Source: Raillietiella orientalis (lineage: Eukaryota). From it: DNA of 64,000 nt. The stretch lies in the NCBI GenBank assembly GCA_036172245.1, contig JAYWIR010000027.1:2108001-2172000 (forward strand), in the 5' to 3' direction. The position numbers and the translations under genes were made by a program. This document shows, piece after piece, positions 1-64,000 of this stretch. The notes under the pieces are model-generated. The model searched no databases, was not told the DNA's origin, and saw nothing but the letters and a program-made list of their open reading frames with translations. Positions within the stretch are counted from its first letter, which is position 1, and each line of letters starts with the position of its first letter.

Positions 1-400
1 TTGCCAGAGAGGAGAGGGAGACCGGAAGGTCTCCTAGTCATTTGTTTCGAAAAAGGACTATCCGACAAACAAACTGCGGCATTGTACTTTTGAAAGAGAT
101 TTCGCCTCTCAGAAATGCCAGATATTTCTGAAATGAATGGAAGCACACGGAAGCCTATTCGCTCCACCACACGTTGTTCGCGCGCAGAAATGGATGGATG
201 TCTCAGAATGAAGAGAGACACGAAAAGGCTTTCTCTCTTCTTTCTCCTACGAAGAAGGAAGAAGCCTCCAGCCATGGCTGCAAATGCAAGAGCCTGGACA
301 CGCCCTCCTTACGTTCCCATGCGCACACATGCACATCGAGATTCACGAGGAAATCCTTCAGGAACGGCTTATCATTCGATCACCCCAAACAAATAGCACA
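1..400 (+). mobile_element. possible decayed 3' fragment of a CR1/L2-type LINE ORF2
   Basis: The + frame reads ...AALYF*...DGCLRMKRDTKRLSLFFLLRRRKK, loosely like the post-RT CR1 motif (LY..LVR...GL..L.YEERL..L.LFSL..RR). It has stops, and the similarity was judged by eye only. Confidence 0.2.
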
Positions 401-1360
401 TGTTGGTAGATTTCCCATTTTCGTATATGGAGCACCTCACTGCCCACTTTCTATTTCTTTGAAACAGAAAATCTCGTCGATTTCGTTTGACAACCATCTA
501 GAATACAGGGTTTGAGATCTTCCAGGCAGTTACGTTGACATGTCTGTTTCAAACTTATCAAGACTTCCATTTCTCCTGCATTTCTGTCTTGCACGAAACA
601 TCTCTGCTGTCATCTTTGACACTTGTTGCTCGCAGTGAACGAATGCAAAAGCTCGCAAGAACAAAAACAAAATCTTTCCTGCATATACTGGAGATGCAAA
701 GTCACTTTGTCATGCCACTTCTAAATTTGATGCTTGTATTCACAAACGTTTCCAAGAAAACAAAAGTATCGTCCTCTGCCTTCATTCCCCATTGTCTTAA
801 AGAAAAAGATTTTGTCGTCACGGATGCACTAATTTACAACCCCTAAATGCGTCCAGACTGATCATGCAATCGAATATTCAACCTACAAATGGTGACTGGT
901 AATTAAATCATTACCTCTAATGCTGTCATTGAAGGTAGCTTAGATAATTACAACTAGTGGTCAGTTTATGTCAACTTGAAAGGAATTAAGTAGTTGAAAT
1001 ATTTACCTGGATTCATTCGTTTGCTTCCTCACAGTGAAAACCGTGTCACCGTAAAAGCTGGTGCAGTTTTGTCAATACGACAATAGTCAATGTTTGAATG
1101 GCAAACTTGCAACTGGAGGGAATGATAGACCATCCAACGTAAAATGACTGTAAAAAAAGGAGCGATTTCTTTCGAAATCTCTGAAGGAAACATGTAGGAA
1201 GCAAATAGGATTGAGCCAATATTCTTGTGTTTATGGGTAACAACAATGAGATTACCCAGTGAATGACCCAAACAAACAAATTCGAATGGCAAATCAGCGT
1301 GTGTTTGCCGTAGTGGTTTAATATTGGTGATGAACTGGAAGTGATGAAAGAATCCAAACC

Positions 1361-3579
1361 ATGGCAAACGTAAATGAGGAAAGTAAAGAACAATCTAATG
1401 CTAGTTCTTGGAATTTGGACAATCTACCTATAGAGGTATGTATAGAACAAAAAGTGTGCCTGGCCTAGTTTGTGCCAGTACACAGGATGGTAAACAGATA
1501 CCCTTTTCAGATACTTCTTCACATCTGCTCCTTTTTGGATTCCAAATTCATAGTATCTACGCTTAGTCTGGTTTGTGAAGCATTGCACGATATTTTTGAA
1601 GATCATATTAGCTGGAAAATCAGAACGTTGAAAAGATGGCCAAATAAATATCCACCAATTCCAGGTTAGCTTGTTCAGAGATTTCATGATAAAGAGTGCG
1701 TGTGTGGTTACAACAAATACCCTTTCATGCGTGAGTTTGTTTACAGTTGATTTTGAATAAACACATCACTGTTGCCCACCATGTTTAGGCAGTGAATGGA
1801 GTTTATGTTGAATCAATTTTGAAATCCCTTGGGCATATTTAAAGAAAACTGAATAGTGTTTTTATAATGTTTTGAAAACCATGATTGTAGCAATATAACT
1901 TGTTCTTTGTTAGTTAATGATGATGAATTTCCATGGAAAGAAGCTGCAATTCAAAAAGAAGAGCAGTGGTCTTTGTGGACCAATATTGAAGAACAGATGA
2001 TGTATGTGGACTGGCCAAATTTACATTCATCAAGCATAGATGCAGTTCATATATTAAATGTAAGCTTGATCTATAATGCATGTTTTGTGGGCAATTTATG
2101 AAAGCAGTGATCTGGAATAGTGCATTTTGAATACACTAATGGATGTGCTGACTGCTGGTGTGTTTCACCTAAATGTGCTTGAAATTTTTTGAAGGTTCTT
2201 ACTAATCCAATGCTTTAGAAATTCACCCACTGCATAATAAGTTTGAAGCTTTTCTTCTTCCCTTTGACTTCATGGGAGCCTTTAGTGAAATAATTTTAAA
2301 TGCACCCTTTTCGAGCATTTGGTAATTATTTCTTTGTACCTTTATTGAAATGTGTAATCATTTGTTTAAACCAGAATCTCCATACTTATCAGGTGTATTT
2401 TGTACAAAAGTATGAATAACCCTTTCTCACATGCAACCAAATAAATTTTTACGAGTAGATTGATTACAGACATGTAATTACATTTTTGACTTTCAGCATC
2501 ATTTTTATCTATAAATGGTATCATTGAGATTTTCTCAGGGTTCTAGAGTTGTTGTGGCTGGTTCTCGGGATCGCACTATGAATGTCTTAGACATAGCATC
2601 AATATATGAACATGGAACTTCAGATATGCCAACTGTGCTTCAGCATAGCATTCGAAATGCTCATAAGGGGTGGATATGGGACATTAAATCCACGGGTTCC
2701 TTGGTTTTCTCTGCAAGTTGGGATGCCTTTGTCAAGATCTGGGATGCTGCTAAGGATTTTACTGTAGTTACAAGCCTTAGGTGAATAACCTCAAGTCTGT
2801 GCAATACAAGCAAAATTCTAGTTGTCATTCATCTGCTGCTTTGAGCTTAGCAGTTCAGAACAATCTCGTGGCTGTAGGAACCTACAGACATAAGGTGCTG
2901 CTCTTTGATCCTCGTGATAATTATAGTAGTCATTGCTGGTGCATCAAACACAAAGGACCTGTACTTAGTCTAGTAATGGATGCCCAGCACATCATTTCAG
3001 CCAGTGAGGATGGCAGTTGCCAGGTGTGGGACCTGAGAATGATGGCAGGAAAAACGCTGAACACAATCTGGGTAAGCTGCTAAATGCACTCAAATACCAA
3101 TCAGTTCAGTATTTAAACAGCTGGATGACCCACATTCCTATGTACTATCCCTGTCTTATGCACAGAATATGCTATACATGGGAGATATTAGAGGGCGCCT
3201 ACATCTAGTAGATGGCACACAGGGGAAGTTTGAATTGTGTCAGGTACACTAATTCTGGACTTAGATACAGAGTTCATGCTACTCAGACATATCAAACAGC
3301 TCATCAAGGCAAAGTGATGGGGATCCAACACTGTCTTGGAAGCATCCTTACATGCTCCTCAGATCACAGCATCCACATCCAACAATTAAGTGCCCCACCC
3401 ACTCTGATATGCCAGCTGAATCAGCTGGGGGGAGAGGTGTCTGCAGTAAGCACAACCTTCTCACCCTTTTTGGCTTTATTATTGGTTCCCAGATTCACTT
3501 TCAGGATAATGTGCTGGCAGCTGGTTGCACAGATGCACTTCGGCTATGGCTGCCAAGGCAATCTTTTACATGTGAATAA
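1361..3579 (+). CDS. FBXW9: F-box/WD40 repeat protein, FBXW9-like (8 coding exons)
   Basis: Exons 1361-1435, 1511-1664, 1914-2059, 2539-2780, 2822-3071, 3121-3243, 3287-3445 and 3493-3579 join in phase at GT-AG sites. F-box: LDNLPIEILLHICSFLD...LSLVC...WKIR..KRWP..YP. WD40 repeats: GSRDRTMNV, HKGWIWD...SASWDAFVKIWD, HKGPVLSL...SASEDGSCQVWDLR. Confidence 0.85.
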
Positions 3580-3610
3580 ACAGTACATGCTGTTTGTTGT
3601 TCTTTGATCA

Positions 3611-6134
3611 CTAATGCTCTGAAGAATCCACTTTCTTTTCTTGAATCCAATCAACAGATGCAGAAGCTTGGTTGCTGGATTCAACATTGTTGTCTTCCTG
3701 TCTTGAACGCTTGGGAATTAAAGGTGAGCTGGGATGTGGTGGGGTCAGAGAACAGGTAGATGAGGGCACACCATCTGCACCAGCCTCATCATTTGCATCT
3801 TGTGATGCTTGTGTAGCAGAACGGCATCGCCATTCCAATGCATTGTACAATAGCTCTGAGTCCTTTAGACTGCCCTGAAAAGTTCAAAGAATGCAAAAAA
3901 AAACTTCCTTTCTTTTTTGAAGAGTAGTCTCCTCACCATGACAAGATAAACTCTGGGCACCTCCTGGTCCAACACAGTGAAACGCACACTCTTGGGACTG
4001 GCCTGCTCCACTGCCATTCCTGCCCACACCTACAGCAATTCTTCAGGTACACATCTTGTTTTGCATACACACCAAGGTGTTGAGAACAACACGTAGACTC
4101 CCTTGCAAACGCACTACAATGCGGGAGCGCAGGCTGCTCATATCATTGAGCCTCAACTGGCCACAGCCTCGTTCTTGCCACTGGCCTTGGACTGAATCAT
4201 AGGCAAACAAACGACAGTTCATTTGCAGGACATTGAATTCTTCCTCTTCGCCAGTTCGCACAGGAACCTCAGCATACTTTCGCTTGGTCTGACGTGCTTG
4301 CTCATATTCTCTCGCACTTTCACTCAGTGACTTGGCATTCAGTCCAGGAGATGTTTCTCCATTAGCACCCTCCTCCTATTCACTATGCTAATGAATATGA
4401 GGTTTGCATTTTACCTGGCTTGTAGTGTCTGCATGTGCAGCTGCTGCAGAGAACAACAGATCTGAAGAGCCATTAAGAGAAACAGCAGGGCTGGAAGAGG
4501 ACACTGGGCACTGGGAAACATTTTGCACACGTTCCAGTAGGTTCTGGCCAAACACAAACCCATCTCCAATACTACTGTACTTAAAGGCTACTGCAGGGCT
4601 AAAATAATGGCCAGCTAATACCTATGAACATGTCCATCCCCGGTTCCTCCATCTTTATCTTCAGCTTTGGCTGGCTCACTTCTGCTCAGTTGAGGAAATG
4701 AAGTAACAGGTTCAGCATGGCTGGATTCAGGCCCATTATTAGGCAAATAGGTTGTCAGTTTTGATGCATGATCAGAAAGTGCAGATGGACGAAGTATATG
4801 TTTGGAAGTTGATGAAGATACCTGACTGGAAGGTCCTGAGGAAAAATGGAAAGAACTGTTGACCCTGTATTTTTACCTGATTCCTGGTTAACAGTTAGTT
4901 TACTGGGTGCTAATAGAGGACGACATGCTGTACTATCAGCCAAGCTACGCACTGGAGTCATACTACGTACAGCAAAGGGATTATTTGAAAACTTCGAGCT
5001 GCCCAAAGTAGATGCTATCATGGAAAGCTTATGAAAGCTTAAGATCAAGTGTACAAACCTGAGCCAGCTGCAGATGTACCAAATATGGAAGTACTGGAAG
5101 AATAGTGCATACCACCAGTACCATTAGCTGATGCTTTTTGTTTGTGCTGTTCACTATGCTTGCATTCAGAATCAGATGATGGTTCCGTATCTTTATCTAC
5201 AAATACTTAGAAAAACTAAAAACCAGAACTTTCTTACCAGTTGTGGATGTAGTAGTGCTATGATTACTACAATCACTGGCATCTGCAGAGTCACAAGGTT
5301 TCTCAGAGTCCTGAAAAATCCAATATCATACAAGAACACAATTCTTTGTGCATTTTTTTTTCCTTAAACAAAAATTGTCAGTTTTATGGCCTTAAGCTCC
5401 CTTTCCTGAGAAAAATCCATTTGTTTTTGTATAATCTCAAAACTGCACATGCAGAATGTTACCCTACACCTCAAAATAATATACCAACAAAGTATTTCAA
5501 ATAATAAACACAGTTTCACTTGATTACATCCTTATACCCAATTAGATCCAGGATTCATTCATTTATTGCTTAAGTGAAAGCAACAACAGCTTGAAAATTT
5601 AGCATGTCAAGAAAACTCAAGCACATAAAACACAACATCCCAAGACTTCATTCATTAATATACCAACAATAACATTGTTTGTGTGCTATGCTCATTCATA
5701 TTTCAGCATGCTGATGCAGGATCATGATGAATACTAATCTTTACGGATTATATTTTTCCATGAAAAACATGGACCATAAGTAACAAGTATCAGTGTTCAC
5801 ACAATTCTGCATTTATACACAAACGGGACATCAAAACCAAACAAAATGTCATCATTCTGATAATATCGTCACTGATAAGTCATCAACAAAATTGCTGAGA
5901 ATTTCACTTCAAATTATGATTTCCCGAATGCTGCAAACATACACTTTCCAAAACCGGGCACACAAAATCATTAATGAAACAGGAACACAAACAGCTCTGC
6001 AAGTCTTCATCAAACAACACGGTAAGCATTACAAAAAATAGCAAACACCTCTTACCAAATAAAATTTCAAATATATTTACATGAAAAAAAAAAAGGATTT
6101 TATGAATGAGTTCCGGAAGAAGAATCCCTACCAT
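3611..6134 (-). CDS. RANBP3: Ran-binding protein 3-like (C-terminal RanBD)
   Basis: RanBD exons: EVPVRTGEEEEFNVLQMNCRLFAYD...WQERGCGQLRLND...SRIVVRLQGSLRVVLNTL, then VWAGMAVEQASPKSVRFT, then LYNALEWR. Upstream are an FVFGQNL motif and a Ser/Pro-rich region. Stop at 3611. The start (ATG|GTAGGG at 6134, spliced to an exon starting ~5311) is tentative. Confidence 0.82.
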
Positions 6135-9100
6135 ATGCTGTATTTGCCATTATTCATTTGTTCAAGTTTCATAAAAGCCCAGCACGGGTCAAAACGATGC
6201 GTTGATCCCCTCTCATTAATTCAAATTTGAATTAGTTACGAAAAAATTACTGTACGATGGCAATTCATAAAGGAAACACTACTGCTGACACGGTAAAAAA
6301 AAACTTAAAACACCGGAAATTTCTAAAAAAAAATGCTGGTGTGCCTATGCTTCAGATATCCATGCAAAACAGTCAACACTAAGTTCTCGTCAAATCCAAT
6401 CACCCAAGATTGTAACGTCAAGTGCTTTGATGAGAATCTCTCCCTTTTAAACGAAGCGGTGATTCACAACTTGAAATTACATACAAAACTTTGCATACAT
6501 GGCAAGCTGAATATTTTCCAAATCAAGTTTAACAAACACAGTGGGAAGTGGGAAACAATTTGTTTCGTAAAAAAACACAGGTCAACAACAAGGCTCAAAT
6601 TTTAGTATAGTTTGCAAATTACCATTATCAAGCTTGACACAAATCATTTAGCCAGTAATTTCAATCCTAAATAGGAAGGAAACGCTTCATACGTTCATGG
6701 CAATGAACACTCCTACGGTAAATGAAATGCTCGATTTTATCAGTAATCTGGAAGACTGCCACATGAAATATGCATACAAATAGCCAGATTTCTGTAGTCA
6801 CCAGTCATTTATGACGATACTCGCCAATCATTTCACCTAGTTTGACAGTGTCAGCACTCCATTTGCCTTCTTCGACGTTACATTCAAAAAACCCTCAACG
6901 TGAGGGCTTGAAAAAACCGTACATTTCGAATAAGTTACACGGGTAGCGTAGAAGGTAAATAAAGATTATTGCTATTAACAACGGACAAAATTATTGCTTA
7001 TTTGGAAGAGGCAAATGATCAATAAAGGACTTAATGCGAAAACGACAACAGAATTCTTTTCCTTTTTACTTTCTCGTTTCTAGACGTAACCCTACGTTAC
7101 CATCAGATGCACGGCATTATACATTCCCAATTTTTCAAAAACATTGCAGATAGATCATCACATTGCATCACATTGGAATTATAGTTGGGAAAGAATGTGA
7201 GGTAATTGGGAACATACATCCCCGCGGCGCTCGGAGACTGACCGATAATTTCTACAAGAACGGTTGCTACGATTCGTATACTGTTAATCGACAGAATGGA
7301 TCTCGTCTCCTGAGCAAGTCACAAAGATCTTCGAGGTCAGTTCTCAATCAGGAAAGATGTTTGGAGCTTCTCGTTGAAAAAAATTTCCATTTGGTTCGTG
7401 GCAAACGCAAGGCAGGATGCCATCAACCTATAAACAAACACGATCAGTTGTGGTAGCATAAATAGCAGGAATAAACAGAAGAAGAAGAAAAAAGTAGAAG
7501 GATGCAAATCTTTACAGGCATCAAAAACATGTAAATAGTCTGCAGAAAACAAAGGTGAATATTCCTCCATAATACCAAAGTAAATGCTTCATTTACTTCT
7601 ACTTACTTACTTTCATTTACTATGAGAGTTGGCTTTGCCTCACATGGAAGCTTACATTCAAACGGACTAGGGAAAAATAATTAATAGTTATTTCCAGTAT
7701 TGTTGTTAATCAGTGTGACAGTAATAATAATAAGATGATTAAAGATGACGCCTGTGAATCTGGAACAAAGCCATTCAGCACCACCACCACCGCAATGCTG
7801 AATAACGTACAACCATTGCAAGAACATTGCACATTTGACTTCTTTTTTCTACTTGCTTTGTTTGTTAGATATGAAGAGAATAATAATATTTCAACAGTGC
7901 TGCTGCCATTAAGAGATTAACTGCAAGCTAATGATACTTGTTTACATATTAGGGATTCTAATTGAAGCGCTTCGGAATCTTCAGCCTTGCTCTTTGTTTC
8001 ATGCTTCACAGTGATTTATCTCGAAGAAAGAAGAAAATAGAACTGCTCATCTTTGTTGATAACACTCTGCAGACAGAACACAAACCAAACTAAAATGGAA
8101 ATCAGACCGAGATAAATCATAGTGTTACGAACATATGTGAATGTATTTATTTCGATCTTTCCAGGGAGGTCATTACATTATGTAGTGTAAATGATATTCG
8201 GCAATTGGATTTAATATGACTTACGGAAGGAAAAGACTGGACAAATCACTTGAAAGGGATGAAAATAAAGGACTGGAATGTACTTTTGATAATTGTTCAG
8301 ATTTAAGAGAGTCAGAAGAATGTATCCCTCTATTAGAGTGTGATCGGCACAGGCTTCGACATAAGAATTAGGATTGCACGATTTCAAAAGGTTATAATAG
8401 AATGATGCATTCATTATACACACACACATATGGATACAAAATCATGAACCAATACATGTACGTCTGTATGCATAAGTAATTACAAAATTCAATTCTCCAT
8501 GTATTATAATTCATTTATCTGTCGTAATAATTCCGGAGATTCTTTTTTCTTTTAACGCAGTATTCCTCGGATTCTGCATTTTCAAAAAATCTTCCTAGAA
8601 TCTAATGAAAAGTGCTTTCTGTTCATATCCTTTGCATGGAGGATATGAGTACTATGTCATCATAAAGGTATACGTAATTCACAGTAATCTAGTTTTCTAC
8701 TCCTGAGAAGAGCTCTTCTATTTCTGAGAATAACTGTATTAGTCAAATGCTAAGTTCTTGCTTTAATTTTCTAGACGCTTCAGAGAATTTTTCTTTGTTA
8801 CCTCTTCTCTCCAAAGCATTCTCTATAAAATAACTGTTTCCTTAACATAATGTATTCCTTAACATCCTGTTTTCAAATATTTGTTGATCATGGGTGCGCT
8901 GTGGAAAAGAACTTTTTTGAAGAAAAATATATCCTCTTAGGTACTCATGTACTAATGTAATTATTTCTCATCTTGCTGTGTAAATCCTTACTACTGATTT
9001 TGCAATTACCAGTAAAGCTTAACAAGGTGATAAAATACTGAAAGAAAAAACTACTAAGGAACAAGCATTGGATAATGAGAAACATTATTTTTCCACTTTG

Positions 9101-10289
9101 CTTCGAACTCCACCGTTCTTTGCATTTCATTCAGTGTGCCATTGGGATACAAACAATGAACAAAATTTTAATTACACTTTATAAGTAGTCTGTGAAGCTA
9201 AGGGAAGCATTCTATAAAGTGATTTGCAATCAAAAACAAAGTTTCGTGGAATTAGGAATGAGTCATAGTAGATGGGTTATCTTGTGATTGTAAAAATTAC
9301 GTGAAAAGTCGATAAAAGGATTCAGAACAACTTCCCCATCTTGTCATTCTTGACAAAACAAAATTCGTTTTCGCTCTAATCAGTCCATGCTCGCAAGGAA
9401 GGCTAAAAATTTCAATTTAAAGCAAGAACTCTCCTGTGATCATCTACCATTTGAACTGAGGATTGAACATGAAGTAGGTTTCTTGAGAAATAAAAAAACA
9501 AATAGACTCTTACATTTAGAGTTCTTAATGCTCTAGCAAATGAATTTCATTTTCACAATGGCAAAAAAATGTACGAGAAACATGTGTACGCCTTTGGTTA
9601 GGACATGGATTTAGATTTTGATCTTCCTTTTACGATCAGTCAAGTAGACAGAATTAATCTCAGAGAAAGCCATTCATATTTGTTGCTAGATGATGATCTA
9701 AAGGAAGACATTCGCTTCAGAAACAGCGCTGACTTATTAGAAATAGTTTCAACACGTGAGGAAATGCTAATGAACAAAAATTATTCTAGAAGGAAGCCTA
9801 GCAGTGTTGTGTTAAAGGAACAGAGGTTAATCAAAGTATGATGTTTCGTGCCTCAGAGAACATGAGCTAAATTAGGATCTGAAAAAAATTCAGCAGTGAT
9901 GCAAATTAAAACTTAAATACTTTAAACTAAATACAAAATCACAATAAGGATAAATACGTTCTGTTAGCAGCCTTTCACTTTAAACATGGTATTATGAACC
10001 AGTGTCCATGAAATCAATTTGAGAAGTAAATAATGCTAGAATAAAACAAAACGCAGACGTTTTTAGAAAAATTATGATTAGGAAATGCAATGATCTCGTA
10101 AACAGATAATCGACAGGTTTTTGTTTTTTTTTTCATTTTAGATTTTAGATTTCAAGTTTATTATGAAGTAAATTTATACAAAATGCTATCCTTAAGTACG
10201 ATCATCTTTGCAATTTCCAAATTAACAAATCGATAAGGTTTATTCTTTTTTCTCCTTAATAGGAAAAAAGAAACTTCTCCGTCGGGGTT

Positions 10290-10323
10290 CCCACAAAGAT
10301 GAATTATTATTCATCCTTGTGGG
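10290..10323. repeat. short inverted repeat (15-bp stem, 4-nt loop, 1 mismatch)
   Basis: cccacaaagatgaat-tatt-attcatccttgtggg. Confidence 0.7.
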
Positions 10324-12584
10324 TCCATTTCAATTGAAAACATTATTTTATTCCTGCCAGCTTTCCAACTGGCCATGCTCTCAATGAAGTTTACTGCAGC
10401 TTGTGTTCAAATTCTTTGAATTTCTTCCTTCAGGTTTGTCTTTTTGAATTCAGTTTTTAATGCTTTAGTTTCACTCTCTCTCAATATTTTACTGACCAGA
10501 TTGGAGCTCTGGACTATCATTTCTTGAAGAAATATTGCAACTAGACTATTTTTACTTCATAGTTATCGTGGCATGGAAAAATATCTACTCATGGATCAAG
10601 AGCCCTTAGTTCATTTTTATCTGCAATATGCTTGCATGCGTGTTTGGCCACACCACGTCGAGGAAACGAGCTTTCATATTCTGAAAACGATCGCATCATG
10701 TTGCACGAAATCCCATATTGTATTTATAATTCTGTGACCGCAGTCTGGTTTGTTTCCATGTCTTCATTTGCTAATAATCTCTCAGCAGTGCTGAAATTTG
10801 CTGGGACTTTGATTTTTAAGATGTTTTATCTTTTTAGTTACATTTTAAATTAAAGAATCAAAGTATTTGCGATTCCTATTTGATATGGATGACTTGATGA
10901 CTTGAATAAATCCACCTCGTGCAATCTTCTACAAATTAAAATGAGAAGCCAACCGGATCAGTTTATTTATGGTCTAAGCACATATTTCGATCGGAACATA
11001 TATTTTGATGTGCAATCTTGCAATTGAGATAAGAGATAAGTGAGATTTAGCATTATAAAAGGATAGGATCGGCCATGGTATTAGACATAAGTGGAAAGCC
11101 AAGTCCAAGCTCTCTTTCTGAATTTCAAGTTTTTTTCATATACTTCTTTGCCAATTAGTCTCACTTTCATAGTTAGTAGATATCATGCTGTCTGTTTGTG
11201 GAGTGGGTATACATTTATTTTTCTTCGGCCATTAGTAGTGGCCACCGCTCTAGGAGAGTGAATAGATGTTAAAGCAAACTGGACTGTTTTCATGTTAATT
11301 GTATTTAAAATACTTGTTTTACGTTCCTTATTGCAGTCCCTCCTTATTGAATCAAAAAAATAATTTCGGCTAGTTTTGTTGTTTTGTTTTAATTTTGAAG
11401 CAGAACATTTCTAAAACCTTATTTTCATATTAACCTCAAGTCATTCAAAAAAGTGATTTAACTCATGGATTTTTACCAATCAGTAATTTGATATTTCATG
11501 TTACATATAAAATATTATTTGTTGTTTTCGGAGATCATTAAAGTGATTTCTATTCGAAGTTCATTTCGATAAGTAGTTTACAATTGGGCAGCATTAAATA
11601 AGCATTGTTTTCATGGATTTTGCTTTTCCCCCTCTTGAAACTAAGAGGGATTTTGTTTTCCATTTAGAATTTTCGATATTGTTAGCATAAGAGAAAGACT
11701 ACAATCATTTGCCTTAAGCTTATATACTAGATAATTTCTAGATACTTCTCGGATTATTCATTCTACTTTACGCATATTACTAACTTCTCTATTCTCTTGT
11801 TATACTGGGACAAAGTATTCTGAATTTGGTAATCATATCTAAATAGTCCCGCATTTTTTCTTTGTAAGTTATTAACACCCTGAAATATTTGTAGTCTTCG
11901 ACATTGCTTAAAATGAAGTATAGTATTATCAGGAAGTAGTGAAACTCTTAAGCATCAAACTTTTATATGTAGTTAATAAAGATGTCTGTGCTTGACTCCG
12001 GTTTTTGATTAATTTAGTAGTATGATTGAGTCCTGTAGTTCGTAATTACTACAGGTGGCATAATAACCTCCAGTAAGAATTGACAAATATGAATCACGAT
12101 GAACCTATTTTTGTGAAGTTATGTGGCGTCTGCGGATCTGACAAGTGGATTTTCTAAAATTTTGGGGTTTAAGGTGCTTTGAATCAAATGAAGATTCTCA
12201 CTATCCAAAAGCTCGTTTTTATTGTTATTTTCATAGTTCTACAGTAACTTATCACAAGATTTTTTATAGTTTCTAGTGTTGGTTGCAGGTATAGGCTTTA
12301 GTTGCAATTGTGCATAGATGTATGCTTAGGTCGACACTTTACTGGACACTATTCCCCAACGAACTGTTATAGATAGCTAGTGGTAAAATAATTACGTGAT
12401 TTGGTATCAATGAGAAGTTTCTGGGAGTACGTGAGGAACGGCAGGTAGACGAAAGTGATTGTCTCTACTATGTGAGTTGTGATTGCCACCCTTCGAAAGT
12501 TCAATTTTGGATTAATCTAAATACTTTTGTATTCATCGAATGAATTCATTTAGTACGTAATTCAGTAGAGCGGTAGTAATTAGC

Positions 12585-14528
12585 ATGTTTTCCAAATTTG
12601 GAATAGATAATCAAATCACTAGAACTCACTCAATCAAAGTGCCTCGGTTGTACAAATGTGCATCCAGCGTGCTAAAAGAATACAGAAATGGAAATAGCTC
12701 ACTTATGAATCTTATTATGAAAGTCAAACATCCAGTAAGTACGGAAAGTGTAAATGATAAACGACGTCAAATATTTTTTCTTGCTAATTAGAATAAAAAA
12801 GCTATAAAGTCTTTGGCTACTTCTGCGATTGCACAAAGCAGCCAGTTAGACCATATTCTCATGCAAAGTGGCCTTCTTTCGGCAGCAGGAAGTGTAGATG
12901 AGAATCTTTTAAAGATTTTAGTTGTAGAATTGCTTGCTGGTAAAAAGTGCCTTAAAGGAAAGAGTAAACCGGTTTTGAAAGTATTAGAATTTCAAAACCA
13001 GTTAATGAGTGCTGCACAAAAATTCAGTATAATGAAAATAAAGCAAAATATTTCTGATAAACGTAAGTCATGTTTCTTTTTCTAGCAATTGAATATGGAA
13101 AATATTGTTCATTTTATCGAGCCACATGTCATTTGGACAATGCTTATTTACTCTTGTGCAATGTTCAGCTTTCCTATTGCTGGTTATTATTTGGCCAAAC
13201 GGTCGGTTGAGATTTTGTTTAGTGTCAGCAAATATGACAGTTGGATTTATGGTGTTGTGGTCTCACTACTGTTGCTATATTTAATCATAGCATTATTTGT
13301 TTTTAAAGCTTTTAAAGAAAATGATGCACCTGATCATTCAGTGAACACTAATAGCGTTACAAAGTCCAAATGAACAGTGCAGTGCATATTTTATGATGAG
13401 AATATATCTTCTGGAGTGCTTTTTTGTGAATATACATATATTTTTGTCTGTGCATAAATATGAGTTTACTGTTTTGTAACCCCTTATCCAGCTCCCAGAT
13501 TTGTGAGAGTTAATACCCTTAAAATATCTCTGGAATCAGCCATCCAGAGATTCCAGAAAGATGGCTGGAATTATGTATCATACGATCAAACTCTTGTGAC
13601 CTATTCAGAGTTTCTTGATGGAGTGCAAACCTTGACTACTGATTGCTTTACTTTGGACTTTCATTTGCCTGATGTAATGGTTTTTACTGCAGGCTCGGAA
13701 TTTTACAATTATGCACTGTACAAAGAAGGAATGATTTTGCTTCAGGACAAGGTACTGCAGTTTGCAAAGAAAGGCCTAACATATAATTCTGACAGTCTAC
13801 CTGTTTAGTGGCTCATGTGTTGAGTCCTAAACCTGGATCAGTTATCATAGATGCATGTGCTGCACCTGGGATGAAAGCAACACATTTGGCAGCTCTTATG
13901 CAGGGAAAAGGGTATCTTCAGTGAATTAGGTTATAGTGTAACTGCTTCTGTTTTCTTAGAACCATCTATGCCTATGATATTAGTGCTCAAAGATTGCATG
14001 TCATGCAAGAAATAGTGCAGAATGCAGGTGCTGATTCTTGTGTCGAGTTATGCCACCAAGATTTTCTTCAGGTGAACCCTGAGGAACACCAAGACATTGA
14101 ACTGATTCTCGTAGATCCTTCCTGTACTGGAACAGGTAGAGGAATGCTCATTCATTTCAGTTATGACTGATTCTTTAGGGATTAGGCAACGTCAGTTGCA
14201 CACAAATGTAAATCATTCTCGGGTAAAACAGTTACAAAAGGTGCAGTCATTGCTGCTTTGCCATGCTTTAGGTTTTCCTTCGGTAAAAAAAGTGATTTAT
14301 GCTACTTGTTCCCTGCTGGAAGAGGAAAATGAACAAGTTGTCCAATATGCATTGGAACAATATGGAGACATGTTTACATTGGCAACTCCCTTAGAGTCCT
14401 GGAAAAGAAGAGGATTGTCTTCATACAGTTTTGGATCCTCGTGTTTACGTGCATCCAGTGAAGACCTTTGTAATGGTTGTTTCATTGCCTTGTTTGAGCG
14501 GAAAGAAACACAGGTAGCTGATTCTTAA
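12585..14528 (+). CDS. NSUN5: 28S rRNA cytosine-C5 methyltransferase NSUN5 (6 coding exons)
   Basis: Exons 12585-12734, 12792-13062, 13492-13751, 13796-13911, 13960-14135 and 14180-14528. Motifs: [72 protein letters not shown]. Confidence 0.92.
13095..13373 (+). CDS. VMA21: V-ATPase assembly integral membrane protein VMA21-like, nested in NSUN5 intron 2
   Basis: 92-aa intronless ORF with two hydrophobic segments ([45 protein letters not shown]), matching the VMA21 pattern (LL.F...M...PI..Y...DS..YA...AV......ALFVY.A..E), and a lysine-containing C-terminus (TKSK). It lies wholly inside intron 13063-13491. Confidence 0.8.
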   Translation: MENIVHFIEPHVIWTMLIYSCAMFSFPIAGYYLAKRSVEILFSVSKYDSWIYGVVVSLLLLYLIIALFVFKAFKENDAPDHSVNTNSVTKSK

Positions 14529-14760
14529 ACCAGCTCAAATGTGTTTCGTAATTTACGTAACTTTTGTATGTGGAATGTACGAAACTGATCATATTATAAT
14601 GACAAATCATTTGCCAATTATATTATTGAAGGCACTTGATTTGGGCCAAGCAACAATTTCCATTTTTATCCATGAAGTCTCCAGTATAGTCGTAAAATAA
14701 TGCCTTTTTTATATACTATATTTTTTACCAAAATTGCAGGTCTTGAATTTTGAAATGGTA

Positions 14761-14798
14761 CATGCATGGTGGTGGGTATATACCCATCACCATGCATG
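14761..14798. repeat. 38-bp near-perfect palindrome
   Basis: catgcatggtggtgggtatatacccatcaccatgcatg has one mismatch and lies ~230 bp downstream of the NSUN5 stop. Confidence 0.85.
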
Positions 14799-15749
14799 CT
14801 AGTAACTGTTATCAGAAGTATGTATCACCTGGTTAAGAGCAAAGATGAAGGCACATCACAATCAGTGAAAAGTAAAAAGGCAAAGAGTGTGTGAAATTAA
14901 AGAACAGACAGCTGATGCAAAACAAAGCATGTGGGGTAATTTCTCCAAATGAGATTACCCAGGAATTTAACTGGAAACGATGGAAGGGCGAGTTTCAAAC
15001 TGAGGAATTAAAAAATCCAAGCATCCTTGTGCACGTTTTATGCATTTTGCATGCGATTCAAAGAATTCAGCACACTGACCAGCGGAGCACTTCAAGCCAT
15101 AATTTCTGAACTTGCGAGTAGTACGCATACCAAGCAGATGTTTTTACCAGTCTTCGGGGAAGTGTTGCAGATGTTTGGCTACATCGTTGTTGCAGGGTAC
15201 CCTCTTCTGGGTTTGGTGCATTTAAAAATTGAAATAAAGGCAACTTTGTGTAAATGAGACAGAAGCGGTAATCACGGTATGAGGGAGTTAAACAACGTGG
15301 TATCCTTTAGTTTCTGCCCATTTTTTGTTTTTGGATTGCCTGGATAGTTGACACTATCAGCATTCTCCCGAATCTCATTGCTGGCCAACTGTGGCGCACC
15401 AGATTTTGTTGCTTTTCAAACGTGCAAGCTACTCAGGACTGGCATTCTAAAACGCTTGCTACCAATGCTTGTTTGATGCTGGATGCTTGAACTTTGCTGC
15501 TGCATGGGGGGAGGGGGGGCACACGCCCTAAAGTCAGGTGAAGTGCCTGCCTCACGAACGTGGTAGTAGTGCTCGCTGTGGCAACAAGCTACCCGTTCCA
15601 TGCTTAGCGGCTTCCCGGTTTTGTGTCGGAAGCTGTGAGCTGCTCATAGCAGAAATAACAAGACTTGTTTCGCTACTGGAACTCTCCGATATCCTTTAGA
15701 AGTGTCCTTCCGGTTGCGCTTCCTTCGGCACGTCCGTTGTTACTGACTG

Positions 15750-16750
15750 CTACCGCGTCTGTCTCCGGACTTTCTCCACTTGCCCAGCCACTCAACGCTT
15801 GAACGAAGCCTGCGAAAAATGGGCGCGTATTTACATTGCATTTAGATCGCTTTCTTTCGACAGGTGCTTTGGGCTTTCTTGCGCGCGTGGAGCTCCGGTT
15901 TCCATTGCTTTTCCTGTGGTCTGGTGGAAGCCGGCCGTGAGAGTCTACCAATTATTCGCATGCGCTCAGGAACTCCCTCCGCCCTCTTGAGGAGCGAGTT
16001 TTCGACTCGAGAGATGCGTTCGCTTCCTTTGCTAGCTACCCGTCAGAAGCCTGTGCACTTGCCACTTTCGTTTCTAGGTATGGCCAGCCATCTCCTTGCG
16101 AATTTTCTCCCTGCTAGAGTTTTTGCATCTATGTATCGCCCTTTTCTTTCTCTTGAAGAAGTTTGTGCGAAAGAACAGGTGACTGATCCTTTACTTCCGT
16201 CTACCCTCTGGCCTGCAGAGCGCAAGGGCTTTTGTCTTCTAGTCTCGTCCACTATCCTTCCTCTCTTCCGGTCCATTTCGGCATAGACAGAAATGCAGGG
16301 CTAACTCTTTGAAGACGGGTTCCTCTACCGGCCGGATCAACCGCGCGAACGGAGGGATCAAGGATATAGATGACGACACGATGATTACCCTCATTGCTCT
16401 GGATGACCATTGGGAGGCCGTGGCGCAAAGGACTGACAGGAAAACCACCGCGATCGCAAAAGGTCTCCACTGGGCGATGTGGAGCTCTCAATCCGTTCCC
16501 GTGCCCACGCCACCGGTAATCGTGGACGGTAATCGTGATATCTTTGAAAGTGCAAATGGAAAGCATAGAGGTGGACACCGACCCACCTGCAGCCTCGGAC
16601 GAGACAACGCTCGTTGGTGGCGGGCGCGCTCAACATCGTTCCAAACCAAACTAGCAAAGCACATCGCCTCCGAGCGGCAACCCAACGGAAACTACGGGTT
16701 CCCAGGCGCCCTCTGACAAGCGGTCGGGTGGTTTTTCAAAAGCAGCAAGA
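15750..16750 (+). mobile_element. decayed non-LTR retrotransposon reverse-transcriptase fragment
   Basis: RT-like relics occur in the expected order across frameshifts: EACEKWARIYIAFRSLSFDRC (D..KAFD motif), DIDDDTMITL...W (ADD motif), PVIVDGNRDIFESANGKHRGG (KYLG motif). Confidence 0.4.
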
Positions 16751-16799
16751 TAAAGCAATGCATAGATGCTGCAATACAAACGAACACGCAGTCCCCTGC

Positions 16800-18550
16800 A
16801 GTCCTGTTCACCGTCCAGATACCGTCGATGCACATCCGGGGCACTCGGCCACTCCTTGACAAGATATCCCAATTAAATGACTGGATAGGATCTCTTCTGC
16901 AGTTGCGAATCCGTCTTTCTCATGGGCAGTCCTGTTAAGGTTTCCATAGCCACCACTCCCTGATATACACGGTACTCGTAATGGGGAATGCAATCGTCAT
17001 ACGCACTTTGGAATTGTATAAGGGAGCTATCCCTTGTTCCTTGGGAAGTACACTCAGGATAGGTCTTCTGCAAGCGCATTACCCTCCACACCGAATTCTG
17101 GAGTAGCGTTGGGCAGGGGAGAATGTGCAGTTGCATTTCCAGCTCTCAGGCGCTTCCTTCCCGGAGGTTACCCCTTCAATTCGAGTCGTGTGCTACACAA
17201 GTGCTACTCCATGATAGCAGATCAGGAGGTCATCCTGAATTTCTAGTGGTAGGCCCCACTTCCAATTGTTGTTCCGAACCATCTGGAATCGGGGATCGAT
17301 CAGTGATGACCGAGGACAGTGAAAGTCGCATTCATACTATGCGGATGTCAAACGGGGTCGACTTGTTTGATCGACTCTTTCCAATCCAACATCTCCGTTC
17401 CCCAAAGAAGGCGTCTCTATGGTCAGGAGACGAGGAGACAAGAGGAAGGCAGAATGCTCCCATGACTACTCGGACTCTGAGGTAGACGGATCCTCTTCCT
17501 CGGAGCGTTGGCAAGGCGACCAAAGGGGAGCAACCCTCCCTCCTTCCGGTGCTTCTCCGTTGTTGTCTGCGTCATCAGCCTCTTGCACACTTTGCACCAC
17601 GGAAAGCAGTCCCTTCTTTTGTCCGCTCACGCATCCTGCAACGAACTCTTCCTCTGATCTCCTCCGCATGGCAATTATTCTCTTCACGATCGCGAGATGG
17701 CAGAAGGCACGAATCGCCGCACGCTTAGCGGCGAGCTCATCGAAGTGGCGTTCCCTTCTCATCCGCGACCACCTCCCTTTACAAGAGACAATTAATGCCA
17801 TCGCTAGGAAGTCGTAGTTGCCCGAATTTCCCCTATGACCCCTTGATTTTCTTTCCTTCGCCCCGCATCGCCGAGGCGCATGTGAGCCGGTTGGAAACGA
17901 AAATTTTAGAAGTCACAGGAGGATTCTGGGAACAACGAACACAACACAAACACCATCATCTCTTCCCGCCTTCCCGTTTGTCAGCATCTCCGCTTACCAC
18001 TGAAACAACCCTGCAACCCACAAGAGAAACCTCAAAGTCTTTGTTGCCCAAGACACTGAAAACAACTCCTTGCTACCCTTCCCGCCATGCTCCGACCCGC
18101 GTCATTTCCACGACCGCCTCCCACCCCCTCCCTACACGTCCCTTATCCCACCCCAAAAAATCATCCATGCAGTAAGGCGCAAACACAACGGCCTCAACCT
18201 CTGTAGGGGGTTGCGCCTGGAGCCCTTGCGGTCGATCTGCGCAAAGCATTCGACTGCGTCGACCAAGAACTTATGCAGCTCCTAGAACGCATGGAATTCC
18301 CAGCCGTCTTCCTGACTTATCTGAGCTCCTGCTGGCGCAGCGTGCTTATTAATATTGCTTTCAGTGGACGGTCCATGTATGGCATGCCGGTGCGGCGCAG
18401 CCTTAGGAAAAATGACAGGCTGAACTCCCGGCTCTTCAGCGCACGTGGCTCTTTGAACACACTGTTTTGTTTCCACGCCACTCCCCTGCGACAACCCGCA
18501 GGGGGGCGTGTAATTCTCCAGGATAGGGGGCACCCCGGAATAGAGGTCCG
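16800..18550 (-). mobile_element. decayed CR1/L2-type LINE ORF2 (endonuclease-linker-RT relics)
   Basis: Minus strand, in order: ENYTPP (APE YRPP-like), CFAQIDRKGSRRNPLQRL (Q.V..PTR.N.LDL-like), IVKRIIAMRRRSEEEFVAG..GQKK.LLSVVQS (CR1 linker-like), KSRSNKSTPFDI (K.KS.GPD-like), APLYNSKVR (post-RT LY.S.VR). Many stops and frameshifts. Confidence 0.45.
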
Positions 18551-18639
18551 CCTTATGAATCCAGGAAGGACTCGGAGTCCGTTCCTCTTACGCCTGGGAA
18601 GGGATCTCCGGATATGGAGATCACCTCCACACTGGTTGT

Positions 18640-18850
18640 CTCCGAAGGAGAGTAGAGAAGGGAATCCTCCTTCTCTATTCTCTCCGGAGGACCCCCGGAA
18701 GGGTCCGCTCCATTCTTTCTCCTCTGAAGGGAACCCGGAAAGGATCCCATCCTGGAATTTTTCTTCTCCGGAGGGATCCCCCGAAAGGGATCCGCTCCTG
18801 TTTATTCCTCTGAAGAGAACCTAGAAGGGACTTTTCCGAAATTCAGAAGG
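18640..18850. repeat. degenerate GC-rich minisatellite, ~42-bp unit (~84-bp higher period)
   Basis: ttctctccggaggacccccggaagggtccgctcc...tctgaagggaacccggaa (from ~18678) recurs as ttcttctccggagggatcccccgaaagggatccgctcc...tctgaagagaacctagaa (from ~18761). Confidence 0.6.
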
Positions 18851-20249
18851 ACGCAGCTTTCCTGAAGGGATCGGTTCGCTTCTCTGCATTTTCTGGAGAG
18901 GTGGTGGCGACACACTTACTCCATCTGTACGACGTGGAGAGTCTCCCCGGAATGGAGGGTCTGCTCCTTCACAACCGGAAGAGAGCTCCCACTCCGTGAT
19001 TCCTGGAAGGACCCGGAGGTCGACTCCCATTTGTCCCGGCCCTCATCGAGGGCATCCGGTTTTCACCTCTACCAGTGCGGCACCCGGATGAATGAAGGCC
19101 AATCAGCGTCATCTTGTGGGGTGAAATCGGGACCCACGACGCCCTGCGTCGGTTCCTTTCGGTATTCGAACCCACGACGCATGGTGCCACGCGCGGAGAC
19201 CCCCGTAAGCACACGGCCTCCGACGCGGGCCTCGTCTCTCTTCCGAGGAAGACCGCCGGGCGTGCTGGTCACCACGACGCTGACGCCCCTCCGCCACTTC
19301 CCCAAAGAAGCGTACGCCACGAAGGAACAAGCCACGGCGAGCGCCAAAATGGAAAAGGAGGTGGGGGGAATGCAGCCGACATCCCTTAGAGCTGTCGCCG
19401 CCACCTCCTACATGCGAAGGAGGGATGAAATGGCCCGATCCGGGAAGGGAAGTGCGAGGGAACCCACTAACCGACTGACCCCAAACCAGTGAGCGCAGTT
19501 TCCCCTTCCGTCCCTTCCCCGCCAGACGCGGGTCCTCGGGGAACAAGTGGAATGCCGCGAGCCATTCCCTATTAATTCATGGTTTCCCCCCTCTGAGAGG
19601 GTAGCCCCAATGGGATTCGGTCCGACGCAAGTGGACCCTCCTCTGTCCACGACTGCGTGATTTGCTCCTCTCTCCCCTTCCAACGTGCAGCGCGGCCATC
19701 CGGGGTGAGGAGGTCATGCCGGAGACCTGCGGACTCCCGCAGGATGCCGAGATTTTACTTCGGGCTGGCTCAGCGACTCGTTGGCTGCAGAGGTTCTTGT
19801 CTCCACTGTGCCCCGGGGGATCGACAGATAGCCGCTCCGCATCCCCAGCAAGGACCCCTTGTTTCAACTTCGGAGAGGGAAGTGCAATTCCTGGGAACAG
19901 GGAGAAGTCGGAGAGGGTACTCACCATGGAACGAGGACTGCTTCAGGAGACTCCCAAGCGGCGGAGACTTCCCCGTACAACAACACTCCGGCAACCGCTG
20001 ACCTGGTCACCGGCTCCAGCGCGGAATCCTGTCCCTAGGGATAAGGGAGGTCAGATTTTTGCTCCCGTTTCCATGGAGCGCGTCAAGGAACCTCAGCGCA
20101 TCGGGCCGCGCGCGCGATCCTTGAGCATCGGCTGCTCTTCGTGTGGGCTGGAAGGCCGCCAGCGGCGCAGCACAGACGCAGCGCCGGTCTCGTGCCTTTC
20201 CAGTGCGCCGGCCGCCGCTGCGAGGAAGCAGAAGATCCTCCCACCCCGG

Positions 20250-21400
20250 AAGGCGAGCCTAGGGGCACGACGGCAGCTGCATCAGCAGGGTTCGGCAGTC
20301 TTCCGTTTCAAGGTACGCTCCCGTGTCATAGCGGCAAGCTGGCAGCGTCCCAGCAAGAGGAATGGCGAAGATTTCGTTCAGGAAGCCGAAGTTCCGAGCA
20401 ACTCGATCCACTTTTGCTGCCCTCGGGCGGGAGGTATTCGGGAGCGCTTGGTTTCCTTCGCTAATCCAGACGTCTGCCATGGAGGTCCGGTAGCCCTCTC
20501 GCTGGCGGCAGAGGCCTATCGGCGAGTAGTGCGCCAGAATGCTCTCGAGCAACTTCTTGGCCGGCCAGCCTGGGATGCGAGGTTCCGTCGACCACATTTT
20601 CCAGTTCGACGTCTGTGCCCACTGGTAGCAGGGGGGCCACCGTAGGGGCGCGCAGAGTACAACGCACTATGGAATTGTATAAGGGAATCGCGCTTCCGAC
20701 CGTGGTACTCCTGCAGGAGATTCACAGCACCTCCGAGTAGAAGGTTACTGAGGTCAAGTGAAACCGCAGGGTGGCAAGACTCCACACTATCGTGCAGAGT
20801 TGCGTTCATCCAGGCGATAGCAGCGAGAAGTATTGTTTTGGACTAGGAGGGATGAGTGGATCAACTTGTCTTTATGTGGTCCGATTTGGTCAACCTCGTC
20901 GTGACGTACGTGCTCTTGCCGAGCCCTTCAGAGGCAAGCGGTGAGCGAAAAGAGTTCTCTGATGCCCTCCGGAGCAAGAGGCTCGAAGGCCTGGATCCCT
21001 AGTCACTCGTCTCATCTCAGAGGACTTCGATGCTCACTTGTTTTCAGACGAGAGCAGCTCTCCGAAACAAAGATCTCTGGCGAGGGAGGTGTGCGCGTCT
21101 GTATAGCCAGTGGAAACTTAGGATGGAAAGAGACTCGTCGGATGTCGCCTTCGGAGAGCACCTGGCTCCCCGAGCAAGGAGAGAGGAAGAGTGCTTTTTG
21201 ACCGCCACAGGTTAAAACTTCGGGATTGTCCCACCTGGAACCAGTCCGGGGGATGGTTTGGAGGATGCTGGCGGGGTGATTAAGCCATCCGGAGGAAGCG
21301 GATGCGGAACATCTCCTTCAGTTCCTCCATGGCTTTGCCACATCATAAGCTCGGGGAGTAAAACGAAATGAAGCGCTCCGCCTGAGAGTTCTGCTGCCGA
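20250..21400 (-). mobile_element. decayed CR1/L2-type LINE, 3' part of ORF2
   Basis: Minus strand reads ISCRSTTV..IPLYNSIVRCTL...DVELENV / RIPGWPAKKLLE.IL...LCRQRE, resembling the CR1 C-terminus (I..R...IPLY..LVRP.L...LE.VQ...IPG....ERL..L..L..RR). It shares acgcact.tggaattgtataaggga with ~17001. Confidence 0.45.
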
Positions 21401-24400
21401 TTCCACTTACCCCTTCCTACGTGGCGTCGGAGAGGACGCGCAGAACCTTTCTGTTTGCTCTCGGTTGCGTCCGGGCGTTTATTGTGGAAAAAAAGAAAAA
21501 GACATTTCCAAATAAACAGTCATGAATTGAGAGGAAAAAAAAGCTATTCATTCATTGTACGAATGGCAGTCGTACTGCATTCTTCAGGAGGGATTCCTCT
21601 TAAAAGCAGTTAAAACAAAAATTAGGGGAACAAACGAAAAAAAAAAAATGAAAATTTTCATGAAAATGGAGAAAAGGGAAGGATCGCCGCTTTCTTCCTG
21701 GCGTTCTCCTCCTTTCCAGGATGCCGACAAGTTCCCCTTTTTGCGGTTGGAGGTGAGGCCATCTTATGGCCATCCCAATGAAGGATACCACGATTGGCAA
21801 TGCACCCTTGGATTGCTGGTCTCTTTCGCTGAGGTTTCTTGCTGCCATGGCTTCACGGAAGCAGCACAAGTCTGCGAAGGATGCCTCAGGTGACTTTCTT
21901 CAGCGAATGAAGAGGCCTTTCAGCACGTTTATCACGTTGTCATTCGGTGATTCCGGGGACGCAGACAAACCTTTCCAAACGCTCCAGAGGGCAACACACT
22001 CACAAAGCAAAGGTGAAGGAAGGTTTCCCTTGTACAGCACCTGGAGCACTCAACGCCACACTTCCCATGGTCCAGTGGTGGAGGACTGCGTTGCATGGGA
22101 CAGCCCAATGCAACAATTTCAATGCCTAGCCTTTCCACTTCAGTGGCAACAAAGGTTCTGGAGCACTGTTTCCGCCTCTTGTTTCAGAGATCACCAGAAG
22201 ACATATCTGCCCATCCTTGACAGCATTCCACAGCCCATATTTCGTACTGTTCCACTTGCAAGAAAACTCGCTGCTTCCTCATTAGCAGCTCAGAGATTAC
22301 GCAGTCTGTTCAGTGAAGCTGCTGCATTCTTGGTAACGTCCATACGATGCCAGCATCTACTCTATTTGTATCAAAACATTAATGATTGCAGAAAATACGG
22401 ATACAGTATACAGAACGACGGGGGATGGGATTGTCCATAGTTTCCACAATCTTCTACTCTAGAGCTCTATACTTGTAGATGCGTCTACTGTTGTGTATGT
22501 TCCTTGGCAGTCAGCAGTAAGCACATTCACAATTGAGAAAACTTGCAGCCAGCCTCTCATTGCTTTTATGGAGAAGTGTAAGTTCCAAATGTCCGAAATG
22601 TGTGTAAAATAAAAATGAGGAACGAATGAAAAGTACTTGAGATTTGTATGCGTGCGAAAACACATGAGAGAAATTTGTGATCCTTTAACTGCGTATTGAT
22701 TGGTTTCCTTAGAAATTGGTGCTCAAATCTCTTGAAATGTGGGCATAAAGTGAATTGGTGCTGACTGATAAGATGGCACCAAATGCGTTCATTTGTTACC
22801 CGGTTGCGCCGGGACGTTTATTCCAAATCGTCTGGGAACTGTGTTCCCAGGCAAGGGAACAGAAGATGGGGAGGCTGTACACGACATGCAGGCCGGGCAC
22901 ACTGAGAGTTCGGAACGGCAGGGAGGGAACAATAAATAAATAAATATGGTGGGAGGGTGGGGATATGGGTCTGCAGTCCAGCCGTCCCTATTCTCAGAAC
23001 CGGCGGTGAATGGCGACAATCTTCGTCCTCACTTCTGCGTCAAGGTGTGGCCACCCGGCAGCCAGTTGCAGATTGCAGGCTGCACTGTCGGGGACCGATG
23101 TTGGGACTGCTCGCATCTGCAATACGTGGCGGGCCCTGACAATGGCGCGGACGCAGCAGATGATTGCGACGACCGCCCCAAGAGATAGGCCGCCACGCGT
23201 GAAGAAGCGGCGCATCCAATCCATTGCGGTGTGTCCGTGGTGCAGGAGCGCTGAAGACAGCCGCCGCCACAGCTCCCGGAGGGACCAAATGCGTTCGTAG
23301 AACGTGTTTCCGTCGACTGCTCTGCACTTAAATTGAACTGCGGGTTGCCTTCGTGTCTGTGCCACTAATCCATCTAGTTGTGGCAGTTTTCTTGGGGGAG
23401 GGGGGAGGGCATTGGAATGTAGCTAATTCCTGAGCTAACAGAATTCAAGAACCGAAGATGGAAAGCTTTTGAGGTGTTTCTAAGAACATTGAATCACAAA
23501 GTAAAGAGACTCATATAGAAGAGCGTATTCATGTGGACTGTACTTTATCCATTCCATTGGTAAATTGACTTACTAAGAGCGATCTTTGAAATTCAGTTTA
23601 ACAAGTTAACTATGAACAAATGACATTCTGTCTTTATCTTCAAAGTCATTGATGTTCATATACAAAGATGTATAATTCATGACGTGGAATCTTTAAATAT
23701 AATCTTCAAATGGAAGTAATTTTTTCCTAAAATTCCAGTTCGTTTACTTACGTGTTTATTTATATTCATCTCCAGGTTATGGCAGAAGCGTGGGTTCTTG
23801 TGCCTTTCCAAAGACATGCATGTTCAATCTAGGACTCGAGATTTTGCTGACTGGGAGTTTCCTTCCATGCATAAAGCGTTGGGTCCGTGCAAGGACACTC
23901 CAGACGTGGTTTGCTGCTTCAGTGGATGAATCGGCACCCCCTCAAGTCCACTGGAGAGCACTTGGCAACTGCGCGAACATATGGGGAAAGTCACGGAGGA
24001 CGAAAAACAAAACAACGCTTTGAGGTGAGCACCTGACTTTTACCTACTATGACCGAGAGCGGAAATCATTTTTTATTTTCGAAAGTATCCCTCGCTCACA
24101 ATGACCAGGAAGTGAATCGTATTTTGCTTTCCTGCCGAAGTGTGTTTAAAATAGCTTGAGCTGTGCATGCACGGCGAATGTGAAGGCCTATTCGGGGAGC
24201 ACAGAAATCGATAACCAGTTCGTTTGTACACCAGATTTTGTTCCCATTTGTTCCCGGTTCACCTTTGGTTTGTTCAGGTTTCCCGATGCCCGTTGATGCC
24301 TCAGGTCATGAACGCATTACTGCCAATAGAATAGCCCACTTCTGTTATTTCTTTCCACCGAGACTTCGAAACCAGGGAAACATCGGTTACGAAGATCATG

Positions 24401-24556
24401 ACAAATGCAGGAAAACAGAAAGCACCGAAGCTGTAGTGAAACACCTTTCATGGTTAACTAGGTAGAAAACAATGATCTTTATATTTCTGTGATAAAGGAA
24501 TCCAAAAGTTGCAACAATGATACATAGTGAAGGATAAAAAAAAAGGCGTTTTCGTT

Positions 24557-27500
24557 TCACAACTCCGTGACCACAGTTTGGTAAATTGCTGGTGCTGGTT
24601 TGGTGAATTCACCAATGTGCCAGGAAGACAACTGATCAGGCTTTTTATGCACTTCATTTGGTTCACTAGGTTTACTGGAAGAATCAACTTGTGCAAGATG
24701 TTTTGCTTCCTCTGGAGTTTGACCTTGAGTAGGAGTGGAGGTGGAATTTGGAGTAAAAGGATTGAAGGGATTGAAGAAATCAAACAAGCGATTTGGCACT
24801 GGAGATCCTAAAGTTTGCTTTTCCACTTTTCCTTGCTCAGTTTGTGAGAAATGAGTAACAGTCACAGGCTGGCTTGGTTCAAGCACAGGAGTAGGATCAG
24901 ATGGATCATCATTGAAGTAGTTCATGAGTGGTGATGATTCAGACCCCAACTGCAGTGTCAATACGTCTCCTCCCTACATTGTGCATTGGAGAAAAAACTT
25001 GCATAAACAGGAGGCACTATCATACACACCACAGCTAGAAAGGTGGCTGCAGCATTTCCATTGCATACCGGTTCCGTTTGAGGCACAATACTCTTCTCAG
25101 AGTCAGTTGCATTGCTCTTCTTCAATTCCTCCTCAACTTTGGCTGAAGAATTTGTTTAATATTTGAAATGCATCCCTATTAGTTATATATCACCTTTCCA
25201 AATATTGCACTTCATCTGATCTGGTGGAATGGGCTTTGGAACATTGCCACATGCTGACAGCTTGGTTTGGTTATTGGGGATACAATTTGCAGATGATTTG
25301 GACTTCTCTTCTGGTTTGGGGGTTGCTGAATTTTCGATTCCAGAAGGTTTTACAGACAGAGAGACCAGGCACTCAGGAGTAGGGCTTGAGCTGATACTCC
25401 CAGGTAACTTTTCCATGCAAGAATCATTCTGTAGGTTTCGAATCAAATTATCAAGACGTTCTTCTGCTGAAGATTCTAATGGGACTAATCATCAATGCAA
25501 ATGGTGTTTCAGCAAGCTGGCTAACTGACCTGATTTTGTGGTCAGGCTGTTGGCCATTTTTCCTTGATCCAAACCTACAACACTACCCAAAGGAGAAGAA
25601 CAACTAGTGTCTGTTTCTGAAGAAGGTACAGAAGTTTCTTCAGTGCTTTCCTTAAAACCAACCAACATGCTCGGATCACCATTTTCCTTGGGGCTTAATG
25701 AATGGGCTTTTTCTCGTTCTGATAGCATGTGACTCTCACGACGAGCAAATCTTTGGCTTGGACGTCTTTCAAATTGCACAGTTCGACGTGTTCTATTTGT
25801 ATGAGTGGTTTGAAACTCCGTACGCCCACTGAAAAGATGCATTTCATGAGAGGGAGAAATGAAACTCTGCCCACCTGTAACGGAACCGGGAGCCCATCCG
25901 GAAGAAATTTTGTCTTGCTGTTGGTGCTCTTACAGGTCCTTTTAAGCGGAAAAATGCATGGTGTTCTACAGCACATTTCCAAAGATGCTTACTAGCCTTA
26001 GGGTTATGCATACTAAGAAGATTTAATGTATACAGGTTATGTTCTGCTCACCGGAATACAAACGTGTGTTCTTGCTCTCTACCTTCATCATCATCCTCTA
26101 CAACAACCACAGTAAGGTTTTTCCGCTTAAAATTCAATTTGCTAATTTTTGGCCTGAAAGCAAAGCTTGAAATAAAAGACTTGAGAATTCATCAAATCAC
26201 CAGAGGAATAATCCAATTTTTTGCTTTTTCTCAAATACCAAAATGCCAGTAGGTGTTAAACCCAAAAGATATGCATTACCATCTTTTCCCTATGGGCACA
26301 AAACTATAAGCTTTAGTTGTGATTTCACTCACAAGTACAGTGTGCATATCAACTCCATACATATCCAACCATTTCGCTTTATTTAAATACTGCATCTCTG
26401 CTTCAGCTGGTGACTGACCTCTAATGAGACGCTGTACAACCTTGATGTTTAGGTTCATAACAACCTGCATTTTTTGAATTGTTCCAAAATGTCTACTTCC
26501 ATTTGTTCAGTTTGATCTGGAGCAAAACGGAACTCTGATACAAATGCTGCTGTATGCACATTTTCTTCATAGTCCCCCAATTCCGCTACAAAAATTGTCA
26601 TTGGACATGGAGCTTTAACAGTAATTAGCCTTACATTGCAATGCAAGAGCTGCTAATTCCACTGTAGATTGATAAGGGCACTCTAGCTTGCCATCAAGTA
26701 TGTCCTGTTTGAGTTGTAAGAAGAACTGATACCTGCAAAATTAATTTTCCTATCTAAAAGACCAAAATTTGTTTGCTATGCATTCTTGTTGTATGTGCAC
26801 GCTTGGATGCACATGCAAACAAGGAACCCAAAAATCACACTAATAGGTGTAAAAAATCGGAATATATGTACATTTCATGGAAGAAGAAGGAAAAAAAACA
26901 TGATTCTGTCATGCTGTCACTGAACATGCAGATTGAGAACTTGTTACAGTATTATTTTCAGCATTTGGATTTGATCAGAGTTTTATGGGAGCATTGTGTA
27001 ATCTCTTTTACCATGCTATTGCCCAGGAGCATTGAGACGTTTCATAATAAATAAACGGAATTTGTGCGAATATGTTTTTATGCTACTCACCTTGTTAATT
27101 CCTCCCTTAAATGGTTTGGCTCTGACGAATAAAACTTCACTTTCAGCTTAAAAGTATATGGTGGACCAACTAAAACACCATTACTTTGAATGAACAACAT
27201 TACTAAGCATATAGGAACACAAAACAGCAAACAAGGATGCTGATAGTTGTAAGAAGTATTTATTTAGAAGGAAACATAATTGTAAGCACACAAAAAGCAC
27301 ACAGAGTACCTCTGTTGAACCAAAGTGACAGACAGAGGTAAAAAAGCAGGTGAGCCATAAACAGCATATCACATCTAAATCCATATCTATTTTCCAGTTC
27401 AGTTATTAGAAGTAATCTGGATCATTGTATAAAAAAAAGTAGAAATATATCAAGTTTACAATGACAAAACTGAACTTACTCTTCACTTGTTTTTTAATTT

Positions 27501-27880
27501 TTTTAGTTGGGTCCAGCCAATACTGCAATGAACATGAATGAAGTGTTTGAAAACCACTTCTACTTACTTGTATGTGGGCAGCATCCGTGAACTGTAGCCC
27601 AAAATAGTCTTTTTCTATCAAATCCAGGGAATAAAATACGTGTTCGTACAGTTCCTGTGCAAATGCCTTCTTCTGTGATAATTGATAATTTCACATTAGT
27701 ATCAATTGAACATCTGATAAAACTTACTCCCAACTCAAATGAAAGATCGGTACCATCTAAAACTATTACTTTGCACAATATAGTTTTATTGGGTTTCAGA
27801 CTAGTTGAATTTGGTTGCACTTTTGCGAATGAATTCTTTTCAGGAACTCTTCCCTTCCGTTTGCTAAACAGTTTAATCAT
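24557..27880 (-). CDS. EPB41L5: FERM-FA protein, yurt / band 4.1-like 5 (EPB41L5/EPB41L4B family)
   Basis: The spliced FERM domain reads [11 protein letters not shown]...[13 protein letters not shown]...[53 protein letters not shown]...[11 protein letters not shown]...[13 protein letters not shown]. The FA region reads GSRFRYSGRTEFQ...FERRPSQRF. The C-terminus is the PDZ-ligand VVTEL*, typical of Yurt/EPB41L5. Confidence 0.9.
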
Positions 27881-30800
27881 GTCTAACTAATTGAAGTAAC
27901 TTTTTCATTCTTTCCTAATTTGGATACCACCTAAAAATTGACATAATTAAGCTCTTTAGTTACTCAGCGGCTCTATCTTCATATGCCTACTGATGATCAG
28001 AGAAAATGAGAATTGTACTTTTTATCATAGCGTGTAAAGAAGTTTTATTCTGTGGATAAGGCTGCAGTCAGATTATGATGCGGTGTGGACGGTATGTGTG
28101 TACCTACAAATGTTTCGTACATTACGAGGTCGTATTGTTTACATTTCCCAATTCTGTACGGGCGAAATTTGATGCCGCAAAAGCGGAAACAATCCGGCAA
28201 TTCCGTGGTTTTCGACCGTATTTGCACAAGACACGTTTTAAACATTCTTTCGTGAACACATTGGAATCCCTGGGTTCATAATTTTTCTTAAAAAAACACA
28301 CACAAAAAAAACTTTTTATTGAAGCTCATGCCAACCGTTAAACTGAATGAGGAAATAGCGTTACGTACCTCACCTAGAGAATCCCCGATCGATTTCAGTT
28401 TCCAAAATCTCGGGCTCGGGAGATTGAGATTTTTATTTTCGGTTTGCTTCTACACAAACAAATGAAAAACGGGATGATACGTTATCATTTCCGAGCGTAA
28501 CCTTGACGAGTTTTCATCATTGTCATCAAACCGCCGATGGCATTGAAATCCATTCACCTTTGCAGGTAGATGCGAATTGATTGCACCTCACGATCGTGAA
28601 CTTTAGCGTTGTTGTGTACAACATCGGGCAGGCAAACGGTGTGTGCCCACCCCGGACAGTTTCCCTCCCTGGGACCTGCTCCCGGAAGTGGCCATGGAAA
28701 AGGGAAGACCCATCGTTCGACGGAAATTCGAAAAATCCCCGCTGCCCGGTCCATTTTTCCTGAATACGTGGAAAGGAGTTTCGAGTTACGGCCATCTTCA
28801 GCAGACGCAGGATTTTGGAATCGCCGCTACGATGCCACCGTTATGTGAAATTCGACATCACAGAAATTCGAGTTTTTCGATCCGCAGTGTTCCGTGTGAT
28901 CAGCACGAAAATCTTTCGTGTTGTCTGTTTGCTTTTCGTTTTTTTTTTTTTTTTTTTTTTGCCAGTTATTCATGGAAGCAACGTGAACTTAGCAACCGGC
29001 GTATCCGTTTCTCGTTACCATACCCACATGACCACCTAGGCGCAACCTCTTTCAAATGTAGGCAGAGTGACCTATTACTGACGAATTCGTTACCTGCTTC
29101 CATAGGAAGAACATTCCTTCAATACAATTAGGTCAAAGAAATTATGAAATAAGCAATGAACAATTCTGTGAAAGCATCCCCGCATTATTTTAACGAAACA
29201 GCTATGTGCTGTGGTGAAACCTTTCACCATCCTGCATTGCGTTATTCTCTTTCCATACAGACTGAGATGCAGCATCTGCTCAACCAAGTATCATTTCATT
29301 CCAACATTTTCCATTCCAGGAGAGTATTTTGCATGTCTTTTTTTTTTTTTTTTGGCTCCTGCAACAACACTAGCTGTCGTGATTTCAAGAGCCCATCTGT
29401 GTTCTGTCCTTTGTGAAGAATTAACAGCATTGCTGACAGGAAATGGAACCAAAATAAGGACCAATATGCACAGCTCTTTCGCTTGAAAAGTTTCACTGCT
29501 TTGGAGAAGAAATGCATTTTCAGTACTCACGGATACTTTTTCATATGCCGAAAAATTTTACAGCCGGAGAATCCTATATCAATCAGATCTTTTTTTCCTA
29601 TCGCCTTCAATGCTTCTTTAATGATCCGATGATACAGTGATGAGCTCACTGTTTCAGATTTGGATTTTTTGTGAATTGCATGGGTTTCAAAATTTTTTGG
29701 TAAGTTTTTTTGGGTAGTCATTTTTGATAAGTTACCATAAACAGTTCTAGAGCTTTAATACATATTGATGATTTTCATGCTCAAGTACCTCATTTACTGT
29801 AAACGCAATCTGACAAATAACCTGCTCATACATCAGATCATCAGATAATACGTTAGTTATGTATCAATTGATATGGGATGCGTTATGATCCGACTTCAGA
29901 TGTGATGCCTGTGAATTGCTGAAGAAAATAGCTAAGATTTGGAGAAAAAAAAAAACAAAAAATGCATTCAGTGTATTTCATGTGCTCAGTGTCTGACACC
30001 AATCAAGTCATTTCGTAGTATGATTTTCAGCTGCAGCTCATACACATCGTTGTCTGTATTTCGCAAAATTCAATTTTCCCTCTTTTTGAGTTTTTCGTTC
30101 TGGGTGAAATCAATAAAACTTCAGAGCAAATTTACATTTCGAAAGTAAAATTATTTCGCGAGCTCTGAGCTGAAAAGCCAGGAACGTGATTTAAAAAAAC
30201 ATCAGCTGTTTTGTCGAGAATGGCTGAAGACGTTTTCTGCACCTCTGATGGCAACACCGCGTTTGCATTTAAGTGTCCCCTCGTTGAATGGATAAGAAGA
30301 ATCGTAAGTTTTGACACGGAATGACAAACGATACCTTTCTTTTTTTTTTCTTTTTTTTTTCAACAAAAAGTTGAGAAATTTCAACTGTCTGAAGTTTATA
30401 AATATCTAGTTCCAATAACTTTTGGTTGTTCAAGTCCGTGCTGAATACACTATTCCTAATATGAATTATCGTTCCATTTTTTCATTAATTAATACCCGTA
30501 TTAATTAGATTGGTGTTTCCGATGCTCCATGTCCATCATGATTACGATCGCATAATTGCAATGGGCTGATGCGTTTTACTCAGTCGTTTCCTCTGTTTTC
30601 AAATTATTGTAATGAAACGCTCCCAATGCATTGAATACCAAAAGTATTCGTATGTACATATATAATATTACCACTGGGGTGTGCGTCAACAAAATCAATG
30701 AAAAATAGTAAAACTTCACCTGTAGAAAGATGTTTGTTTTTGTATGTGAGTCCACCTTCATTTACATTTCTAATGCATGAACTCCGTCAAAGGTAGATTC

Positions 30801-31449
30801 ATTCATCTTGACCCATTTAATGACTATCCGAAATGCATTCCTTGTTGGAGTAATCCAAGATACTAATGCAAGCCCCATGGATTCCTGATCTACAAGATGA
30901 ATTTATCTCCATAAAACATCGGTATTCCAGGTGTTGCATGGCAATCCCCCTCCCCCCGGCACGCAACCACAGCTAGAAACCAATCGATGCCTGCTTGATG
31001 CTGCTGCACGCATCTTGTGCACTTCCTGTTTCCGTAAACAACTAACAAATATTTTCTTCCGAAAACAGATTTGTGGTAATTGACTGTGCATCATTTGGAT
31101 ATTCTTGCAACTACTCCGACTTGTGCATTAATTTAAAAAAAAAAAACACATATCTGACTGGCGCCTCTCTCCCCCCTTTTCTTGCTTCGGTTCTTCTGAT
31201 ATGCAAAGAATCGGGTCGCATCCACAAATATTGATCTCGCTACTGCTCTCCGTCCTCTGGCTCCTTTTTTAACAAGTAGGCTCTTCCCGTTCTCTTGCGT
31301 TCGCTCGTCTTTCCCAGCTTTCCCTCCCCCAATAATTGATGCGGCCATTTAATATCTCCGTTCCATGTCTTCCCTGATAATCACCGTCGTTCGTGACCTG
31401 ATTGCTAATTGAACTGTGATCTTTCAAAACTGAGTTCAGGAATCCATAA

Positions 31450-33500
31450 TTCGTTTGAGTCGATCTAAACCCAAGACGTGCTTGCGAGGTTACAGGTGAT
31501 CCAGGCACGGTACACGGAAGTGTATCCCTGCAGAGTTTCATACGATTCGGTGTCCCCTCATCTCTGCGGGATGGGCTACCACGCGAAAACTCCGAGGTCA
31601 CTCGGAGCCAGAACTCGCCGCGAGTGCAACAGTTTTGGCCCCGGGACCTGGCTGGTCAGCGTGCCGACAGCGTGCGGACGGATGGGTGGCTCTCCCAGTG
31701 GCGCGCGTCCTGTAGGTCGCGGTTCTCATTGGTTCGTAGTCTGCGAGCGCTCGCCGCCATACCAACGGCTGGTTCTTGAGATCCGCATACCAACCGGAAG
31801 GCAACTGCGTTTTGGCGCCGGGTTCGGGGGGAAGCGTGTTCGAGTGCGCCTTGCGCTGCGCAAAACGGCTCTCGGTGCAAGATAAGCGGCGGAGATAGTG
31901 ATAGTGCGGGGCTGGATGGGATAACGATGACAGCGAAAAACAATCACGGAGCGGAATGCCGTCCAGCAGAATCGGGAAAGGAACTTTCAGGCTTCAGCGA
32001 GCGAAACGTCCTTCCGGACTGCTTCGAAAGGAGGCGCAGCACTACCGGACTCTTGGTGGGCGCGCAGCAGACTGGACTTCGCTTGGGTCCACTGGAGCGC
32101 CGCTTCTCACGCCCGGAAATGAGCTGAGATAAACGGGTCCGCCGCGGGTTTCGAAAAAAGGCAGTCGGGAGAGCGCCCTCACGAGAGACGTTGGCGAACA
32201 GCGATGACTGCCAGCCACCGCGTCAAGGAAAGCGGCGAGAGTGCGATCCGGGCAGATCGAGCATCCGCTGACCACGGGTAGCCGTAAAGTCCCCTGGAGT
32301 TCTCTTGCGGTCCTTCGAAGAGGGCCTGCTGCTGTTCTTGGTGGAAGGCCAGATTGAGCGCTGGTCCTGCGTCCCGGAGAGGAAGCCGGGAGGCTTTCTC
32401 CAGTTTCACGGTAGGAGAAGATTGGTGTTTCATTGGCGGGGTGACTTAGGGAAACGCGGAAACTGCACAAGCTGCAGTGCCGTCAGCACAATACGAGTGA
32501 ATTTTCTTGTAACCACGGCTATCCCTTTTCCGGAGACGGTTGCCATCTCTAGCGGCAGGAAAGCCGCAAAGCTGGTGTGACAGGAGCGCAGCGTTCCAGG
32601 AAGCGAACAGAGGCGGAGGCCATGCAAAGATCCCGCGGCGACATAGATCTTGGCAGCTGCACGCAGAACCGGCGATGCGCGCCGTGGTCACATTCTACGG
32701 CGAGTGAGAGGGGGTGGCGCACTTCCCTTTCTCCCCCTTAATCCCCAAGGACTCGACCTTTGCCATGGAGAGGGAGGAAGACAGGAAAAGGAATGAGAGA
32801 GGGGAGCGAGGAGCACAGAATCCCTGGATGTTCCGGAAACCGCAAGGATGCAACGCGAGGCCACGGCTACGACCTCCTGAAGTATTCTCTAGAAACTCGG
32901 ATCAGATAAGGTGACCGACTCAGGACACCCTTTTTCTCCCGTCATTCTGGCGACAGAGACGCCCCTTCCTGGCAAGGAGTATGGGAAGAGGAGTCTGTAG
33001 CGCGGCGGAGGCTCCTTCTAGGAGAGGAGAAAAGGGAACGATAATCCTCCTTGGCATCATTCGGTATCCCTCCTTCCTGCGAGTGTCGAAAATAACCTTC
33101 GGCCTAGGAGTGAAGGGGGTCAGCACCTATCCCAGGTCCAGACTGGAGTGCCTCCCTTGCTGCTTCTGCGAATCTTCTGAATTGGAGGAGAGTCGGTGAG
33201 TCTAGGCGAGGAAGGGCAGCAGGAATGCTCTTAGGATGCCGAAGGGTCGGCAGGAGCGGCCCTCCACCCCGAGCATAGCCCTTTCCAGTCCTCCCCCCAT
33301 CAGAATGGACTTACATCCGGTGAAGAGGAACGGAAATAAGCACAACTGGATTCTGCGGTCGCCGCTCGTCCTCCATCCCCTCACATCCACCTCCTTTCCT
33401 CCCTCATGCGACGAACACGCGTAACGGAACACCCCTCCGCTTTCCGAGATTCCCGCCCTGGTCTCCCGGGAAACCTCTTTCCTTGACCCCCGCGTTCCGG
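31450..33500 (+). mobile_element. decayed CR1/L2-type LINE ORF2 relic
   Basis: GC-rich block with ordered weak relics on +: EEGLLLFLVEGQIERWSCVPERK (G..P..WK.A.V.P..K-like), SVPGSE (GVPQGS-like), PRSRLECLPCC (VRP.LEY-like), IALSSPPPIRMDL (L.SL..RR.R.DL-like). Confidence 0.3.
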
Positions 33501-34130
33501 AAAAGGGTTTGGCGAAGTCGCTTGCCAATGATCCGTCTGCTCTCCTCCCTCTTTCGCTCCTCTCCCCTAAGGCAGCCGCCACCACGCCGTGCATGTTCCC
33601 TGACACACCACGTGGCAGCGCGCTTCCGGCGAAAGCGAACTGCAACAGCGTTGAGAGCGGGAGACGCCCCCTCTTTTGTCACTTCCTTGGCGAGGAAATC
33701 GGGACAGCAAGGGCATGGCCTGAACAGTCCGTGGGGCTCGCCGGGGACTGGAACAATGACCTTCCCTTCCTTCCTGCCATCCAAACTCCTTTACTTTTGT
33801 ACTTGTACTGACACATACTCCCTGCTCCTCGTGACAACTCCATAATCTTCCCCCTGAGCGAACCGCACACAAAGAGTGGGCTCCCACATCCGGTCGGAAG
33901 TTTCCTCCCTACTCCGCATATTTGTTTGCTCTGGCGTGCAGGCGCAAACCGATCTCCCTCTCCCTTAGGAAATGCGCGCAGGCGCGAAGTCACCACGGCA
34001 CAAGGAAAACGTGTGCCCCCACTAGCGACCTATCTTGCACCCTAGTTCGCTCCACAAAAAGGAAATCGCCCCTCTTCCTTTCCTTTTCCGCCCACGTTAA
34101 GGGCGGACTGCTTCCTCTCTCTGCTGCAAA

Positions 34131-34329
34131 AGGAGGGCAGCAGGAGAAAAGGGGCAGGGAGAGGGGGAATCCGGGAGACGAGCGGCTGCAGGTGGGCAGA
34201 CGCTTCGCGGGCCATCGGGCCAATTTCGAAGCGCATTCACGGCGCTTCCATATGGAAAAAGTGACCACCTGCAGACGCTCATCTCGCGGATTCCCCCTCT
34301 CCCTGCCCCTTTTCTCCTGCTGCCCTCCT
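34131..34329. repeat. 68-bp inverted repeat with 63-nt loop (foldback/MITE-like hairpin)
   Basis: 34131-34198 is the reverse complement of 34262-34329 with 4 mismatches. The loop contains smaller stems (cgcttcg/cgaagcg; ttccatatggaa). Confidence 0.9.
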
Positions 34330-37300
34330 GAAGTGACCAACAGGAGAGGGGGTCCGTGAAGCACGAGGCGGCGGGAAAACGCCGGGACTTAAAAGCAGAC
34401 GGAGGAGGCCTCGGGTAGCCGAGTTCAAGGGGTCTCGCGAGAGAGAACCTTCCTTACCGGGGGCACACCCCTAGGCGGGATAGAACTCTCGTTAACTGTG
34501 TGCGAATGTCGCGCGTTGCACGGGGAAAACAAAGCTTCCTCCCTCCCAGTTTCTACAATGATCGCCTACAGATTTATTTTAAGTAAAACTTTCCCGATGT
34601 AAACCCAAGTTTGCACTACGAATGCGTGCAACCCTTGTAGATCACAGGCGATAAAAAACGAATCGCGTTGAAAGAGTCAAAAGTAGGCTGTCACCTTCCC
34701 CTCCGGGAAACGGGAAGCGTGCATGCGACCGAAGGCCTTAGAGAGGGGAGAGGTGAAATTTGCGTGCATTCATGAAATATGTACACGTGCCTGTGGAAAA
34801 CGCACGTTCACGGCGTACGTTCTCATCTCTCTCTCTCTTTTCAATGATAAGCGTTGTACCAACTGGCGGTAAACAAACAGTCCGAAGCAACTCATTACAC
34901 CGATGCATGCGCATCAAGCATCTCACGTGTCTAGCCTTTCACGCTTTCTTCGAGTGGTGCCTTCTTGCGCGGGAGAATCTTCGCAGACTCCGTAACCAGG
35001 GCTACCCGCAGGTTTTTTTTTTTTTTTTTGAGGAGGGGGGGGGGGGCGTCTGCGGATTTTCGAATCCCAAGTTTTTGCAGAACCGTTGCAGGGGAAAGCA
35101 CGGCGTGGCCACTACCAGCACTGCAAGCGCTTCTTTCCGCTTGCGGGTCCGTTTCCTTAAGCAAAGTAAATCGCGAACTAATACTTTGAAAATTTCGGTT
35201 GACACAGCCAATGGCTCTAAATCATCACAAACACAGAAGGGAAAAAACTCTCGCGCTTCGGCTCCGAAAACCGAGAAAACAAGCGATTCTCGAGAGAATC
35301 CACGCTTTTCCAAAGTTCTGTTCAGAAAATAATTCGGTGGATTGAGTCGAGTGGTTCGTATTTAAAAATGCATACTTTAGTGAGAAAAAGTCATCATTCT
35401 GTCCCTACAAATACCTGCGAAAATTTCCCGCATGTTTTTTGTTGACTCGGCAAAGGAAGTCAGGTATGTGGTCCACTAAAACAAAAACATAGGATGATAA
35501 AGTATGACAGTGAACCTTAGGAGCGTGCGCATCTCTTTTCGTTACAGATCTTCTGAAAGATGGAATTGATATGCAAAAGCATGAATTCCTTGAAAGTTTT
35601 CATTGCCAACACGCTACCTTAGAAGAAATTCATTAGATTCACAGTTACAGATTTCACAGCAGTCTTGCAGGGTTGCAGTCGAACACGAAAATTAAAACAA
35701 AAATCTCTGTTGGGGATGGAGTGAAGATGTTTCCTTCTTTAGGCAATGGAAGAGTTGAAACAGTTTTTTCCTTTTAGGTATCTGCAGAACGCAGTTTGTT
35801 TCTTCATCCTGAAACTGCTCAGAAACACATTTGGAATTGGGCTATTGAATAAAGCATTTCTAAAATTCATTCCCAGATATTATCGGTAATTACCCTTTAC
35901 CCATGACCGAACATTTTTGCATTACTACTGGTGCGATTTGCTCGTTTCAAGTGCATTTCTTATCGCAAACGTATTGAATACATCCACTCATCAGAATTTT
36001 GATATTCTTTCCTTCCTCGATTATTTTCCTCTGCATTTGTTTATAAGCGTCGTCGTATTTTTTGACAAAATTTTTTAATAAAAGTGCTTTCAACAAAACA
36101 TGGAAACATTGCTTTTTCCATGACTGCGCTAAATCCGCGTTTCTCTCACATGATAAGTTATGTAGCTGTGTATCTTGATGTCGTGAAGTTATTGTAAAGG
36201 ATTTCGTGATTAATAGAATGAGTCTTCAGTCCTCGAAAATGTTTTCGTAGCAAACATTAATCATCTACACATGCAAACCGTAGATGAAAACGAATTCTTT
36301 TAAAGTATACAAAAGCAATTATTACCTCACATAAGCATCTCAGAAACGAAAGAAATTTCTATTTCTAATGAATATTTGACCAAGAGAGAATTCTCTTGGT
36401 TTATCGTGAAATGGAAACCTTAAGGTTCTGCTGCATTAATGTGAATTTGATATTATTTCCCGTGTCAACAGAAATTCGCATGATATTCAATGTTTAAAAT
36501 TATTTTTTTCATAGCACGAGCACGGGAGAGAGAATTAAATTCATGTTACATGCAATAACGATTATAATGAAAGTTAACAGCCTCTTTTGGATTGAAGATA
36601 AATTCTTTTGGAAGTAGCATCAGATGTCCTCGACTTCCATTTTATCCTTCCACATAAGCGAAATGGTCTGCTTAATTTATATAAAAAAAAAAATTACCGT
36701 TATCGTGGAAAAAACGAAATAGTAATCTACCAAATCGAGCATGGTTCATGGTTTTTGTTAAGAGTTCAAGTAGACTCAGATCGCATGCCGATAACAAGTC
36801 AGAAAAATGAGAACATAAACGATCGGTCGAATTTGCATCATAGGTCAAATGTAATACATAGCCCCAACTTTTCGAACGACTACGTTATGTACGTTACTTT
36901 TTAAAAGTCCTGACAGCTCACAAGTTGTAGTGAAACCCCTGAGCTTTCACTGCCTGACATGATTTATTACAGGAAATTCACAAAATAGCTATCCGCGAAG
37001 TGTACTACTAGCTACAGGCATTAATTTTTCGAGGTGAAGTTGGCTACTCTTTTTCGTTTCAAGGCGGAGGTAGCTGCGAACTCGGGAAAAAAAGACTGCC
37101 CTTAGAATAAAAGTTTATAAAACTGCCGACTTGTAATTTGTTTTTTCAATCAGCCTTGCAGATGCCAGAGAAATCTTGGAACGACGCGTACTTCGTGGAG
37201 GGAACAGAATATGGCGCGTTTCCCTTTCAGCTAGGAGTCGCGGAACAAATCAGCGAAACAGATGGGGGGCGCACTGCAAGGATTCTCAAGCAGGAGGAGC

Positions 37301-37851
37301 CCTACGAGAGCAAACGCAGGTCCCCACACAACCTTGCTTGTGCAAACAACGAGCGAGAGCACCAGCTGATTTCACTGAATTTTTCGGTAGCTCTCTCATG
37401 GCATACGCTGCGGTCCTGATCCAGTTTTCATTAATGTCACTTTCCATATAACCACACTTTCCAAATTGTGAAACAGAATTTTAGAATCGCTTGACTTTCT
37501 CGTTAACATGACTAAGATCATTTAGAATACTTCTCATTTATGTAAGCAAGTCTCAACCTGTTCTAACCGACGTACATATGCAGGATTACCTTTAAGGTTA
37601 TTAAACAATATTGATGGCAAACCAAGTAGGGCAAGTTTCATAGAAAAAACACATACAAAAAACTGCATCTCAACGATGCAATATGCAACACTTAGATCAT
37701 TCACCAGTTCACTAAATAACATTTATTAAAAATCGTTATTTAACTGTGATTATAAAAAATATCTGTATTGACACTCCAAATATATGTATTTGAGATTCGA
37801 CTGATTTGGTCACTTGCTGAGATCAGATGAAAAACACTTCAGGCAAGTAGT

Positions 37852-39684
37852 TTATGTAACTGCGGGAAAATAGTCATTTTGTATTGAATTCCTAGTTTGC
37901 CTAGCAGGTGTGCAGTCTTTTTGTTCATTTAAATTGTTTGTCATATTTGTCAGATTTTGACAAAGTTCTGGATGATACTGTTGTAAGCGTACATGCCATG
38001 CAATACTGGTAACAGCAGAAACGGTACGAAATTGATGCACAATATTGCGTGGTAAAAAATAAATATCATTGTCACAGAGTTGAATTCGAGAATAACGCAC
38101 TCCATCTCGATGCAACTGATTAAGTTTGGCATCGTCCAACCACTGCAAACACTGAGACATAGGTGGCTCATGCAAATCTAATTTTAATTTCTCTGCCACA
38201 TATTGAAAATCAGCTGCATGGAATGCAACCACATCTTTGACTACACGATTCAAACCAGGGTGAGCTTCTTTGGCATAAATAGCCTTGAGAATTCCTATTA
38301 ATCAAATATAACTGCAACGTACATAATTTCTTATACTGACCGCAAGCAGCAGTAGTACGTCTATCTGGACCATGATCCACATGATCAGCATGCGCTCGGG
38401 TACGATCTTCAACAAACACTTCTCTAGGTTCTGATGTTCGGGGAAGATACTGAAGATTCTTTAGCTCATTCACGCCAGTTTTTCTTCTCTTCAAAGGAGA
38501 ACGTAATGGATCTGCAGGTGGAATCATCTGTTCACCAGGGCGAACCCACAAAATAGGGCCATCATTTGAAAAATTGGGTGAAATTCTCAAGGCAGATAGG
38601 TTACCCCAAGGCATGACCTGAAAAACTTGCATGCTAGCAACTCGAAGTAATAGCCAACCTCTTTCAAGAATGGGTTCTCTTCAATAAGTGCCAGCAAGTC
38701 TGGAAAATAACCTCCAACTTCTTCATGTACTGTTCCTACTAAACTGAGCTGGTGCAAGGGACCATGACGAAAAGTGCCAGCACTGTAGCTGTTGCAAACA
38801 TTTTCATAGTAACTCTTGAGTGTGTTAGTTTCAATGTCTGAAGGTCTTCCTAACACCCCACTCTTCACTATCAAATCAGGATGGCGACTCGCAAGATACT
38901 GAAGAAAGTCTGGAAGTCGTGCTGCAGCACCATGAACAACGCCTAGCACATACCCAGCATGCCCGGAAGCATCTTCCTGGAACAGTTCCTAAGACACAAT
39001 ATCCATTGTCAGCTACATCAAGTACTCACCTGGAAGAATTCCTTCACCAAGTGCTCTAATTGGGATTGTTTCAAACATGAGATTTCTCGCTGATAGATGT
39101 GGATAACCGATGCTCCCCCATTTGGATATACATCCACATGCATAAAATGACCATACCTGCGCCTCATTACTGAAGGTGGGAGAGACAGACACAGAGGACG
39201 CAGAATAGCCCATTTTTGTTTTATAGTAGGACATAAAATAGCATGTGCTTTATCCCGACGACACTGGACTCCAATATTGGCTCTTTTGATTCTAAATGGA
39301 CGTTGGCATTTGGAACACCTCCGAGTCAGCTTCAATTTTCTAGTTTACATGCTACAAATATAAATAACAATTTACCTTTTCTATGTTGATATCATCATTA
39401 CAATCAGCTTCCACATTACCATCAGATAAAATCTTTGGAACGTTTCCTGACAAACCATTGCTAACTGAGACATTCGTTGTTGCATTTTGGGCACAAGTAG
39501 AGTTTTGCACCATTGAGCTGAAGAAAATACTATGAATTATTAATGCACCAACATACCTGGTATCAGAAGAAATGAGCAGATAAGTTCTCTGTCCTAAACT
39601 TGTTGTTTCTTCCTCTCCTTGGGCTAGATTTGCTTTCAGTGTTTGAAAAGCAGAATCTTCAGGCTGAGTCCCAGGCATATCCAT
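37852..39684 (-). CDS. RSBN1: RSBN1/RSBN1L-like (KDM9) lysine demethylase
   Basis: Motifs: [150 protein letters not shown]. The true 5' end may lie further upstream, towards ~43.2 kb. Confidence 0.9.
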
Positions 39685-41218
39685 TGAAATATCTGCATGA
39701 TGGCATGTAAAGGTCCTTTACATTTTGTAGGGCTTCTTGTAGCCTATAAAGGATCATTTATAATACAGCAAAGTAAATTCAGAATGCAAGCATTCGCACT
39801 AGCTCTTCTACAGAAAATACAATACTCAAGAATATTACTCAATAATAATACTAAGTGACTCTCCAATTTTTTTAAACAAATATTTACATCCTCTAGTTTA
39901 CTAAACTCCAGCCCAATTCAATACAAACTTTTCTCAAGAACTTATTTTGTCCAAATTTTTTTTTCCCCAAAAAAGAAGGAAATTGTATATCTGAGCATCT
40001 GGAAAAATTCTTTTTCGATGCTCACAAAAAAAGTATTTAATTGGTTCTAATGCAAAGTACTTAATTCAATTATGGCTTCCATAGTGGAATACTAAGAATA
40101 CAACCAGGAAAAGCCACATTGTGAAAAACCAGTATATTGCATGGGTATCTTATTCCACATATTGAGTGTATCTAATATTCACTCATGAACAAGTATGCCA
40201 ACTGCAAAGCACTAATTCAACTATCTCTAGCATTTTCATAAACCACATCACTCAGTTTCAAAAAAAACTTAATGATCTTAGCATTGAGATTAGAAGCCAA
40301 AATCTAAATATTAAACTCCTTCTTTTACAGTGTGCCACAAATATCATGAATCTCCTTTTGCCAATGCAGTTTTCACAAATAAAAAAAAATAAACAAAAAG
40401 GCAGACAGCATAAAACACGATTACAATTTGCCTACATGTACACACATTCAAATTTAGCAATGCAAGATTTCACACATCATACAACATTCCATACATTCAG
40501 TTTTCATGCAAATGAGATGCATTTCCAAGCATACACTAGTTGCTTATCTTTCATTTCCTACAGGCATCATTTAAATGCATGAACTGAAAAGATGGAATGC
40601 CATCACATTGTGGAAAACTCCACTTGTTTATCTCAATTAAATAAGTTTTCATGTTCAGAAATGGCAGACTTGATTTCTGATCTTTAAATTCAAAAATTAT
40701 TAACGAAAACATAAAACAAGTTAATCCGATCACCGGTAAATGCCAAGAAAATTGAGCTACCACAAACGTTACGAGTTTGAACACAGAAACTATACTATAT
40801 ATTCCAAAGAATTTGGTTTTATGATCCTCCAAAACCAAAAGTTGTCATTATAAAAAAGGTTTGTTAACTGCTATTTGAAGAATGGTAGTGTTCATGAAAG
40901 GAAGAGAAAACTGGTTGGTGAACACTCATTCCACTTTGACACAATCAAACAAATTCAATTTTTGAATACGTTCTATACAGTAAACAAAACCAGAGAAGCT
41001 TTCAGACAAATGAAATATTATTGAGCTAGTGTGTTCATGCCTTAATTTGTCATTTCTGATAAGCACCACAACATGGTGAAAAAGGAATTCTTTATTTTGA
41101 GTCAGGAACTGCAAGGAGCATTCTACAATCACGGTACCTCAAAGAAGCACATTTATAATGGTTAAAACCATGAAGCACGTCAATTTCGCACATGCTAAAT
41201 AAGCAACATACCCAGAAA

Positions 41219-41238
41219 ACACACACACACACACACAC
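41219..41238. repeat. (AC)10 microsatellite
   Basis: Direct reading of the sequence. Confidence 0.9.
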
Positions 41239-42999
41239 AAAGAACATGGACAGTTCTACCTGAAACCACAAGTTAAAAGATACATAACTGCAGCAGATTA
41301 GCATACTGAAAAACAAAAGAAATCATGTAAATAAACTTAAATGACCTCTTCGATATTACACTTAAGGATAATTCACAATTCAACAATGGTAGCAATGATT
41401 ATATGAGACATGAATAGATGCTTCAAGAATTAAAAACACATATATTTTCATTGTGACTCCATGAATAGATGCAAGGAATCAGAACCTGGTATGAGAAGCA
41501 ATTCATGTAACTAATTTGCAATATTCGCAATCTGTGGAGTTCACAGGTGCAATATTAACAATTACAAATAGACTGATGGGTACTCTGATGAAAAGCAAAA
41601 AAAGTAAAAGTAAATAATGATGATGATTTAAACCATGAGATGACTCCCAAAAGTGAAGTCAACAAAAACAAACAAACCCTAAAATCAATGAACAGCAATT
41701 TTATTCTGAATCACAAATTCAGGTGGAGTCAAGGACAACAAAAAAGGCTCTAGATGTAATCATGAAATGAGCACTAGGGATAGACATATTTCAAATGTTG
41801 AGAAACAATGACAAAACTACATGCATACTGACTACAACTATGCACTTGAGTAACTGAACACTTTAGGTAACTGCTTTAACTTACAATAGTTTGTACACAT
41901 TGGCAACAACATTAAACATGTTTCCCAGTAATACCTAAGAGCGCTGACTTTGCGATTCTAAAATTTTTATAATTGGTTGGAATTTGCTATGCATGAACTA
42001 ATTCTAAATTCTTATTAGAATGAAAAGAAACTTGTATGAAAAGTCTTAACAGCCAAATTAAAGAAACTTGAATTTGCACTTCTGCAATTTACATTTTCCA
42101 CTTTTGAATACTACACAAGCATGCTGTAATTTATTTTTTGGTTGAATGGCAGAGATTTAAAATTATGCATGCCAAAACTGAAAGAATGGTGAGTGATTTT
42201 ACCATAACTTAAACTTCAAAACTTGCAGCAGCTTCAAACTGTTTAAGTTACAAACACATCTTGCAATGAAAACAATAGAATCATTAGTCAAAAGAACAAG
42301 CACTACACTACAGAACTATAGCTATTCAGTGAATCATTGTGATCTCACCTGAACTCTTGCAATAATAATACCCTGCTAAAAGTATACAGATTATGCCAGA
42401 CATTCGGATTTCGGTGGGTAAAAGACACAGGCTTTAAGAAGGATACTATTTTAAACGATTTGCTTATAAAACACTGTTATTCCGTAAACGCAAATGAACA
42501 ATCAATAGAGCTTTCTGGAGTTTACAAATGGCTGCAACTTGTTCACCAAACTTAAAGCACTGTTATGGGATTTTTATATAAAATTTGACCACTGCGCGCT
42601 GCTGTTATGCTATTCTCAAGGATCCTTTCAAACAAAAAGAATTCAAAAAGCTTTCACACAAAAAGCATTACAAAAAAAAGGAAATAGTGTTCTGGCTGTT
42701 GACATATTTACAAATACGGCGGATGGATGCTTTTATATGGGGCACATGTCATAGGCCTATTGCAGTGACTGTATTTTCGTAATAATTCTACTTTTGATGC
42801 ATATGCACTGCTAAATTCTCTCTGGTGCAATGCCATGCTTTGCACACGGAATTCACTAGTGCAGTATCATCACCCCCTTTATCTCAGCAGCAACGCAATC
42901 AGTGTTATACCGACAGTTGTATAGATCGCATTTCACATACTTTGCAAGTAACTCTTAATCGTGAACACTTATCCATGTTTGCTTTTCTACCTTTGAGGC

Positions 43000-43451
43000 A
43001 TATTTGTTACATTCACCACGGTGCTGTAGAAAGCTCCTTTACAACACCGAGACGTGACAAAAGAATTGATTACTCACCTATGCCTAACAAATCGATACAA
43101 GCTGAGCATCCGATTTTGAAATTTGCAAACCGTACAGAAAACAAACGATCGTACAATACGTACTCACCGCGTATGTTTACCTATACTTCCATGCCACCAC
43201 CATTCGCTTTCCTGTATACTGATACTGCTCAGCTAATTTAGATAATCGGAGGCCATATTGATTTGTACTTGCAATGCATCGCGTTTTTCTAACTTGGTTT
43301 CTATTGGTCCATTTTGTCTGCGACTTTAACGTATTGGTAGATTGTATGGAAGAGAACCAATTGTATTTTTTGTGTGTAAATTGCGGAAGCATGCATATAC
43401 ATGGAGTGAGTTTGCAGTGGTCACGTTAAGAGCGGTGCTAGAGTACATAAA
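43000..43451. promoter_or_regulatory. probable bidirectional promoter region between RSBN1 and SET
   Basis: CpG-retaining patch between CpG-poor gene bodies. It has minus-strand GTGAGT donors at ~43077 and ~43167 and a plus-strand GTGAGT at ~43406 just before the SET ATG. Confidence 0.4.
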
Positions 43452-45868
43452 ATGGCAAGCGAAGGAGTTACGCCAAAGAAATTGAGGAAAGTTGAAAATA
43501 TGAGTTCCACAATAACTGATAATGAAGAGGGAAGAGAATATGATCCGGAGACACAGAAAGCTTTAGAAGAAATAGATCAATGCCAGAATGAAATTGATGC
43601 ATTAAATGAAAAGGCCAGTGAGGAAATACTGAAAGTTGAACAAAAATATAATAAATTGAGGAAACCATATTTTGAAAAAAGAAACGATATAATTAAAAGG
43701 ATCCCTAACTTTTGGGTTACAGCTGTATCCTTTAAGCCACTGTGATGTATGCCAGATTGATATTGATTTGATAATGAAAGCAAATCGGAAATTTGTGGCA
43801 ATGATGTTACGTGCCTTTATGTTTTTCTGACCGCAAGAATCTGGTGCTTTTAGGTTGCAGAGGATTCGTTCTTGTAAGGTTTTTGTGCACATTCATTATA
43901 GGTGTAAGTTTCTGTATTTTTGGATTTTTTGGCTTAAAGTGTCTCATCCCATTTCTGTTTGATTACTTTTAGAAAATGGTATTGCTGCAAATACAGATAT
44001 TTAACTTATGTGTAAGAATATTGCGGTCTTCTAACAATGCCAAAATAAGTGAATGGCAAAATTGATAAAAAGATGCAGTATGTGTGTGGAAAGTGTCTGC
44101 TTTTTTGTGTGATTATTTTCAAAGGATTTAAAATAACTACTCATTTGTAGCATTAGAAACTTCAGAACAGCCATATAGTGTGTAGGGACAAAAATTTTGG
44201 AAAACTTTGCCAAGTTCTATGTTAACATGCAATAATATCAGTATTGGTATATTTAAGATAGAATCATTTAAAAGTTTTATGAATGAGAACCATGGGAACA
44301 ACATAAAGGAGTTGTTTATTGCAAGTTTTGGAAACGTTAATAAACTTCGAGTCAGATTGTACTTTCTTGATTTGTGATACAAGTAGTTTTTTGAAGTGTG
44401 CTTGAAGTCTTAACAGTACTTTCAGTGATTTTCAATTATTCTGGTTTATGAAATTTGATGCAGAATGAAATTGCATTCCCTTTATCCATCTTTTTAAATG
44501 TAGTGGAATTCACTATTTGATGTGAATGTGTTTGCTTTCAGGCACATAAAAAGTCCTAAAATTTTAGCATGTTTAATTAGATAAATCTTTAATTAAATTC
44601 AACCAGAAATGTATGGTATGTAATGCTTTTTGTTCTTTCTTGTAAAAATTTGGGTTACAATGTTATATATATTTGCTGATGCTATAAATACATTCATAGC
44701 TTGTGTTTGCAGCATTCTGTTCATAAAAGTTCTTAACTTCACAGTTTGTTAATCATCCTCAGATATCAGCGATTTTAGATGAAACCGAAGAAGACTGTTT
44801 GCATTATTTGAGCAAACTTGAAGTAGAAGAATTTGAAGATATCAAATCTGGATACAGGTAGAATTTGATGTTCTGTTTAGCTTCCTTTTTTTTTTTTATG
44901 CAACCTTAGTACTCATAAACATTTTTTTAATCCTATAAATATAACTGATGTAATATTTACCTACATGAGTATTGACAAGTTAATCTTAGTATTGACCATA
45001 TTAATGGGTTTGCTTATTTATATCAGTGAAAAGCACACACTTTTGTACAGTTTAAGTGGCAATACCAAATTCCTTCTCCAATTATTCCCCAAAGATAGGT
45101 AATGCAGTGCCTTTTTTTTTTTTTGTTGCATTTTCTGTTTTTAAATTCCCTTACTTCATTGGTGATGATGTTTTTTGGATATATCAAACAAAATTAATCA
45201 CAGGTCCATATCGTTTTTGTGTAGTGCATTGAAACCTTCTGGAGTATTCTAATTCTGTGCATTTCAGAATTAAATTTTACTTTGATGAAAATCCTTATTT
45301 TGAAAATGAATGTCTGACCAAAGAATTTCATTTAGGATCTTCAGGTGAGTATATATTTTCATCAGTTTCTTTTATTTGCTTTTAGGTGATCCATCTTCAC
45401 AGAGCACCACAGTGAAATGGAAAGAAGGAAAGGAACTGGATAAGCTGCACAATGAAGAGAAACAGGGATCATCTAAAAAGCACAGGAAGCGAGTGTTTTG
45501 TTCACGCACATTTTTTTCTTGGTTCAAAGACCATGGGGATCCTGGAGCTGATGACATTGCAGAGGTTTGTTACTTCATAATACATGTATAGGATTATTTC
45601 ATGTGGCAACAGGTGATCAAAGATGATATGTGGCCCAATCCTCTGCAGTATTTTTTGGTTCCTGACATTGAAGTAGAAAATGGAGTTGAGGAAGAGGGTA
45701 CTGATGAGGGGGAAGAAGTTGATGACAGTGTGGTTGTTGTTGAAGAGGAAGATGATGAAGATGAAGATGAGGAGGAAGGCTTAGAAGATGAAGATGAAGG
45801 TATTTTATCAAGACCAGTAAAAGAAATCTAAATAGAATCTTTCAGGTGAGGGAGAAGAAGAATTGTAA
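43452..45868 (+). CDS. SET: protein SET / TAF-Ibeta (NAP-family histone chaperone, PP2A inhibitor)
   Basis: Exons ~43452-43724, 44745-44857, 45268-45343, 45386-45564, 45613-45799 and 45846-45868. Sequence: [33 protein letters not shown]...[16 protein letters not shown]...[24 protein letters not shown]...[17 protein letters not shown], then an acidic tail. Confidence 0.95.
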
Positions 45869-47613
45869 AAGAATGATTATGTATCAAGAAATCATCCTTT
45901 TATAAAGAAAAGTACATAAAAATAAAAATTTTTAAATGTTTGTTTTGAATCTAGGTATATAAGATTTTCCTTCTTTGTTTTTTTTCTTTCCATCATCATA
46001 AAGATACGGTACAGGAATAAACGGCACATTGTAAAGTTCACTTCAACTCAAATTATTTAGTCTATTTGATAATTGTAACCTATTAAAGAAAATTTGAAGG
46101 TGCAAATAGCGCAAACTAGAAGTTTAGGAGGAAGGTAAATGAGGTGGATTAGCATAATTCAATTTTAATGCTGACTAAATAACTCCTGTTAAACAATGCT
46201 TTCTTACATAAAGGAATTTCACCACATTTGAAAAGTGTTTAAACGTACTGCATTCTCTTTGGAAAGGGAAAGATGATCTACATGCGTTTTCAAGAGAAGA
46301 CAATGGATTGAAGAAGGGTATCGATTAAGAGACAAAAATCACAAACAGATGAAGCCTCCTTAAAGCAGTTTTACGTAACCTATACTTATATGCAAAATGA
46401 AATGCCTAGTATTGTGGAAATTTCTGCCTCTTAATCAAAAATGAATTTTGGAATTCATTTTTTCAAGAATAGCAAATCACCTTGAGATAACTGGGAAAAT
46501 TAAATACGGGAATCCTAGAGCACGGAAACCCTACAATTTAGCAAGTAACTAAACGCCAAACAGAAACATTTGATTGGCATCACTAAGCAAACTACAATCC
46601 AGCCTGTTTCGCCAAATTAAAACTGACAAACCACTGGAAAGGAAAAAAGTTTGTCTTAGTTTATCAGTCATTTTATTAATAAAATAACCACTGCTTTGAA
46701 TAAATAGTCCGATGGCAATTCTTTCTTAAGCCATTTTTGCCTTTTCACGGGCATTCATAACGGAGACATCGCATTAGTAGGTTTTTATTTGCAGTGCCTT
46801 TTCAAATTACAAAGCTATAAAACCATGGTACTTCGCCAGATCACTATTTTAATAACTACAAAGAATTTCCCTTTCAATTACTTCTAAGAAAACAAATGAC
46901 TGCTGGAAACACAATGTTCGAAGTCACTTTAAACAGAGATTTTTCAAGAAAACCAAAAGATTTCTTAACAAACCTTAAGATCTTGCATTCAATAATCACA
47001 AACTTCGAAAGCCAATACTAATTAAGGTTCTTTAACGCGACGCAGCTGCATCACTTCCTCTCGTACTCGTGAACCTCAAAAAATGAATTACGTGTTAACA
47101 GAAACTTTAAAGTACAATTTTACTAAAACGACAGCGCTATCAAAGACGACCTGCATCACCCTCATCCGAAAAATAGACGGCTAAATCCCTACATCACGAT
47201 TACTAAAGCACCTAATCAAAAACGTCTACAATTATTTCAGAACAAAATTAAAATAAGAAAAGCAGTGCAGACCCCACCTCTACAATTCACGCTGTCAAAT
47301 AGGAAAAAAAAACAATAAATTACGAATAACGTCCAATACGATCGTCCGGAAATTCAAACATAACAGTCAAATACTCCTTCTGAATTAACATTTAAAATCA
47401 ACTATTGCACATCAATTCATTTTCCCTTTATCAACAAATAGGAGCCAAAAGATTCAACTTAAATGCAAAAAAGCATGGCAACAACGTCATAGATCCAAAG
47501 ATATGCAAACATCCTCAAATGAAATAAAGACATCAATTCACAAGGAGAAAAGTTGCATACAACTCATCACCATTCCATGAAGACAAAAAATACAACGTTC
47601 GAACAACAAAAAA

Positions 47614-47655
47614 TTACCGCACTCCTTAAGGGAATCCCTTTAAAGAGTGCGGTAA
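47614..47655. repeat. 42-nt near-perfect palindrome
   Basis: ttaccgcactccttaagggaatccctttaaagagtgcggtaa (1 mismatch, 1 indel) in an A-rich tract. Confidence 0.8.
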
Positions 47656-47949
47656 AGAAAAGTGAAGTACCACAATCAAGAAAAAAACTTAAACTAACAG
47701 GAAAAAACACACAAACAAACTACAACAAATTGACAGCCCCAAAAAACATTGGAAACAAAAAAAATACAACCGGGGAAGCAATAACAAACCACAATATACA
47801 ACCAATCATAAATTTTCACACCGACAATCAACACAATAAATATTTGAAAGAAAAAAATTCAACACAACCACACATCACCACAGACAGCAGACAGCGTTAA
47901 CAACAAAAAACTACCATCCAAAAAAACAAAAAAGTGGAAAACCCATGGC

Positions 47950-50050
47950 CTTCAGTGCCAAAATTCCAAACCACGGGCCCATCTCCACCCTTTCAGCATC
48001 ACCGGTGCCCTTCTCTCCTTTCTTCTCTCTCCCTCCACCACCCCACCCCTCCCCGGGCAGCTGAGTGCGTCGCAACCCGACGGCTGGCACGCCCCGAAGC
48101 GCGCCGGCGTACTCGAGAGACGGCCAGGACCCCCCTCCGTCGTTGGGAAGACCTGCCCGCGGAACGAAACGGTGGTGCACGCCGCTTCCGACTCGCCTCC
48201 GGCGGGCGGCCACCTCGGGAGTGAGCGCTCGCGAAGCGGGGAGATGTGGGAGGAAGGCAGGGGGAGAAGGCGGCAAACGTAACGCAGCAGGGCGAGGCGC
48301 GGGAGAGAAGGAAAGGAAGAGGAAGAGGAGGACTCCGAGCGACGACACGAGGAGGCAGCGAGCAGGGGCCGGCGCGACTTCGCGGAGGAGGCCGCAACCG
48401 CGTCCCTCGCGCAGCGGACACCGATGCGACGGCCGCCAAGGGCAGAGCGAGCGGAAGCCTCCTACTGCGGCGGCGCCGCTGCTGCCGCTGCTGCTGCCAC
48501 CGCCGCCGCCCACCCGCGACTTGCTCGAAGCACGCGGAGCGAAGGACAACAGCTTCCCATCCCGCGAGACATGCCAGCAGCACCACTACCACCATACCAG
48601 CTGCTGCTGCTGCTGCTCTCTGCCTGCCTCTTTCACGACGACGTCCCGGGGCGGGCGCGCCCACTGCCGAGGGACGCGGGAGGTCCGAGTCGACCTTCCG
48701 CCGCCTTCACGCGCTGGCCCGCAAACGCACGGCGGAGCTGCGCCAATGCTTCCGAGAGCGGCAGCCTTCGGACGACGACGGGCCGAACCCCCCTCCCCCC
48801 CCCCCGCCGCGCACCGGCCAGGCTGGGGGGGGCGCGTGTTTCCTTACCCCCCACCCCCCCTCTCGACTCGGACCCTCCCTCCCGGCAACGTCTGCCGCCG
48901 CCGCCCGGTCGGGCACTTCCTCCGGAAAGCTCTTATCCCCGTGCGCCGTCTCTTCCTCGCGCGCACGCGCACGTGCACGTGCGCTCTCTCCCCCGCTCGC
49001 CCGCAGCGGAGCGAAGAATGCCTTGCGTGCTCTATCCGGGGCCGATGTCGAGGAAGGCGCGCGCGCTTCCGACCGCTACCGGGAAGTGCGACCGGGCTGC
49101 CGGGAGCCGAGCAGCAGCAGCGGTCGCTGCCGCCCCGGAGGGCGTACGGCTCGCGCGCTCTGCGCCCTCGATCTTTGCTGGCGGATTCGTTCGACCGGGG
49201 AAGAAGAGCGGGCGCGTTGCCGCCAAAGACGCCGCACTCTCCGTTCGCCGGGGGGGCGACCCTTTCTGCAAGGACGCGATCTCCTCCGAAGGATGCGCAG
49301 GCCGACAGGACAGCCGCCGCCGCCGCCGCCGCCGGGCTGCAGCGTAGGGAGCAGCCAGCGCGGGCGGGCGCGCAGAAAATACCGGAAACGCTTACAGCCT
49401 AATACGCGAGTAATACTTTGAAGTCGGGTGCTGCAGGGGCTGCCGCCGCGGCCCCTGCCGAAATCCTGCTGCGTCGGTTGGCGCGAAGCGTCGGCGGCGG
49501 CAGGTGCTCGCGTGGCCGCCGTGCCGCTGCCCCATCTGCCAGACCGACGGTGGGCCGGGGGGAAGCGAGCGAGCGAGCGAGTTGCGCAGGCGGAGGAAGG
49601 GACTCGCTCGCCCAGACCGCAAGCGTTCGCACGTGCCGCAGCCGCCGCCGCCGCCGCCGCCGCCGCGTCCGCCGGCCTGCCATGGCAGTGAAATCCCGTG
49701 AGGAAAGGAGGAAAGGAGGAGGAGATTCCCACAGGATATGGTACGCAGTTTGGAAGGTGTGCGATTCGTGTGTAGCGCCCGCGGTTCGGCCGAAAGAGGT
49801 TTGGCGCGATTTCTTTTTTCCTTTTCCCCCTCCCCCCCCTTTCCGGCTCGCACACCTCGCCGGGTGTTTGTTTGCCGAGACCACCACTCGAGAGCCGTGG
49901 CTGAGGCCGGGCAGGTGGTCGGATCTCCCCCCCCCCCCTTCTCTCTCTTGCGTGGAACGATGCACGTGGAAAATCCCGCCCGTGCCGCTTCGAATCGGTG
50001 AGCGTGTGTCGCTGAAAACCGCACAAACAAACAAACAAAAATGTGTTTGC
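47950..50050. promoter_or_regulatory. extremely GC/CpG-rich island with (GCC)n/(CTG)n tracts covering the PIGA 5' end
   Basis: Abrupt switch from A-rich DNA at ~47930. (GCC)~8 at 49641-49666 just before the PIGA ATG, (GCC)~6 at ~49314, (CTG)5 at ~48601. Short AT-richer core at ~49375-49425. Confidence 0.6.
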
Positions 50051-51894
50051 GTAAACGAAAATCCTTACGCGATGCTGAGCAACAGTAGTATGGTTTCAGA
50101 TTTTTTTTATCCAAAAACAGGCGGCGTGGAATCGCACATATATCAGTTATCGCAATGTTTGATGCAGAGGGGCCACAAGGTGATCGTGGTCACGCATGCG
50201 TATGGGGACAGAATCGGCATCCGGTACATGACCAGTGGATTAAAGGTTAGAAATGCTTCCAAGTACAGCATCGGCACGAACCATGCCTTGTACCCCCTCC
50301 CCCCCACCCCCTTGCCCCAGCCATCCATCCCATTTTCTTTTCTTTTTTCTCTGTAAGGTCTACTACCTGCCGCTGCCTGTGATGTATGAAGAATGCATTT
50401 TCCCCACAGCCGTTTGCAGTCTCCCTCTGCTGAGGTTGGATTCGGATTCCAAAAGATGATAAGCTGCCCTTTGAACTATGTTTAGAAATATCTTCTTGAG
50501 AGAGAGAATCACCGTGGTGCACGGGCACTCTGCATTCTCGATTCTGGCACATGAAGCTATGGTTCATGCCAGGGCAATGCGTCTAAAGAGCGTCCTGACA
50601 GATCATTCTCTTGCCGGATTTGCTGATTCATCTGCCATCATCACCAACAATCTGCTGCAAATGCTGCTGGCCGATTGCAATCATTGCATCTGTGTGTCTT
50701 ATGTAGGGTAAGGTGCCTGCGGTGGGTGCAGGTTGTGTGGTTTCCTGAGAGAGCTGTCCATCCTCAGGAAGGCCAATACAGTTTTACGTGCTCATGTGCA
50801 GAGTGATCGCGTGTCTGTCATACCAAATGCAGTGGACCCCATGGTTTTCACCCCCGATCCATCCCAAAGAGAACCTGGAAAAAGTAATGCGATGCCTCGT
50901 TGATTCTTTGGATTGTCTGCAATGGTGTCTGTTCAGCAACTATCGTTGTTGTCAGCCGCCTTGTGTATCGCAAAGGGATTGATCTGTTGGTTGCGGTGAT
51001 TCCTGTTCTTTGTTCCAAGTATCCTGATGTCCAGTTCATCATAGGAGGTGATGGTCCCAAGAGGGTTCTCTTAGAGCAAGTTAGAGAGGTATTTGAACTG
51101 CAAGAAAGGATTCAGATGTTGGGGACATTAAGTGCATCGGAAGTGAGAAACGTTTTGGTGAAAGGAGATATTTTCCTTAACACTTCTTTGACGGAAGCCT
51201 TTTGCATTGCTCTTTTGGAGGCAGCTGCCTGTGGGTCAGTATGGAAGCACTAAATTCCTGTTGTTGTTACTTGCATGCAAAGCTAGCTTGCAGGTGGTAA
51301 GCACACGGGTTGGAGGCGTCCCTGAAGTGCTTCCCCCAGAAATGATCTGGTTAGCCGATCCCAGTGTCTCAGGTACCATGTGTGATGATTATGTGAGCAA
51401 CTGCTGTAAGATGAAGCAGGCGTGCTGGAAGCTTTGGACCGTGCCATAACAGCAAAGCAAAGGGGAAGCATTTTGTCTCCAGAGGAAGCACACAGACGCA
51501 TTCAGCACATGTACAGCTGGCAGGATGTGGCCCAGCGTACGGAAGTTGTGTATGATCTTGTCAGCAAAGATGCACCTCTGTGCTTGACAGACCAAATACA
51601 GCACTGCTTCAAACTGGGAACGGCAAACAACAAAGTGTTCGTGTTGATCTTGGTCCTGATTCATGCCGTGTTGTACCTACTTGACCGTTTATTACCCCCT
51701 GAGGTGAGCAGTATACCGAGCATGTTTTTTTTCCTTCCTTCTTTCTTTTTCATTTTTCCTTTTCCTTTTCTTTCTCCTCGTTGCAAAGTTAACAAAGCAC
51801 TCAGAATGTGGATATCTGCCAAGATTTCCCATCGGTCCTGCACAGCAGCGGAGAGCCTGTTGGAAAACGAGCCAAAACAAAGATAGCAAAATAA
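49682..51894 (+). CDS. PIGA: phosphatidylinositol N-acetylglucosaminyltransferase subunit A
   Basis: Exon 1 (49682-49740, [19 protein letters not shown]) joins at 50089 to give [28 protein letters not shown]. Further motifs: [81 protein letters not shown]-terminal TM segment follows, and the last exon is NVDICQDFP...IAK*. Confidence 0.95.
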
Positions 51895-51982
51895 ATTCGG
51901 TTTTTATTGCAAACTTGGGTTGGTCAGTCACTCTTTTGTTGCTGTGGCAGTGAGCAAGGATCAGAAAGGATAGCTTCGGGGA

Positions 51983-54900
51983 TTAAACGTGGAGAAAACT
52001 CTCGATGCTTGTGCTGGGACTTTTTTTGTAAGAATAATACCGATGCGCCGATGCACCAGCATTAGACAAACAGCAGCAATCTTTGCTTCGAGTTCGTGGT
52101 GTCCTTGAGAGAGGTTCGGAGGCAACTGAGACCCTTTCCGATTCATCCGAGTAGTCTACGCTACCTCCGTGGGACACGAAACCCGAACTCTGGCTAGAGG
52201 AACGCGATAAAGGGAACAGCCCGGTCTCACACATGTTGGAGACCGGCGTGGTCCAGCACCTGTCTTGCATGGGAGCCGGAAATGCAGTCAGCTTTAACTG
52301 GGGAGGGCGCAGTACAGATATCTGCCTGTCCCAGTCGGGGCACGAATTCACACTGAGAACTGACTTGGGATAACTAGAGTGCAAAGTACGCGGAGATCCG
52401 ATTTTCAGGATATCGAATGCCAGGTTCAAGTCTTTGAGTTCGTCTCCGGAATAGCACTTGTGGTCATGCAAGGATTCGGTAGCGCTGCTTGCATCTGTTG
52501 CGGAGCAGGAAGATGAGCTCGAACTGTGTCTGGGAAAAAAGGCAATCTTTTTCTCTGCTTTTGCAGGCGTTTTCGTACCTTGACAAATCCAGCACGACTT
52601 CCACCTGTCGGTTACCGCGTGCGGTCCTGCAAAGTCCTAGGCATGCTATGCTGCTGCTTAGGCACAGAATGGAAATAATGGCTTCGTGCAAATGCATGTT
52701 TTTGTGCGGCAGGTATATGACGTACGAATGCAACAAAAGGCTGCCTACCCACAGAAACACCGTTATGGCATCAGGCAAAACAGCCTTCTCTTTTCCCATT
52801 AGCAAAATTATGGACGAGTGCAGCACGGTGCAAAAAAGCACCAGGTGAACGGTTTGCTTTTCCAGAATTGGAAGCATCAGGAGGAATTTCTGATTCAAGT
52901 AGAAATCGACCTGCATGTAGGTAAGCACGGGAAAGTCCAAGTAGTGCATATGCAGGAGGCAAATGATGAAAGCTACGAAAACCAACACTTGGCGCAATAT
53001 GTTCAGAGTAAGCAACGTTCCCAGCGATTGCTTTTCCGTAAGAGTCACCTATCGAGGAGAAACAAAAGTTACTCGATCCTCTCTCTCTCCGGGAACTTCC
53101 ATCCCGCTTACTGTGGCGCGTTGCTCAGGAGCGCTGCCCACCGAAATCGAATCAACGTCATTTACCCACGCGTGATGCTTATGCTGCAACAGGTGGTCCT
53201 GCTTCTTCAGGTGATCAGCGACCATCTTGTCGCAGTTTCTGCACAGCTTGTACACATGTTCCAATTTCTGTCTGGGTGAAGAATATCAGCAAAATATCAT
53301 CAATTCGTGTTTGGAGTACTAAAAAAAGACTAAGAGCATGCGAATCTTCCCGAAAGAATGAAAGATCGGCTGATCCAAACAAATAGCAAGCAGATCAAAC
53401 GAGGAGCAAGCTGCGCACCCTCGCTCGCAAGCAGGGGAAAGCCCCGTTGAATCCCGACGAAAGCCTCAGAGCGGAACGAGCCCAGTGCGACCGCAAAAGG
53501 ATGGTGCAAGGAACGGCAACTCCTTGCACGGGCACGCAACGTGCCGCTCTCACTTCTTTCCTACGGTCCCCCTTGGCGTCGTTCACCGTGTGCACGGAAG
53601 CCGGTACTTTCTAGTGTCTTGTCCCGTTTCACCCCGTTGCACACGTGAAGAGAGAGAGAGAAATGATCTCCGCTGCCGGACCGCACCAGAGAAGAACCAC
53701 GAGCGGTAACACCATTTGGGCACGCCCAGGAGTACTCTCCTGTTAGATCCGCAGGAGAATGTGGGCGCAACACGGGAAGAGCCGTTTGACTCGCCACCAT
53801 GGCACAGTAAGAGGGGACGCAGCTTCGCAAATGGACCGACGTCACAGAGAAGTTCGTGGGTGAAGATTGTCAGAACGGAAGCAAGCAGAAAACGCGCAGG
53901 GATGAACGTACGCGGCTGCGAAATCGCAAAGAGAAATTGGCGAGGAAAGCGATACTGCTCGTTGGTGTCCATTCGGTTGGACTCGAGGACGGATGAGGGT
54001 GAAGACGCATTGCTCGCGAAGCCTTCTGAACGGTGGGGCGAACAAACCTCAAATCGCCTTGCGTTGCATCACTGAAGAACTTAACGTAACAGTTTTACGT
54101 AAAACAGTCGCGCTCGGATAGAGAGGTTTGTAAATTCGGAGAACGAGGGGCTCCTCGTTCTGAGGAATAGGACCTCGACGATCACGTTTCCACAGAAGCG
54201 CAGAGCAAGAGGAAGTGCAAGATCAGAAATGGGAACGTCTCGCATTTGCGTTCTGCTCATTCTGCTCTTATTCCCCCTTTCCCTCTCCTTTCATGCTAGG
54301 AAAACTTACCTAAACTGGTGAACTTCCGTATCAAAATTGTCCTCGCATATTGGCACAAAATCGGCGAGCTGCTTGATCTTCAGATACTGATTGTAACTAC
54401 AACTCTTGCAAAAATTTTCCTTTTCATGATCATAAGGACGTTTCGTCGATGTCATCCAGGTGACGCCATTGCACGTTTCAGTGTACTGTTCTGGAATAGG
54501 TTGATTGTAGTCTCCATCCTAGCAGGGAATCATCAGGTTAAAAACGTGAAGGATGACATCAGCAAGGCACAGAAAACATTGTGCTTGTTTTTAGTTTTTC
54601 GAAACGACGACAAGCAGTTGCTTTCCTTTCTGATTCCGAGAGGCTGGGTAAGATTTACGCATTCAACAAGTAAGTTGGGCTTCCCGTAAGCATGACGAGG
54701 AATGCGGCTAGCCGGTCGAGCCACTGCCATGCTCTTGCGTGTTTTGGAAGGATGAGCCAAATAGAAGCAAAGGATGGGCCGCAAACACGCGAAAGTAGCG
54801 TCTTGCGATTCCTGAGAGGCTGTGCTCACGCAATGTTCCGACACAGGATCACGGCTCGCTCATCCTCACCGAGTATTCGTCATGACGCAAGAGATGTTCA

Positions 54901-57900
54901 TCATCGGTATACCACGGAACATGAAGATCTAGGCTCACCTTCGAGGTGCCGAACAAGCGAGTTGCACGGCCTTCTCCGGTGAAAGGTTTAGGACGTACCG
55001 ATCGCAACCAAACAACTCCCTGAACGAAACTCTTAGATTTGGGAAGAGTCGATATCGCTTTCCTTCTAAAGGCATCCGGGAAACCGAACCGAAGAGAGCA
55101 GCGTGCGAGTATAGATGCGTGCGTGTGGGTGTTGTGATCCGAGTCCGCTTCGCAGGAGGCAGCACGAAAAAACTTCCTCTTCGCAGGAAACAGGCATAGG
55201 CAGGTGTCGAAAATCCAGACCGTGCGACTGTTGCCCATTAACGCTGATATTCCGTAAATACCAGAGCACTGACAACAACAGCGAAAAGTCTTTCAGAAAC
55301 GTCCTGAAGAGAACGAGACACGGTGAGGACGGGATCTGCTGGAATTGCTGCCAATCAAACTTCAGGAGCACGATCTGATTGCTTCGGTGCTAAAGAATCT
55401 GAGATTCCAGCAAATTCTTGGTACCTTGGTACATTACAAATAATATCTCCGCCGAAAAATACTCAAAGGGCGAATTTCACACTTTCAATGCCTTTTCTTC
55501 AACAAACGAGTTCCGAATCAGCTGCCAAATGTGACGGCTACACGGATGGGCTTCAGGAAATGAGTGGCCAAGGAGACGAGATCGATAGTGTGCTATGAGC
55601 CAGGATCTAATCAAGTAAGACATCGGACGAGGATAGAAAATCGTAGCTCTGGGTGCATACGGAAAAACGCGCCTAACCTACTTTGAGGACCAGCACCCGA
55701 AATCGCTGCAAAGCGACTGCCTTGCCACCGGTTCGTACTCGAAAGCAGGATTTCCAATTCACATGATTTTGCGTGGCGCAACTCGGGTCTTTCGAGCAGA
55801 TTCTCTCTCTTCCCATCCTTGAGTAATCTATCAGCATTCTTTTCAAACGAGCAAGCATGTTTCCCACCTTGGACAATGTGGAACTGGGGCTGAATTCTAT
55901 CGATTGCAGTAACATTTATTGCACGTACATGGAGTTACGGAGGTGCAGAAAACGCAGTCCTCCCGCAACAAACATTTGCAATCTTTCGCAGGGGTGACTA
56001 CCGCAGTTCAAGCAAACGTATAGTCACTTCTTCTAACGTTCATGCCCAACAGGTTATACTTCCCGTGAACCATTACAAAGCATGTTCCTGAAAACCAATT
56101 TCCCACTACGCTTGCACCCGGCTAGTCTGGCTACGGTCTTCCGATATATCACCAAGCCAGCTCTTGAGACACTGCAACCTAATTCTGTTTATAAGTCATC
56201 GATCCAATGATCTCTTGCCTCGCATACATTCGTGCTGTTTATGAGGTCTCTGCGAGTTCCTTCAATGCCGAAATTACGTAGTGGACGTTTGCTTCATCCT
56301 CTAACAAGACGCGTTCAATATGTGTGAGCTCTCCGTTGTTTGCTGCATGAAATTCGAAACGATCTTCTGCTCCAGCAGGCATTTTGGAGATCCGAATCGG
56401 TGAACCGTTTCCGTGAACAAATCTCCCAAGATTCCTCCCCTTCTTCAGCGACGGCATGTGTTCAAGCGTAGCTAAAAACTTTTCGTTTCCACAGCATTCG
56501 GACTTTCTTTATTCCTTGGAACCGTGCTGGAGGATTTTTTCTAATTCAACGTTTCTTACTCCTGTTGACATTCCGATTTCCACGTTTAGTTTTCCATTGA
56601 TGCTTTCGTAATTTATATCCTTCAGCAGACATTTTTTTTTCTTTGGACGCAAATGAATACTGGAGCCAGCATTTGTCTTCCGGAAGTACTTTCTTTTCTC
56701 ATGTCTTCACGTAATCTTACGGAAAGCAATCTGTCACACATCGGCTATACTGCTTATCATTTACGAAATAACAGCCAATGAAAGAGAAATGAAGGCAGAA
56801 TGAGCAATGAAAGAGAATGGGGAGAAGTTGCACCTTACTCGTGATGTTTCCACTCTGAATGGGGCAAAGGAAACTCGAGGAGCTACTCCCTCCGTGTTAT
56901 TGAATTTATGATGTAGGAGATTCTATGAAGGAAAACTTTGCTTTTCAGCTACAATTCATGTTTCTCAAGAATCTTGGGTAAGTAACCAAGTTACGTTGAG
57001 TAGCTGGCTGATTTGTTATATGCGGACTGAGTATTAGGGTAATCCCAAGGAAGAAACGTGAGTAGCCATGGAACATGAAGGAAACGATGCATGTTTACTG
57101 TTTTCCAACATTGACAACAAGTGTTTTTTGCTTACTAAAAATTGCAAAGAAGTTTAGCATGGGCAGCCGGCAAGAGCAAGGCAAGGCACATAAGACGAAA
57201 CAACAAGACAGAAGATAGCGCCACTATTTCCAGAAGAAAAACAAGAGGATTAAGCCCTCGTTTGAAAGTCACAGATTGCAAAGAGAAAAACAAAATGAAG
57301 TTGTTGAATAGAGCTGCACACGTAACTGCAGAACGATTTGAACGATAGTGGTTATCAAGAAAAAAATGGAACACGAGAGTGTTTGAGAAGAATCTTTTCA
57401 TCGCGTGCACGAACGTAACCTGGTGTGGAATCATTTGTACAGGGATCAATTTATTTGGCACTTTCCCCTGTGCTAGGTAAACTTGAGAGTTGATAAATTA
57501 TTTCGCATGATTTGTTGTATAGTAACTGATTAATTATACAATAAACTTGAGAAATACACTTTATTAAATATAATAATGCATTGTAGGTGAGTTACCCTGT
57601 TTCGCGTAGAACGAAATCTGTTTGAAACTTGCAATTGACATGCTCCTGGAAATCGTGATCTATGACTTAATATGTTAGTTGATGAAAAGAGCTATGATGG
57701 AATAAGTGACAATAAAGAAACAAAAAACAGCAAGAGATGCCTGGAGAACGATATCGACAAAGCTGTTTTAATGTCAGAGAAGAATGGGATGCAGACTTCG
57801 AATCTTCAACTCACTTTCTTTGGCATACCGCTTCGATGTAGTCATGAATTTACATGACTACCCATTTAATCAGCTTGATGAAACTGTTTATTGGTACACA

Positions 57901-60387
57901 GTTGTGGAATAGGTGAATTAAATGTGCATTAAATGTATTAGGTGAAAGTAACCCTATACCGTAATGTAACAAAAGATTCTGCAAACATATCCAAATGAGA
58001 AACACGGGCAAAATTAAAGAGAGACGAATGAAACCATTCAACACTTTTGATTCCGCTTTCCGTTTTAATACATATAAATACAATTATTGATATTCGCATA
58101 TTTCTAAAATTAGCTGATAGATACATTTTATTATTCACATGCTCAGTATACATAAGTGAAAAAGGGCAAATTCGTATATAAAATTCATAAAACCACCAAG
58201 TTAAAAACATTATTTGAAGCACTTAAAAAAACAAACCTTGGAGAATCCATTATATTGATTGCAATCTGGACAATGGAAACAATTTTTGTTTTTGTACAAA
58301 ACTGTGCAGTTCTGATTGCAGAACCAACAATTCACTTTGCACTTCCAATTTTTCCTGAAATTACAAAAAATTAAAAGTAGGAATACTAACTTAATGTTAC
58401 AGTTATACATTCAATAATCATGTTGAAAATACTATTTTTGCCAGAAAACTTATTGATGCATTTTGAGGGAACAAACAATTGCATTCCCCAAACACCACAA
58501 TAGTGTCTTCATAAATCGAATATACACCTAGGGTTATAACATATACTTCACAGAGATACCTTACATTTTATTAAATTATGATAATTTCAATAAGAATAAC
58601 ATGTTTGTAATAATATCCATGAACCACATTGGTTCCCATGAAAGCAAAAAATCAAAACCTTGAAAGTTAAATGCTCATTATTAACAATACAACTGTTTGG
58701 TTTGTCAAAGAACTTACGAATTTTTATAAGCTTAAATGTATTGTTAAAATGCATTTGCAAAGTGGTCAATGTATTCACAAAAACAATTTGAACTAATACA
58801 TACATGCAGCATATTCCAGTCAAATCAAGAATACATCAAGATGAAAAATAGAAAATAAAGGAAGTATTAGCCTGGGAATAAAAGCATATAACAGATTTTC
58901 ATGGGAATTCATCCTGATAAATCAGATTTTGAGAACTACTTCTGGGAAAACTGATTTTCTTGCAGAAACCCAGCTCACACAACAGAGGATGAAGGTAATG
59001 CAAGCAATAAAAATCTTTTCCAAAATAACTGAATGTTAAATGCTGCTTTGAATGTTAAATGCAAAATTAATAAGAGGCAACTGAAAAAAAAAATCTCTTG
59101 GTTAAAGGACACAAACCCTCATAATCTCTAATAATTTTAGTCTTGAGTCAGACATTATTAATACACCACAAAATATAAGTTGATGAAATTAACAGATGTA
59201 AACAAAGATATTTGTGAGCATTATCAACATTAAAAACATCATTCAAGAAAATCTGATGAAAGATATGAAAAGTTTCCATTACAGCTGCATGGTTCAAACA
59301 TTGGCTGATTTTTAGTCTTTGGAGAATGAAGTGAAAATTGTTTCTACATTAAAGTTGTTTTTTAGCTGAATTTACATGGCATGAAAGACCAGGATTTTTA
59401 AAAACATAAAATGCTATTGTCTCACCCCCCCACACAAAATCACTGCTGTTTTTAATCTTCAAACATTTTAAAGCTTTAACAATCACTCAAATCAAGAATA
59501 AAGAAATGCAAACAGCACACTCATAAAAGAAAAACATCCATGTATTGTGAATAGAAAGAATATAAAATCTATAAAATTAAGACAAAAACAACTTAGGTTT
59601 TTTAAGAATGGAAAACTGTATTCATGCATGTGAAAACACGTAAAAAAGCAAATGATAGTGAAAATCATAAATACTTCTACGTGCCATAAATTTAGTGAAA
59701 ACACTCCATTAAACCCATAAACTTATGGCACAGCATTATGTCAATAGTGCAAAGAATCCTAGGTGAACCCTATTACAGAACCACATCAGTTTATAAAGAT
59801 TGCTGCTGGCTATCTTAAAAGCAAATCATCACCCTCGCTTTTCTTCTTATATTCGTCACCCAAATTATCAGCACACAACTCGAAACATGCGGAACATTTT
59901 ACTAAAAAGAGCAAACATCACTCTTGCAATAACACAAAGAAACAACAAATAAATCCCCTATACATAAAAGCTACTAAATCAGAACAAAATCAGAAATATT
60001 GATACCTAGAGTATGCAATCACACTTCAAACAGTATTATAATATGAACGGCACATACGACTATTACCCCTTCATACATCACTCAAATCAGAGTAAGAATG
60101 AGGCATAGATATCAACTGAATCACAAAAAACTGATAACAACTACTTCGAAAACAATTTCGGTGTATGGAACACATGAAATATGACTATAACCACCTCATA
60201 TATAAAACATGACCCCATAAAATGCTTAGGTCCTTTGTTTCGACGATTTTCTCGTTCAATAATCACAATCGTAGCAAATTGAAATACATTACCTGAAATA
60301 CCTAAGCAACCAGAAGAAACCCAATACGGAAGAAGTAACCAGTAGTCCACCATTTGCCAATATTGAATACATGGAATTATTATACAT
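51983..60387 (-). CDS. TMEM201: TMEM201 / Samp1 / Ima1 family inner nuclear membrane protein
   Basis: Exon 1 60387-60293 (hydrophobic N-terminus ...SVLGFFWLLRYF). Exon 2 58354-58237 (KVNCWFCNQ...CPDCNQYNGFSK). Exon 3 54518-54310 (DGDYNQPIPEQY...CKSCSYNQYLKIKQLADFVP...FDTEV). Exon 4 from 53271 (LEHVYKLCRNC). Then a multi-TM exon ~53048-52520 and a Ser-rich tail to 51983. Phases 2/0/2 all match, giving the four CxxC of the Ima1_N domain. The ATG could be 60387 or 60372. Confidence 0.88.
54062..57644. repeat. left arm of long inverted duplication (probably extends further left)
   Basis: Reverse complement of 60416-64000. Mirrored ORFs in the track sum to 118062 (118060 near the centre). Confidence 0.97.
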
Positions 60388-60415
60388 ACATTTTCTTATT
60401 CTTCAACATTCAAAC

Positions 60416-63400
60416 AGCATGTCAATTGCAAGTTTCAAACAGATTTCGTTCTACGCGAAACAGGGTAACTCACCTACAATGCATTATTATATTTAATAAA
60501 GTGTATTTCTCAAGTTTATTGTATAATTAATCAGTTACTATACAACAAATCATGCGAAATAATTTATCAACTCTCAAGTTTACCTAGCACAGGGGAAAGT
60601 GCCAAATAAATTGATCCCTGTACAAATGATTCCACACCAGGTTACGTTCGTGCACGCGATGAAAAGATTCTTCTCAAACACTCTCGTGTTCCATTTTTTT
60701 CTTGATAACCACTATCGTTCAAATCGTTCTGCAGTTACGTGTGCAGCTCTATTCAACAACTTCATTTTGTTTTTCTCTTTGCAATCTGTGACTTTCAAAC
60801 GAGGGCTTAATCCTCTTGTTTTTCTTCTGGAAATAGTGGCGCTATCTTCTGTCTTGTTGTTTCGTCTTATGTGCCTTGCCTTGCTCTTGCCAAAGCTTAC
60901 ATGCTAAACTTCTTTGCAATTTTTTAGTAAGCAAAAAACACTTGTTGTCAATGTTGGAAAACAGTAAACATGCATCGTTTCCTTCATGTTCCATGGCTAC
61001 TCACGTTTCTTCCTTGGGATTACCCTAATACTCAGTCCGCATATAACAAATCAGCCAGCTACTCAACGTAACTTGGTTACTTACCCAAGATTCTTGAGAA
61101 ACATGAATTGTAGCTGAAAAGCAAAGTTTTCCTTCATAGAATCTCCTACATCATAAATTCAATAACACGGAGGGAGTAGCTCCTCGAGTTTCCTTTGCCC
61201 CATTCAGAGTGGAAACATCACGAGTAAGGTGCAACTTCTCCCCATTCTCTTTCATTGCTCATTCTGCCTTCATTTCTCTTTCATTGGCTGTTATTTCGTA
61301 AATGATAAGCAGTATAGCCGATGTGTGACAGATTGCTTTCCGTAAGATTACGTGAAGACATGAGAAAAGAAAGTACTTCCGGAAGACAAATGCTGGCTCC
61401 AGTATTCATTTGCGTCCAAAGAAAAAAAAATGTCTGCTGAAGGATATAAATTACGAAAGCATCAATGGAAAACTAAACGTGGAAATCGGAATGTCAACAG
61501 GAGTAAGAAACGTTGAATTAGAAAAAATCCTCCAGCACGGTTCCAAGGAATAAAGAAAGTCCGAATGCTGTGGAAACGAAAAGTTTTTAGCTACGCTTGA
61601 ACACATGCCGTCGCTGAAGAAGGGGAGGAATCTTGGGAGATTTGTTCACGGAAACGGTTCACCGATTCGGATCTCCAAAATGCCTGCTGGAGCAGAAGAT
61701 CGTTTCGAATTTCATGCAGCAAACAACGGAGAGCTCACACATATTGAACGCGTCTTGTTAGAGGATGAAGCAAACGTCCACTACGTAATTTCGGCATTGA
61801 AGGAACTCGCAGAGACCTCATAAACAGCACGAATGTATGCGAGGCAAGAGATCATTGGATCGATGACTTATAAACAGAATTAGGTTGCAGTGTCTCAAGA
61901 GCTGGCTTGGTGATATATCGGAAGACCGTAGCCAGACTAGCCGGGTGCAAGCGTAGTGGGAAATTGGTTTTCAGGAACATGCTTTGTAATGGTTCACGGG
62001 AAGTATAACCTGTTGGGCATGAACGTTAGAAGAAGTGACTATACGTTTGCTTGAACTGCGGTAGTCACCCCTGCGAAAGATTGCAAATGTTTGTTGCGGG
62101 AGGACTGCGTTTTCTGCACCTCCGTAACTCCATGTACGTGCAATAAATGTTACTGCAATCGATAGAATTCAGCCCCAGTTCCACATTGTCCAAGGTGGGA
62201 AACATGCTTGCTCGTTTGAAAAGAATGCTGATAGATTACTCAAGGATGGGAAGAGAGAGAATCTGCTCGAAAGACCCGAGTTGCGCCACGCAAAATCATG
62301 TGAATTGGAAATCCTGCTTTCGAGTACGAACCGGTGGCAAGGCAGTCGCTTTGCAGCGATTTCGGGTGCTGGTCCTCAAAGTAGGTTAGGCGCGTTTTTC
62401 CGTATGCACCCAGAGCTACGATTTTCTATCCTCGTCCGATGTCTTACTTGATTAGATCCTGGCTCATAGCACACTATCGATCTCGTCTCCTTGGCCACTC
62501 ATTTCCTGAAGCCCATCCGTGTAGCCGTCACATTTGGCAGCTGATTCGGAACTCGTTTGTTGAAGAAAAGGCATTGAAAGTGTGAAATTCGCCCTTTGAG
62601 TATTTTTCGGCGGAGATATTATTTGTAATGTACCAAGGTACCAAGAATTTGCTGGAATCTCAGATTCTTTAGCACCGAAGCAATCAGATCGTGCTCCTGA
62701 AGTTTGATTGGCAGCAATTCCAGCAGATCCCGTCCTCACCGTGTCTCGTTCTCTTCAGGACGTTTCTGAAAGACTTTTCGCTGTTGTTGTCAGTGCTCTG
62801 GTATTTACGGAATATCAGCGTTAATGGGCAACAGTCGCACGGTCTGGATTTTCGACACCTGCCTATGCCTGTTTCCTGCGAAGAGGAAGTTTTTTCGTGC
62901 TGCCTCCTGCGAAGCGGACTCGGATCACAACACCCACACGCACGCATCTATACTCGCACGCTGCTCTCTTCGGTTCGGTTTCCCGGATGCCTTTAGAAGG
63001 AAAGCGATATCGACTCTTCCCAAATCTAAGAGTTTCGTTCAGGGAGTTGTTTGGTTGCGATCGGTACGTCCTAAACCTTTCACCGGAGAAGGCCGTGCAA
63101 CTCGCTTGTTCGGCACCTCGAAGGTGAGCCTAGATCTTCATGTTCCGTGGTATACCGATGATGAACATCTCTTGCGTCATGACGAATACTCGGTGAGGAT
63201 GAGCGAGCCGTGATCCTGTGTCGGAACATTGCGTGAGCACAGCCTCTCAGGAATCGCAAGACGCTACTTTCGCGTGTTTGCGGCCCATCCTTTGCTTCTA
63301 TTTGGCTCATCCTTCCAAAACACGCAAGAGCATGGCAGTGGCTCGACCGGCTAGCCGCATTCCTCGTCATGCTTACGGGAAGCCCAACTTACTTGTTGAA

Positions 63401-64000
63401 TGCGTAAATCTTACCCAGCCTCTCGGAATCAGAAAGGAAAGCAACTGCTTGTCGTCGTTTCGAAAAACTAAAAACAAGCACAATGTTTTCTGTGCCTTGC
63501 TGATGTCATCCTTCACGTTTTTAACCTGATGATTCCCTGCTAGGATGGAGACTACAATCAACCTATTCCAGAACAGTACACTGAAACGTGCAATGGCGTC
63601 ACCTGGATGACATCGACGAAACGTCCTTATGATCATGAAAAGGAAAATTTTTGCAAGAGTTGTAGTTACAATCAGTATCTGAAGATCAAGCAGCTCGCCG
63701 ATTTTGTGCCAATATGCGAGGACAATTTTGATACGGAAGTTCACCAGTTTAGGTAAGTTTTCCTAGCATGAAAGGAGAGGGAAAGGGGGAATAAGAGCAG
63801 AATGAGCAGAACGCAAATGCGAGACGTTCCCATTTCTGATCTTGCACTTCCTCTTGCTCTGCGCTTCTGTGGAAACGTGATCGTCGAGGTCCTATTCCTC
63901 AGAACGAGGAGCCCCTCGTTCTCCGAATTTACAAACCTCTCTATCCGAGCGCGACTGTTTTACGTAAAACTGTTACGTTAAGTTCTTCAGTGATGCAACG
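60416..64000. repeat. right arm of long inverted duplication (truncated by window end)
   Basis: Reverse complement of 54062-57644. The only differences I found are a 7-vs-8-nt patch (57162-57168 vs ~60892-60899) and a 1-nt homopolymer indel. Confidence 0.97.
63544..63752 (+). pseudogene. TMEM201: duplicated TMEM201 exon 3 (partial gene copy lacking exons 1-2 in this orientation)
   Basis: ctag|GATGGAGACTAC...CAGTTTAG|gtaagt is identical to 54518-54310, with intact acceptor and donor. Confidence 0.8.

Follow-up and report, generated by a model that had tools for sequence, protein, structure and literature searches.

Pairs of genes that draw on one transcription unit are already known, including VAChT/ChAT, the shared-5'-exon pairs of FlyBase and Su(var)3-9/eIF-2gamma. 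In the cholinergic locus, intron 1 of ChAT contains the ORF of VAChT as one uninterrupted exon, and the locus uses multiple promoters and alternative splicing (PMC3053374). In Drosophila, 130 genes have been flagged as sharing a promoter and 5' non-coding exons (PMC4528330). Su(var)3-9 and eIF-2gamma of insects encode functionally unrelated conserved proteins; promoter, start codon and the N-terminal residues are common to both, and a transposition is believed to have brought one gene into an intron of the other (PMC4528330). In H13/Mcts2-type pairs, splicing of the host competes with premature polyadenylation (PMC13309782, PMC3890989, PMC11694760).

In this study, we found that an intact gene for VMA21, a protein family that helps to assemble the V0 sector of the V-ATPase proton pump in the ER, is nested in sense orientation within one intron of an intact gene for the rRNA m5C methyltransferase NSUN5 in a window of 64,000 nucleotides from Raillietiella orientalis (the window being the whole stretch of DNA analyzed). 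The locus resembles the cholinergic locus (VAChT/unc-17 in ChAT/cha-1) in that a single-exon sense ORF lies in a 5' intron of the host and the two products are unrelated in sequence (PMC3053374). At the sequence level, its sense-oriented nested ORF likewise follows a 3' splice site whose donor would have to lie further upstream. The two cholinergic mRNAs arise through shared or neighboring promoters and alternative splicing (PMC3053374), whereas those of the NSUN5–VMA21 pair are predicted. ChAT and VAChT also belong to one pathway and their arrangement is conserved from nematodes to mammals, whereas no pathway is known to unite NSUN5 with VMA21. Since NSUN5 intron 2, unlike the intron of the cholinergic locus, lies between coding exons, the first two coding exons of the host would be bypassed or wasted.

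The FlyBase pairs annotated "Shares 5' UTR / 5' exon(s)" (e.g., Ip259/RpS27A) are alike in that one promoter serves separate coding exons through alternative splicing; they are based on cDNA and RNA-seq, whereas the NSUN5–VMA21 pair is based on splice-signal geometry. The names Nsun5, Vma21, CG42358 and CG5969, of which the CG numbers may be wrong, were absent from the six of the seven supplementary files of PMC4528330 that were covered. The H13/Mcts2-type pairs are likewise reported to contain a sense nested gene with 3'-end signals in the host intron (PMC13309782, PMC3890989, PMC11694760). Mcts2 has its own CpG-island promoter, whereas no space for a promoter is visible at VMA21, whose putative poly(A) region coincides in part with the acceptor region of the host. 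Our literature search found no publication treating VMA21 and NSUN5 together. Among the matches listed, nothing relevant to nesting was found by title or abstract in the VMA21 or NSUN5 literature, and no VMA21 paper was found in the literature on bicistronic or nested genes. As far as searched, the NSUN5–VMA21 arrangement is not in print.

Structure of the locus

The features of the locus are listed in Table 1. All sequence features reported in an earlier note on this DNA (at 12472, 12735, 13063, 13085 and 13054, and the ORF at 13095-13373) were found where it had placed them. Its central observation, that a VMA21-like ORF occupies NSUN5 intron 2, was upheld by the Pfam matches and by the spliced gene model.

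Table 1. Features of the NSUN5–VMA21 locus, numbered from the first nucleotide of the window
Feature	Position	Strand	Remarks
Candidate upstream donor GTGAGG	12431..12436	+	closes 7-codon mini-ORF (ATG 12410), phase 0
Candidate upstream donor GTGAGT	12472..12477	+	end of a non-coding first exon as proposed in the earlier note
NSUN5 exon 1	12585..12734	+	50 codons, ends in phase 0
NSUN5 exon-1 donor GTAAGT	12735	+	
NSUN5 intron 1	12735..12791	+	57 nt
NSUN5 exon 2, NSUN5_N domain	12792..13062	+	PF21153, 31.5 bits (cut-off 27.8); ends in phase 1
Branch-point-like motif CTGAT, inside exon 2	13054..13058	+	28 nt upstream of the 13085 AG
NSUN5 exon-2 donor GTAAGT	13063	+	
NSUN5 intron 2	13063..13491	+	429 nt, phase 1; contains the entire VMA21 unit
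3' splice-site-like tract tgtttctttttctag, ends in TAG	13071..13085	+	12/14 pyrimidines
VMA21 CDS, single exon	13095..13373	+	92 codons and TGA (13371-13373); reading frame open from 13086
Variant poly(A)-signal-like hexamers (putative)	13401..13458	+	AATATA 13401, AATATA 13429, CATAAA 13453
NSUN5 exon 3, NSUN5_fdxn-like (ferredoxin-like)	13492..13751	+	PF21148, 76.5 bits (cut-off 24.5)
NSUN5 exon 4	13796..13911	+	Methyltr_RsmB-F PF01189, profile positions 2-31
NSUN5 exon 5	13960..14135	+	Methyltr_RsmB-F PF01189, profile positions 35-92
NSUN5 exon 6, including stop	14179..14528	+	Methyltr_RsmB-F PF01189, profile positions 97-176

The spliced NSUN5 model comprises 440 codons with a single, terminal stop. 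In the Pfam profiles, the order of the domains was kept from NSUN5_N through the ferredoxin-like domain to the RsmB/F methyltransferase, with the spliced frame open throughout, and the joint of exon 2 to exon 3 brought back the NSUN5 frame at the border between the first two domains. The translations contained the catalytic Cys pair, in DPSCTG at the end of exon 5 and in ATCS of exon 6, which we take to be the motif IV and motif VI cysteine patterns of NSUN5. Introns 3, 4 and 5 measure 44, 48 and 43 nt, so that the shortest confirmed intron is 43 nt and not about 41 nt as first estimated.

Within intron 2, most of which VMA21 occupies, the VMA21 ATG is located 32 nt downstream of exon 2, and its stop lies 118 nt upstream of exon 3. 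NSUN5 exon 2 and the VMA21 ORF are in one common reading frame. Upstream of NSUN5, none of the 54 ORFs of at least 45 aa within 8 kb matched a Pfam profile. Since these 8 kb hold no recognizable coding sequence, the tight packing of VMA21 does not reflect a general compaction of the genome.

Identity of the nested ORF

The ORF scored 34.7 bits (E 2e-08) with the VMA21 profile PF09446, whose cut-off is 29.5, and the match spanned profile positions 2-64 of 64. In the ESM Atlas, the best clusters were all VMA21 and contained 27 of the 30 matches. The named members found by cluster look-up were cephalopod VMA21s only. An exhaustive phmmer search with the protein gave 39 matches (best identity 41%), none of them at E 1e-10 or better. 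These were 66-149 aa long, except for one outlier of 593 aa. A profile of the window VMA21 together with 18 relatives, rather than the window protein alone, matched the yeast Vma21 chain 8eau_p with an E-value of 5.4e-08.

The protein has hydrophobic segments at residues 12-30 and 47-76 (Kyte-Doolittle, 19-residue windows >1.5), which fits a small protein with a hairpin of two transmembrane helices. Of the columns conserved in an alignment of 19 sequences, it keeps P27 and A72, which are invariant, as well as M23 and E75, which are nearly so, and the AMF..P and AFKE motifs are kept as well. A C-terminal lysine-based ER retrieval signal is a feature of yeast Vma21 and is not defining for the Pfam family. 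Like each of the 11 top relatives examined, the window protein carries K at -3 from the C-terminus; it lacks another K at -4 or -5, and so do 5 of these 11. The N-termini of 8 of 38 VMA21-sized relatives are no longer than that of the window protein, and the N-terminal length varies widely in the family, with aligned starts at residues 3-66 across the phmmer matches.

An intronless ORF could be a silent recent copy and not the working VMA21 of the genome. We consider this hardly credible, as the ORF is intact, retains the conserved columns of the family and the K at -3, and is accompanied by neither poly(A) remnants nor flanking duplications on inspection of the sequence. No other VMA21 copy was found in the window either, where the nested ORF was the one match among 1610 ORFs.

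The candidate acceptor at 13085 and the start of the VMA21 mRNA

The earlier note had described the AG at 13085 as a strong acceptor. With 12 pyrimidines at the 14 positions from -3 to -16, it equals the best of the 8 confirmed acceptors (range 8-12), and only 66 of the 3830 AGs on the + strand (1.7%) reach that count, which bears out the description. By the AG counts, an acceptor of this strength would turn up by chance within the 32 nt that separate exon 2 from the VMA21 ATG with a probability of about 3%. The branch-like CTGAT was present as described, and among 3827 scored AGs only that at 13085 combined this pyrimidine count with a CTRAY 15-42 nt upstream. The motif itself adds little, since CTRAY occurs in just 2 of the 8 confirmed introns. 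A scan for an acceptor followed by an ATG across the window returned mostly chance ORFs.

The VMA21 ATG lies 9 nt downstream of the acceptor. As the earlier note had stated, the exon-2 donor is separated from the acceptor by 23 nt and the joint would be out of frame. Because all confirmed introns are at least 43 nt long, the exon-2 donor cannot pair with the acceptor at 13085. An ATG at 13070 opens an out-of-frame upstream ORF of 46 codons that overlaps the VMA21 start, and further ATGs occur in exon 2 at 12861, 12898, 13005 and 13032. Splicing onto 13086 eliminates the ATG at 13070 and all four ATGs of exon 2. Without splicing, any leader that begins upstream of 13073 would carry the ATG at 13070, which favors an exon or a leader spliced onto 13086. 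Taken together, the strength of the acceptor, the unusable exon-2 donor and the upstream ATG suggest that an exon from further upstream, or else a spliced leader, is most likely joined to the VMA21 mRNA at 13086.

An ordinary, independent nested gene would account for the same layout if VMA21 transcription started within the 22 nt from 13073 to 13094, or in exon 2, and NSUN5 spliced VMA21 out. The pyrimidine tract would then belong to the core promoter, act like an initiator, or be an accident. The VMA21 ATG is in a good context (A at -3, G at +4), and by the N-termini and the C-terminal K compared above, nothing expected of the family is missing from the 92-aa product. Moreover, same-strand nesting in introns is so common that it receives no flag in FlyBase (PMC4528330). 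On the other hand, a start upstream of 13073 includes the upstream ORF, so that the leader is clean only if it is no longer than 22 nt. The packing of intron 2 leaves no obvious space for a separate promoter outside the NSUN5 coding sequence, and the tract ranks among the top 1.7% of acceptors. We therefore regard independent transcription of VMA21 as rather unlikely.

A strong acceptor within some 10 nt of an ATG and without a usable cis donor is typical of trans-splice sites in nematodes, flatworms, rotifers, tunicates and others, and the one at 13085, having no usable cis donor nearby, looks the same. A spliced leader could thus be trans-spliced onto 13086 in a transcript from the NSUN5 promoter that is polyadenylated in the intron, in the manner of a downstream gene of an operon; this would fit the same acceptor and branch-motif evidence. 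However, PIGA, also in the window, has no AG in the approximately 70 nt before its ATG, which follows a GC-rich stretch. The best named match of one PIGA exon was to an annelid (77% identity), and a FastTree of 108 rows gave the window sequence a long branch that it did not place. Rfam revealed no SL RNA family within the window, and the gene density of the window is not operon-like. Trans-splicing is accordingly an unlikely origin of the VMA21 leader.

For cis-splicing onto 13086, the donor could be that of NSUN5 exon 1. As claimed earlier, exon 1 (phase 0) joins 13086 in frame with VMA21, and the resulting 12734-13086 joint is stop-free over 145 codons. NSUN5 and VMA21 would then be expressed from one promoter and one start codon and have their first 50 residues in common, and the variable N-terminal lengths of the VMA21 family would be compatible with such an extension. 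A precedent is Su(var)3-9/eIF-2gamma (PMC4528330), to which the exon-1-to-13086 joint would be the same design. There, 80 common residues are documented in transcripts, whereas the joint described here is a candidate, and VMA21 has its own well-placed ATG. The continuity of frame had a one-in-three chance and follows from the frame common to exon 2 and VMA21. The internal ATG at 13095 is in a strong initiation context, and with 8 of 38 relatives having N-termini no longer than its own, VMA21 does not need the 50-aa NSUN5 extension suggested in the earlier note. In addition, exon 1 codes for part of the N-terminal fold of NSUN5, and none of 15 relatives inspected by eye had an NSUN5-like N-terminal extension. 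We therefore consider shared coding sequence very unlikely. This variant of VMA21 expression is a subset of the explanation by a shared transcript. With A at -3 and G at +4, its ATG fits a free-standing VMA21 start, which argues against a fusion and not against a non-coding upstream exon.

The TAG at 13083-13085 is the stop of the exon-2 frame when the intron is retained. Stop and VMA21 start are thus 9 nt apart in the same frame, and VMA21 could be translated from a bicistronic, intron-retaining NSUN5 RNA by reinitiation past the TAG or by in-frame read-through. Reinitiation after an ORF of 147 codons is normally inefficient, and the exon-2-frame ORF before VMA21 has this length. An intron-retaining transcript would also be a target of nonsense-mediated decay. 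We judge a bicistronic RNA to be extremely improbable.

Two donors upstream of NSUN5 may supply a leader; both are consensus matches, and no mark of a transcription start site was seen at either. Through the donor at 12431, the mini-ORF would continue in frame into 13086. The GTGAGT at 12472, proposed as the end of a first exon shared with NSUN5, is present as a motif. The sharing with NSUN5 is not supported, as the AGs just before the NSUN5 ATG are weak acceptors with 5-7 pyrimidines at 14 positions.

An SL RNA gene was also considered for the GTGAGT at 12472 with AATTTTGG 31 nt downstream (12472-12510), and was rejected as chance. The motif occurred 7 times against 7.4 expected, and the region folded no better than shuffled sequences (z +0.46), was not repeated elsewhere in the window and had no Rfam match. 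The candidate promoter motif AGAGCGGT had 3 exact copies, and its 32 matches at up to one mismatch compared with 30.8 expected.

A possible shared transcript

The layout suggests a common primary transcript for VMA21 and NSUN5. We propose tentatively, with a probability of roughly 40%, that the intact single-exon VMA21 has become part of the NSUN5 transcription unit. RNA polymerase would start at or near the NSUN5 promoter. In some transcripts, an upstream donor (12735, or a leader donor at 12431 or 12472) would be spliced to 13086, and cleavage and polyadenylation in the last ~90 nt of intron 2 would produce a short VMA21 mRNA with a clean leader. In other transcripts, the exon-2 donor would be joined to the acceptor at 13491, so that VMA21 would be discarded in its entirety as an intron and the NSUN5 mRNA would result. 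Each primary transcript would thus yield VMA21 or NSUN5. Among the points against a shared transcript, intron definition should favor splicing from the exon-1 donor to the nearby acceptor at a distance of 57 nt, and the pyrimidine tract directly 5' of the start could be a promoter or initiator element.

The 3' end of the VMA21 mRNA probably lies inside intron 2. No canonical AATAAA follows VMA21, and none occurs within 230 nt after the NSUN5 stop. Downstream of the variant hexamers comes a TGTTTTGT stretch, part of which is also pyrimidine tract of the exon-3 acceptor. Since both the putative poly(A) signals and this GU-rich stretch extend into the region of the exon-3 branch site and pyrimidine tract, 3'-end formation and splicing may compete for the same ~40 nt.

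A stronger form of the shared-transcript reading is that NSUN5 and VMA21 constitute one obligate unit, in which a single promoter and a splice/polyadenylation switch would tie their outputs reciprocally. This form appears possible but somewhat doubtful. In its boldest version, by analogy with Su(var)3-9/eIF-2gamma, the start codon and 50 N-terminal residues would also be common.

We also examined other loci. A word-index search found no close relatives for VMA21 or for NSUN5 exon 3, and a single-sequence query with the VMA21 protein found no metagenome relatives. NSUN5 exon 3 as a query led to 8 distant NSUN5-like metagenome loci (short pieces, 31-59% identity), and the VMA21 profile matched in none of the 8. 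Because these loci are distant, this result indicates that the nesting is not universal, and no more.

If VMA21 has its own start site, the locus is an ordinary nested gene. Gene predictors are prone to miss the 92-codon VMA21, to fuse it to NSUN5 or to split NSUN5. That ribosome modification is coupled to V-ATPase assembly is speculative; rRNA methylation and vacuolar acidification could conceivably be linked physiologically, but the present analysis lends this no support. If transcripts confirm the shared-transcript reading, the locus would be another natural case of unrelated conserved housekeeping genes on one promoter that are separated by RNA processing only. It would then be a useful system in which to study how splicing competes with intronic polyadenylation when the intron is very small (429 nt), and would inform how host introns capture genes.

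VMA21 reading frame within the long NSUN5 intron

The NSUN5 gene (12585-14528, +) was rebuilt from reading frames and splice signals. Since the spliced model comprised 440 codons with a single, terminal stop, the host gene is intact. Its introns measured 57, 429, 44, 48 and 43 nt, and the sole long one (13063-13491, phase 1) lies exactly between the two NSUN5-specific domains. This intron holds an ORF with its ATG at 13095 and its TGA at 13371-13373. The earlier note's observation that VMA21 is nested in NSUN5 on the sense strand was confirmed by the intact host model and a Pfam VMA21 match.

The 92-aa product passed the Pfam VMA21 profile check at 34.7 bits (cut-off 29.5), covering profile positions 2-64 of 64. 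In a protein-language-model atlas, VMA21 clusters were nearest to it (best score 0.91), and 27 of 30 matches belonged to the VMA21 set. Searched exhaustively with phmmer, 1.84 billion representatives yielded 39 proteins with an E-value of 0.001 or lower, 66-149 aa long save one 593-aa outlier; the closest was 41% identical and none reached E 1e-10. The invariant and near-invariant columns of a 19-sequence alignment were kept in the window protein, and the profile of this alignment matched yeast Vma21 in PDB 8eau (E 5.4e-08). The protein has two hydrophobic segments (residues 12-30 and 47-76) and a lysine at -3 from the C-terminus, as do 11/11 top relatives inspected. The N-terminus is short but not outside what the family shows: in 8 of the 38 VMA21-sized matches it is no longer than here. 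By these comparisons, the ORF is identified as VMA21. As to other copies, none was found elsewhere in the 64-kb window, where one of 1610 six-frame ORFs matched. That the ORF is a silent VMA21 copy seems extremely improbable.

Features of the NSUN5/VMA21 locus and its surroundings
Feature	Position	Strand	Basis or remark
NSUN5 exon 1	12585-12734	+	frames and splice signals
NSUN5 exon 2	12792-13062	+	NSUN5_N, 31.5 bits (cut-off 27.8)
NSUN5 exon 3	13492-13751	+	NSUN5_fdxn-like, 76.5 bits (cut-off 24.5)
NSUN5 exon 4	13796-13911	+	RsmB/F methyltransferase profile positions 2-31
NSUN5 exon 5	13960-14135	+	RsmB/F methyltransferase profile positions 35-92
NSUN5 exon 6	14179-14528	+	RsmB/F methyltransferase profile positions 97-176
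Candidate cis donor GTGAGG	12431	+	closes 7-codon mini-ORF, also in frame
Candidate cis donor GTGAGT	12472	+	consensus match
Candidate cis donor, exon 1	12735	+	phase 0, in frame with 13086, 145 codons
Poly(A)-signal-like AATATA	13401, 13429	+	
Poly(A)-signal-like CATAAA	13453	+	
FERM_N-matching exons	elsewhere in window		Pfam; FA below Pfam's cut-off
RanBP1- and WD40-matching exons	elsewhere in window		Pfam
NAP-matching exon(s)	elsewhere in window		score just under Pfam cut-off
Glycosyltransferase-family exons (PIGA)	elsewhere in window		family match

Candidate splice acceptor at 13085 and a probable upstream exon or leader for VMA21

The VMA21 ATG lies 32 nt past the end of NSUN5 exon 2, and a pyrimidine tract ending in TAG at 13085 precedes it by 9 nt. 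Acceptors were scored by their pyrimidines at -3 to -16 (of 14) against eight that protein homology had confirmed (NSUN5 five, PIGA three), which scored from 8 to 12. The acceptor at 13085 scored 12/14, equal to the best of the eight and reached by 66 of 3830 AGs on the + strand, in agreement with its earlier description as strong. A stricter pattern search of 12-15 kb returned two sites only, 13085 and one true NSUN5 acceptor. The branch-like CTGAT claimed previously is present at 13054-58, inside exon 2, and AG 13085 was alone among 3827 in having a CTRAY (branch-point-like) motif 15-42 nt upstream. However, this motif is weak evidence, because it was seen in just 2 of the 8 confirmed introns. 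Coordinates and frames upheld the 23-nt spacing between the exon-2 donor and 13085, and the out-of-frame joint. As confirmed introns are all at least 43 nt, the site looks, from its sequence, like a real acceptor that wants another partner.

The ATG at 13070 opens a 46-codon out-of-frame ORF running across the VMA21 start and would fall in any unspliced leader from 5' of 13073; a start within exon 2 would bring in four further ATGs. On a transcript of its own, VMA21 would require a leader of at most 22 nt and a promoter within NSUN5 coding sequence, and an independent nested gene of this kind is rather unlikely. Joining an upstream exon or a leader to 13086 would leave a clean 9-nt stretch before the VMA21 ATG, which has A at -3 and G at +4. 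The VMA21 mRNA likely receives an upstream exon or leader.

Spliced-leader (SL) trans-splicing onto 13086 would fit the acceptor equally well, but it hinges on the taxon; PIGA lacks an AG for ~70 nt upstream of its start codon, and the window gave no sign of an SL RNA. We consider it improbable. A candidate SL RNA donor and Sm site at 12472-12510 (GTGAGT, then AATTTTGG 31 nt on) was set aside as chance: its fold z was +0.46 (no signal), the region has no repeat elsewhere in the window, and the motif is about as frequent as expected by chance.

The best explanation, though not one with even odds, is that VMA21 and NSUN5 may arise from one primary transcript, in which either an upstream donor is joined to 13086 or the exon-2 donor to exon 3. 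The exon-1 donor is indeed in frame with the VMA21 ORF, as had been claimed. A form that places 50 NSUN5 residues on VMA21 is a subset of this explanation and is doubtful at best; the in-frame joint is weak evidence for it, because NSUN5 exon 2 and VMA21 lie in one frame by coincidence. The 12472 donor as the end of a first exon shared with NSUN5 found no support, the AGs before the NSUN5 ATG having only 5-7/14 pyrimidines. If the intron were retained, the exon-2 frame would read to the TAG at 13083-85, with the VMA21 ATG 9 nt on; this would suit bicistronic use, which is nevertheless very unlikely. Taken from sequence, the proposed shared promoter with alternative processing is partly supported.

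At the 3' end, the 118 nt between the VMA21 stop and exon 3 contain no AATAAA. A TGTTTTGT stretch 3' of the AATATA/CATAAA hexamers doubles as the pyrimidine tract of the exon-3 acceptor. If the VMA21 mRNA ended before exon 3, one stretch of ~40 nt would be contested by cleavage factors and by the factors that splice exon 3. In the 230 nt past the NSUN5 stop, 0/13 tested hexamers were present.

Genomic surroundings

The window comes from the nuclear genome of an animal-like eukaryote. In the ~8 kb 5' of NSUN5 (4400-12500), 54 ORFs reached 45 aa or more and none had a Pfam match, so the tight fit of VMA21 is not due to a crowded genome. With no recognisable coding sequence, this stretch differs sharply from the very dense packing of VMA21 in NSUN5.

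The glycosyltransferase gene aligned as PIGA with an annelid protein across most of its length. Directly 5' of its start is a 2-kb island (48000-50070) of ~70% G+C with (GCC)n-type repeats, in surroundings of 30-40%, which resembles a promoter of the CpG-island type; no such island accompanies NSUN5. Blocks at 16000-22500 and 31000-35000 (52-59% G+C) carry long ORFs overlapping on both strands, one of them reverse-transcriptase-like in look; no tested ORF matched Pfam with an E-value of 0.01 or lower. The blocks probably represent transposable elements in decay. A large inverted duplication (54300-57497 and 60563-63762) carries ORF series with the same translated beginnings on opposite strands, ~3 kb apart.

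AATTAG occurs 6 nt before the likely start ATG of the FERM-domain gene (27878-27895, -), ends NSUN5 intron 1 and sits 1 nt before the NSUN5 ATG; an AG so near an ATG is a chance expectation in most cases, and no conclusion was drawn. The 8-mer AGAGCGGT has exactly three copies (12567-12574, +; 43429-43436, +; 11244-11251, -), each 10-16 nt 5' of an ATG, which begins NSUN5, the NAP/SET-like gene and a short minus-strand ORF, respectively. With at most one mismatch it had 32 matches against 30.8 expected, not above chance. The 8-mer may serve as a motif of the core promoter or the leader, or its placement may be coincidence.

Relatives and known nested gene pairs

No close relatives were found in protein collections (VMA21 by word-level search and phmmer; NSUN5 exon 3) or, for VMA21, in metagenome contigs. 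VMA21 was seen at 0/8 NSUN5-like metagenome loci, all of them distant. Human VMA21 (X) and NSUN5 (7q11.23) are unlinked. In the literature searched, no paper named both VMA21 and NSUN5, and those retrieved for either one as a nested gene appeared irrelevant by title and abstract. The fly genes were absent from the FlyBase supplementary lists (6 of 7 files), although the CG numbers used may be wrong.

By analogy, the proposed design is already known in kind from other gene pairs. A FlyBase account reports 130 Drosophila genes with a common promoter and 5' non-coding exons, and ten pairs and one triplet with a common start codon and N-terminal residues; it describes Su(var)3-9/eIF-2gamma as the best studied start-codon-sharing pair, thought to stem from transposition into an intron (PMC4528330). 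The VAChT ORF is described as a single exon within the first ChAT intron, an arrangement conserved from nematodes to mammals in which several promoters operate together with alternative splicing (PMC3053374). Intronic polyadenylation has likewise been reported for host/nested pairs, H13/Mcts2 among them (PMC13309782, PMC3890989, PMC11694760). The NSUN5/VMA21 finding would carry more weight with transcripts that reveal a common promoter or N-terminus, or with conservation of the nesting.

Follow-up and report, generated by a model that had tools for sequence, protein, structure and literature searches.

Near-identical inverted arms around a unique spacer are a substrate for non-allelic homologous recombination, and in human the arms measure about 11 kb at FLNA-EMD and are larger in the sex-chromosome palindromes. 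At FLNA-EMD (Xq28) and in the X and Y palindromes, whole genes lie in the spacer or in the arms and both orientations are functional. A comparable outline is also on record for sequences that are not biological. Inverted chimeras of multiple displacement amplification (MDA) are reported to have a chimeric distance that is usually <10 kb, with a distribution displayed over 0-5000 nt and a peak at 250-300 nt (PMC9984789), and palindromic reads are reported to promote misassembly (PMC13265396). In the first assembly of Adineta vaga, palindromic genic sequence in an invertebrate draft was interpreted as biology; according to the account of the newer assembly, no earlier palindromes were retrieved there (PMC8494291).

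Here, we propose that an inverted repeat at the TMEM201 gene, lying at one end of a 64-kb window (the whole stretch of DNA that was analysed), belongs with the second group. The right arm of this repeat is most likely absent from this genomic place and would be a fold-back artefact of sequencing or assembly, a reading to which we give a probability of roughly 0.57, and we judge such an artefact more likely than a real invertible gene. If real, the locus would share with FLNA-EMD and with the X and Y palindromes the near-identical inverted arms and the unique, gene-bearing spacer (PMC3961182; PMC8327919; bioRxiv 10.1101/2020.04.20.051185). It differs from the FLNA-EMD type in that the arm boundary cuts TMEM201 intron 2 and sits 28 nt from the start codon. 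A literature search for TMEM201 with an inverted repeat found no paper.

The initial annotation had claimed near-identical inverted copies around a unique spacer of 2771 bp, and this was borne out exactly by global alignment of the left arm with the reverse complement of the right, which sets the inner arm ends at 57644 and 60416 (Table 1). Arm identity is ~99.8% over about 3.58 kb, far beyond chance. A repeat search recovered the inverted copies as two pairs, one of 3080 nt at 100% identity (54062-57141/60921-64000) and one of 483 nt at 99% (57169-57651/60409-60891), and found no other direct or inverted repeat of at least 150 nt in the 64-kb window. The window holds 0 N, and there is no gap between the arm copies. 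With regard to extent, the right arm runs up to the last base of the window, and the left limit of 54062 is simply the mirror of that end at 64000; the repeat is at least 3.58 kb long and may be longer. Any short inverted homology at the junction would have merged into the arms under every model. Two long, highly identical inverted repeats around a unique spacer are thus present, which is the sequence organisation by which invertible segments of the FLNA-EMD type are recognised.

Table 1. Position and content of the inverted repeat and of the TMEM201 exons in the 64-kb window
Feature	Position	Strand	Size or composition	Remarks
Left arm	54062..57644		3583 nt	TMEM201 exon 3, most of intron 2, part of intron 3
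Spacer	57645..60415		2771 nt, 31% GC, CpG o/e 0.45	Unique; TMEM201 coding exons 1 and 2, intron 1 and the first 592 nt of intron 2
Right arm	60416..64000		3585 nt, cut by window end	Reverse complement of left arm; reality questioned
Right junction (60415/60416) and 28 nt to TMEM201 start codon	60388..60416	-		In-frame stop between junction and ATG
Arm differences, left-arm side	57133..57188		A-run and 7-nt patch	From alignment
Arm differences, right-arm side	60872..60925		A-run and 8-nt patch	From alignment
TMEM201 coding exon 1	60293..60387	-	95 nt	Short N-terminus and hydrophobic helix; donor GTAATG
TMEM201 exon 2	58237..58354	-	118 nt	First two CxxC pairs of the Ima1_N domain
TMEM201 exon 3, left arm	54310..54518	-	209 nt
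Exon 3 mirror copy, right arm	63544..63752	+		Identical, including AG and GT flanks
Putative TMEM201 exon 4	53166..53271	-		Outside the visible repeat; end hand-counted from sequence

The assignment of the gene to TMEM201 relies on profile matches and on its relatives. Matches to Pfam PF09779 (Ima1_N) were found in three of the six submitted ORFs: the exon 3 ORF and its mirror copy cover Ima1_N positions 34-102 with 34.8 bits each, above the cut-off of 28.9, and the exon 2 ORF covers positions 1-33 with 28.1 bits, just under that cut-off. No significant Pfam family was matched by the ORFs of exon 1, exon 4 and the 3′ part. A full HMMER scan returned 156 proteins at E <=0.001, the top match cluster being "transmembrane protein 201" of Lingula anatina (3/3 members so named), and the best database representatives show 51-54% identity over exon 3. 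In the gene model this exon begins at residue 72, against residues 66 and 68 in the two best relatives, such that the N-terminal length agrees. As in other members of the TMEM201 / Samp1 / Ima1 family, the predicted protein carries CxxC pairs downstream of a hydrophobic N-terminal helix, and the PF09779 match, the distance of the domain from the N-terminus and the name of the relative all place it in this family. Word-index protein searches with the TMEM201 3′ ORF and with exon 3 gave no match at E <=0.001, which suggests that the source species and its close kin are absent from those collections. An exact search of metagenome contigs, a collection not expected to contain this animal, with the 46 nt on the spacer side of the right junction gave 0 matches.

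The gene is read from the minus strand; the spacer contains its coding exons 1-2 and the left arm its exon 3, bounded by AG acceptors and GT donors, and the spacer exons are in phase with the arm exon 3. Profile matches and splice-site sequence thus agree with the earlier placement of exons 1-2 in the spacer and of an exon 3 with intact splice sites in both arms. The same holds for the mirror position of exon 4, previously expected at ~64790: an exon 4 start at 53271 puts the mirror copy near 64791, beyond the window. The left arm is at the location expected from the TMEM201 exon order.

Between the arms, the alignment has only 7 differing columns and no substitutions over about 3.57 kb. One difference is a 1-nt indel in an A-run near 57137/60925, where the left-arm run is one base shorter. 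The other is a replaced patch (57161-57168 against 60892-60900; 7 nt on the left, 8 nt on the right) that abuts a (GGCAA)n pentanucleotide microsatellite at 57169-57188. In copies that otherwise carry no substitutions, the A-run indel fits a consensus error. The patch may reflect an error of consensus calling, allelic variation or true divergence between paralogous copies, and since it lies 476 nt from the junction it is usable as a copy-specific marker.

In light of this arrangement, how might the right arm have entered the contig? One option is an inverted chimeric molecule or read, produced by strand-displacement amplification or by other template switching; another is an assembly graph that doubled back at a short inverted repeat. 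In either case the contig would follow TMEM201 from intron 2 across exons 2 and 1, and immediately upstream of the start codon it would turn around to read intron 2 and exon 3 again from the other strand. This stretch would then lack what truly lies upstream of TMEM201, and exon 3 would exist in one copy.

Several lines of evidence favour an artefact of this type. First, inverted chimeras have been published with just this A-B-rc(A) layout and a kb-scale spacer, and the distance skipped here (the 2771-nt spacer) falls below the roughly 10 kb under which such molecules usually stay (PMC9984789). More broadly, the locus shares with MDA inverted chimeras and fold-back misassemblies, as these are described, a forward segment, a kb-scale skip of <10 kb, the reverse complement and near-identical arms (PMC9984789; PMC13265396; PMC6218980). 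Second, there are zero substitutions, and the arms differ only at an A-run and at a microsatellite edge, the kind of sequence at which two consensus calls from a single read set are prone to differ. Third, the right junction is only 28 nt upstream of the TMEM201 start codon, and hence, as assembled, the promoter and 5′ UTR would be antisense intron 2, an arrangement that selection should disfavour if it were real and that is costless to an artefact. Fourth, the exon order 1, 2, 3, 4 on the minus strand needs the left junction only, the right junction being dispensable. Finally, there are precedents of assembled palindromes that later vanished. The A-B-rc(A) layout, the close match of the arms and the place of the junction can all be read off the contig, and from them we infer that the junction is artificial. 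Inverted chimera or misassembly had been raised as a caveat in the initial annotation; given the distance of 28 nt from junction to ATG and the arms without substitutions, we judge it to be the likelier explanation.

Some features fit this artefact less well. The 7/8-nt patch is a replacement and not simple slippage, and could be a real paralogous or allelic difference, whereas copies derived from a single chimeric molecule should be identical. In comparison with MDA inverted chimeras as reported (PMC9984789), the 2771-nt spacer is far above the mode of 250-300 nt, in the tail of the distance distribution, and the DNA here may not have been amplified. There is no N gap between the copies, unlike the false duplications described in PMC9516828, for which such gaps were a hallmark. 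The repeat is also the sole long one in 64 kb, and nothing else suggests a chimera-ridden assembly.

The alternative that survives best, and which we regard as possible though not as the preferred reading, is that the inverted duplication is real and very recent: 3.58 kb or more of TMEM201, comprising intron 2, exon 3 and perhaps further sequence, would have been copied and inserted immediately 5′ of the start codon. Such a copy would have arisen through fold-back priming or through template switching during replication, and it would represent either a young structural variant of the sequenced individual or arms kept identical by gene conversion. The contiguous sequence without a gap is consistent with such a duplication, and the patch and A-run differences could fit two physically separate or gene-converted arms; homopolymers and microsatellite edges, as the fastest-mutating sites, would be where a young duplicate diverges earliest. 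Segments flanked by inverted repeats that flip recurrently are, moreover, documented in human (PMC3961182; PMC8327919). However, a junction 28 nt upstream of the ATG would separate a conserved nuclear-envelope gene from its native upstream sequence, and the absence of substitutions across about 3.57 kb would need an extremely recent origin or continual conversion.

A less probable reading, and itself a sub-type of artefact, is that two haplotypes of one locus were joined head to head (an inverted heterotype false duplication), with the patch and the A-run as heterozygous variants. Heterotype false duplications are described as the major class in vertebrate assemblies (PMC9516828), the Adineta vaga palindromes have been attributed to erroneous scaffolding of phased haplotypes (PMC8494291), and a complex variant of 7/8 nt resembles a true allele more than it does a consensus error. 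The present locus differs from the Adineta vaga case, as reported, in being gap-free and in having arms without SNP-level divergence. The lack of a gap between the copies speaks against haplotype joining, and the lack of any single-base difference over about 3.57 kb would require very low heterozygosity. To join the spacer to a reversed haplotype would, in addition, still need a chimeric read or a graph error. We consider this reading unlikely.

What would follow for the gene if the repeat were real? Recombination between the arms would then be expected, as the initial annotation had reasoned, to invert the spacer and to join exons 1-2 to the right-arm exon 3. With only 28 nt separating the arm from the start codon, the right arm itself or the sequence past it would need to supply the transcription start. 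Antisense intron 2, and possibly antisense exon 3 as well, would then precede the sense copies in the primary transcript, and this RNA could fold back into a stem as long as 3.6 kb that encloses exons 1-2. That TMEM201 exons 1-2 do sit on a flippable cassette, with the locus being a newborn hairpin-RNA locus or a self-silencing or invertible allele, strikes us as improbable.

Least credible by far are arms that represent the long terminal inverted repeats of a mobile element with captured host sequence, a transposon having the general shape of long inverted arms around a spacer in its favour and being rejected on the grounds that the spacer holds the genuine first two TMEM201 coding exons, in phase with the arm exon 3, that none of nine tested arm ORFs (>=89 aa) matches Pfam and no transposase was found, that no Rfam family occurs in 40000-64000, and that there is no further copy within the window. 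Two technical explanations were also discarded. Missed-adapter or template-complement read-through predicts A-B-rc(B)-rc(A) without a unique spacer, and the spacer here is unique and non-palindromic. A GC-rich island that breaks the assembly at the TMEM201 5′ end is unsupported, as the PIGA island lies at 48-50 kb and there is none at the first coding exon of the SET-like gene (43.4 kb).

If the repeat is a fold-back artefact, as we favour, part of TMEM201 would be duplicated in the record but not in the genome: a second exon 3 is present, perhaps with more past the end of the window, and the sequence that truly lies upstream of the gene would be absent. Gene counts and promoter analyses could be misled as a result. 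A real repeat would instead be an inverted duplication of very young age, which severs a conserved gene from its promoter and creates an invertible 5′ cassette. It would join the inverted-repeat-mediated rearrangements already known and would not establish a new type of system, but would offer a useful natural case for the origin and tolerance of such duplications.

Here, we propose, on indirect grounds, that the right arm (60416-64000) of the inverted repeat is a fold-back artefact of some kind, with a probability of about 0.57 that includes the case of two haplotypes of one locus. The near-identical inverted copies described in the initial annotation were recovered both by a repeat search of the window, which paired 54062-57141 with 60921-64000 (3080 nt, 100% complementary) and 57169-57651 with 60409-60891 (483 nt, 99%), and by global alignment of the left arm against the reverse complement of the right, in which the arms end on the spacer side at 57644 and 60416, past which similarity is lost. 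The arms (3583 nt left, 3585 nt right) enclose a spacer of 2771 nt and differ in just 7 alignment columns: a 1-nt length change in an A-run near 57137/60925, and a patch beside a (GGCAA)n microsatellite at which 57161-57168 (7 nt) is set against 8 unrelated nt at 60892-60900. Elsewhere there are no substitutions over ~3.57 kb. Because the right arm reaches the window end, position 54062 merely mirrors 64000, and the repeat could extend further. The sequence contains no N, and no second direct or inverted repeat of at least 150 nt occurs anywhere in the 64-kb window.

The initial annotation had placed TMEM201 exons 1-2 in the spacer and exon 3, with intact splice sites, in each arm, and the coordinates bear this out. 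Joined by coordinates, exons 1-3 are in frame and encode a hydrophobic helix at the N-terminus and, after it, CxxC pairs; the gene runs on leftward, with exon 4 starting at 53271, beyond the visible repeat. The coding part is an ordinary TMEM201/Ima1 family member. The Pfam family Ima1_N (PF09779; cut-off 28.9 bits) was matched by 3 of the 6 submitted ORFs, mirror exon 3 included, with the exon 2 ORF covering profile positions 1-33 (28.1 bits, slightly below the cut-off) and the exon 3 ORF positions 34-102 (34.8 bits); ORFs around exons 1, 4 and 5 gave no significant Pfam match. Exon 3 as query in a full HMMER scan returned 156 proteins at E <=0.001 (top identity 54%), the best relative's cluster being named "transmembrane protein 201" (Lingula anatina, a brachiopod). 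The matching stretch starts at residue 66 or 68 in the two best relatives and at residue 72 in our model, and the N-terminal layout is common to five relatives and the model. Besides exon 3 the arms carry nothing recognisable: none of the nine arm ORFs of at least 89 aa matched a Pfam family, and no Rfam family was matched within 40000-64000.

Coordinates of TMEM201 exons and neighbouring genes in the window
Feature	Position	Strand	Length	Remarks
TMEM201 exon 1	60387-60293	minus	95 nt	donor GTAATG
TMEM201 exon 2	58354-58237	minus	118 nt	acceptor CAG, donor GTTTGT
TMEM201 exon 3	54518-54310	minus	209 nt	acceptor TAG, donor GTAAGT
Exon 3 mirror	63544-63752	plus		right arm; exact, with splice flanks
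PIGA-like glycosyltransferase gene	50100-51900	plus		compact; Glycos_transf_1, E 4.5e-20 (50888-51253 ORF)
SET/NAP-family histone chaperone, first coding exon	43410-43745	plus		human SET in PDB, E 1e-24

The two junctions stand in different relations to the gene. The left (57644/57645) lies within intron 2, 592 nt 3' of exon 2, and is the only one that the exon order of TMEM201 requires. The right (60415/60416) precedes the first in-frame ATG by 28 nt, a stretch that contains an in-frame stop, and the assembled sequence 5' of those 28 nt is an antisense copy of intron 2 throughout. Hence the promoter and most of any 5'UTR of this conserved nuclear-envelope gene would have to sit in the antisense intron copy, or the native upstream region would be displaced by at least 3.6 kb; a junction so placed would be harmful if real and is costless to an artefact, which counts towards the latter. 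About 55 nt inside the arm there is a consensus-like splice donor, AG/GTGAGT (57587-57594, plus; 60466-60473, minus), whose right-arm copy is oriented like TMEM201; it would matter only for a genuine right arm that is transcribed as a 5' leader.

In support of an artefact, an arm, a kb-scale spacer and a reverse-complement arm make up the shape of inverted chimeras described in the literature, where the chimeric distance is mostly <10 kb, in a distribution plotted over 0-5000 nt with a peak at 250-300 nt (PMC9984789). Two further papers report that palindromic reads create artificial inverted repeats and favour misassembly (PMC13265396), and that palindromes in the first Adineta vaga assembly, absent from a later chromosome-level one, were judged assembly artefacts (PMC8494291). 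On this reading the repeat would be grouped with such chimeras and assembled palindromes. In addition, both arm differences fall at the A-run or directly by the microsatellite, the likeliest places for discordance when one read set yields two consensus sequences.

A real inverted duplication, very recent or gene-converted, is a lesser though serious possibility. The 2771-nt spacer far exceeds the modal chimeric distance, and the rest of the window shows nothing chimera-like. The patch exchanges one sequence for another, unlike a slippage product; it could mark a genuine difference between physical copies or between alleles. That the arms are two haplotypes of one locus seems to us unlikely. 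The copies are joined without a gap, whereas false duplications in vertebrate assemblies were characteristically accompanied by gaps (PMC9516828). The unique spacer excludes a missed hairpin adapter or template-complement read-through, either of which predicts A-B-rc(B)-rc(A). The spacer side of the right junction had no exact match among metagenome contigs, a collection not expected to include this animal.

Were the duplication real, it would probably have arisen by fold-back priming or by template switching during replication, copying intron 2 and exon 3 (with any sequence past the window) in reverse just 5' of the start codon. With arms of at least 3.58 kb, ~99.8% identical and 2.8 kb apart, homologous recombination would then invert the spacer, a mechanism known from human inversions that inverted repeats mediate (PMC3961182, PMC8327919, bioRxiv 10.1101/2020.04.20.051185). 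As the initial annotation supposed, this would connect exons 1-2 to the right-arm exon 3; whether the flipped gene stayed intact would depend on exons 4 onward being mirrored too, beyond the window. Transcripts initiated in or past the right arm could, in addition, form a fold-back with intron 2. Such a locus would be a further case of a known class, the invertible segment flanked by inverted repeats, its one unusual trait being an arm boundary that cuts a gene by its start codon. No paper in the library searched combined TMEM201 with "inverted repeat" in its full text.

Base composition shifts abruptly within TMEM201, from CpG o/e 1.02 and 44.5% GC in the left arm (54062-57644; intron 2, exon 3) to 0.45 and 31% in the spacer (57645-60415; exons 1-2), a mosaic of CpG depletion which suggests that germline methylation differs across the left junction. 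Two more GC-rich blocks (15000-21000 and 31000-35000; 52-62% GC, CpG o/e 0.88-0.95) lie in AT-rich surroundings. At 47900-50050, directly 5' of the first coding exon of the PIGA-like gene, a 2-kb island of 68-72% GC (CpG o/e ~1.1) contrasts with surroundings of 30-37% GC; translated, it gives long low-complexity Ala/Arg/Gly/Pro runs in every frame. The SET/NAP-family exon further left scored 27.8 bits against Pfam NAP, slightly below the cut-off. TMEM201 and the PIGA-like gene lie tail to tail, the TMEM201 3' end (51983-53271, minus) being separated from its neighbour by hardly any intergenic sequence or none; a mirror that continues past the window would duplicate PIGA as well.
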